Part shown: positions 1-64,000 of the stretch, piece after piece
How the letters are laid out: each line of letters starts with the position of its first letter
How positions within the stretch are numbered: position 1 is the first letter of the stretch
From: Mizuhopecten yessoensis
Lineage: Eukaryota
DNA length: 64,000 bases
Reading direction: 5' to 3'
Assembly: GCF_002113885.1 (NCBI RefSeq)
Contig: NW_018407210.1
Span: 11,968 to 75,967 of the forward strand
Made by a program: the position numbers and the translations under genes
The notes under the pieces: generated by a model
The model's database searches: none
Seen by the model: the letters and a program-made list of their open reading frames with translations, nothing else
Told to the model about the DNA's origin: nothing

Positions 1-146
1 TTATTAGTCCCAGCAAATAGGACCTCCGGGGTTGGGGCCCCGTCGGTTCCTCACAGTTCACATAAAACACATATTTAAACACTCAAAAATCACAGAAGTA
101 CATTTCTACATGAAATAAGCATGGTTATAAAAGGTATATCATCGCT

Positions 147-965
147 CATTTACAAATAGTTGAAAAACGACAACTTAATCATAATGATAATGCATAAGAT
201 AGGATATTTTCAGTGCCTGAAGATAAATCTACAGCCCTCAATAATTTATTGTCAGCAACAAAATATTTCTTGAATAGAACACATTTCTTCTTCATGAGGT
301 AGTAGTGTTTGATATAATCAAAATATTTACGAAATGTTAACATAAAAAAGTTCTTTATATTCACTTTTGTCATTTTATGTACCACCAGATTACGCCTTTT
401 AAGAACGCAAAAAAGCACTACTCCTAAAAAGAAGTTGATGAAAAAAACATTCGTATGTTTAATCTTCCTGGTATAACCCAGAATTATGAGTTTTCCGAGA
501 GAAAAATCAGAAAGGTAACTCTGATCAGCATCTGAAAAAAGTATCTTTGTTAACGTATTGATATAAGCATAACTTCCTGTTATCCAAATGGAGAAGTGAC
601 TATATCACTCGGTTCATCGAGGATTTGTTTTCAGAATATTCATCTCTGTTTCTTCCAGGCACTGGTATTTCCCCATTGTACAATTCATATGTGTTAGTAT
701 AAAATATGCGTCAAAAAAGTTAATTATACATCTACCCATGGGGGATTAATTTTAGACGATTTTTATTGTGCATATTCACAGCAAGAAAAACAGCTACCAA
801 ACTACGTTCTGATAAAATTACTTTTTTCATCAATACGTCCCATATTCAGCATTATACGAGGTTCCGTATGGTGCAGTAAATGTTAGTTTTGTGAAGTAAC
901 AAATGCCGAAATTAGCTTCCGCGATTTTTAACCCTTTGATTGCAGTACCAAAGGAACACCTTGCT
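147..965. repeat. Local duplication: 147-568 matches 1956-2378 and 570-965 matches 3661-4058 (second copy carries an extra ~1.3 kb)
   Basis: Near-identical sequence read directly on both sides of the N gap, e.g. 'catttacaaa(t)tagttgaaaaacgacaac' and 'ttatccaaatggagaagtgactatatcactcgg...ggaacaccttgct'. Confidence 0.9.
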
Positions 966-1955
966 NNNNNNNNNNNNNNNNNNNNNNNNNNNNNNNNNNN
1001 NNNNNNNNNNNNNNNNNNNNNNNNNNNNNNNNNNNNNNNNNNNNNNNNNNNNNNNNNNNNNNNNNNNNNNNNNNNNNNNNNNNNNNNNNNNNNNNNNNNN
1101 NNNNNNNNNNNNNNNNNNNNNNNNNNNNNNNNNNNNNNNNNNNNNNNNNNNNNNNNNNNNNNNNNNNNNNNNNNNNNNNNNNNNNNNNNNNNNNNNNNNN
1201 NNNNNNNNNNNNNNNNNNNNNNNNNNNNNNNNNNNNNNNNNNNNNNNNNNNNNNNNNNNNNNNNNNNNNNNNNNNNNNNNNNNNNNNNNNNNNNNNNNNN
1301 NNNNNNNNNNNNNNNNNNNNNNNNNNNNNNNNNNNNNNNNNNNNNNNNNNNNNNNNNNNNNNNNNNNNNNNNNNNNNNNNNNNNNNNNNNNNNNNNNNNN
1401 NNNNNNNNNNNNNNNNNNNNNNNNNNNNNNNNNNNNNNNNNNNNNNNNNNNNNNNNNNNNNNNNNNNNNNNNNNNNNNNNNNNNNNNNNNNNNNNNNNNN
1501 NNNNNNNNNNNNNNNNNNNNNNNNNNNNNNNNNNNNNNNNNNNNNNNNNNNNNNNNNNNNNNNNNNNNNNNNNNNNNNNNNNNNNNNNNNNNNNNNNNNN
1601 NNNNNNNNNNNNNNNNNNNNNNNNNNNNNNNNNNNNNNNNNNNNNNNNNNNNNNNNNNNNNNNNNNNNNNNNNNNNNNNNNNNNNNNNNNNNNNNNNNNN
1701 NNNNNNNNNNNNNNNNNNNNNNNNNNNNNNNNNNNNNNNNNNNNNNNNNNNNNNNNNNNNNNNNNNNNNNNNNNNNNNNNNNNNNNNNNNNNNNNNNNNN
1801 NNNNNNNNNNNNNNNNNNNNNNNNNNNNNNNNNNNNNNNNNNNNNNNNNNNNNNNNNNNNNNNNNNNNNNNNNNNNNNNNNNNNNNNNNNNNNNNNNNNN
1901 NNNNNNNNNNNNNNNNNNNNNNNNNNNNNNNNNNNNNNNNNNNNNNNNNNNNNNN
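966..1955. other. Assembly gap (N run); other gaps at 28127-28203, 28601-28717, 44515-44597
   Basis: Runs of n. Confidence 1.
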
Positions 1956-2386
1956 CATTTACAAATTAGTTGAAAAACGACAACTTAATCATAATGATAA
2001 TGCATAAGATAGGATATTTTCAGTGCCTGAAGATAAATCTACAGCCCTCAATAATTTATTGTCAGCAACAAAATATTTCTTGAATAGAACACATTTCTTC
2101 TTCATGAGGTAGTAGTGTTTGATATAATCAAAATATTTACGAAATGTTAACATAAAAAAGTTCTTTATATTCACTTTTGTCATTTTATGTACCACCAGAT
2201 TACGCCTTTTAAGAACGCAAAAACGCACTACTCCTAAAAAGAACTTGATGAAAAAAACATTCGTATGTTTAATCTTCCTGGTATAACCCAGAAGTATGAG
2301 TTTTCCGAGAGAAAAATCAGAAAGGTAACTCTGATCAGCATCTGAAAAAAGTATCTTGGTTAACGTATTGATAAAAGCCAAAAAAT

Positions 2387-2416
2387 CAGACGTGATAACC
2401 ACTACACCACGAAACC
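2387..2416 (-). pseudogene. tRNA-Val 5' fragment (acceptor 5' strand + D arm only)
   Basis: Reverse complement GGTTTCGTGGTGTAGTGGTTATCACGTCTG is identical to the 5' end of the tRNA at 4696-4768, then truncated. Confidence 0.8.
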
Positions 2417-2630
2417 GATATAGAAACCATTCCTACAAGTGTACAAAGGCATTGGTTAATCGTCAAACAAAAGAAAAGTATCTATAAATAATTGTTTGTG
2501 TGCAGACGTATTCGTTTTTAATGGTAATTGTTTTAAAACATTTGCCGCAAAATAGCAAAGTATGTAAAGCAAGTATAATCACTTTGAAAAATAGTAGTAG
2601 CCTTGTCTACTGATAAAAAAAAATACAACA

Positions 2631-2684
2631 AGTTCCGACGAGTTTCGTGTAAAGCAGACGTGATAACCACTACACCACAGTACC
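2631..2684 (-). pseudogene. tRNA-Val(TAC) pseudogene with internal deletion
   Basis: Reverse complement GGTACTGTGGTGTAGTGGTTATCACGTCTGCTTTACACG...; the 3' anticodon stem and T arm are missing. The flank duplicates the flank of 4965-5027. Confidence 0.75.
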
Positions 2685-4185
2685 ACATATTACTCTCTGG
2701 CATTATCAATCTGTGTTTGTATATATCATGTCTCTTTTACGGGAAGTCTTTCAGGTAAGCGTATTTCAATATTAAAACGGATTTTGAACACCTGATTGAT
2801 GGATAAGGCTGATTGCATTGACAGATCGAGGAATGGGGATGGATGTCTGGGTGGGGAACCACACACACACGCACCGGTTTTTTACCGACGAAAATTGTTT
2901 TCATATCCTAATCATCATTATTTCAATTTAAAATCTATTTCTTTGTTCATATTCAACCTCAGAATAATATTTTTCGTGGCTGCATTTGACGTTGAGGATA
3001 GGTACCCGATCGTGAGTCAAAATGATACTGCACATCGCTTTGATCGGGGATAAACAATGCATCACCCGGAATTGTATAATGGTTTGAAAGCAGCAGTTAG
3101 ATTTATTGATTTTTTTAAATATATTCGGATTTAAATACCATAATTTCATATAATGAAAGTATTTAAAGGTCACAAAAGATGACGTTTAAAGGAGATTTCC
3201 AAAACATGCTTACATAAATCCCCTCCGCATTAAAGCCATTTTGGTCTCTGTGGAGTATAACATATAGATAGATAGACAGCACTTTTCAATTTCGGTTTTT
3301 TCTCTGGGTGCAACAAATGTACTACAAAACCCCCCCAACATTTTTCAAAGTAATGTGCAGAATTGTACGTGAATAGGGTGTAAAACCATTTGGTGACTAT
3401 GTTTGTTTGAAAAAATCCATATATGTTGTTTAATGCAAATCAAATGTCGGGCGGAGTGACAGGATGCTGTTTTTTTCTGGAGAACCCCGGCGTTTTGAAG
3501 AGGCGTTGAACAACACCCCTGTCTTTACAGCAATGTTTTTTTCTATTTTGTGAATCTTTGAGACAGATGTTGGCTTTTCACAGTGAGTGAGAAATGCGAA
3601 AAAGGTACACTGCTTTTTAGTATTTTTGTTGATCACGAGCGTTATGTATATTTCCAGATATAACTTGCTGTTATCCAAATGGAGAAGTGACTATATCACT
3701 CGGTTCATCGAGGATTTGTTTTCAGAATATTCATCTCTGTTTCTTCCAGGCACTGGTATTTCCCCATTGTACAATTCATATGTGTTAGTATAAAATATGC
3801 GTCTAAAAAAAGTACATTATACATCTACCCATGGGGGATTAATTTCAGACGATTTTTATTGTGCATATTCACAGCAAGAAAAACAGCTACCAAACTACGT
3901 TCTGATAAAATTACTTTTTTCATCAATACGTCCCATATTCAGCATTATACGAGGTTCCGTATGGTGCAGTAAATGTTAGTTTTGTGAAGTAACAAATGCC
4001 GAAATTAGCTTCCGCGATTTTTAACCCTTTGATTGCAGTACCAATGGAACACCTTGCTTTACTGACACGATACCACATTTCAAATACAATACTATTCAAT
4101 TTGAAGGAAACGTCTGATCCAGCACTTTGATTAAGCTGGACCACAAAATGTACCTGTTTGAGTAACCCATTAAGTGGGAGTGATA

Positions 4186-4517
4186 CCATCCTCGATATCC
4201 AGGGGTTACGCTCACTTTCACTCTCTACACCCCTGGACATTGTCATAGCAAAATTGAAGGCTGAATGTGCAACACCTTGTGGACGAGACGAGAAGACTAG
4301 TTCGATCATTTGATGTACATCAAAAGAATCTCGCGGTCGCGTAACGGTAAAAAATGACAGGCTTTGAAGCCAGCCGGGCGTCTCTCCTTTGTAACCTTCA
4401 AAGCCTAGTGATTGGTCATGTTTTTTTCACCTGAGACAAATCAAACAGCTATGTTCCAGACATATTCCAGGGGTGCAGAGAGCGAAAGTGAGCGTAACCC
4501 CTAGATATCGAGGATGG
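4186..4517. mobile_element. MITE-like non-autonomous DNA transposon (~330 bp, ~52-bp imperfect TIRs)
   Basis: Left end ccatcctcgatatccaggggttacgctcactttcactctctacacccctgga is the near reverse complement of right end tccaggggtgcagagagcgaaagtgagcgtaacccctagatatcgaggatgg. No clear TSD. Confidence 0.75.
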
Positions 4518-4695
4518 AATGATGCTGACTCGACGTGAAACCATACAATGACAGTTGGATAAGACTGCCTTCGAGCTACGTAATGATCAGGTATATTTTC
4601 AAAACATTTAATTTGGTAAAAGTAATTTATCTTTCTCGTGTAAAAAACAAATCTGCAATGAATTTTAAAATGTATTAAATCAAAAAAAGAATATG

Positions 4696-4768
4696 AGGTT
4701 TCGGCGAGGTTCGAACTCGCGACCTTCTGCGTGTGAAGCAGACGTGATAACCACTACACCACGAAACC
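4696..4768 (-). tRNA. tRNA-Val(CAC)
   Basis: Reverse complement GGTTTCGTGGTGTAGTGGTTATCACGTCTGCTTCACACGCAGAAGGTCGCGAGTTCGAACCTCGCCGAAACCT folds as a full cloverleaf with anticodon CAC and A/B boxes. A T7 Pol III terminator follows. Confidence 0.93.
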
Positions 4769-4964
4769 GTTATGAAAATATATGCTACAAGTGTGAATTG
4801 ATTAATTCGAAAACAAAAAAAAAGTATCTATAAATAATTGTTTGTGTGAAGACGTTTTTAACGGTGATTGTTTTAAAACATTTCCCGCAAAATAGCAAAA
4901 TATGTAAAGCAATTATAATCACTTTGAAAAATAGCCTTGTCTACTGATAAAAAAAATATACAAC

Positions 4965-5027
4965 AGGTTCCGACCTCGTGACCGTCTGCGTGTTAAGCAG
5001 ACGTGATAACCACTACACCACGGAACC
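4965..5027 (-). pseudogene. tRNA-Val(AAC) pseudogene, ~10-nt deletion in T arm
   Basis: Reverse complement GGTTCCGTGGTGTAGTGGTTATCACGTCTGCTTAACACGCAGACGGTCACGAGGTCGGAACCT lacks the TTCGAA T-loop/B box. Confidence 0.82.
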
Positions 5028-6020
5028 TTGATATAAACGTTGGTCTACTAATACATTGTTGTTGTGGTCTTCATCCAATTTATCCGATTGCTATATTCTA
5101 GGTATAAGGTCGAATGAGTGTATTGATAAACGGAAATAGGAAGTACATCCCTAGTTGAAAATCCAAAGTAGGGAGACAGTATTTCATTTTCCGCATATTC
5201 TAATGAGTCTTACAAAGTGCTAAAAATACAGGAAAAATAGGTAGAAAACATTGTTGATAAAGAGTTGCCATTCTTTACAGAATATTAGAAAACAGAAATA
5301 CGTTGTAGTATAATTGTAATTAGTCATTATGTTTATGTTTTTTCCATTGTTCAATCTTAAACTGATGAATATTGTATGTTTATTATTGCCAGACCAGTGA
5401 GTTCTCTCAATATTAAAAAAATCAAAAGCAATCCAGGCATTAATTCAGTTGGTTTTTTTATCAAAGTCACACGTGTCCATTTTTCTGTACTTCAGGAAAC
5501 CGGCTACCTATTTCACTACTGTGAAGTTTTTCAAGAAAGATGACTCTTACATGCAATATGGTTTTATTATAAAATGTCAATTTTCAATATTTATTTTACA
5601 CAATTTCAGCTTATATTAAAATGATATACATTAATGCAATACTTATCTATGGCAGTATCATTTTTATTGACATTATTTTGCAAAATTGTGTCCTTCAATT
5701 TTTTTTCAAAATTCACTCCTTTTTACATAAATTTCCATTTAAAATCCTGAAAATTTTGACAACCTATATTATTTTAGTGGAAGAACATCAAAATGTTTAT
5801 AAATGGGTTTCCAAAACACATTAAATTAAACCACAAAGCCTTTTACTCAGGTTTCTCTCTTGGATGCACATCAAAATTTGTGTAAGTGGGCACATATTAT
5901 TACACTTTTCCAAGGCCTAAACACTCTGATTAAAATTAAGAATAGTTTTTATCAAACGAAAATTATATTTCTGAATTAGTGAGAAACAAAATGAAACGTT
6001 TGAAGTAAAAAATAATTGAG

Positions 6021-6093
6021 AGGTTCTGGCGAGGTTCGAACTCGCGACCTTCTGCGTGTAAAGCAGACGTGATAACCACTACACCACAGAACC
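6021..6093 (-). tRNA. tRNA-Val(TAC)
   Basis: Reverse complement GGTTCTGTGGTGTAGTGGTTATCACGTCTGCTTTACACGCAGAAGGTCGCGAGTTCGAACCTCGCCAGAACCT is a full cloverleaf with anticodon TAC and a downstream T-run. Confidence 0.93.
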
Positions 6094-6340
6094 AGCTCGT
6101 ACAAAGCAGGTGTTACAAATTGTCCTGTTGACTTTTATTTAATGTGTAACTTTATTAGTTTACGCATTTAACTTTATACATTTACATGACTATATATAAT
6201 GATAACGACAATGCTATATCAGGTTATGACAGCATATCACATGAACTGATGACGCCCTACACAAGAACACCTAGCTACAATGTCAACAACATGGCCGACG
6301 GACTGCGAATTTGCGATGGATTTTGAATAATAAGAACATA

Positions 6341-9300
6341 ATGGGAGCAGGTTGCAGTTCAGATTCAGATAATCCCTTTGCCTACTCAGGTTATTTTATT
6401 ATATTTTATGCAAACTCAATCATTGTTACATTTATCCGTCTTCATGTTAGGTTGGTGTTCTGTTCACCAGGTATTTTAGCATACTCGAGCTCGCCGTACT
6501 GTTAGTACTGTAGCAATGTCAAGACTGGCTACACAGAATCGGTATAGGAAAATATGTTAAAAAATGTTACAAATATTATCTGATAACTATTAAATAACTG
6601 TGAAGATTAGTACACAAACATGTATTTTATTTTAAAACTTCATCATTACTTGGTGTAACAGGAAATCGAACCTCGATATCCAGGTTCCTAGTCGGACGCT
6701 CTACAACGTGCACTGAGCTAAAGGGAAATTATAATCCTAAAGGGAAAATCGTTATCCTGTGTACAATTAAAATCTGCCACACTAATCCCCCTTTTTAAAC
6801 GTGTTCGCCCTCGAACACCACAACCCAGGTTCTAACTCCCTGCAGTCAACACAGGGAGGGCCATGGACACCATTTGTAACAGGATTAAAGAGAATAGTGC
6901 GCTTCCACCAGGGATCAAACTCTCAATCTCAAGGTTCCTATTTGGACGCTCTCCGACTGAGTTAAGGGAAATTCCCTCTAGCTGGAAGCTAGAAGGCAAC
7001 TGTAGTCCTATGTACAATTAAAATCTGCCACACTTGGTAAATTATATTAAGAAATCAAACTGAAACTTGACAAGTAACAAAAATGCAAGTCATTTGAATA
7101 TTTGATACTATGATAATTGTTATGAAGTATTCTTTATTTGATTATCACAATGTGTTCTCTTAGTATCCCATCTCCTACAAAAATAAATGGCTCACCAGAA
7201 TTTCAACCTGCCACCTCCCAACTTTAGACAGCCTCATTACACTCCTCCCAACTTTTTCAAGGTATTTGCTCCCAAAAACAACATTATTCACAATCAAGGT
7301 TCGGGAATCTAATTGATGTATGTATACACACTTTTTGAAGCAAAGTTCGGGAACAGGAGATTGGAAATGCAATGAGGCTAGACCGTGAACTCTTAGACTG
7401 ATGCTCTAACCAATTTAAGGCAGTAGTTACCTGGTCATTGGTAGTCACCAGGCCCGGTCTTGCTACATATGTATGATGTCAGTTGTTGCAGGCTTTAATT
7501 AGTTCCATTGCTCTTCACAGCTACCATTTAAGTTGTTTTTCATGTACAATACAACTTTAATGACATCATGTCACCAGAAGGTAAAGTGAATAAATTACTT
7601 GAACAGAAATATACTTTCGAATATTATTGATTGAAGATGATGGGATAAGAATCAGTTAGATTATTACAATTTGCACAGATTGTATTTTATTGTGATAAGA
7701 TTTGTTTTCCTATCCTATTAACTTGTTTCTATTCAGGCACTGGACAACACATCCCCCCACTGAAGATTGCCCTAGTAGGTAAGGTTCTTTAATAGGGTTT
7801 ACTGCATTCATCCAAAGGTTAAAGTTTTGTAGGCATGATTAATGGATTTATAGCTGCCAAAAGATTGACCCAGATAATTCCCACGATGTGTGAAAAGATC
7901 AATATTCTCAACGGGCAATAGGAGGTCAAGTGTTTTTTGAAATTATTTTAACTCTGGTTTTCAGACAGGTTTGATTCTCTTTATTTTATCTCATAAATAC
8001 CATTTATATACATATTGCTATACCAAATTATAAACTCTCATTGTAGATTTGATTTTTTTCAAAATATATATACTAACTTGTAGCAGATTTTACAAGGGTA
8101 CTGAAACTCCAATATTAGTCAGTTAACCATCAATCATCAGCTGGTGGGCTGTTCTAGTCACTTTTTGTTTGTGGTCTGTCTGTCCATTGTCCATCTGTTT
8201 GTCCATCTTGGAACAATTCTTGTTATCACTTACTCTCAATATAGATTAGAGGTATTAGACAAATCTTTCTCCTTGACAGTTAAAGTTTAATTTGTTATGC
8301 TCCTTTTGGCTTGGCCTTATTTATGTATGTTACATTTATGCTTGATCGGGGAAATACCTGGCCACCTGCAGGTGCACATGTTGAATTTGACCATTAAAGT
8401 TTGGTTCACTATTTTTTCATATAAAGAAAAAATAAGGATCTTTCACAATTTCATCAGTTAGTACTTCCTGTTTCCTAGTTTTGTATATATATATTTCAAA
8501 AGAAACATATTGCTAACAGAAACTCTTTTGTATCATTTTGTACAAATTACAATTTTATTTTAATGAATAGGTCAAATAACAACCTCACAAGGACAATGCT
8601 ACATAGAACAGTATGAAATTTGATCAAAAGTTACCACAAAATGCATTTATTGCTGACATTGCTATCAATCCAACAGATGTTAAATAAGAACAGAAAAGAT
8701 CAAACTTGCATAGAACTAACGAACATCATACAGTGGTGGGTGCAAAGGTCTGTTCGGAGTCTTGTCTTTGTAGTACCTCACCTGGCAGAGATCTGGGAGA
8801 CTGAACAAAATACCATATATATTCATTCTTGTGTCAAAATGTTTTTCCTTGGCAATATCTCACGCCCAAAGAAAGTTTTATGTGCAATTTTTTTCTCCAT
8901 GTTTTATGGAAGCCATAGGGTATGTTATTAAAGATACATCTACATCAGGTATGATTGGTAACTTTGTGTGGCAGTACCAGTTTATAGCTTCACATTTAAT
9001 ACAAATATAGTTTATTGTATGATGTATCCTATGGATATGATGTAAACATGTTTCTTGTGTTATACAGGTGATCCTGAAGTAGGTAAGACATGTGTGGCAC
9101 TGAGATTCCTGAAGAACCAGTTCAGTCCCATGTATATTCCCACCAAGAAAGCAGTCATAGGTATGTAATATCATTAACTGATACATGTTTGAATTGAAAC
9201 ATCAGAATATAATTACTCTCTCAGCAGTCTGGGGTTGCCAATATCTTCCATGATAAACAGTCTGGGGTTGCCAATATCTTCCATGATAAACAGCCTGGGG

Positions 9301-12300
9301 TTGCCACAAATCTTCTTGATAAAATGCCTGGGTTGCCATTAAATTTCTATTGCATGGGGTTTTTATCATGTATTTTGATGTATTTCTTTAAATTTTGTGA
9401 GGTAAGATCTGACTCATTATTACATACTTTTTCTAATTTCAAATTAACTAGTGTCAGATTTGATCAATTTAAGAGAAAAAAAATGAAGTTTTAGTTATAA
9501 ATCTGATTCCAGAAAGCACGGTGCGGAAGCTGAATGTTCCAGGTCACACAGTGGTGTCCTTGACCTTGTGGGATATCCCTGGACGAGAGGACATTGATCT
9601 CCATAAATCTTACTTCAGGAATCTGGATGCTGCAATTGGTCAGTTAGTAGAGCTGTCATTGGTCAGTTAGTAGAGCTGTCATTGGTCAGTCAGTAGTGCT
9701 GTCATTGGTCAGTCAGTAGCACTGTCATTGGTCAGTCAGTAGAGCTGTTATTGGTCAGTCAGTAGTGCTGTCATTGGTCAGTTAGTAGAGCTGTCATTGG
9801 TCAGTCAGTAGTGCTGTTGTTGGTCAGTCAGTAGTGCTGTCGTTGGTCAGTCAGTAGAGCTGTCATTGGTCAGTCAGTAGTGCTGTCATTGGTCAGTCAG
9901 TAATGCTCTCATTGGTCAGTCAGTGGTGCTGTCATTGATAGATATTTATGTAGTGATATACATGTATCATGACTTATAAATATTGTGATATATGTACTAT
10001 TGAAAGTCATTCTACTAAGAAGGATGAAATATCACACAACCAATGTATTGAAATCCCAATATAAGTTTACGATGGATCATTATTTAATTGAAATTAATTA
10101 TAATATGCAAAATAACTGCAATAATGAAATAAAAAACACATGTTCATAAACCCAATGGATTATGTCTGAACTCTCCTGATTGTGTTACAGTGGTGGTTGT
10201 CTGAACTCTCCTGTTTGTGTTAGTGGTGGTAGTCTGAACTCTCCTGTTTGTGTAAGTGGTGATTGTCTGAACTCTCCTGTTTGTGTTACAGTGGTGGTTG
10301 TCTGAACTCTCCTGATTGTGTTAGTGGTGGTAGTCTGAACTCTCCTGTTTGTGTAAGGGGTGATTGTCTGAACTCTCCTGTTTGTGTTACAGTGGTCGTT
10401 GTCTGAACTCTCCTGTTTGTGTTAGTGGTGGTAGTCTGAGCTCTCCTGTTTGTGTAAGTGGTGATTGTCTGAACTCTCCTGTTTGTGTTACAGTGGTTGT
10501 TATATGAACTCTCCTGTTTGTGTTACAGTGGTGGTTGTCTGAACTCTCCTGATTGTGTTACAATGGTTGTTGTCTGAACTCTCCTGATTGTGTTACAATG
10601 GTGGTTGTCTGAACTCTCCTGCTCATGTTAAAGTGGTGGTTTTATGAACTCTCCTGCTTGTGTTAAAGTGGTGGTTGTCTGAACTCTCCTGATTGTGTTA
10701 CAGTGGTGGTTGTCTGAACTCTCATGTTTGTGTTAGTGGTGGTTGTCGGAGCTCTCCTGCTTGTGTTACAGTGGTGGTTGTCTGAACTCTCCTGTTTGTT
10801 TAAGTGGTGGGTGTCTGTACTCTCCTGTTTGTGTTACAGTGGTGGTTGTCTGAACTCTCCTGTTTGTGTTAGGGGTGGTTGTGTGAACTCTCCTGTTTGT
10901 GTTAGTGGTGGTTGTGTGAACTCTCCTGTTTCTGTAAGTGGTGATTGTCTGAACTCTCCTGATTGTGTTGTAGTGGTGGTTGTCTTAACTCTCCTGATTG
11001 TGTTACAGTGGTTGTTATATGAACTGTCCTGTTTGTGTTACAGTGATGGTTGTCTGAACTCTCCCGATTGTGTTACAGTGGTGGTTATATGAACTCTCCT
11101 GTTTGTGTAAGTGGTGGGTGTCTGTACTCTCCTGTTTGTGTTACAGCTCCTGTTTGTGTTACAGTGATGGTTGTCTGAACTCTCCTGTTTGTTTTAGTGG
11201 TGGGTGTCTGTCCTCTCCTGTTTGTGTTACAGTGGAGGTTGTCTGAACTCTCCTGTTTGTGTTACAGTGGTGGTTGTCTGAACTCTTCAGATTGTGTTAC
11301 AGTGGTGGTTGTCTGAACTCTCCTGTTTGTGTTAGTGGTGGTTTTCTGAACTCTCCTGTTTGTGTTACAGTGATGGTTGTCTGAACTCTCCTGATTGTGT
11401 TACAGTGGTGGTTGTCTAAACTCTCCTGATTGTGTTGTAGTGGTGGTTGTCTGAACTCTCCTGTTTGTGTTAGTGGTGGTTGTCTGAACTCTCCTGTTTG
11501 TGTAAGGGTTGTTGGCTGAACTCTCCTGATTGTGTTAAAGTGGTGGTTGTCTGAACTCTCCTGATTGTGTTACAATGGTTGTTGTCTGAACTCTCCTGCT
11601 TGTGTTAAAGTGGTGGTTGTCTGAACTCTCCTGTTTGTGTTTCAGTGGTGGTTGTCTGAACTCTTCTTATTGTGTTACAGTGGTGGTTGTCTGAGCTCTC
11701 CTGTTTGTTTAAGTGGTGGGTGTCTATACTCTCCTGTTTGTGTTAGTGGTGGTTGTCTGAACTCTCCTGTTTGTGTTACAGTGGTGGTTGACATGACTGA
11801 GCCGACAAGTATAGAGATGGCACCAGTATGGCGTCAGACAGTCCTCAACAACACATTTCTGACACACCCAGTCGAGGACAAGGCGGGCCAGGTCCACATG
11901 ACAACCATGGAGGAGACTGCGGTTGACAAGGACACATTCCCTATCCTTCTACTTGGCAACAAGTTTGACGTGGTGGGTGTCGCCAGGTTTTGTACATGTA
12001 GTATGACAACACTGATCGTTCTTGTCTGTTTCATCACCTAGTTTGTGAAGACCACAATTCTACAGTAAAAACTTGTCTAAACATACCAAGGTGTCCAACT
12101 TGACAACCTCTGCTCTAGCTGACCTGATACATAATACTGTATAGTGTTACCATACCTCCCTGGAGAAGCTACAACTTCTCCTATAGGCCTAACTAATAGA
12201 TACATGTAATAGACGCAATTGCTTAAATCTTGCAATAGACATGAACATTTTAGTTTTTCCTGTAAAGAAAATTGGCAGTCAAGCTGGAGGATGTATTTCC

Positions 12301-15300
12301 TAAATGAACATCCCACCTAGAACTTTACTACAATAGCAAGTGTGACCAAGACCTGTCAGCTCTGATCAAACCTTGTATTCATAAATTATATTTTTTTTTA
12401 TTTCAGATTGAACAGAGGATACAAGCTGAACGTCTCAAGAAAATGATGGTGGAACGAGCAAAGATGGAGAAAAGAAGTCCAGAAGAAGAAGGTATAGTTT
12501 GAATGAATTAACCATTAGAACAGTGTTGTTGTTTCAATTTAAATAACCACATCATTGAACTAATAATATAACAAAGAAAACATATGGTATACTACATATA
12601 CTATTGTTTAAATAATATTTAATTAACTAAAAAAATATATAGAATGGAGATTCAACAATCCAGTTACCACTGTTTCTGGTGACAAAAATGGCTGGTTTGT
12701 GAGATGTGTAAGCCAGGTGACTGCATAAATAACGCTCCATTATATAATTAAATAAACACTATATTGAGTCATAGTCTAAAACTAGGTCAGACAATGTGGT
12801 GTTAAACTTCCTAATACCATACAGTGCTTTTGTATTCTGTAGATAAGGAGAATCAAGAAATGGAAGAGAACTCTCGTAAGATATGGTCGATAGATGGTCC
12901 ACTTACTGAGGAAGAAAAACCAGAATGTATCAAATTTTTGGAGAAGACTGCTTTAGATCACAAGTTCCATGGAAGGTAGGGTATTAAGTAAATTTTCACC
13001 TTGTTAATCAAGTGTTTGTGAAAGGATTTTATGGTGTAGTAGACTAAATTAGTAGTCAATTAAATTTGGATTTTAACCAGAAGACTTTAAAGGTTATAGT
13101 TCCAAAATTAACTTTATTGGATAAAGGAGTTGGATGTAATTTGATTGGAAATGTATGAGTTATTTGGTAGAAGACTAGCAATGTGTGTAAGTTGGAGAAT
13201 ACATGTGTATGGGTGGTTAGGTTATTCAGAATTATATAGATAGTTGAGGAACATAACCTCTACCTTCTGTTTCTTAGGTTACTTCAATATCTTTTAAAAT
13301 GCTTTTCTAGACTTCTTACCATTAAAACTGGAATAGCCCAATGAAAACTTTTCATGGTCTCACTTTTTTAGTTTGATTCATATACCTACTGTTTTTATTC
13401 TGCTACAAACTAATTTGCGGTGACTTTACAGTCTGATGGCGTCTGCTCGGGACGGTGATGGGTCGGTAAGGGAGGCTATACAATACCTAGTACGCCACAT
13501 ACTTGAGGCAAAGTTTGCTGTGAACAAGTGGAAACGGAAAGACAAGCCCTCGGAGCAGAAGAAAGCAAAACAACTGGAGTACGAGGGTCTTCAATTGACA
13601 CATGTGAAGGAGGTGAGGGATCTATGGGAGTAGATTTATTATGAAGACAGGTGCTTTCTCTTAACAGGTTTAAAAATTATTTACTGGAAATTCACCTCCA
13701 GAAATCAAATCTTTCTTATGTCTCAATTAACACAGTTTTCTGATATATCAGTTAGGAGATTTGACAATTTGATGGTTACCACAATACAGTTTGACAATAT
13801 GATGGCTGTTGTGTTGAAGGTTGAAAATGTGATTGATATTGTTTGTAAGTAGACCAATAGAATCTTTCCTTACCTTGAGGGAGTGACAGAGAAATCTCCG
13901 TATTTTTGGGGCTCTTGAAAATCGCCATTCACTTTTAATCATGTCCCAATTAGAACATGCTATTATACACAAGGCTGTCTCCCCGTAGTGGGCTACAAAC
14001 TGATCTTTCCTGACAAAAACAGGACAAGCAGTCAATGTTGTTATTTATGCTGACCAATGTGATTTGTTTGTATATTAATTTGATTGAAATTATTAGTAAG
14101 ATAGCGATGTGATGTGATACTATAATTTTGTAAGTTATTATGATTGTTATGTACGCTTTGCATATGTTGATATTGTGCTCGCTGTGCTGTTTTAGTAATG
14201 TTGATGTTTTGATGGTTTTTTTTGTAGTTTGACGAGGTTTTTGAGATGGCAGATGTTGCTGTGAAGAAGGTAGCCATGTTACGTGATTATCATCATAAGT
14301 CTTTCACAAAACTTAAGGAGATGTGCCTGCAAGCTCAAATACTGGAATCAGGGGAGACGAGTCTGGAGGACTGTATAATTGCCCTTAAACGCAACATAGG
14401 GGATGGGGCTGAACTCAAGGTAAATACTGTCTCCCCCAAACAAACATGAGATGGAATCGGAAGTCATATAGATAATATCTGCCAGAAACACAACAGAATT
14501 GAGTTGAAGGAAAGTTTATCGAATGATATGACACAGAAAAACAAAAATGTACCAATCCATTAGATGATAACAGATGTGCTATTAGGTGCTGAATGATTGC
14601 TATCAGACATGCTGAACCCAAGATACAGGAAGGATAAGAAGGTGTATTTCAGTGTTATTTGTCTCTATAAATTTATCTGAATTTTCTACAATTTCATTAT
14701 CTGCATGAACGATTAATAGTGTGGATTTTGATTGTATTTGTAGGTTAAGAAAGATGAAGATTTCTGTAAGCTAGATATTGTCTCAAAAGATGAAGATTTC
14801 AAACCGGTGAAGAAGATGAGAGTTCTCATGAAACTTTTTCACAATGAGGTAAACTATAAGTATCTATGAGCTCATCATATGACAAATTAGACTAGATTTA
14901 TCTAGTTATATATATTTTACTTATTATATGAATGTTAGACAAAGGTGTTTTCTTCAGACAAAAAGTGCTTGTGATATCACAGTATTCTTTTGAATACATT
15001 TTGTATATAGATTTAGTAATACTGTACTTTACATTTCTCCCTTCCTCAGCTGAACAAACTATAACCACATATAAAATAGCGTATACACAATGAAAAAGAC
15101 TCGGCAGATTGATATTTGTTTCAAATATGGCCCCGTTCACGCTTCAGCAAGAAAACAGTACGATGACATCCATTGTTGGGTTCCTTCACCATCTAGATAC
15201 ATGGAACATACTGGGGATCCGTTATGTCTTACAACAAAGGGATGCTGCTAAACCTATTATTCCATGGATGCACATTCAAATTACTTTGAAGGCACACTAA

Positions 15301-16601
15301 ACAATGGTGACTTCGTTCTGAAAATTTCGACCACATCACTACCAGAGCAATGTGTCAACGCACGTGCATAACGACCGTTATAGATGAATAAAAATGTAGG
15401 GAAGGCTATTCACATTACTCAAAAATTTAAAAGATATGAAAAAAGAAGAAAGGGTTGTTCAATGTATTTTTTCTAAATTCACTCATATATAGATGTAGAA
15501 TCATTGGAACTGAAGTTACTATCGTAGCAACCTGATTCAATATCTTTTTTCTTTGTTTGTAGTATTTAAGCAGATTTTGAATGTAAATGTAAGTATTGAC
15601 CTTCATTTTGATGACTTATACAGTAGTATGAACATAGTAAGCAATGAACATATGCTTTATGGAGCACTAACGTGCACCATAGAATATGTTTGTTACCACT
15701 GCCTTCATACTACCGTATATGCCGTCAAAGTGAAGGTAAATCCTTACATATAGCTTTGAATACTGTATATTTGGAGAAAGGAGCTTCTGACACTGAAACA
15801 TTTGATGGTTCTGTGGGCTCTTTCTCAAAAATATAAATGTTCATATGACCATCCATATTTCTGCTAAAAAAGTATTACAATGACTTCTACCCTAAGTTCA
15901 TACACTCACTTCCTGAGAGTGAGAGAAGAACTATTAACGTTACTGGAGGAAAAGGTGCTCTGACTACCTGTTTATAAAAGGGCAGGATCAGAAGGACCTA
16001 GGGATGTTTAATATGGTTCTTTACAGGAAAGTAGAGAGGGCGAGTGTTTGAGGAGAGCTTACTGTTAGATCATAACAAGGTGTGATGTTACGTAAAAGCT
16101 GGTTCTCCAGTAGAGTATACAAGTCTTTTTTTTTCCTAGTCACATCTAAAATGCTTCATTCAAATCACACCTTCTGTAATAAAAAATATATCGTTACTTT
16201 TAACAGTTTTTGAAGTGCTCAGAATTGTTCAACCTTAAAAACATTTGACAAATACAATATATATCTGATGTCATGTAACTAGAGATGTAGTGCTGAGATT
16301 AACATAAAGCTGTTGTCTTTTACAGTTTGCCAATGTGTGTAAGGCCATACTGAAGGAATGCCCTATACTTGATACCAATCTTCAGAAAATGGATGCCCGC
16401 CTCAGCACCATGTGTGAGGAATGCTGGGATGCAGTTGCTACTGTGGACAATGTTCCCCGAAGTCAAGCAGACATCAAAGAAATATCAGTAACTATTGAAC
16501 AAAACCGTGCAAAAATGCAGCATGCTTGTCTGGAATCACGATCAGCTGTTCAGATTGTTGAGGATTCTAAGAAGAAAATAAAGGCAGCGTTTCTTTGGTG
16601 A
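6341..16601 (+). CDS. Atypical Rab-like small GTPase with C-terminal helical extension (~490 aa; 506 aa with optional exon)
   Basis: Hand-built GT-AG, phase-consistent exons: 6341-6389 (MGAGCSSDSDNPFAYS), optional 7533-7580 (or alternative start ATG 7568), 7737-7778 (PPLKIALVG), 9068-9160 (G1 GDPEVGKT, effector YIPT), 9513-9638 (G3 WDIPGRE, YFRNLDAAI), 11782-11972 (VVVD...G4 LLGNKFD), 12407-12491, 12843-12975, 13432-13612 (G5 ASAR...VREAIQYLVRHIL), 14228-14419, 14744-14848, 16326-16601 (ends AAFLW*). The first exon is less certain than the core. Confidence 0.88.
6654..7033 (-). repeat. Two related tRNA-like repeat units (SINE-like fragments) in intron 1
   Basis: 6654-6783 and 6906-7033 share ggttccta..ggacgctct..ctgag.taagggaaatt...tgtacaattaaaatctgccacact. 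The minus strand shows A-box (tagctcagt) and B-box (gttcgattt) remnants. Confidence 0.5.
9635..9937 (+). repeat. 23-bp tandem repeat (~13 copies) built from the exon/intron donor junction ATTG|GTCAG
   Basis: Unit attggtcag(t/c)agtag(a/t)gctgtc. The first copy contains the real donor at 9638/9639. Confidence 0.92.
10164..11790 (+). repeat. 33-35-bp tandem repeat (~45-48 copies) built from the intron/exon acceptor junction
   Basis: Unit tctgaactctcctgtttgtgttacag|tggtggttg. The last copy is the real acceptor at 11781/11782. Confidence 0.93.
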
Positions 16602-16832
16602 TGTGTCCTAAGTGAATGTCTGAAAATAAAATATATCAAAATCAATGTTTCTACAGTAACTACAATGTCGTCCAGATCCCTTCGACATTGGCTGTACCAC
16701 TGGTATCATTGGGATATGATGGTCTAACTTATACACTGACACTCAACTCTATGCAAGTTAACACAAACAATCGTCTCTGTTGTAACATGTATCACTTTTT
16801 AGGCTTTCCTCTACATACATATATGTAGATTT

Positions 16833-17247
16833 GGAGGCACAGTAGTCTAGTGCTAGGACGCCGAGCTCGTGACCGAAGGGTTGTGACGCACGGTAGTCTA
16901 GTGCTAGGACGCGGGCTCGTGACCGATGGGTTGCGTGTTCAAGTTACGGCACGGCACTGTGTTGTATGTTTGAGCAAGATATTTTACTCCGCTTGTTCAA
17001 TTCTACTCAGCTGTAAATGAGAATGTGGTTGGGCAGTGCTAGAAATGTTGCATGCTAGCTGTTAGCGCCGAAACGGCAGCTCTGGCTGTATGCTCCCCGG
17101 GGAGTTGAGAAAGGTATTGGCTGGTTGCAATTAAAGGCCCTGTAACCACGGGTAATAATTTGTGAACCGCTTTGAGAGGACCTACGTACTAGGTTGTGAT
17201 AAAACGGTATATAAGAACCTCAAATTATTATTAATTATTATTATTAT
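16833..17247 (+). mobile_element. tRNA-derived SINE (CORE-like central domain, (TTA)n tail) with tandemly duplicated head, downstream of the GTPase stop (probable 3' UTR)
   Basis: tRNA-like head ggaggcac..gtctagtg.taggacg occurs twice. Central tgtgttgtatgtttgagcaagatattttactcc...tgtaaatg resembles the CORE/MIR core. LINE-like tail gtgaaccgctttgag...ggtatataagaacctcaaattatta. A second copy lies at 61533-61890. Confidence 0.85.
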
Positions 17248-19517
17248 AGATATCAGGTATTTATGTACATGAGTTACAGTTCAGACTCGTGTAATAACAT
17301 GTAACACTCTAAGTTCACCATGTCTATAAATATCATCAATTTATTGCATTATCATTTTTAAATATTTGATCATTTTAATAAAAACTTATATTGCAGTGAA
17401 GATATACTAAATGTTATATCTAGGTGAAGATATCAGGTTTAGAATTGACCAATCAGAATGATACTTTTTATTCACTGCATTCAAAGCCACAGATTTTTAG
17501 TTCAGCTGCAGAGGAAGTGACGAAGAACAGATGGTTGTCTTGCTTCATCTTTGCTGCAAAAATTAAGATATGTATTTGACTAACATAACTAAAAAAAAAT
17601 GTTATTATTTACTTATTCAAAATGGTGTGTAGCCTTATTATCAAGTGTGAATCATTAGAACTTGACGCTACTAATTCCCCCACTTTTTTGCAGGTATACT
17701 TTCGTTGAACTATTGAAAACATTTAATGGTTCTCCCATTAAATACTTTATATATATATTTCACTCGTTTGGCAGAATGTGCCGATATTCTATATCATACT
17801 TTGCATTCATATAAAAAATATTGATATTCTGCAAACTTATGATATATGGTAGTGTATACACAATATTTTATTTACATTGAAGTTCAGGATCTAGTAAGTA
17901 TCACCTTCATCAGCTTAGGATGAAACTTTCAAATTAAATTGTTTTGAAAACATGTCTAGAAATATGAGTACTTAGTGTATATTTTCTGAAGGTGCATGAT
18001 CATTAATTAAAATAGGTATAGTTACTATTTACTGTTACCTTAGTAACAAAATGTTAAGGTAAGTTTTGATGTATTTAAGAAGTCATTTATCTTGTCAATA
18101 TTGTCACCATGTTAACAGCATGGTTTTATTATTGTCTTGGTAACGACCTAGAATATGTTGCGTTGGAAGCTGGCCTTCTCAAATACGACTTGTGCAATAG
18201 AAACCTATTACAGAAAAGCAAACCAAATATAAAATAAACTGAAAGAATTTCAATTGAAATTATGCACTGTTTGTATTTCAACACGTTTTCAGTTACTATT
18301 TGATTTAAACAGTGTATTTTTTAGTAATAACCATTTTGTTGATAAACAACCTTGTTGGATTTTAAATGATGTACATTGTGCTCAACTAAAATTCATTTTG
18401 TGAGATGATACAAATCTATTTTTCAAAATTTTTGTTTTCACCTTTGCTGGAGATTCTGATATCATCAGCTATTCCTATTGTTTCTGACGCTGGGGTAGAG
18501 TGTACTACCACAACCATTAACCACTTCTCTCAATATTACCCTTAATTAACCTCACTTGTAGTGTTTACCTCTTTACAGAGGCTTTGGTGATGTTAGGACG
18601 TCATAGACTACAGTAGATATGTAATTAAAACTTTAATAAAACTAAAATAGATAATTCCTTTTGTAGCTATTGCTATTGTTGTTATTGAATCCAAATTCTT
18701 AGAATATGTAAAACTAGTAGGTTAACATGAGATGTTTTTTTACTGTTTCTCTGGACAATGTTTCCTAGCCATGTGGTAAAAATACTCTGTGGACGTGTGT
18801 ACTCTTTTGTATGCAGTCTTTGAAAAATGGTTCAATTTTGTAAGTAAGAAACAGAATTTTTATGATTTTTTTTATAATATGTGACATGTGAAGAGCTGGA
18901 ACCTTCTAATTATGTGATTTCATAACAGCAGTAACTAACATTTTTGTTAATTTGTATTTTGTAATTCACAATATCGTTCAATGTTTATTACATGTACTTG
19001 TCAGAAATATTTTTCTTATTTGTTGAAATCATATATTGTCGAAAAATGATTTTGTAATACTGCCTAATTTACTTACAATTTCATATTTTTCAATATTTTA
19101 ATTTTTTTAAAGCTTGATGTCAAAAATTAATCGAATTGGATATAAGAGTCAAGGACAAACTAAATATCTGTTTACAGAATCGTAAGCCACAACTCAACGT
19201 TCATTATTTGTTTTAATTCAACTTTAATTTAAGGGATTGCTATTGTTTTGTAAGGTTAAAGAGGATTAATGGAATATTTATTTCTGCTTTCGTTTTTATT
19301 TGTTTAATCAACAGAACTTACTGATGCTTTGCCAATTTTTTCCTTTCCTTTCACAGCAAGTTAAAAATCATGTGTTGCCTGAAATTGTTTGAAAATTGTG
19401 TTTTTATCATGTTTGTCCTTTATATATTCCCATCATTTCAATATTGTTTCTTTATGAAAATACACATTTTGTGATATTGTTATTAATAATTATATATCTA
19501 AATTTATAACACATCCA

Positions 19518-19523
19518 AATAAA
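19518..19523 (+). promoter_or_regulatory. Candidate polyadenylation signal for the GTPase gene (long 3' UTR)
   Basis: AATAAA at the end of a long U/A-rich tract, followed by GT-rich sequence. Earlier AATAAA sites also exist, so this is uncertain. Confidence 0.35.
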
Positions 19524-21038
19524 AGAAGCTGGTCTTCCTGGATCTATACCATGCCTTGTGTTCATGTTTACCTACAGAGGAGGTGATACAAACATTCACT
19601 ATGTCTTATATAATATGTTCTTCATATACTTGTATGGGTGTTCATTTTTGACCTAAGTAATATTAAAGCATATCTCTTCTTTACCTAAAGCCTACTACAC
19701 ACTACAAACAAATTAAACACCAATGCTTGCATTTGACACAGGACGTCACAGACACGAAATTTCCAATCAGATTATAAGACGTGCCCTATTGACGAATTGA
19801 CCACTGCTGAAGTATTTGTCTTTTAACTCAAACGTCAACACATTTGGTCTCACTTCTCGTTGGTAACTTTATTTTCAAAAGCAGTTTTTAAATATTAAAG
19901 AAACACTTCAGATTACTACAGCTTTATCGATGTGTACATTGATAGTGTGGGTAGGATAAATGTAGACATCATATAGATTTAAGATTAATCAAAAGTGAAG
20001 AAGAAGAATCCACAACATTAAACGTTAAGCCTTGCCTCAGTTACCATGATAGACGTCGACTCCTGACGGACATAAAGAAGTTTCGAGAGATGCATATTGA
20101 TGAATATTATTTTTGGTCTATACTTTTGAACGATTTCGATCAAGTTTCGATTAATAATAATATTTATTTAGGTAAAAGCCAAATACTACACAAATATCCC
20201 ATTTTGATTAGATTTGACCTCGACTTATACGATGGGTGTCGTTTATGAAGTTGAAGATGTTTGCTTTTCAAGAACATCTACACATTTTCTCTTCGTCCTT
20301 TTTCAAGAGTCTCCTGGTATATCTTGTAAATCGAAGCAATTGATAATTTTACTATAACATTATCGATAAAATCCTTCGCCATCCTCCATATATGCATTCT
20401 GATGAAGAAAAAAATAATTTAAAAAAAATACCCATATTGAGAAAGTATTTGTTATTTTGATTTTTTTCCATTTTTTTTTGTCGATGTCATGTTTTGTGTA
20501 GAATCCCTGTGTATGGATTTCTATGTATACCGTATGTTCTATGTGTCTGGGATAGTTAGTGAACAGAAGACTGTGACACATTTTCTTAAACGTGACGGGA
20601 GATCATCACGAGGAGTGCAACGCAATATGCGTTTAATCCTTTAACATTCCGGACCACATTATCTCAACCCCCTTCTTTCAGGATGCTTGATGTCTTATTT
20701 TGTCTGGTGTCTACTAGTTTCCTTTTGTTGACTTTTCGTTTCGACTGCGAGTTCTGATTTTGTCATTGCGCCGTAATGAGTTGACATTATAGGATTATTT
20801 GTGTTCCCTCAAAATATGTCCTAACCGGAACTACGTGGAAGTGACTATACACATACTCAAGTTTTGATGAGAAGAAAAGATTGTTTGTTGGCTAGTGAAA
20901 ACGACAGAGGACAATAACTCGAATAGACTACAGTAATTTGAGGTTTGTGCTGTAAGTTGTAAACAAAGGCTATTAAAAAAGGATTGCAAGAACACAAGTT
21001 TATTGCCTCGAAACATAAACACATGCAAAATGTCCAAA

Positions 21039-24000
21039 CTAAAGGTAGTAACATCCCAGAAGTTCTACCCGCATACAAGGCTTGTAGGAGCGGTTCCAGT
21101 TGGTAGGCACAAACCGGACGTACCTTGCGTCCACAGGTTGGGCTAACGACGACTTGTATACACTGTTGGTGTTCCCGTAACCAGGGAAGCTCTGGAAATA
21201 AGTCGATAATATTATCAGTACTAAACCAATGAACACATATAGAGCCCAATACTATAATTTAACATTGCAACACTCTTCCGTAGTAACTCTCTATCTTTCT
21301 GTTATCATTTTCCTGTATTTCCTGATAATGACACTATTTCAAATAATTTTACTATTGGCTATATCCCATGGCTATATTATTTATCTAATTGCAATAAAAA
21401 TTTGACTTCAATAATGCCATTATATTTTAGCACTTACTTTGTGGCTTTGTGACTGATGTTAGCGTATGATTGTTATTGACAGTTACCTGGGTGACTAACT
21501 TATCGTTACGACAATGTCTGCGCCGGAAATGTTTCTGCTTACATCTCAAGTTAGGACTGTTACGGGACGATTTCGATTTTCAGATCATGAACGTTACTTT
21601 TCTTGATAGAAACACCCCTTATTGCCTTACCTACGGTGTTAACATCTTACAGTTAATTCGCTACCCATGTACTTGTTCCGAATATCATGACTTCCGGGAT
21701 AGATGTCGACTGCTGACTGACAAACCTTCAACACAGCGTTTTCAAAGATGTAGGCTGATGAAGTGGAGACTGACAAACCTTCAACACAGCGTTTTCAAAG
21801 ATGTAGGCTGATGAAGTCTACGGACAAGGTTTATGATCAGCATCTCGCGTGGAAATACGCTTTTTCTTCGTGTGCTTTTTTATTATGTTGATAAGAGTGT
21901 CTTGTGGTTTTGTTTTCCTGCGTTCTCTGTGTGAGGACGTGATATTACTTGGATACTACTTACAAATGTAGATTTACATGGCGGGTGTCGTCGATGAAGC
22001 AGAATACGCTTACCATTCGGGAACACCTGGTCTTATTGTCCTTGTTATTTTCCGAGGGTCTCCATGTAAATATTTCCTTTGTTTATATTTTGCCCTAGTT
22101 TTGCCGATGTTGAGTTTGGATTATAATTTTGTTGACACTTCAGTTTTCACTTGTTGTTTTTGTATAAGCTGAGGAAGCTGTAGCAGAATACTTACTTTGG
22201 GATAGACGCCATTATTGTATTAGGTGGTGAGGGAGTTGAAGCTGGTGAACACATACCTTGGGACTGACGCCACTGTTGTATAAGCTGATGGATTTGTTGT
22301 AGCTGGTGAATACTTACATTGGGACTGATGCCATTGTTTTATTAGGTGGAGAAGATATAGTAGCTAGTGAATACTTACCTTGGGACTGACGCCGTCGGTG
22401 GTGTAGTTAGTGAAGGAATTACCATCAACACTAAACTGTAGGTTGAATGCCGTTGTATAGTAGTAGCTGCTACATCCTTGAATCTGTACACCATGGATTT
22501 GAGTTACGTTTCCTATAATGAAAATAATCCACGCGTTTTAGATTAGTCGCTTCCCCAGATGTTGTTCTTGATAGAGGGAATATGCTTATAAAACTATCAA
22601 ATACAGTAAATGTTAGCCTCTATACATCCCTGCAGGTTGGGAAATGAGAAAAGAATTTACCTTCTATAACCAACTGCAAATCGTTAGGCATTTAATGTGG
22701 TAATCTATAAAGTCGGCATCAGATCCGCGATATCGTAAGGATACAAATACACCAACTTTCCTCCTCCAGTATACATATGCACGCTTAAATTACATACATG
22801 GATGCATGGGGTCACATCTTTAAATGACTTCAGCCATTCATAGTGGCTATCAGGATTAAAGACTTATCCACAGTGGGATCGTGGGTGACCAACATAGTTT
22901 CCTTTCTATAATGTGAGACATCATGGTTCGTCCACGTGTGGTGCTGGAGCTGCTTATCCATTCCCAGAGCACTTGCTTTCGCTTTTCGGATTTTGTAATG
23001 GAGCAACTGTCTTTCCTTTCATGTCTCGGCAGCTTGTTACTGTTGTCGTTTCGTATATTATCGACTTTTATAGTTCCCTAAATTGCTTACGCTGTAGTAC
23101 TTAATGTGTATATGTAGTTAAGCTAATACATTTACATTAACTAAGGTTTAACATGGGATGGTTATCTTAAATCAGTTTTACAGGCGGAGAGAAGGTACAT
23201 GTACCAATTTATTTTATCAGTAACACAACATTTGATTGCGAAATGACGATACTGTCTGATTAGTTTCATTCCATAAAAGCAAATAACTTCAACCATTGCT
23301 ACTGTTTCTACCGACCATTGATCTCTCACGTTTGAAATCTATTAACTATCACATACCAAAGTCGACCTGTAGCCATGACTGACTGTCCACTCCATACCAC
23401 CCAGACCCGTACAGGCGTCCATTTAGTGCCAGGTAGGTACTGTATGATTTGTATGCTGACATGTGGGCATCTGGTACCACCTTGTGACGCCCGTCTACTC
23501 CTAGTCCGTTATTTCGACAATCTGAAATGGAAACAATATGTTGTAGTTGTCAACGTCCTTTTATCTTGAGGTGGATATTACGTAAAAACCCAGCTATACG
23601 GTATAGCAAATCAGATTACCTTGGAGTAATGAAAAAATACCTGTGGTAAATAAAATGTACCTGTATACATGAAAACACTATAAGATACATGCCAAATTAC
23701 AAAATTTTGTAATTAGTCAGAAAAATGTGCTTTATTTATGTTGCTTATCCAATGATACATTATAAAGCCCTGAAGACTGACTGTCCACAGATACAATTTA
23801 TCAACATATCAACATATCAATATATCAATATATATCAATATATATCAATATATAAATACATAAAGCCAAGACGAACCCAGGCTGCAGGTTTTGCCTCCAT
23901 ACGGGTGTATACAGTTACAGTGAAAGTCATTCTTCGTGTCCTGACATATCCCTTCATGCAGACAGGTAGTACTCGTACACGAATCAATGCCTACAGTTGT

Positions 24001-27000
24001 AAGAAAAACAACGTTTAGGTCAAAATTTAAAGTAAAACATGTGCAGCTATATATGTTCTCGTAAATTCTTGAAAAACCAAATTAGTTTTATAAAAAATAT
24101 TGAGTTCATACATTGAAACGCTTTGCATGTTGTTAATAGCTTACAATATAAAAGGTTCCAATTGAAAATTGAACAATTTAAAAGAAACTTCCGCCCCCCA
24201 AAAAAGGTGAAACGGAACATCGAAGATCAGTGGAATATTCAGGCAAACTAAAGCTAAGTTCCTCGATCTAACACCTTTAGAAAAGAAACATTTGATTTTG
24301 ACGGAAAAGAACTGAATTTTGATAATTTACATGCATACATATTTTGTATTGTTTTCTTTTACATTTTTATGAAAAAGATAACTTTCTAAATCATTTTAAG
24401 ATGTAATGAATCGGTGAATAAATGAGTATATATTCTAATTGGAAAAACGTACTGACAACAATCTCATTATTACATATTATATAGAGATAGTTGTCATAAT
24501 AAAGTACGTTTAAATGAGTGTAAAAAGAATGTATAACAATATTACTTCTAAAGTATAGGATCTTGAATGAATATCTTATAATACATTGAATGATATCCTA
24601 AATATATTTTAAACATGGCCATGGCTGACTGATTCCACTTCAGGATCGACATGTGCTATTGTGTTATTGTGTTATTGCTAGGCAGGCCTTTTGAGTGTGG
24701 TGTGAATATCAATTACCAAATTTATTCCATAGCTGATATTTTGAATTGCCTCTAAAACTCTATTTTGACTTTTTACGTTAAGTATTTATTGTTGTTCTCT
24801 TATTTATAATCCAATTTTAAAAGTGACCATACAAGCGTTAGAGAACGTTTTATTTTAGACATGAACAAGTTTGCGTGTGCGAAAATTAGGAAAGTAAAAC
24901 AGTTATTACAGGCCTAGGATGAATAATTTTAGTATGCACAAAGCCCGTCAATTTGTCGCAAATACAAATGTACGGGATATGTACTTCTCACCTCTGACCT
25001 TCATCTGCAACACGTTGTCGGCGTATTTGCTCTGGTAATCAGTAGCGCGGACAGTGAAGCTGTAAGTTGTGTCAGCGTCAGGAGCTAGACCCTTTACTTG
25101 TCCTAATGTGGAATCAAGTGTTATTCCCGGGGGAAGATCTCCCGCAACCACCGAATACGTCACTTGACCTCCTTCTGGATCCTTTATAAATTAATTAGTT
25201 AATCATCCATAAAAACATATAAAGATATGCGTAATTTCAATAAAATCTGGGGAAACAATCGCCGTGAATCGTAACGTCACAATGGACGATGACGTTGCAA
25301 TGCATTGTTAAGTGACGTCATAAGTAATAAATTGACCGATGATATTACGTCCAGGGTGTTACCCAATAGTGGGTAACCAAAAATGTTTACCAACTCATAG
25401 AAGGTTTATCTAACGAGTCAGGAGTGAGGAAACCTACAGGGTTGTGGGAGAAAATATGTTCTAACACTTCCTCCGTATCAACTTTGTAAAAAGAATGCTC
25501 ATTATTATAACTATAACTGTTATGTATGACTGTATAATTGATTAGAGGATTCCCCACTCCTTTTGATCCATTTGACTGAATATTTTATTTTATTTAGCGA
25601 ATTACTGGTAAGAGCTTACAAAAACGTTGAACAGCAACACTTCGAAAAACCTGAGAAAATATTAACAAGAGTTACATGGTATACTATATAGTATTTTGGA
25701 AAAAAGTGAAAATTTGCAAAATAACAGAACGAAAATAAAAAGTAAAATACCAGCGCTTCCAACTGAACGAATACTCGCTCGCCTCCATGGAAATCTCCAA
25801 GGTGTCCGAACGGTGAATGTTCTGACCATATTGGGGGCTGACTCAGAATGACCTTAAGAAAAATAAATAAAAAATAAATTATCTTATTGAGTACTGGGCA
25901 CTACAGGTTTTGAGTTGTGATATTTCCTTGTTTAAAATCCTTTATTGTGCGTTGCAATGTGTTGAGGCATATATTTGTAAACGTTTTGTTAAACCGAACA
26001 AGTTATAATACATAAGATGTTCCAAACAACATTGCCTTATTATTCAGTATACGACGGGGTTTTTAACGTATCCGACGTTTTGATCTTGTCCCTTCTTCCT
26101 ATCGGAAAGGTTGAATCGATCCAGGGAACATAATTTCAACTCATAGAATAACTTTGCGAATTTTAGGAGATATTGTCTATCCATAACAGTATTTAGAAAA
26201 CAAAATGCAATTATGATTGTGTAAATCTACCAAACGTAGTAAATCCTTACCTCGAACAGATATAGGAGGTCTTCGCCTTCAAAGTAAACGTTTCCGGTAT
26301 TGTTGACCCCGGGAATCAGTTTAATGTCACCATTGAAACCAGACTTAAACCAGACAGAATAGTTTATGAGAATTTTATATAAGACAGGAGGCGAACAGTT
26401 ACAGACCGATGATTATGACAAAATAAAACCTCATACGTGTGTATTATACACACACGGTAATGCCTAATATTTAATGATTTAAATTATATTTGGGTCACTG
26501 AAAATACTTCATTTTTTTTTTTTTTTTTAAATCGTTATACAGAAAGAATTGCTGATACATGTACAAACAGAACTGGTTCAAGATATACAGGATAATATCT
26601 AAAAGTTGATGAAAAAACATACATTGACATAATTTAGAGCTTAATGAAATTGAAACACAACCATATTCATATTTTTAACATTATCCGATTTGATTATTTT
26701 TATGAAACAAGTACCAAAGTGTAGTATACGTACAACAAGAATACTCTAAGTAAGCTGTTATTATATGCATGGGATCGGTTTGGTTTTATTTTGTCTGACG
26801 TCCCATCAACACCCAAGGTCAATTAAAGACGGGCTAATATGTGTGAAATGTATGCGTATAAGGTATACTGGAGGTTGAATGTTGGTGCATTTGCCTCCTT
26901 GCGAAAGCAGGGATCTGATGTCAACCTTATAGTGCTACTTCACTGAATTACCATGCTAAAGACAACCAGCGCAGCATTCCGCCCGGTCACATTGTTCTGA

Positions 27001-30000
27001 CAACGGATTAACCAGTTGTTATTATTACCCTAAATGCTGAACATTAAGCAGGTAATAACAACTACCATTTTAAGTCTTTGGTATGTGCAAGCCTGGGGAC
27101 AGAACCCTTTGCTTTTCTCAAATGCGCGAAAGTTCAAAACGAAGGCTCAAGGTGACGTATTTCCAAAGAAGGCGCTAGTAACCTAAAGGTTTTTAGGAAG
27201 TAGAGAGAACAAATATATATCCAAGGCGCTACAATGGTGGCAGAGTACAGTAGAAATGGCTTGACCCTAAAAATAAAGGGCATGTCTCGGATAAACATGG
27301 ATAGCGGATTCATCCTGCACAACACACCTACATATATATATATATATTTATAAACTACATTTTGAATAGGTGTTTTTTAGAAGAACATTTTTTTTTTCAA
27401 AAAGTGATTTCCCCAGATTTGGGACTTCTGAAAACCATGGTTACCACATCAAAAAACACCAAAATATGCAAAAAATCATGATTTTTAACCCAGAATTTGA
27501 CCCCCGCAAGTAGAATTGTTTTTCTTAAAACCTGTCTGAAATTAAATATCGCCTACTCGGTAACAGAAATACTCACGTTTTAGCATAGGTCATTCCGGTG
27601 GATTTTTCACAATATTTACACATGTGCTGAGTACAAAAATAGACTACATGAAAAGCTAGCTTTTGTTGTGTAGACACAGATTCGTAAATGCCCAAAATTG
27701 TAGTCTCAAACCAAATTCGACTTTTCTTTTTTTTAAATTATGAAGCCCACATAGTCCACTTCATCATGTATATGCCAATTTTAGTGCTGATTTTTTTTTT
27801 AAATTTTGATACATGTTATATTACAGGGGTTATTCATTGTATAAAAATATCACCCATGGCCACCGTACGCTACTGTACTCTGCTACCTTATACATCCCTT
27901 TTTTTCCCCAAAAATTCAATCAAAACCTTTTAAATGTCTGGAAAATGACACAATGAACAAAAAGATGTATCCGTTTCCTTTCTCACTTTAAAAGTGACCG
28001 AGTAATATGAATTCTCCTGCTAGGTGATTTTTTACCAATTCTGCTCTCAAACTACCAACAAAGGGAGGTAATCTGAAAAATTAAAACTTGAATAACTTTG
28101 TAGTTTTCAGGAATAATTTTTTTTTTNNNNNNNNNNNNNNNNNNNNNNNNNNNNNNNNNNNNNNNNNNNNNNNNNNNNNNNNNNNNNNNNNNNNNNNNNN
28201 NNNAGATCATTTGCATGTGAAAAACAAAACAGTACAGTGATACAAGGATGTTTCTGTCTTGTGTGATGACGTCATAGTTACTGTGATGTCATCATAACTA
28301 TGACATCATCAATGGGCATCTGTGACATCATCAAGGCTCACTGATATCAAAATGAATACCAGGAAACCCATCACAACAACAATCTAGAAACAGACACACT
28401 TCCCGTAACCAATGAACAGCACAAAAATGTCAGATATTCTGACTCATCAGACAAATGACACCATAGCAACCGTTGTTTACTTTCCTCGCCTAGAATTGAC
28501 AGTGACCCCAGACATTGGTCATTTAACATATTTCACTAGAAAAAAAAGTTTTCTTCAGCTGTAATTATGGAAATAAAATTTATTGACATTATTGACTTTG
28601 NNNNNNNNNNNNNNNNNNNNNNNNNNNNNNNNNNNNNNNNNNNNNNNNNNNNNNNNNNNNNNNNNNNNNNNNNNNNNNNNNNNNNNNNNNNNNNNNNNNN
28701 NNNNNNNNNNNNNNNNATTTCCCCAGATTTGGGACTTCTGAAAACCATGGTTACCACATCAAAAAACACCAAAATATGCAAAAAATCATGATTTTTAACC
28801 CAGAATTTGACCCCCGCAAGTAGAATTGTTTTTCTTAAAACCTGTCTGAAATTAAATATCGCCTACTCGGTAACAGAAATACTCACGTTTTAGCATAGGT
28901 CATTCCGGTGGATTTTTCACAATATTTACACATGTGCTGAGTACAAAAATAGACTACATGAAAAGCTAGCTTTTGTTGTGTAGACACAGATTTGTAAATG
29001 CCCAAAATTGTAGTCTCAAACCGAATTCGATAAAAAAAAAATGAAAAGTTATGAAGCCCACATAGTCCACTTCATCATGTATATGCCAATTTTAGTGCTG
29101 ATGTTTTTTTTAAATTTTGATACATGTTATATTACAGGGGTTATTCATTGTATAAAAATATCACCCATGGCCACCGTACGCTACTGTACTCTGCTACCAA
29201 TGGATGCAGTTTTTTGGTCCCTAAATAGAGGGCACAAAAGCAAATCCCCAATGCTGCAGGAAGGTTCTCACATTAGTTGCATTTTGAAACATACAGTGGA
29301 TAACAGTAGGTGTAGTTTGTTCTCAATCCCCACCCTTCCTATGAGCAGAAAGGCTGAAAGGTTAAAAACAATTAAATACAATATAGTAAGCTGACATAAT
29401 TTGAAGATACCTAATCGGACGTAAGAAGAACCATGAGTCTCAGTAGATTTTGGCTTACCAACATAGTGAAGTTTCCATCAGCTTTAGCGTGGACAATAAC
29501 ACTCGGATAATCCACTTGTAAAGGACTGTAACAGTAGACAGTTACACTTATTACATGTTTATTCTTTTTGAGAGTTGTAAAATGAACAACGAATCAAACA
29601 TTCACTGATTGTTTGTTTTTTCTGCAGCAGTAATGATATTTTTTTTTCTTTTTTCTGTGACATTATATTTTTACAACAACATTTATATTTTGTTTTATTT
29701 CTTACCTTTCATTTCTATATACTCTTTCATTCGGTAACATTTAAGTTAAATTGATTTTAATCAATATAAATTATTAATATTATTTTACATGTGTTGTGCG
29801 TATTAATTTCGCTAAATGTACTTTCCTTACTTATTCCGGATAACATCAATTTGCGTTACAATCATGTATATGTTTTTTGTTATGTTTGGATAATTTTTCA
29901 CATTATACGTTAACTCGCAGTCAATTATCAACGCAAATTAGCATAAAAACTGATATCTCACAAATATTAACACTGCAATGTATATGTCTAGAAGCTGAAG

Positions 30001-30395
30001 ATATGTTAAAAAGAGAAGTTGTCTAAAATCATATTAAAAAAGGAGGAAGTGGCTTAGTGATATTATATTAAAATAAGAGAAACTGGCTGCTGATAGAGAA
30101 AGTTACCTTTCTTAATATTAAATTTTGATTAGAGGGGTTAGTTGATTTACTTATATATGGGCAGTGGCTGACTCCTATTATATTACATTAGGGGACGTTC
30201 ACTGAAATTATACCAAGACAAGAAAATTATGAAAAACCGACAATTTTCTTTAATATGGAGATTTGAAGTTGGTGATAAATTTACAAGTTTTAAGTTTTAA
30301 AAACTTACATACTCTGCACTAGCGGCCCAAACAACTAAAGGCATCAGAAGACACACAAACATCAAATTCGTAAACAGGTCGTACACGTTCGCCAT
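21039..30395 (-). CDS. Cluster gene A: secreted cubilin-NTD-like / putative Ig / EGF / FA58C protein, 366 aa (subfamily I)
   Basis: Exons (minus): 30313-30395 (signal peptide MANVYDLFTNLMFVCLLMPLVVWAASA), 29459-29525 (QVDYPSVIVHAKADGNFTML), 26251-26343 (SGFNGDIKLIPGVNNTGNVYFEGEDLLYLFE), 25751-25852, 24992-25181 (DPEGGQVTYSVVAGDLPPGITLDSTLGQVKG), 23877-23990 (6-Cys EGF), 23357-23521 (WLQVDFG), 22379-22512, 21039-21191 (ARYVRFVP...CMRVELLGC). All GT-AG and open. AATAAA at 20999-21004. Confidence 0.9.
21530..21870 (+). mobile_element. Degenerate Penelope-like retroelement RT C-terminal fragment (in gene A intron 8)
   Basis: Translation RDDFDFQIMNVTFLDRNTPYCLTYGVNILQLIRYPCTCSEYHDFRDRCRLLTDK matches the PLE RT thumb pattern recalled as KRDDFNFxIVNFPFLxSNIPxxPAYGVYISQLIRY. 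Contains an internal ~52-bp tandem duplication. Confidence 0.7.
21978..22150 (+). repeat. Dispersed repeat (gtgtcg..gatgaagcag..gacgcttac.cttc.gga.cacctg family); related copies near 20230-20282, 35405-35450, 40605-40780
   Basis: The same motif is seen four times in the window. Here it lies directly 3' of the PLE RT fragment. Confidence 0.55.
22155..22393 (-). repeat. ~61-bp degenerate tandem repeat (~4 copies) spanning the gene A exon 8 donor site
   Basis: atacttac(c/t/a)ttgggactgacgcc (minus: GGCGTCAGTCCCAAG|gtaagtat) recurs at ~22190, ~22252, ~22311 and ~22372. Confidence 0.8.
26775..27120 (-). mobile_element. Degenerate SINE-like element in gene A intron 2
   Basis: Typical molluscan SINE blocks (ccggtcacatt.ttctgac...aaccagt...aatgctgaac...aactacca.tttaagtctttggtatg) plus a tail shared with the copies at 52290 and 63325. 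Confidence 0.5.
27236..29198. mobile_element. Non-autonomous DNA transposon with 18-bp TIRs and 3-bp AAT TSD (Harbinger/Tourist-like); internal part duplicated across gaps
   Basis: aat|ggtggcagagtacagtag ... ctactgtactctgctacc|aat. 27407-27887 is nearly identical to 28718-29198. Confidence 0.65.
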
Positions 30396-32343
30396 CTTGA
30401 ATAACAATCACACCAGAGTACGTCTTTCCTGTGAATACATAGCGATACCAGTATCACTAGGTAGCTATCTTATAACCCCCAATACAAACCATGATATAGA
30501 GAACTACTTCTGGAGTAATTTCTATCAAAACTAATATGATTTTGGAGATGTGTATAATTACGAAAATGGTTTGTCTATCCCTTTTCTTGTTAATGACATC
30601 ATTCAGAATACTAAAATCGATTACGAAATGTAACACTTCTGAAAATCTAGATTATACTAATCACTCAGAAGTAAGGAAGCATTCATTTGAAAATGTAGTT
30701 TAGGTTGATGTACCATATTGTCCTTTGTCCATTTAGAACTTCTCACTGGTACAAAAGGTCTAACTAAGAAACACCTCCATATCAAGTTTTCCGCACTTCT
30801 AAAAATATCATAAAAAGGGTAAGGTGCCTATAAAACGTTTATAACATTACAAACAATAGAAAACAGGTGTTAATGTTAACAATGCTAGGATAAATTCCAG
30901 CTTCACAGCTACAGATAAACCCGTAAATAGTCCATCATAAGTGTCATTCATCTTGTGACGGAAATTAATTACTAGTTTAGAGGCGAACATTGGAAGGTGA
31001 CGATTAAATCTTAATTGAAAACCTAATAATCTGTTATAATCTTCGTCATTAGAATCAATTGTACGTACACTTCTTGTTCAACAGTAATATAACATATTTC
31101 AAGATGCCAACAGTAGAAACAGCTTCCAGTAACTTCATATTTCGTAAGTTTTAAAGGATTAAATTGATTCGTTAATAAACTTTTTTTCGTGTTATGTCGG
31201 TTTCTGTTAATATATTTAAATATTGAGCCTAGTGATGTAATATTATTTAGTTTATTGAGAAGCTATAATCATTATTTTTTAATAGAAAAAAGATGTTGCG
31301 AAATATATTCTTTTATTTGTTCTTTTTTTAGATAAGAGGATGAACTGATTACCATGTAAGGACAATATGACGTTATCCCATATCGTGGTTCGTAAATACG
31401 TGTATTTGTTTAAACTCAAGATAGATATTGTAACACTTACATCACGCATGCTGTAACTGCGATACTTACACATACAATCGATGAGTCAGGTTCTACGTTT
31501 GAAAGATCCCGAACAACCTGACCTAATTCCTTGTAGTGTCTGGAAACAAGAGTATCCACACATTAAAGGATTACGTCTATTATATCTCCCAGAAACGGGT
31601 ATCATTAATGCTGGTTATATTTACCGACACTAATCGTGTAAACACAAAAAACAGACACCCGTGGAATCCGACCCGGACAAATATGCAACATCATGGCATT
31701 ACGTAAATAATTTTAAATCGGGTATCTCTTAAATGCAAAAGTAACCTCTAATGGCAATTTGATTGCCAAATTTAATTATCCAAACAAATCATTTTGTAAC
31801 CGGTATCTCTTTAATGTAAAAGTGACCTAGAATGCATGTGCTTCATAAATGAAATTGGTTTGGTTTTTGTTTCTTTCATTAAAACAAAATAAATTCGAAA
31901 CGAGCCATTGAAATATAAAACGTCAATTATACTATATGGAAAACAGCATTAAAGATTAATCCCTTGGAAGGTGGAATGCTGAATGTGAAAAAGTAGACAT
32001 TTGTTAACATTTCAATCAGAAAAGAAATATTGGTTGGAAAAAAAATAATGTTGGAAGCAAAACGCTTTTTATTATTATGATATACTTTAAAAAGAAAAAA
32101 TAGAAAAAAATGAAAATAAGCTGAAAATAATTTATGTATAATTTTGTTAATATCATATTATCATTCAGCTACATTGAAAGGCAATGAAGTTTACTCTGAC
32201 TGCATGGTTTAATATGGGATTGAAATATTCCGCTCTGTGTATCCCCAGTAACCGCCCAAGTCATGTGATACCATCGACTGTCGATGTCAACCCAAAACTT
32301 CAGCGGATGGCAGCTTGGCATTAGGCCTCAAACTTTGGACAAA

Positions 32344-35300
32344 ATGGCGGCTATCAAAACAACGTATCTTCTGCTAGTTTTCTTGCCTTATGCGTTTGCA
32401 AGGTAATATACATTTCTTATTTCTTATTTTATTAACTGTTTGTGACATATTCCTTATATGTAAAACAAAACTTCGTTGTTTAAGGAATTATTCTATACAT
32501 TATAGATATGTTGAGTAAATGATGATATAATTTCCGACAGGTCCGGTCAATATTTCACTAAAGGAAACATAACAAATATCGCTTACATTACCTTCTTAAT
32601 TAACCTGTATAACATGCTATAAATTGTGCAAGAATATATTGTAAAACTTGTGTCAACAGAACTCCCAATAGATCGATATTGTCGTCGAGATTAAACACGG
32701 ATCAGTTTAGGTTTATTCTAACCTTAAGTAATGCTGATGAGTATCCTAAATAGAGGAGATGGTTTATTTCCATTTATATTTTCCGACGTTCTCCTCACAT
32801 TTTAACTTTCGTTTAACTTTGCTTTAAAGCTTTTTCGAGATACAGTACCCGAATGTGTTGGTTACGGCTGAGACTGGTGGTAATCTTACCGTAGAGGTAT
32901 GTGTACATCACATAATTACTGCAGTGATAAATAAACATGCTGGTAGAAATAATAATAATTCACATCAAAATATGTTAAGACTATACAGGATTTTTATTTA
33001 ATGTGTCTTTAATGTTATTTACAAGATATAACGGGAAACATTTGTTTGGTTTCAATGCTTGCTACGATTTATGTAATATCGTTTTTTACTTTAATTTCAC
33101 GATTCGCTGGGCACGTCCCTCAGAGCAGCCTCTCTTTCACAGAAAAAATATACTCAGTGAAAGTTTTCATATTACAAGAAGAAAACGGTAACAATTTTCA
33201 TGATCAACTGAACGAGACTTCACCATTCAATAGATGTCTGTATATTCAGTAATAAGTATCAGGTTGATTGATGAAGAGCTATTCAATGCATCACCTTTCT
33301 CAGGCAGGGCCACAAGGCGGAAACGTCATCATGAAACCAACCGGTAATGGCACTGTCTACATTGGTACGACCGACATGCTAAAACTGTTTGAGGTAATTA
33401 ATGTAAAATTGATAACGAATGCATGATAATGTATAGTGTTCGTTATAAATGGCAAATACTGATATAAGTTAATTATCAAGTGACTGGACGATGTGCTCCT
33501 ATTACTTCTTCGTAAAGTTTGTAAGCAATATTTTAAAAGTTATATCAATTTCGCGTAAAGCATAACTATAAATCTCAATAAAATCAAACAAGTACATTAC
33601 TTTAAAATCCATCACAGCAGTAGTTTGAACTATCTTTCTTTTTTTCAGATCGTCAACAGCATGCCACCCGTATGGGAATCGAAGGCCGTTCACGGATCGC
33701 TGGGCACGTTCCTCGGGGGAGTGTCAATTTCACTGAATCTTGAAGCTGTGGTATACCTATAATAGTCCAACAGATCGCTACCCAAGTGAAATTGTTTTGA
33801 CTAGGAATTTATTGTAGTCGTTAAAGAGAACCAAAAGAAAACACTTCTTATGTGAAGATGAATAGCAATATTAAATCAATTCGCAAAACAGAAAATAATC
33901 TTTTTATTATTATTATTAATTTGTATTATATAAATATCTTATCTAATGTAAAATCAAGAAGATTCTTAATTCATGGAAGCATTTAAGGTGTTATATTTTT
34001 TTAATGTAGGACCCCGAAGGAGGTTCACTGAAGTATGAGAAGGTTTCCGGTGCACTGCCGCCTGGTGTCCATCTGAACAAATTGACCGGACAAATTTCCG
34101 GTACAGCACCGGATGTGGATGCTACCTATCAGTTCGGCATCCGGGTTACGGACAAGCACGGGAAATATGCCGACCAAATCTTCTCTATAGACACAAGAGG
34201 TTTGTTCCTGAATAGGAAGAATTTTCGACTGTTTTATTATTGTCATAAATCTTTAGTTTAACATATCTACTGTGTCATCATGCTCCTCACTTTTTTAATG
34301 GTTTTCTGTGTAGTAACATAGATTTCCTACCTTTTATAGTAGAGTGTATTTAGTGTTACTTATTTGCGCGTATTTGGGTTAAGTATTGATTGCAAAATCA
34401 CGTATCAAACGAACAATTAAAACACATTAAGACGTTAACGTTGAGTTACACACAAACTAAATTCATCGCGAATAAGTACAGAAAGATCATATTGCGAAAG
34501 TATGTGTCTGTTAAAATATATAATAAATATATTAGTATTGTACATAAGCACAATACATTAGTATTATGAAATACAACTTAAGTGGTATTATAAATATAAG
34601 CAATCTATTAATGGTATAGATATAAAAAAAAAAAAAAAAAGTTAATATTATTAATTATTGCATTTTAACATTTAAAAGATCGGTTGTATAGTGAACGAAG
34701 TATCTTGTGTTAAAAGGACCACACTTTTTGTTATTTTCCAAAGTAAAACAACCAACCACAGAGCCTTATTTACAGTGGGGGGAAATACAAAGAACAGAAG
34801 TCGTGATCTGAATTGTAACTTCATTTTCAAATAAAACATCTAAGCACAGTACGTTGATGCACGAATGACGGTGGCACATGTTTGTCATTTTGTTCATGTT
34901 ATTGCCATCCTTGATTCTCGATGCATACTACTTATATGTCAACTCATGGGATGAATACTTTCCCTATTTAAAATGCAATTTTCTTTTTACCCTATTCCAT
35001 GAAATATATCTGGTATTCTATAGCACCAAACGAAGCATGATACTGTACTCGCCAACTAATGGTAGATACTTTGTATTCATCACACAATGAAATATAACTT
35101 GCATCAGGAAAAAGTACTCTCTATTCCATTTGTAGACTTTCCTTTTTCCAATTTTTCCGTACACCTGTTAGACAATATTTGTATTTTTTGTTGATAAGGA
35201 CCTTTGTAAACTATTTACGTTGTGTTTTCACACAGAGAAGAACCAGTGCCTCAGTAACCCGTGTAGTCACGGAGGGTCGTGTGTGGACGATATTGACAGT

Positions 35301-36758
35301 TTTGTATGTACTTGTCAGCCACCGTACGGCGGAAAGACGTGTGCTACAAGTAAGTCGACTACCTCTTCTTCATTGAAAATAGGTTATGCTTTGTTTACAT
35401 GGAAGGTGATGTCGATAAAGCGGAAGACGCTTACTCTTCAGGACACCTCCGATATTTGTCTACGTACTTTTTACTTTGTTCATATTTTGTTCTAGTTTTA
35501 TCGATTTTAAGTTCGAATTATGGTTTTGAGAGCATTCAAGTTTTCTCCTTCTCTTACTAAATTTAGAACAACCCAATAAATGATATAATGATCCAGGATA
35601 TAACCTTTGACCTGATCAACTACGATAATGTATACTTTCTGTTCTTCTGTAAGACTGTGAGAACCAGGCGTTTGGGGTGGACCAGGGCAGTAAGAAGATA
35701 CCAGATGCCCGGATGTCTGCTCACTACTCTTATGGGGATCACCCGGCCTCTGACGGGCGTCTGAATGCTCCTCAGGGCTGGATCGGACAGAATACTGCCT
35801 CGTGGCTACAGGTAATACAATTACTTATACATACGGTATTGTTATAGCATATATATCGTTTATGACGATCGTATCTGCTGTTTATTGGGAAAGGTTATGT
35901 AAAGTGTATTTAAAATATCACACGTTTCAAACAGTAGACACCACTGTAAAATTATAAGACCGACGTACTCTTAAGAAAGAGTTAAAATCATTACTCAAAA
36001 TGTACAATAGAATCAACATAAACCTGTTAGGCTGGATATTTAGGTAAATTGATTTCACTTTAATGTTACAGAAATTCTCGCGAAAAACTATTCCTGAATT
36101 TACATATACCATAGGTTTCTGGAGTTAAGTGCATGTCAATCTACATATCAGGTTGACCTCGGTGACGTCATGGATGTGCACGCTGTGGCTACCCAGGGCT
36201 ACACGTCATCGACGTACTATACGTCAGAGTACCAACTGCTGTACAGTTCCGACGGCAATACCTTCGTGAGCACAAAGAATGGAACTGGCAACATGGTATG
36301 TTATCCGCACGTCATTATACGGCTATAATGGCGGTAATGATCTGATAGTGAAGTGTAACGGTCATATCTATACCGCGTTTATAGAATCTGGACAACTGTA
36401 CAAACCATGACTTCAACATGGTCAAGCTAATACATGTACCTTTTGTAAATTTATCATGCAGTGTAGTTATAAACTAATGTTTTTGTTTAATATTAGTTTA
36501 CCACTAACATGTACACGTGACATAAAAGGATATTTCCTGTCTCGTAATTGAATTTATTCTTTCATATACTACCATAATGATTTAGGTTTGATTTCATTGC
36601 AGGTGTATACCGGAAGTACGAACGTGAACACCGTGACGAAGCACGTCCTCACTACTCCCCTGCACGCTCGCTTTATCAGATTCAAGCCAGTCACGTTTAG
36701 CAGCCACCCCGGCATGCGCGTAGAAGTTTACGGATGCCAGATAAATTCTAATCCCTGA
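32344..36758 (+). CDS. Cluster gene B: secreted cubilin-NTD-like / putative Ig / EGF / FA58C protein, 359 aa (subfamily II)
   Basis: Exons: 32344-32402 (MAAIKTTYLLLVFLPYAFA), 32830-32896 (FFEIQYPNVLVTAETGGNLTVE), 33304-33393 (AGPQGGNVIMKPTGNGTVYIGTTDMLKLFE), 33649-33750 (PPVWESKAVHGSLGTFLGG), 34010-34199 (SGALPPGVHLNKLTGQISGTAP), 35236-35349 (EGF), 35654-35811, 36152-36295, 36603-36758 (GMRVEVYGC). AATAAA at 36815. Confidence 0.92.
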
Positions 36759-38300
36759 TTACGTGTCGATAAAGACGTATATGAAAATGTACTTCAGTTT
36801 AATTGTGAATTCAAAATAAATTGAGTTTGTCTGAGAAAAATGCGTTATTGTATTTTTTGCTTAGGAGATGGGAACTTTCAACGTATAAAGAACATATTAT
36901 TATTTGTCATTATTTGAGAAAATACCTAATGAATTGAGAGTCTATAATAAGTACGTTGTATTCTTTCAAACGAGTGAAACTTGAATCACAATCAACGTAA
37001 ATCCCATGAATTATTCTGTAGTTTATAAATTCAAGAGCATTAAAATTAAGCAACAAATAGTGAAGTGCATTGAGTAAAATTCCGTTTCATTGTTGGGGGG
37101 GGGGGGGGGGGGGGGGGGGCATTTAATGACACCAGCCTTATATGACGTAATAATCAATAACAATGCTTACCACGAACATTTCAAATTGAATACATATATG
37201 TATTAACTGATGCAATATATGTAACAGACCACAGGTCAGGAGGTATCGACAGGCTAATATCTACCTCAAAGTATGGATCGATAGGCTAATATCTACCACA
37301 AATTATGGATAGATAGGCTAATATCTACCTCAAAATATGGATCTGGTGTGTAAAGATCTGCTCGGTCATTCTCTGTAGGTCTGTTCGTTGGATTGACCAT
37401 CAATGCAATATATGATCATCATATTTATAGTGTTCACTGTTGTCGATGCATCAATAGAATTAATTTCTTTCAAAATTAAAACGTGTTAGTGCTAACACCT
37501 ATTTTTGTCCCCCGTAGTTACTTATAAGTAGGCCATTAGCTGTCGATAACTACACAGTAATGAAGAGCTGGCTATAATAATAGACGTTTACATGTAAATG
37601 TCTGACTTCCATCAACATTGTTTTGTGTAATGTACAGTATCAATAGTGATGGTGTTACAGCTGATTTAAATTGCCACGTGACTTTGCAATCGTAAAACCT
37701 GATATTAAATAGATACATATTATTAGAGGAGAAATAATTGTATCCAAAATATTAGCTGGTGATGCCATTTCACCAGATATTATGACTCATTCAATTATTT
37801 ACGTCATCATCAAATGAGGTCGGGTATTTCAGAACGCGCCAATGAGTAAAAGTAAACGAATAACACGATTAGGTATGATAAAATAACAGCATGTATGACA
37901 GTTTTTTGTATGAAATTGGAACATTCAATTTTAAAGAATTTAGTCAGAGCTCAATGATAACCCAATAGTTACCTATAGTTAAAAAAGAAATAGGAAAATG
38001 TATATATTTTTTCCGTCACATATTAAGATGTATCGCTTTTATGAAAGGTTGATTTTGTAACACAAGCAGTTACATATCACCATCTTGTGTGACTGAAATT
38101 TAAAGCAACAAATAAACTTTACGTGTCATTCATTTGCAAAAGAAGAAACACAACCTTTGACACTTTACAGAAGATGTGAATTTAATAAATGATAAGTCAT
38201 ACAAAGTCGATATAACAATTTTCATATCTGCGATATTGACATTCTCAAATCTTGTGATCGTTAGACCCAGTAGCCGTTTTTTTAATCAGTGAGGAGACAG

Positions 38301-41300
38301 TTAGAGCCAACAGCCATACATCTCCACCTGAAAGCAAGGGTGGTAATGACTTTCGTATGTCTTTGGATGGATCCGGACAAAGCGTGCTTCTAGTGGTTCA
38401 GGCAAAGTCTGGTACTCTGCACTAATTGATCCCATAAACGTCTGTAATCAAACAAACATAACAATGGACTATTGAAATATTGATAGATAAACTAGTGTTC
38501 ATAATCTATGTAAAGTTGGTATGACTAACTGTACTTTTAAAGGATCTGGGGTGATGCACAATTTTATGTAACTATATGTAATATCTCATTATGATTCCGA
38601 AATGCTACAATACATGTGTTTACTGTTTTGAAGTAAATAAATTATATGTAAACGGCCACATAAACATAGTAGGCTCATACAGGACAAAATGGTTAAAATA
38701 TGTAAAACATTTCTGCTATGAGAAACAATGGAAGCATACAAGTTAAAGGGGAATGTGTAGAAAACAAAGTTTTAATTCTAAGTCTGGTAATGAATGCAGA
38801 AGAACATTTTGGTTTCTCCAGTGTCTCCTTAACAGAGGACTCATAGGAACCCCCTTATTCTTTATGGAACCCTATATTGGTTCTCTGATACGATCATATA
38901 GTCGGATACAGGAAACCGGCATCCTCTGAAGTGAATTACATATATAGGGAACGCAAATCCGAAAATGTATATTAAGGTACCTTAAGAGAGATATTGTGTA
39001 ACATTTAAGACATATTCTGTCTGAATAAACATTGTTTATTCGAGAAACCAGGTAAGTAGGTTCCAATGGAAATGGGTAAGGCTTGTTAAGCTTAAAACAA
39101 TTACTAACCTCTATACCGCATGTTAAATTTATCTGGAATAGACCACACCAAATCTGTCTATCAAGCATCGTATACTATTAGTCCTTCCATACAATTTGTG
39201 TTTTGTGTTGTGTGTTCTGTGAGTTAGGAAATGGGGATGTTGAAAGGGGGTAATATTGATAATGAGATTCTAATATTATTGTATATAATTCGGTTTTACT
39301 TACATGCACAATGGTAGTATTCACATCGTTTATGAAGTTAAAGGTGATTCCGTCAGAACTGTGCGACACTGTATACGTTTTGGCGAAGAAGGTGGAATTG
39401 GCCCCAGCTGTCTCTAATCTGAATAGCCTTGCTGTACTGCCTGGTAAATATATCACAAGAAAGCCAATAAAAATGCAATGAACTCATAAACATGTACTAG
39501 ATGTAAAAATATACCAGATATTACAGAGTAACAAATATCCGATGTAACATAGTAAAATAGACATGTATCATCTATCACGTACCAATGTGACTTAAACATG
39601 CCTTTTACCTGTTAAATACGTATCCTTATAATGTTTTTAGGGGAAAGAATGTTTAAGGAATTAGTCATTTTTTGGCAGGAACTCCGTACAAAATGATAAA
39701 CAAATAAAGTGTTTTGACATCGCGATCTTTTAATTGCTACAGCACAATGTAATTAATTCAACATACAAGACGGTAAAAATAAATTGCAATTGCTGGTATT
39801 CACTTTAACCTTACTGCTGATTATTACCTGTTACCTTAACACATATATACAGTAAGATAACTGAGGATACCTAGGTCCACTTGTAACCAGGAGTTGGCGT
39901 TTTCACCACACCAATGATTTCCATTTTCTAACAGACGTCCGTCTGATGCTTTTGATACATATCGAGATAAGTAGGCTGACAGCTGAGCATCAGGGATCAC
40001 TGAGGGCTTGGCTACTCCAAGGGCAGTCGTTTTACAAGCTAGTCAAAGTAGAAACAAAAACAAAATAAATAGTTGTATTGAAAGTCATTCCCTCGAATAT
40101 ACAGAGGTACATGAAATTTTATAAGAATGAAATATACAATCGAAATGTTTAAATATGCGTTTTTCTTGCTTTGTATTTTGAGACAGGTTTTTTTGACGTC
40201 ATGTAATAAAAAAAAAGGATGACAAAACAACAGCATCAATAGCAATGGACTAAGACTGTTATTAACTGATAGGGGTGCGAGGTATGTATACTTACTGACG
40301 TCACATGTCGGTCCCCCATACTCGATCGGACAGGTACAGGTATATCCTCGCTGAGTGTTGGTGTTGTTACACTGACCATTGTTGTGACACATCTCTCTGA
40401 CACACTGATCGATCTCTGGGTTAACAACAGATATAGAGGGTTATGATCGCCATCATCATCCCACAGGAAAGTAAACGTTTTCCTTGTGTTATATGATGCA
40501 CGTTATTTTTTATTATGATCATTAATGTGCAGTGTGGACTTGTTGTCACATCTCTTATTCTCAGTTAGAGGACCTGGTATTACTTGAATTTGACCTAGAT
40601 TTTCATGGCAAGTGTCGGCGATGAAGCAGAGGACGCGTACCCTTCCGAAACACCTGGACTTATTGCCCTGTTACTTTTTCAGGGCGGTATATGTTTATTT
40701 TTCCTCTCTTCACATTTTGCCCTATTTTTATCGATTTTGTGTTGAAATTATGATTTTTTTAACATTTCGGTATTTTCTTGTTGAGACTTGCACGAGAAAT
40801 GGATTGTCCCGGGTTGCTTCACTAATGAAAGCATGCTTTCTTTTGAGTGGAATTTTATGTGTTTATGCTCAGAATATATACAACAATGCCAATACATCTT
40901 GATTGATAAAAGAAGGTTAAATACCTATTGTCTCTATTTTGAAAACTGCATCAGCGTACTTATCGCTTGCATCAGTTGCACGGATGGTGAACGTGTAAAT
41001 AGCGTCTTCATCCAGAGCAACGCCTAGGATTCTCCATGGATGTTTGACGATATTTACTCCAACGGGAAAATCTCCAGCAACAAGTTCAAATCTGACATCC
41101 TGATTTTCGGGATCCTGCATCCATACAATCAGAAGAAAAACATATCTTTATGGTTCGAAGTTTGTTTTCCGTAAATATGCAAATAACAGAAGTACATATT
41201 TACAAGCAGAACCGCTGCAATGGACATGACTGGCTATTCCATACACCCCTATAAAGGGACCAACCGACATTGAAACCTCAGGATGAAGTTAAAAAAAACA

Positions 41301-43115
41301 CGGTTCAATAACAAACGTGCACAACTATTTCGGAAAAGGACATTTTCTCAGATGTTGTTACATCTCTCACATATTGTTACATTTCTCACATATTGTTACA
41401 TTTCTCACATATTGTTACATTTCAAACTATTGAATAAGTTTTTCAAAATGTTTTTTTACACAAGTGGAAAAAATAGTTTATAGTCATATTAATGTTCATT
41501 ACCAGCACTTCCAGGGGAATTTCTATGTCAGATCCACCCTCAAATGTCCCAGAGTAGCCGACATGTCCATGTAAACGCCAGATCGGCGGCATACTGTTGA
41601 TAATCTAAACACCAAACAAGCTAATGAAGTGATTGTTTTAAACAAAATTTGAAAACATCAAACACGGGTCATTTCGATAGGTAACCTCATCTATATGGCA
41701 AAGGGATATACAAGCTACACCATACTGTACTACAAATCACCTCCAATGCCATCTGGGAAAATAACTTTCGGGTATTGTTTTGACTAATAAAACCCTATCC
41801 ATATCAAATCAATTGTCACTTGCATGTCCTTAAAAGGGATACAGAGTTGAGCGGAGTTGATAATGATAACCGTCGTGCATATATAGATGTGAAATATATG
41901 ATAACATATGTTTTACTAAAATCATTAACGCTGAAACATTGTAACCATGGCAATGTAAACAACGTTACAGCTGGATTAGTATACTTCACAGTTAGTTTTG
42001 CAGTAAGGATGCTAAATATCAGCCATACGTACGTCAATAATCTCCAGTAGATCGTAGCCATCAAATAGTATGGTCCCTGAACCGTTCCTAGTCGGCTGGA
42101 TGTAGATATCACCATTCTGTCCTGACTAGGACGTAAAAGTAAAGACATGTTTTTAATGTTCATCGTAATGTGTCATGCCATATCGCATTCTGATATGTGA
42201 AATAAAACAAAAGTTGTCATTGTAATCAATGTAAAAGATGCAGGACTACGAATGTAGTCATGCACTCTACTAACGTACAGTGTAGATAACTTAATTAGGA
42301 AATATGTTTATATAGTTACAACTGTAACTACATTTAACTATTTGTTATATATATTTGTATGATCTTTGTATCGAAAGATGAAATAATAGTAAACTATCTA
42401 GTGAAAATCCCGAATCTCATAACAGTGGCGAAGTTAAACTGCGGCGTCATCTATAACTGTGACGTCACAGTCACTGTTTAAAAAATTAATGTCATGAGAC
42501 ATGAATACCAGGTGGTTGTCTTTTCACTTGTACATTGTTTTCATACAAAGTGATTTTAGAGAAAAACAGCACATATTGGCCTTATCAAAACGTTGGTGAT
42601 AGTGATAACATGTAAAGAAAGGACAAATACATCATGCAAAATCCCTGTCTGTAAAGAAAACACATTTACCGGTAATAGTACAGTATACATGTATTATCAC
42701 TGGTTCAGGAGTGCCCTTACCTGTCCCAACAGTGTTCCATTGTCCTGGGCAGCTACTGCCACATTCGGGTAGTCCAACTGTAACACACTATACAAAAACC
42801 CAAATTGACTACTAATTATACAAATGAAACCCTTTTACTTCAGAGAACATCGAATATAATGTTTCATCGGCATGTTTTATTGTTAAAGTATAAAAAAGAA
42901 TTTTCAAATGTTAGAAAATTGAATTCATCGGTTCATTTGTAATTCCGTATGACGTCATTTCCGCCAAGAATATTTCTTTTGCCAACGTCACTTTAATGAG
43001 TTTGAATTAAATACAAAACCTAAATAGAAACTACTTACTCGCCTGGAGATCCTGCTGTAGCCAATGAAATAACTACACATAGGAATATGGATATAATTCC
43101 AATATACAATGCCAT
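38301..43115 (-). CDS. Cluster gene C: secreted cubilin-NTD-like / putative Ig / EGF / FA58C protein, 364 aa (subfamily I)
   Basis: Exons (minus): 43039-43115 (MALYIGIISIFLCVVISLATAG), 42721-42787 (LQLDYPNVAVAAQDNGTLLGQ), 42033-42125 (SGQNGDIYIQPTRNGSGTILFDGYDLLEIID), 41503-41604, 40925-41114, 40296-40415 (EGF), 39871-40038, 39304-39440, 38301-38441 (PCFQVEMYGCWL*). Confidence 0.9.
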
Positions 43116-43509
43116 ATCAGCTCTATCGCTCGTCAAAGCTATCTGATGTCGATCATCACAAACACACCTGCATGTTTGTGTAAGTAAAGTATCGGCCGTG
43201 GAAGGAATACGGTTTAAGGTGTCTGCTCTGGAATGTCACTACGTTATCCTCACTACCTGGATAGTTTTACCTGGATAAATATATCTCGTTAGTTTTCACT
43301 GAGTGTGATATAAACCTTCTTTAATTCCTTCAAATATTTGACTAGACTTATTTGATACAGATTTGTTAATTTAATAAGATATTTTAAAAAAATACCACAG
43401 TTTTGTCACACAAGATAAAACAAAACGAGAACTATACGCAGAGAAAGAAACCATTACCCCTTCCCCTTCTCTCCCTCTGAATAAAACTAAACAAGGTGAT
43501 CCTAAATTG

Positions 43510-44300
43510 TAAACGGTTCGTAGATCTTATGAGCTGATGGTTTCCAGATAATTTCCTGTGGAGATTTTCTTAAATTTCAAGGTATTATTAATAATATAAG
43601 AACTAATATTGAAATACACAGGATTCAGAATACAGAACTTCTTCTCCCTTTTATTCCGCTAAACATAGAATTATTTATCAAAAACACTAAAGGAATAAAA
43701 CACATATATAAAATTATCTCAATGAATAAAGAAATTTCAACAGGTAGGAAAAATGGACAGAACATTTTGATTTTGATGAATCTGCTTGGGAGAATATTTT
43801 CTCATTACCTTTCAAAATAATAAACAGTTCAAAACTTCAGTGGTTTCAATTTAGAATTCTTCATAATATTTTGACAACAAATTCATATTTATTTAAGGCA
43901 AACCAAGTTTACAAGCCCTTCGTGTACACTCTGCAACTCAGAGAGAGAGGCAATTACTCATATACTGTGGGAATGTCAATAAGTTCAAAATTTTCTACAA
44001 ACTCTGGAAATATTTTTAGATGCACTTTTAATTCCATTCACAGTCAACAAAGAATCATTTATTTTTGGAACATGGTCACATGAAAATGAGTATAGTAACA
44101 TTGATAATGAAATTAACATTATTATAAAACACTACATTTACAAAACTAGATGCTTACATAACTCTTTCAATTTAAGTGCACTGGTTAACTCAATTAAAGA
44201 TCACTTTAATATTAAAAAATGTATTGCAACAAGTAAGGGAGATTATTTTCTAGAAGATTTTAACAAGGAATGGAGAAAATGGAAAATTATTGTTATTTTT
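43510..44300 (+). mobile_element. 5'-truncated L1/Tx1-type LINE ORF2 3' fragment (zf-RVT region), degenerate
   Basis: Translates with frameshifts/stops to WENIFSLPFKIINSSKLQWFQFRILHNILTTNSYLFK...CTLCNSEREAITHILWEC...IKHYIYKTR...FNKEWRKW, the characteristic L1/Tx1 C-terminal CCHC region. Confidence 0.8.
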
Positions 44301-44473
44301 GGAGTTTAACTTTAGTATGATGTCCTTAATAGATAGAGTAGGAATTTTCACCTGGATCTTGAGAGTCTGATGAAATGTTAATATTAAATATAAAGTCTTA
44401 TGACATCTTATACAAGAAGGAATTCCTTAGACGACAAAGTTTCATGTATCTATCTCTCAGTTTACTAGAAGTC

Positions 44474-44478
<5 letters not shown>

Positions 44479-44514
<36 letters not shown>

Positions 44515-44599
44515 NNNNNNNNNNNNNNNNNNNNNNNNNNNNNNNNNNNNNNNNNNNNNNNNNNNNNNNNNNNNNNNNNNNNNNNNNNNNNNNNNNNAA

Positions 44600-44646
<47 letters not shown>

Positions 44647-44928
44647 GTGTGTGCATGCATGTATGTGTGTGAGCAGGTATGATTGAAAATACAGTGTTAT
44701 GCTGGTGGTCTTTGCTGATGATAATGAATGATGATACGGATGATTATGACGACTAAATGTAAATATGATAATAAAGATGGAGATGAGGATGATAATAATG
44801 ATAATTAACATTATGGCATGATGATGATGATGATAGATTTTTAAGAGTGTCATTATGACATGAGTATGATGACTGAGTTTTAAGTGATGATGACTGAGTT
44901 TTAAGTGATGATGATTGACATGATGATT

Positions 44929-44962
<34 letters not shown>

Positions 44963-45400
44963 CGATGATGATGATGATGATAGATGTGAAGAGTGTCATT
45001 ATGACATGAGTATAATGATGATAGATGTGAAGAGTGGCATTATGACATGAGTATGATGACTGAGTTTTAAGTGATGATGATTGACATGGTGATGACCGAT
45101 TACTATTATGATATCATTGTATGATGATGATAACTGTGAAGTCATTCTATTGTGGTTATGGTGGTGATGATAATGATGATGTCGTTCTCATATTGTTATT
45201 TGATGATAATGGCGATGATATCATTATTGTGTGATGTTGATGACGATGATAATGACGATGGATGATGATGTTATGACAAAAATGATGATGATGGTGATGA
45301 GAATTGAGTACCATGATGATAATGATAATGCCATTGTCATGCTGTTTTGATTATCATGACAAGGATGATGATAATAATGATATAGTGATGATGATGAAAT
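44479..45400. repeat. (CT)n microsatellite (gap inside) followed by degenerate (GAT)n low-complexity tract
   Basis: Direct reading. Confidence 0.95.
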
Positions 45401-46214
45401 GCAAATGTCAAAAAAGACTTGAAAAATTAAAACAATCATGAAAAGAAACACACAAAAGATCCCAATTCTTTTGGAGAGTAAACGATCATGATTAAAATTG
45501 CATTGGTTACTTTCCATTCAGCTCCCTTGCTGAACCTTGATGCTTGGCCGAATGTTTGAATATTTAATGAGGCTACTCAAATCAGATTGGTTAATAGCTT
45601 TTGGATATCTTTTGAAAGAATCATATCATTGCGATTAACTTAAACTTGCAGATCGAAATGTACCTATTTGTTAAGTTACAACAACACTGAATGCTATGAA
45701 ATAACACAATATTTATATTCCATTTATGAATCTAGACTATACTGTTCTATGTTTATCTACAGTTAAAATATGTTCCGGGAGATTTTATTATGATTTGTGG
45801 TTTTGTCCGAACAGAACCATCTCTATTTGTGGCTTGTACGCCTCGAATCATCTTAAACAAATAAAGGAACAAGAACTAAAGGGTAAGCTCAGGATGATCA
45901 AGGTTTGTATACAAATTATCTTTATCTCATGTCTCATTTCGTGGCATTCAGTTTAATTACAAAAAGAAAAACATGACTGACATGTTATAATGTTGGTGAA
46001 ATATTTTCAGCCTCAACCCCTCATCATAGACTAAGCTGATTCCGAGCGTCATTTTGATAAGTATGCATCAAGTGTACCTCATTCATATATGTGTGACGTA
46101 GTATTGGTCATCGATCATGTGGATCAGGTGATCGATATTGGCGCGACTTTAGAAAGACATTGTTGTAATCGTAAGTAACCCACCACATGTAATTGATTCA
46201 TTATAATTCACGTA

Positions 46215-46565
46215 TTTCCAGCTGCATATATCTTCATTGATTTCACTCCCAGCTGCATAGATCCGTCACTGATTTCACTCCCAGCTGCATAGATCCGTCA
46301 CTGATTTCACTCCAAGCTGCATAGATCCGTCACTGATTTCACTCCCAACTGCATAGTTAGTCACTGATTTCACTCCCAGCTGCATAGATCAGTCACTGAT
46401 TTCACTCCCAGCTGCATAGATCCTTCACTGATTTCACTCCAAGCTGCATAGATCCGTTACTGATTTCACTCCCAGCTGCATAGATCCGTCACTGATTTCA
46501 CTTCATACAGTTTCAGATTATATGTTGTAACAGTTTTTTAAATTATCAGTCTTAAAAAAAAGTCT

Positions 46566-46633
<68 letters not shown>
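46215..46633. repeat. 32-bp minisatellite (~9 copies, 46215-46502) and (GA)n microsatellite (46569-46633)
   Basis: Unit actgatttcactcccagctgcatagatccgtc. Confidence 0.92.
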
Positions 46634-46635
<2 letters not shown>

Positions 46636-46963
46636 TAGCCTAAGTCAAACAGTCGTTCCCTGTGTCCCAGAGGTGTACATATGTAACCTATTCATACATT
46701 ATATTTTTATGTTAATGAATAAGCACACATTGAATTCCACCTTGAAACAGAACTCAAATTTATTCAGAAGCAGGCTTTTCAATATTTGAGTACATTAAGC
46801 TCCTCTGACATTTAAACTGACTCAAGGAAATTCAATCTTTCGAACAATTCTCTCAATAATGCTGCAGGGAATATATAATTAACCTAGGCTTCTAGGTGGT
46901 TTAGAGAGAGATCGTTACAAGTTTTGCACACATTTCATGTGATCTCGAAAGAGGTTCAATGTC

Positions 46964-47739
46964 ATTCATGTGTGCATGCTATACCATGACATTGAACTTC
47001 TTTGTTATTCATGTGTGCATGCTATACCATGACATTGAACTTCTTTGTTATTCATGTGTGTATGCTATACCATGACATTGAACTTCTTTGTTATTCATGT
47101 GTGCATGCTATACCATGACATTGAACTTCTTTGTTATTCATGTGTGCATGCTATACCATGACATTGAACTTCTTTGTTATTCATGTGTGCATGCTATACC
47201 ATGACATTGAACTTCTTTGTTATTCATGTGTGCATGCTATACCATGACATTGAACTTCTTTGTTATTCATGTGTGCATGCTATACCATGACATTGAACTT
47301 CTTTGTTATTCATGTGTGCATGCTATACCATGACATTGAACTTCTTTGTTATTCATGTGTGCATGCTATACCATGACATTGAACTTCTTTGTTATTCATG
47401 TGTGCATGCTATACCATGACATTGAACTTCTTTGTTATTCATGTGTGCATGCTATACCATGACATTGAACTTCTTTGTTATTCATGTGTGCATGCTATAC
47501 CATGACATTGAACTTCTTTGTTATTCATGTGTGCATGCTATACCATGACATTGAACTTCTTTGTTATTCATGTGTGCATGCTATACCATGACATTGAACT
47601 TCTTTGTTATTCATGTGTGCATGCTATACCATGACATTGAACTTCTTTGTTATTCATGTGTGCATGCTATACCATGACATTGAACTTCTTTGTTATTCAT
47701 GTGTGCATGCTATACCATGACATTGAACTTCTTTGTTAT
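46964..47739. repeat. 43-bp homogeneous minisatellite (~18 copies)
   Basis: Unit ttattcatgtgtgcatgctataccatgacattgaacttctttg. Confidence 0.95.
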
Positions 47740-47802
47740 TTCAAAGCAGTAGTTAAAATAGATAACATAGGACTAAAAGGACAAATTCAGAGAAGATTTG
47801 TT

Positions 47803-50800
47803 TTAATTCAAACTGAGTACTCTACACCCAATCAGCTCCACTTTGAAACAGGGCCGGACGACGAATGTGTTTGGATGGAACCGGACAAATCTTGCGTTCA
47901 CTGGCACGTTTAGCGTGTGAACTGTAGATGAGGTTGAGTAGCTCGCGGAGAAGATCTGAAAAAAATAGACAGTATTGAATGTTCTATGTCAACTGACGAC
48001 ATAGTGTTGGCACAAGGAAGAACAAACGAAAGACGTAATTTGAGATTTTCTCAGACAAATTATCATTGTTTTTTTATTAATTAATTAATAGATTATAACC
48101 ATAAATATGTACAGAATCGATCCTTTTGTAACTAAACAAATAACCAATGTTAGAATTATTGCTGAGCTAGTGAATAACGTTTGTAAGCAAGCCATGCTGG
48201 AACACCTTTCTATCGATATGATCATGTTAACAGTCAGTTGTATCTAATTAGATAATTACATTACATTAAACTAGCCAAGGTTCTTGTACCATCCATATGT
48301 TTCCTTTATTGTCGTTATCATCATTGATTTAACATGACTTTTTATTAACTACAATTAGTGGCCGTCAGTACTGACGCTTTCTGCTCCGTTGACAGGGTCA
48401 ACCTGATAGAACGTGTTGCCGTCAGTACTTACGCTTCCTGCTCCGTTGACAGGGTCAACCTTATAGAACGTGTTTCCGTCAGTGCTATACGACATACTGT
48501 AGGTCTTGGTGTACTGGTGTGAGGAGTAACCTTGTGTCTCAACCCTGTAGATCTTAGTCACATGACCTGCACAACAAATAAGTACAATAGAGTCTGTCAT
48601 ATTACATCTTATGTCTATTTTACCTTTTTTTCTCGTAAATAAACTTTGTCTCGCGTACTACTTTTTTCTTGTGAACATGTTTGGTTCTGTGAACTAGCTT
48701 TGTCATGTTTATTAGCTATGTCACTCAAACCAGTCTTGTTAAAAAATTGGTTTGTTAACTACATGTAGCTTTGTCTTGTCAACTAGCTATTTTGCCCAAA
48801 CTAGCTTTGTCTTGTTAACTTGCTTTGTCATCAAAACTATTTTTGTCTCTTGTCAATTCGTTCCATGATTTCTATTTTATGTAAGACTGAGTATAAAATG
48901 TTTTCTCTAAATACAATTTCTATAACTGTCTTACAAGCGTCAGTATCCTTTGTTGAAAATGCTTTGAGTGATCGGTATCACACAAATGAAATACACTGTG
49001 TGTTGGATATGAAATTTTGACATGACTACTAGCTTTTGAGTCGTAACAGAGGCCGGATCACGAATCCTTCACCAAAAGGTGGACTATCTATCCCCTGACG
49101 GTTGTTTATATACAAACGACACCCAAAAGGTTGACTATCTATCCCCTGATGGTTGTATATATACAAACGACACCCAAAAGGTTGACTATCTATCCCCTGA
49201 CGGTTGTATATATACAAACGACACCCAAAAGGTTGACTATCTATCCCCTGACGGTTGTATATATACAAACGACACCCAAAAGGTGGACTATCTATCCCCT
49301 GATGGTTGTATATATACAAACGACACCCAAAAGGTGGACTATCTATCCCCTGATGGTTGTATATATACAAACGACACCCAAAAGGTGGACTATCTATCCC
49401 CTGATGGTTGTATATATACAAACGACACCCAAAAGGTGGACTATCTATCCCCTGATGGTTGTATATATACAAACGACACCCAAAAGGTGGACTATCTATC
49501 CCCTGATGGTTGTATATATACAAACGACACCCAAAAGGTGGACTATCTATCCCCTGATGGTTGTATATATACAAACGACACCCAAAAGGTGGACTATCTA
49601 TCCCCTGATGGTTGTATATATACAAACGACACCCAAAAGGTGGACTATCTATCCCCTGATGGTTGTATATATACAAACGACACCCAAAAGGTGGACTATC
49701 TATCCCCTGATGGTTGTATATATACAAACGACACCCAAAAGGTGGACTATCTATCCCCTGATGGTTGTATATATACAAACGACACCCAAAAGGTGGACTA
49801 TCTATCCCCTGATGGTTGTATATATACAAACGACACCCAAAAGGTGGACTATCTATCCCCTGATGGTTGTATATATACAAACGACACCCAAAAGGTGGAC
49901 TATCTATCCCCTGATGGTTGTATATATACAAACGACACCCAAAAGGTGGACTATCTATCCCCTGATGGTTGTATATATACAAACGACACCCAAAAGGTGG
50001 ACTATCTATCCCCTGATGGTTGTATATATACAAACGACACCCAAAAGGTGGACTATCTATCCCCTGATGGTTGTATATATACAAACGACACCCAAAAGGT
50101 GGACTATCTATCCCCTGATGGTTGTATATATACAAACGACACCCAAAAGGTGGACTATCTATCCCCTGATGGTTGTATATATACAAACGACACCCAAAAG
50201 GTGGACTATCTATCCCCTGATGGTTGTATATATACAAACGACACCCAAAAGGTGGACTATCTATCCCCTGATGGTTGTATATATACAAACGACACCCAAA
50301 AGGTGGACTATCTATCCCCTGATGGTTGTATATATACAAACGACACCCAAAAGGTGGACTATCTATCCCCTGATGGTTGTATATATACAAACGACACCCA
50401 AAAGGTGGACTATCTATCCCCTGATGGTTGTATATATACAAACGACACCCAAAAGGTGGACTATCTATCCCCTGATGGTTGTATATATACAAACGACACC
50501 CAAAAGGTGGACTATCTATCCCCTGATGGTTGTATATATACAAACGACACCCAAAAGGTGGACTATCTATCCCCTGATGGTTGTATATATACAAACGACA
50601 CCCAAAAGGTGGACTATCTATCCCCTGATGGTTGTATATATACAAACGACACCCAAAAGGTGGACTATCTATCCCCTGATGGTTGTATATATACAAACGA
50701 CACCCAAAAGGTGGACTATCTATCCCCTGACGGTTGTATATATACAAACGACACCCAAAAGGTTGACTATCTATCCCCTGATGGTTGTATATATACAAAC

Positions 50801-53800
50801 GACACCCAAAAGGTGGACTATCTATCCCCTGATGGTTGTATATATACAAACGACACCCAAAAGGTTGACTATCTATCCCCTGATGGTTGTATATATACAA
50901 ACGACACCCAAAAGGTGGACTATCTATACCCTGATGGTTGTATATATACAAACGACACCCAAAAGGTTGACTATCTATCCCCTGATGGTTGTATATATAC
51001 AAACGACACCCAAAAGATTTTCTTCGGCGGATGAATACCGTCTAAGTCGATTTAATTGTCTATTTTTTTAACGTTTTGTCAGTTGATCATGAAACTTGTG
51101 TCATTTACTAGTATCTGTTGTGACGTCATTTGATCCGAATGCCTAATAAAAGAATTGATAACAATAGGTTATTAATTATTTAGCAAATAACAAGAGCAGT
51201 AGTGACGATGGACTGGTCTAAGCTTAGAACATTTGAAGTGATTCTGTAAATTACATTGTTCCGTGATAGGTTAGTTTCTCTGGCCTCTATGTTTGCGGAT
51301 TAAAACGATAAAGTAAAGTTTGCATTATTGAAAAACGTTATAAATCTTCGAGTGTTAGTTGGTCTTTACAGAAAATATTGTGCAACAAAATTATATATTT
51401 CACAATTACTCATTGGAATCTTAAAAATGTCTAGTGAAAGGTCACTCTATAACTTTTATAAAAATCATTCAGGATAATAGGATCTCCATTATACGGTAAG
51501 ATAACAAATTACATTCCTACCCAGATCGACTTGTAGCCAAGAATCTGTACTCGTACCACACCACCCATAGCCACTAGCCCCATATCGACCATTGGAGGCA
51601 AGATAGCTACTGTAGGAACGAAAGGCGGTCATCTGGGCGTCCGGGATCACACTTGGACTGCGTATATTTATAACTTTGCTTCTGCACGCTGTAATGTAAC
51701 AGTTTATAAAAAATAGAGTTTGATTTAGTATTTCTAGAGATCATTTGGTAATATGGTTTATACAAAGAACAGTTCTCGTTACTTTTTGTGAGAAACAATT
51801 TACATACACACTTTGAAAAAACTTGATAAAATAGCTGATTTCATTTTCTTCAAGTAAAGTATTTTATTTCTTAGATAAACAATTGTATCTATGGTTCTTA
51901 GGATTTTCTAATAAAAAAAAAGACTCAACTTATCTATCTATGTAATGAGATAATGAAATTTATTATTAACGCTATTCCATTCTATCATGAAATGAAATGA
52001 ATGAGAACATCGCATGAAAACAGAACGACGGACTGCCGCCACTAGTGTCTCTGTAGCCGAGAATGGACTAGAGTCCAGCCACAAGATTGATGTGTCGATT
52101 GTGTCCATCTCCGACATCAGACAAGATCTAGGTATCAAACTATGTATACACACCAGACGACACAGGGGAACCTAAACAAAAATGAGAAGGGGTTTCTCCT
52201 ATCTAAGGCAGGCTCTTGCGTTTGTTACGCCACTCATGTGCAGGAAAATAGCAAGGTCACTTAGGGTCTACTAGCGTGATAAAGATGGTTTAGTTTGACT
52301 CGGTTTGTTGGTGTTTTACGTCCTATTAATAGCTATGGTTATTTAAGGACGCGACAGGTTTTGGTATTGGATGTAAGCCGGAGTACCAGGAGAAAATAGA
52401 CCGTTCTGCGGTTAGTACCTAGCAACTGCCAAACGTAGGCCTAGAACCAGCGTCCAAGTGGTTAAGGGCTAGTGATCGCAGACGCCTTAACCACTTGGCC
52501 TTCGCGGCCCCGTAGCCATCAAAAGATCTCTGGTAAGCTAAGTGTTATGTTGTGACTAAATGATTGAAGTTCAACACTTCAATAAAAAATCTGATTTAAT
52601 ACAAAAAACTTGAAAAGGTTACCTGTTTCACACTTCTGACCGCCGTAGTCAGTTGTACAGTTACAGGTAAACCCTCCCGTCGTGTCTGTACACTGTCCAT
52701 TATGTAGACACGGGCTGGAGGAGCAGTGGTCAAACTCTGAAAATGACCATTGGGTCAACAAACCAATCTAGTTATTTCTTGTGTATCATCTGCGCAATCA
52801 CCTCTAAAGCATTGACTAATTTATCAGATCTTAGGGTAAAGAATCCCATTATTCTCTTCCTAAATTATTAAGGTTCACTTGCAAGTTTGAATAAATATTT
52901 CACATTCTTCGATATCTATTCATTTTGGATAATCGACATGAAAAATGACCACAAAAAAAATTCAATAATATACCTAAAGTTTCCATCTTAAACACAGAAT
53001 CTGCATATTTCCCATGTGTGTCTTGTGCCCGGATAGTGAATGAGTAACTTCCTGTCACGTCAGGAATGACGCCTTTCACATGCCCGGAAGTGACATCAAG
53101 GGTGATACCCGGCGGAAGAGCCCCGGCCACAATCTCAAATGTGATATGCTCTCCTTCCGGATCCTATCAATAAAATGTAAATAATTATCATTAAACCATT
53201 GATTTCAAATATGTTAACCTCATTATGATATACCTTTGTAGACAGGTTATTCAGTACTTCGGGGAAGGACGTACTAGTTTGTACTACAGTATGCTACCGA
53301 TTATATGAATACAAGAATAAGAACTCTCACCTCCGCTTCCAACTTGATGTCAACATTTTCATCGCCTTTAAAGGTACCAAAGAATCCGTTATGAGCATGA
53401 TTTGACCATACTGGAGGGAGACTTTTCGCAATCTGAAACAGAATATATTAAGCAAACATATCTGGTGAACATTTAAAAATTAACGATCCTTGGATACGAC
53501 TTTTATATAGTTACCGACAAAAAGTAAAAATTAAATATAAGTGAACTGGCTACGCCCTTCAGGTTAATATCAATACAACCTCCAGGTAATTATGAAACAC
53601 CCTTTAGGTAACCATGGATACGACCTACAGGTAACTATGTTATACGACTTACAGGTAACTAGGGATACAGCCTACACGTAACTACGGTATACTACTTACA
53701 GTTTACCAGAGATACGACCTTCACGTAACTATTGTATACGACTAACAGGTAACCAGGGACACGACCTTCCCGTAACTATAGTATACGACTTACAGGTAAA

Positions 53801-55811
53801 CATGGATACGACCTAAAGGTAACTATGGTATACGACTTACAGATAACTAGGGTTACAGCATACACGTAACTACGGTATACTACTTACAGTTTACCAGAGA
53901 TACGACCTTCACGTAACTATTGCATACGACTAACAGGTAACCAGGGACACGACCTTCCCGTAACTATAGTATACGACTTACAGGTAAACATGGATACGAC
54001 CTACATGTAATTATGGTATACGACTTACAGTTTACCAGAGATACGACCTACATGTAACTATGATATACGACTTACAGGTAACCAGGGACACGACCTACAC
54101 GTAACTATGATATACGACTAACAGGTAACCAGGGACACGACTTACACGTAACTATGGTATACGACTTACAGGTAACCAGTAAAACGACCTACACGTAACT
54201 ATGGTATACGACTAACAGGTAACCAGGAATACGACCTACATGTAACTATGATATACGACTTACAGGTAACCAGGGACACGACCTACACGTAACTATGATA
54301 TACGACTTACAGGTAACCAGGGACACGACCTTCACGTAACTATGGTATACGACTAACAGGTAACCAGGGATACGACCTACACGTAACTATGATATACGAC
54401 TTACAGGTACCCAGGGACACGCCCTTCACGTAACTATGGTATACGACTTACAGTTTACCAGAGATACGACCTACATGTAACTATGATATACGACTTACAG
54501 GTACCCAGGGACACGCCCTTCACGTAACTATGGTATACGACTAACAGGTAACCAGTAAAACGACCTACACGTAACTATGGTATACGACTTACAGGTAACC
54601 AGGGACACGACCTACACGTAACTATGGTATACGACTTACAGTTTACCAGAGATACGACCTACACGTAACTATGGTATACGACTAACAGGTAACCAGGGAC
54701 ACGACCTACACGTAACTATGGTATACAACTTACAGGTAAACATGGATACGACCTACATGTAACGATGATATACGACTTACAGGTAACCAGGGACACGACC
54801 TACACGTAACCATGGTATACGACTTACAGGTAACCAGGGACACGACCTACACGTAACTATGGTATACGACTTACAGGTAACCAGGGACACGACCTACATG
54901 TAACCATGGTATACGACTTACAGGTAACCAGGAAAACGACCTACAGGTAACTATGGTATACAACTTAAAGGTAACCAGGGATACGACCTACACGTAACTA
55001 TTAATATGATGTACAGGTTATTATATATACGACCTTCAGGTTATATCTACGTTGGAAAGTATGTAAATCCTCATAAACCCCCAAAGTCGATCAGTACCTC
55101 TAGGATGCTGAGCAGGTCCTCGCCCTCAAAATAGACCATTCCATCAGTCGATCCGGGTAGAATGTACAGATCGCGGGTCGCATCTCCCGACTGTTGAAAT
55201 TAGTGACATTGTTATCATAACTCTGTAGCATTTATGTACTTATTTCTGAATAAATATCTATGTGACTTTAAAAACATTGAAACAATGCTTAATGATTGCA
55301 AAGTCGTTTTATCAACTGGATTTTATTATCATAATGTTTAAAGTTGTATGATAAATAAAGAAATTAATAATCAAAACGTTTTCAAAAGGGGTGTAGCATA
55401 AATGAATATGATATTGTATTTACCTGTAACGAAATGTTACCGTTACTCTGAGCAGCCACAATTACATTGGGAAATCTGATATCGAAAACTCTGAAACATG
55501 GCATAGAAAAAAGTAGCAAATCAATCACAGGTACAGAATAAGAACATCAAGGAAATATTTTATTAATTAATTATCAGGAACATAACATAGTAAATTCATA
55601 TTAGGTTTATACTCGTTCATATATAGAGGGAAAGAAAAACATCTGGGTTAAAACAGAACGCAATACTATTTATTACGCATATACTCGACACACCAAATTC
55701 TGCTATGGAGATTTTGTCATGCAAACTGAATTTCAAAGGTACGTATACATACCCGTCGTCTGCTGCTATGGGTGAAGCTGGAATTAGGAGCAGAATGATA
55801 AATTGGATCAT
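47803..55811 (-). CDS. Cluster gene D: secreted cubilin-NTD-like / putative Ig / EGF / FA58C protein, 359 aa (subfamily I)
   Basis: Exons (minus): 55753-55811 (MIQFIILLLIPASPIAADD), 55424-55490 (FDIRFPNVIVAAQSNGNISLQ), 55098-55190 (SGDATRDLYILPGSTDGMVYFEGEDLLSILE), 53331-53432, 52974-53163 (AGALPPGITLDVTSGHVKG), 52623-52736 (EGF), 51521-51688, 48433-48566 (alternative donor at 48376), 47803-47955 (PCFKVELIGC). Confidence 0.9.
49070..51015. repeat. 51-bp highly homogeneous minisatellite (~38 copies) in gene D intron 7
   Basis: Unit caaaaggtggactatctatcccctgatggttgtatatatacaaacgacacc, with no spacers. Confidence 0.97.
52290..52512 (-). mobile_element. V-domain-like tRNA SINE copy; related copies at 58355-58435 and 63325-63540
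   Basis: Shares ttttacgtcctattaa...ggt.a.ttaaggacg...gccggagtacc.ggagaaa and a tRNA-like minus-strand head (ggggccgcga.ggccaagtggttaaggcg). ggaaaccggagtacccggagaaaaccc is V-domain-like. Confidence 0.6.
53545..55040. repeat. 47-bp higher-order (23+24 bp) degenerate minisatellite in gene D intron 3
   Basis: Alternating subunits tacgacttacaggtaaccaggga / cacgacctacacgtaactatggta. Confidence 0.9.
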
Positions 55812-56142
55812 TTTACTTGATTGCAAAAAAAAGTGGTGTAAAAACAACGAGTTTCCCGTCGTCAATCAAGGCGTGCCTATCCGTTGTATCATTGCTTTAT
55901 ATCTCGTCGTTATGTTACGTAGAATCAGAAGCATGGGGCAGATGGGAATTACGCCCAGGGATTAGCCTGGTTTTAGAACAATAAATAACTAAACGGATTC
56001 AACCTTGTCCCAAATCTGTGTCACCATCTAGTGTTGTCATAGTGACCATGAAATTGTTCGGTTGTCAAATCCGATACAATATTGCGCCAGGAAAGCTGCC
56101 TAAAAGACCGGTTTCCGGTAACCGAAACGTTAGAAATCCATC
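55812..56142. promoter_or_regulatory. Putative bidirectional promoter between genes D and E
   Basis: The divergent start codons at 55811 and 56143 have only 331 bp between them. A quasi-palindrome accggtttccggt lies near 56107-56119. Confidence 0.6.
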
Positions 56143-59100
56143 ATGGCGGCACTGTTTGTGATTTTCATTATATTGCCAGCTATAGTTACAGCCAGGTAAG
56201 TCAATAGAATCACTTAATATTGAAGATATCGCGTTGTCCCTGATATATGTTTGTTATTCCCTCCTAATTTTACGTTTTTTTATTTTACAGTTTCTTCCAG
56301 GTAGATTATCCAAATGTAAACATATCTTCAGAACCGAATGGAGATCTTGTCTTTGAGGTAAATTCGTTTTCTTGTTTCTAAATTCAGTTTTGGTTTTATT
56401 TTTGGTCCGCATTCATCAAAACCTTTATCATTGATGATGTTCAAAATAATGTTCACTGGACGTGTTTTATAATATAAGATCGTACTTTATAAATCTTATG
56501 TTATTAGAAGACTTGGGGCACTTATTCTAAACGTGTAACTGAGTACCATTCCCAATTTCTAGTTCCTGGTTGAAGACAATTGGCGAAATACGGGGGAAAA
56601 TAAATAATTAGAGAAATGGATTTGTTGAAGCTGGATTTTTTTTTCTTTTTTACAATTCATGTTGGCATTGCTGACTTGTATCTTTTATTTTCTATATTGT
56701 TTAAAAAATTAATAATTAAATGTAAAAGAAAATGGTAATTTCTAAATTATGTGTTTTTGCATTACCCAAAACACGAGCATGTGTATGGGTTCTGCATAGT
56801 AAATGATATGTCATGAAAATCAATTATGCATTTGCTTGTTAAGTACGTTGGGGTCTGTAAATGTAGGCTGGCCAAGGTGGAGATGTCATCTTAAAACCAG
56901 GCGTTGGAGGAACAGTCTACATCGCTGGCACAGATTTGAGGAAATTCATTCAGGTGAGTGGTCCTATCACTTCATAGAGTAATATTATTATCATCTACCG
57001 TTATTGTTAACGCTGGGGGTCTTAATGACGATCGTATATGACAGATGTTCCTAGCAGTCACAAATAATGGTGCTATTCCTCTTGTGCTATTGTGACAGTG
57101 TATTGTGTTTTACAACAGGTAATAACAAATAAATGAGTTACTGAAAAGATCAAATATGTTTTGCTTATATTTTAAACTTCAATATGAAATTAAAGAAACA
57201 TAATGAGAAAATGATTGTCATCATTGAGTTATTCTGTGGTGACTTGTTGAGTAAAATAAACGATATCGATGTTTCAGAAAGTAAAGAGTCTGCCCCCTAT
57301 CTGGACCAGGCAGTCGGTTCATGGATCTTTGGGTACATTCAACTCCGGGAAAGCTGTATCGGTAGCAGTGCAGGCAAGGGTATGAGTTTACAGTTTATGA
57401 CTTTACGGGAAGCACACCTCACAAATATATTTTTTAATTGAATATCAAACCTCAGGAACAGAAGATTAACATAGACAGTTAATGCAAAACAAACAGAGTA
57501 ATAAACGTATATTTACCGTCAGTTTAAGCACATCTTTTGGAGTAATATTTCACAGCATTATGCATTCAAATAGTTTGATAATTTAAAAAATATATTATTC
57601 AAAACAGGACCCAGATGGACAAAGCATTGTGTACGAACTAGTCGCGGGTCACCTCCCTCCCGGCACTACCTTAAATAACTCTACTGGTGTGATATCCGGC
57701 ACTGCTCCCGACGTGGACGCCACCTACCACTTTGAAATTCGCGCCACTGACGTTCACGGGAAATATGCTGACGGGTCATTCAGTATCAACATCCGGGGTG
57801 CGATTCAGATATATGATGTTAATAATTTGATTAACTTCATAGTTTCATTAATTGATTAAAAAATGTTAAATAGCATTTTCACTACATACACTTTCATGTA
57901 ATCCAAATCTGCAAACATAATTATATTCAATGTTCTGCTGTCATAATCAGCTATGTAGTATTTTATCGTTGTAAAAGTATGTTGTCTTATTGGCGTCAAT
58001 GGATGGAGGATTCCTGAATGCTCTTAATGTTTAAGATAGAACATTTAATTATCATTGTTTTGACTTTCTTAAAGAACAAGACCAATGTAAGAGCAATCCC
58101 TGTGAGAATGGTGGAACATGCTCAGACAACCTGAACAAATTCACCTGTAGCTGTACCAAGGGTTATGGTGGAGAGAGGTGTCAAACAAGTGAGTTATCTC
58201 CCTTTTTAACTCTGTATTAAAGGTTCAATAATTCCGTTTTTTATGTGTATCATGTTTGCTATCCATTAAATATAAACTTTGTTTATTTAACAACAATTAC
58301 GAAACAAGTCAATTAACTTATTTTAATCAATCTTGTTGGCCCGGATGGTAGCGCGCTGGGGGTCTTAATGTGGGAGGAAACCGGAGTACCCGGAGAAAAC
58401 CCAGGTGGTCGAGCAGGTGAACCCACACCTTTCCATAGCATTTGTTTAGTATCCAGTAAACTGTATTTATGTAATTATTCAGGGTGCTCCCAGAACACCT
58501 TCGGAGTGGATCAGAATGTTAAACACATCCCCGACGCCCAGTTGTCAGCTCACCTAACCTACACCACTTATAAAGCACAGAATGGCCGACTCCACTCAAC
58601 TACGGGCTGGATAGGAAATGGGACCGGGTCCTACTTACAGGTATGGTATATACTTTTGAAAGGAGAGAGTAACACGAGTAGAAAATAATTTTAGACTTTC
58701 GTCGTAAGCTCAAAAGATGCATGGTAAAAAGGTAGAGGGAGCTATACGGGTTAAGACAATTGTTAAAATGTAACTCCCGGCTAAAATATCAAACAAACAA
58801 CAATACAAACGCAAGATGATTAAGTTAGGTTTTAAAAATGAAATCCTTTAAATTTATATAAATTCTGGGGAAATTTCTTGTTCGATATATACAAAAATGA
58901 GGAAAATGATGAAAAAATGAAAAGCAAACGGTACGTCCTTAATACAGCAAGCAATGTTATCATACCATTGTTATGTTTTTAGTATCACAATGTTTATGTT
59001 AAAGAATTAGACAATTATATTCACGATTTAAGTATAACTGTATGTTTAAGGTGGACCTCGGAAACGTGTCGACGGTGTACGGTGTGGCCACACAGGGTTA

Positions 59101-59924
59101 CAGATCCTCCACCTACTACACTCTCACCTACACAGTCACCTACAGTCAAGACGGCAACACGTTCACGACCGCAACTGACGCCGTCGGGAATAGCAAGGTG
59201 AGTCCTATGTCATATTTTGCAAAAGATCATTTCAATGTGACATCTAAATAATCAAAATAGCCTTAATGCGACAGGAATTGTATGTAACACAGTCCTGTCC
59301 GATGAAGGTAGACGATTCAGAGGAAGCTTGAGAATACATTGGATTAGGCTCTGTTATGTTCATTGTACCCTGGTGCAATTGAAGACGAAATTGAAGACTT
59401 TGTGCGCTCCATGTTATAGATGATAAAGGTAGAGTTGTTTGATCATTTGCTGCAATTCAAGAAAATCGTCCGACATAGTAACGGTAAAATTTACCGGCTT
59501 TGAAGTTGGTTGTCGCTTCTCTGTAATCTTAAAACGAATGTATCAGCCTAGCGATTAGTTTTTTTTTAAATTACTAACATCGTGCCTTCGATTTTGTTAT
59601 GACATATTCAAGAGGTGCAGAATCGTGGAATTTCGGGAATGAATTAGAGGTAGCTCTAGAATAATCAATATCGTCTTATAATTGCAAATTGGTCGAAGTC
59701 TACCGATAACTAATGGAATCAATGTAACGGATCAAAGATATTGTTTATGTGTACATATTACTTTTGTTTTATTTTAGACGTTTAGTGGGAGTTCGAGCTA
59801 CGACACGGTGATAAAACACGACTTGGTGAAGCCGGTACAGGCCAGATTTGTCCGCTTCCTGCCAACACTGTGGCATACCGGAGGACAGCCCGGACTCAGA
59901 GTGGAAGTATATGGCTGCAACTAA
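56143..59924 (+). CDS. Cluster gene E: secreted cubilin-NTD-like / putative Ig / EGF / FA58C protein, 354 aa (subfamily II)
   Basis: Exons: 56143-56195 (MAALFVIFIILPAIVTA), 56291-56357 (FFQVDYPNVNISSEPNGDLVFE), 56867-56953 (AGQGGDVILKPGVGGTVYIAGTDLRKFIQ), 57278-57379, 57608-57797 (AGHLPPGTTLNNSTGVISGTAP), 58075-58188 (EGF), 58483-58640, 59051-59197, 59778-59924 (GLRVEVYGCN*). AATAAA at 59941. Confidence 0.92.
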
Positions 59925-60111
59925 ATGTCCTGGTTTTATCAATAAAATTTATCTTCAAACCATACGTCTATTTGTTTCTTGAATCAATCTGATAGTCACT
60001 ATTTCATATAACACATTTTATTGTGGTTTATGTACAAGTAAAGGGTATTGTGTCAAGTTGTCTTTGTGATAGCTCATTCTGTCAATTCTTGAAGGTAATA
60101 TACTTGTGAGG

Positions 60112-61125
60112 AATCATGTTGTTTTGTATGGTTCATGTTGTCGTTTTGATGGTTTATGTTGTCTTTTTGATGGTTTATGTTGTCTTTTTAGGGTTTATGT
60201 TGTCTTTTTAGGGTATATGTTGTCTTTTTGATGGTATATGTTGTCTTTTTAATGGTTTATGTTGTCTTTTTAGGGTTTATGTTGTCTTTTTAGGGTTTAT
60301 GGTGTCTTTTTCGGGTTTATATTGTCTTTTTGATGGTAAATGTTGTCTTTTTAGGGTTTATGTTGTCTTTTTGATGGTTTATGTTGTCTTTTTAGGGTTT
60401 ATGTTGTCTTTTTGATGGTTTATGTTGTCTTTTAGGGTTTATGTTTTCTTTTTAGGGTTTATGTTGTCTTTTTAGGGTTTATGTTGTCTTTTTGATGGTT
60501 TATGTTGTCTTTTTAGGGTTTATGTTGTCTTTTTAGGGTCTATGTTGTCTTTTTGATGGTTCATGTTGCCTTTTTAGGGTTTATGTTGTCTTTTTGATGG
60601 GATATGTTGTCTTTTTAGGGTTTATGTTGTCTTTTTAAGGTTTATGTTGTCTTTTTAGGGTTTATGTTGTCTTTTTGATGGTTGATGTTGTCTTTTAGGG
60701 TTTATGTTGTCTTTTTAGGGTTTATGTTGTCTTTTTGATGGTTTATGTTGTCTTTTAGGGTTTATGTTGTCTTTTTAGGGTTTATGTTGTCTTTTTGATG
60801 GTTTATGTTGTCTTTTTGGGGTTTATGTTGTCTTTTTGATGGGATATGTTGTCTTTTTAGGGTTGATGTTGTCTTTTTAGGGTTTATGTTGTCTTTTTAG
60901 GGTTTATGTTGTCTTTTTGATGGTAAATGTTGTATTTTAAGGGTTTATGTTGTCTTTTTAGGGTGTATGTTGTCTTTTTCGGGTTTATGTTGTCTTTTTG
61001 ATGGTTCATGTTGTCTTTTTAGGGTTGATGTTGTCTTTTTGATGGGATATGTTGTCTTTTTAGGGTTTATGTTGTCTTTTTAGGGTTTATGTTGTCTTTT
61101 TGATGGTTTATGTTGTCTTCGTGAT
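60112..61125. repeat. 20-22-bp minisatellite (tttatgttgtctttttagggt / ...tttttgatgg variants)
   Basis: Direct reading. Confidence 0.93.
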
Positions 61126-61532
61126 GGTCGGTATCTCTTTCTTAGGATCATGTCGTCTATCGTCTATGTTATAGTTGTGAATTCTTTATTAGAGCTCTTG
61201 TTGGCTCTGCAAGAGTTCTTGATGCATTTTCCTCAATTTCCGTTGTCCTCATTTATGCTTAGTATTTTACTGTTACCAACTAACCAGGTACTTTTACCTT
61301 ACGAAGTTTAGTGGTTACGACATTAGAAACAGTTAAGTACTGGAGCAGATATCAAAATGCATCAAATCATGGCAGATTGAGCGTATCGACCTTGTATAAC
61401 CCAGACCTTATATTTGAGTGAATAACAGGCAAAAACAAATGCTGCATCTTATCAAGAACTATAACCTCACACAGTTTGGTAAGGTGAGGTGAAAGAAACT
61501 TACTGAACAGCTCATGCTTCGACTAGACTTAT

Positions 61533-61890
61533 GGAGGCACGATGGTCTAGTGGTAGGACGCCGGGCTCGTGACTGAAGGGTTGCGGGATCGAGTCACGCC
61601 ATAGCACTGTGTTGTATCTTTGAGCAAGATACTTTACTCCGCTTGTTCCATTCTACTCAGCTGTTAATGAGTACGTGGTTGGGCAGTGCTAGAATTGTAG
61701 AATGCCAGCTGTGATCGCCAAAATGGCAGCACCGGCTGTATGCTCTTCAAGGAGTTGAGAACGATATTGGCTGGTTGCAAAGGCCCTATAACCACGGATA
61801 ATAATTTGTGAACCGCCTTGAGACGACCTACGAACAAGGTTGTGATAAAGCGGTATATAAGAACCTCGAATTATTATTATTATTATTATT
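61533..61890 (+). mobile_element. tRNA-derived CORE-like SINE, apparently full-length copy
   Basis: A box tggtctagtgg, B-box-like gatcgagtc, CORE-like block and (TTA)n tail. Collinear with 16833-17247. Confidence 0.85.
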
Positions 61891-63710
61891 ACTCAACGAT
61901 TAAATTATTTTTTCTTAATTTAAATACGTTTGATTAAATTATATATTGCTCATGGCGAGTTTGAGAGAACATTGTATCGTGCATTGTGTTTATGTGTAGT
62001 TATTCCCCTTGTTCTTTTGTTTTATTCATTTTGTTCATTTCGTTTCAAAATAAATTGCACTATTGATTGTATTATCTGTTTAGGTTTGCCTCGGCTTACA
62101 TTCATTTTACCATAAGATCTAAATTTCTGAAATGAAATAAACTATGCAAATGTAATCCTTTTTCAAAATATTTACGCCTCTAAAATTAAGTTAAGTGTAG
62201 ACGCGGGGTAAGAAGACACGGAGCAAAAACAGAGAGACGAATAAACAGACAGATAGGATGATGCCCCGAACCCAATAACTTAAACTAATTTTTTCATGGA
62301 ATAGTATACAACAAAGCGAAAACTGATTATTTCTTATTGAATTATATTACAATCAGATTCAGATTCAAAATTCACTTATCAAATATCTACATATTTCTGC
62401 AAGGCGGAGGCGATTACAATTTGAGTAACCGTGTCGAATATAAATGTCTGATCTCAACGAAAATGTTGAAAGAAATTGTTATTAACCATGATACATGTCT
62501 ATTCATAAATGGTAGATATATGACCAAAAAAAAAAAAACCACGAAGTTATGTATAAATGATATCAGGTCCTTGTGGGGTCATTGTCGATGATACTTTAAA
62601 TATGACACAAGTTGTTAAACATATATTTTTAAAAGAATTCTGAAATTGATATTCTAGGATGAAAGAAACGTTCCACAATTTGAACAAAGAACCGGGACCG
62701 GGTCAATATTGTAGGAAGATGTCTTTAGAAGATAGATAATGATAGCATGCATTTATTTACACTTTTTACACTATCAAATATGATCATAGTAACCTTTGTA
62801 AATCTGTATGGAATTTCATTCTTTTGACCTTAAGCACTGCGGATGAGGCCTAAATTGAGGCAATGGCCATATGATAAAGTAACAAATCTACACAACTAAT
62901 TTTTATTTTTAATTTGTGTTTTGTTTTCTTCATATGTTTTTATTATTTACCATACATTGTGATTCACTCTGCTAGTGGATTATCAGTCCCCGAGTTTGAC
63001 CTTAACCTTGTAACTGGTATATTATGATAGGTTTACAAGAACTACTGGTCAAAACATAAATTATCTGTTGCATCAATAGCTGCTCATTTGTAACGTTATA
63101 AAGTGTCTTATCAGCACCTTTTCCCTTACCTTATAGTTCTGCTTATGTTTCTGAACCGTCTTGATAAGGATTTCGTTCTGAACTAGAGTACCACTGATTT
63201 GACGAAGATGACGAAATGGTTATGTGGTGCGGTAAAATGTTATCTCTGTTTGGCTTTCTGCATCAACAGAGCTTAATTTTGAAATGGATGTGTTCTTCGT
63301 AGTTCTATTGATTATTCCTTTACTTGGTTTTGGTTTGTTTGTGTTTATTGTCCTATTAACTGCTATGGTCAGTTAAGGACGGGCTTAGTTTGGGTGGTGG
63401 AGGAAAGCCGAAGCATCCGGAGAAAACCATGGACCCGTGGAAAGTACCAGGCGACTGCTCCACGTAGGCCTCGAAGCTGCGACCTAGTGTTGGAAACTAG
63501 CGAATGTAGACGGTCAGACATCTTGACCACTCGGCTAGCTATTCTTTATATGTTATACATTTTGAGATTTGTGATCAACAATAATATAGGCGTTATTCAT
63601 GTCACATCACGAAACAATGTATCAATAGTTCCTGTTACAATTAATACAGAACTTTACATACAGAACTATAAACAGAACTCAGTTTATCTTTTATTTCAAT
63701 GTACAAACAG

Positions 63711-63860
63711 TCATTCAGAAATGTGGTACACACGGCATCCGTATAGTTCCACCTTTAAGCACGGAAGTCTTATAAATGACTTCGGATGGAAACGTATAAA
63801 TCTGGCTACGGTTGGTGTTGGTAGGGTGTAGGTAAGCACGGCAGTATTCGCCGAGAATGT
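63711..63860 (-). CDS. Cluster gene F: terminal exon only (FA58C C-terminus); the rest of the gene lies beyond the window
   Basis: Acceptor tttcag, then TFSANTAVLTYTLPTPTVARFIRFHPKSFIRLPCLKVELYGCRVYHISE*, homologous to exon 9 of A-E. AATAAA (minus) at 63690-63695. Confidence 0.85.
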   Translation of the reverse strand, partial: TFSANTAVLTYTLPTPTVARFIRFHPKSFIRLPCLKVELYGCRVYHISE

Positions 63861-64000
63861 CTGAAATGTAATGGGGAAGAGGAAATACTAAGTATCAACC
63901 ATGTATTGAACAAAGTAAATAACCAACAGATTTCTGTATACTGAGTGTTACACAATGTCATATACCTAAAATCTATCACGAGTAATATCGATCTTATCAT

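Follow-up and report, generated by a model that had tools for sequence, protein, structure and literature searches.

A bivalve gene family that combines a remote cubilin-type N-terminal segment with a phage-type Ig domain and a discoidin domain

Introduction

Cubilin, the receptor for vitamin B12, is a 460-kDa protein with 8 EGF and 27 CUB domains. Behind its signal peptide and furin site it carries an N-terminal segment in which strands are followed by a helix (6GJE; PMC6283879). Three chains intertwine into a beta-helix, a long coiled coil follows, and the segment docks on the membrane protein amnionless via residues 42-49, with Met44 (Ile in scallop cubilin) as the hydrophobic centre. The same structural study compares the fold with the tailspikes of phages and with type VI spikes (PMC6283879). 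In Drosophila, Cubilin and Cubilin2 form a heterotrimer, which is a precedent for paralogous chains in one amnionless-bound trimer (PMC8710305).

Lactadherin (MFG-E8) and EDIL3 are secreted proteins with an RGD-bearing EGF part followed by two F5/8C discoidin domains. He_PIG proteins of Pelagibacter phages and further aquatic phages (e.g., HTVC104P gp66) have an Ig domain but no signal peptide, EGF domain or introns, and their other neighbouring domains are different from those described below. Here we analysed a window of 64,000 nucleotides, the whole stretch of the Mizuhopecten yessoensis contig to which positions refer, and describe a gene family for which no published study was found in a literature search.

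Results

Structure and product of gene E

Gene E has nine exons with GT-AG ends (56143-59924) and a single open frame of 354 codons, as follows:

56143-56195, + strand, exon 1: carries the start codon, encodes the signal peptide (residues 1-17) and ends at a phase-2 donor; identical to P0287
56291-56357, + strand, exon 2: N-terminal segment (NTD) residues 18-40, with the extra N-terminal hydrophobic strand, invariant Pro25, the first hairpin with Gly35, and the Asn28 sequon
56867-56953, + strand, exon 3: NTD residues 41-69, comprising two strands bounded by Gly and then a short helix that starts at Asp63-Leu64
57278-57379, + strand, exon 4: last residues of the helix, followed by the beginning of a phage-type Ig domain (PPxW motif)
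57608-57797, + strand, exon 5: remainder of the He_PIG (PF05345) Ig domain
58075-58188, + strand, exon 6: EGF domain (PF00008)
58483-58640, 59051-59197 and 59778-59924, + strand, exons 7-9: F5/8 type C discoidin domain and stop

The model is letter for letter XP_021359382 (P0287) of M. yessoensis, named lactadherin-like by NCBI. The protein consists of a signal peptide, the NTD of about 55 aa, a He_PIG Ig domain (residues 88-165; 49.8 bits against the Pfam cut-off of 24), an EGF domain (171-201) and an F5/8C discoidin domain (234-350), whereas no Pfam match was obtained for residues 18-75. The signal peptide was the sole hydrophobic segment and no membrane anchor was found; the product is probably secreted, without an anchor. 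NTD exons 2 and 3, on which the preliminary description was centred, are real, with GT-AG ends, in frame with exons 1 and 4-9 and identical to the database protein. The peptide that it had quoted from gene E was confirmed as residues 24-72, reaching 3 residues into exon 4, and the Pro/Gly strand pattern that it had claimed for paralogs A-D was found in all four.

The automatic NCBI names (lactadherin/MFG-E8, EDIL3) reflect domain content only. Secretion and the order of EGF then discoidin are shared with these proteins, but the bivalve proteins have one discoidin domain, no RGD was seen in the 9 proteins checked, and the NTD and He_PIG domain are absent from the lactadherin scheme. Neuropilin b domains (best) and factor VIII C domains were the closest solved relatives of the discoidin domain.

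Paralogs, family range and transcripts

Gene E has five tandem paralogs, four of which lie in the window:

47806-55811, - strand, paralog D (P0281): NTD exons 55424-55489 and 55098-55190; head-to-head with E
38304-43115, - strand, paralog C (P0301): NTD exons near 42721-42789 and 42033-42125
32344-36749 (ends approximate), + strand, paralog B: located by means of the Ylistrum ortholog P0306; NTD exons 32828-32896 and 33304-33393
21042-30395, - strand, paralog A (P0291): NTD exons near 29459-29524 and 26251-26343; head-to-head with B

A sixth copy, paralog F, lies on the same contig but outside the window (C3883, about 77000-94400), and no seventh was found in the 988-Mb scallop genome. The NTD exons of F look intact, yet the NCBI protein P0282 (288 aa) begins downstream of them, so this annotation looks truncated. 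The start codons of D and E are 331 bp apart (55811 - / 56143 +) in scallop; the two genes are also head-to-head in Pacific oyster, at a distance of about 235 bp (L024, about 2329 - / 2564 +). A and B start at 30395 and about 32344, respectively.

Some repeats were observed in the same region. In paralogs A and D, the 3' terminal part of exon 8, including the splice donor, is copied in tandem within the next intron (A, 22186-22393, 61 bp x3.4; D, 48361-48491, 57 bp x2.3). Large tandem arrays occur at 49072-51016, 53606-55001, 46960-47740, 60116-61119 and 10163-11790, with periods of 51, 47, 43, 20 and 35 bp. The 51-bp array lies inside an intron of gene D, is 99% homogeneous and produces artefactual reading frames about 650 codons long on each strand.

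A profile of exon 4 retrieved 41 proteins; the named ones were all bivalve (scallops, oysters, Mya, Ruditapes, Dreissena and Mactra), and Mytilus and Mercenaria were present among the cluster members of these proteins. The matching ESM Atlas cluster was entirely molluscan (58/58), and no orthologs outside molluscs were found in a homolog search of limited depth. In the search for full-length proteins, two exon alignments received an unrelated sequence as their first row (in alignment A6 a phage-like protein, in A7 an open frame from a satellite), and this shifted the length range that the homolog search covered. Stable subfamilies in the tree were E (scallops, oyster, mussel and clams), B and D/F (scallops and oysters), A (scallops and clams) and C (scallops). 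The NTD was the best-conserved part within E orthologs (scallop compared with oyster and mussel: 84%, while the discoidin domain reached 63-65%), whereas it was the most diverged part between paralogs (33-51%). Its conservation in E orthologs and divergence between paralogs, together with the head-to-head order of D and E, would fit proteins with a constant partner, which may be a receptor or the other member of the pair.

Oyster orthologs appeared as intron-less contigs in many sequencing runs, indicating that the spliced product is real in oyster. In runs guessed to be RNA, the fraction of E-region words that was present lay at 0.11-0.40; exons account for about 0.27 of that region. In four oyster annotations (P0278, P0284, P0338 and P0339), a D-type gene is fused to a Ufm1-specific protease (PF07910). 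This is probably a joined neighbour gene; no gene for the protease was found in the scallop stretches examined.

Cubilin resemblance of the NTD

P25, G35, G42, G55 and D63 were invariant across 23 bivalve proteins, with alternating hydrophobic positions in between. The extra strand F19-Y24 was bulky hydrophobic at four columns (83-100%), and an N-glycosylation sequon was present in the first hairpin in 8 of the 9 proteins checked. The predicted monomer (AlphaFold, pLDDT 72) had five short strands followed by a helix, the same order as in the cubilin NTD, and several strands carried hydrophobic residues on both faces.

The NTD profile (A9) was built from 23 database proteins. Against PDB (177,635 sequences), its best single-stretch match was cubilin (6GJE_B) over 41 ungapped columns, with a marginal E-value of 0.015. 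As a yardstick, the true scallop cubilin NTD exon reached no better than E 0.005 in PDB, and its sole match was 6GJE. For an independent test, scallop cubilin was found by its CUB cluster on contig C3435, and the 100 kb upstream were scanned with A9. The cubilin NTD exon scored 21.8 bits while the next match scored 7.4; none of 5000 shuffles reached 21.8 bits (maximum 11.3), and the reversed sequence gave 1.9. The hhalign comparison of A9 with the scallop cubilin NTD gave 88.8%, and identity to E was 32% over 37 columns. Upstream of this exon (130 nt) is one that encodes the signal peptide and a furin site, and downstream are the EGF exons; the gene spans C3435 478787-646000 (EGF exons from about 506000, CUB cluster 518000-646000). 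No Pfam model matched it; CDD has a curated cubilin-NTD model. Human cubilin was seen in PDB alignment output only and was never a query.

The cubilin N-terminus as quoted in the preliminary description agrees with the 6GJE residues of the PDB alignments, and the likeness that it proposed was upheld by both profile tests. At the sequence level, these two independent tests support a significant but remote similarity of the NTD to the beta-helix segment of cubilin. On this similarity, a three-chain beta-helix appears to be the likeliest fold of the NTD. Fold searches with the predicted monomer did not find cubilin and gave no clear match. However, this says little because the cubilin chain is intertwined in the crystal. 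Placement after the signal peptide, an EGF domain downstream and about 40 ungapped residues spanning three strands and the helix start are shared with cubilin (6GJE; PMC6283879). The coiled coil of cubilin, in contrast, which the preliminary description had included in the compared segment, has no match in the family: the helix has only about 11 residues (about 63-73), and an invariant Pro-Pro then opens the Ig domain. In addition, the family has no furin site but an extra N-terminal hydrophobic strand, and gene E encodes 354 aa with one Ig, one EGF and one discoidin domain and no CUB domain.

Phage links of the Ig domain and the NTD

Residues 76-165 of E matched Pelagibacter phage proteins with up to 46.7% identity (E 3e-12); for HTVC104P gp66 and its like, the PxW...GxLG motif and 47% over 90 residues are shared, whereas these phage proteins have no NTD. 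The bivalve Ig profile reached up to 77.6 bits on environmental proteins but did not exceed 12.4 bits on the other He_PIG matches fetched from scallop. Of three contigs checked, one has a Peptidase_S74 gene, and phage genes (T4-type tail sheath stabiliser, terminase) were identified on the two others. The top viral structure match of the Ig domain was a Pelagibacter phage protein, and the best solved structure was weak. In the Ig tree, which contained no domains of other eukaryotes, the bivalve domains formed one clade within these sequences and the backbone showed no clear branching order. Judged by sequence, the Ig domain is far closer to phage proteins than to the scallop's other He_PIG matches, which is new here, and it was probably acquired from phage by horizontal transfer. 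The bivalve family thus combines a remote cubilin-type NTD with a phage-type Ig domain.

A beta repeat of aquatic phages (Gly-Asn/Asp-Ile-x-Leu-x-Pro-Asn-Gly-Thr-Gly) was very common in long proteins (L081-L160); in cultured phages, it matched PA5oct-like jumbo phage proteins only. It shares with the bivalve NTD the motif around Pro51, which is near-invariant in the family and which the human and scallop cubilin NTDs lack. In 80 viral loci chosen on the motif Gly-Asp-Ile-x-Leu-x-Pro, and thus biased in favour of the repeat, the NTD profile gave 9-12 bits for most copies and 20.2 and 15.2 for the best. The hhalign comparison gave 76% over 30 columns, not including the helix. By these scores cubilin is the better match of the NTD, though the margin is not wide. 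Both leads would point to a three-chain beta-helix.

Discussion

We lean towards a secreted trimer, held together by a cubilin-type beta-helix with a self-capped base, whose three Ig-EGF-discoidin arms would bind a surface multivalently. The NTDs of three chains would intertwine into a short beta-helix, closed by the helical neck of about 11 residues that displays the three arms, and the base of the helix would be capped by the family's own extra N-terminal strand. With such self-capping, amnionless would not be needed. The arms may bind membranes, glycans or particles, and paralogs may form mixed trimers. Against this reading stand the marginal PDB E-value, the monomer models without a structural match to cubilin and the 20.2 bits reached by a motif-chosen phage repeat. 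Moreover, the intron positions do not match those of cubilin.

It is possible but doubtful that NTD trimers, perhaps heterotrimers, dock on amnionless as alternative cubam-like receptor subunits. The scallop genome has an amnionless gene (C5558 3223-7604, three exons above the Pfam cut-off), the family proteins have no anchor of their own, and, as in cubilin, the mature chain begins with the NTD. A beta-helix with open ends requires capping or a binding partner (PMC6283879), and the strong, ortholog-specific conservation of the NTD would fit a fixed partner. The Drosophila heterotrimers of cubilin paralogs on amnionless also speak for docking (PMC8710305); both Drosophila chains are CUB-domain cubilins, and the bivalve arms are unrelated to CUB. 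However, the scallop genome retains an ordinary cubilin. Furthermore, in the ungapped register, the family column equivalent to Met44 is polar (bulky hydrophobic in 4%), and the Pro-to-Gly spacing is 10 in the bivalve family against 7 in cubilin. A hairpin loop longer by one residue would place the conserved Ile/Val29 at the Met44 position and so rescue the register; the mismatch at Met44 is therefore not decisive. The docking end of the NTD also differs from that of cubilin in the hydrophobic strand (residues 19-24) and the glycosylation sequons (8/9), both of which argue against docking there and, for the strand, are consistent with the self-capped trimer that we favour.

Another explanation, which we consider improbable, is that a phage fibre-type protein was the source of the NTD as well as of the Ig domain, and that the NTD trimerises like a phage beta-helix, so that its likeness to cubilin is one of fold only. 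The adjoining Ig domain is phage-like, the Pro51 motif occurs in the aquatic-phage repeat and not in the two cubilin NTDs, and the hhalign value of 76% fits such an origin. However, even the motif-selected set mostly stayed at 9-12 bits against 21.8 for cubilin, the match stops before the helix, and none of the fetched phage proteins had the motif directly before this type of Ig domain. Likewise, two NTDs used as tblastn queries gave no match under E 6 among 50,697 phage records. Finally, that the NTD is a small monomeric beta-meander, resembling cubilin by chance among Gly-rich strand repeats, is very unlikely: the AlphaFold monomer fold and the weak matches of designed propeller repeats to the profile (6-7 bits per stretch) would agree with it, but the two cubilin matches are independent, one of them at a place fixed beforehand, and several strands are hydrophobic on both faces.

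The self-capped trimer remains the reading that we favour, with paralogous chains as candidate partners. A more far-reaching view, which at present seems unlikely, is that bivalves possess a second set of amnionless subunits, in which a docking beta-helix derived from cubilin is joined to an Ig spacer of phage origin and to a discoidin domain as ligand head. If this were true, heterotrimers of the paralogs would turn the cubam of these filter feeders into a modular receptor platform.
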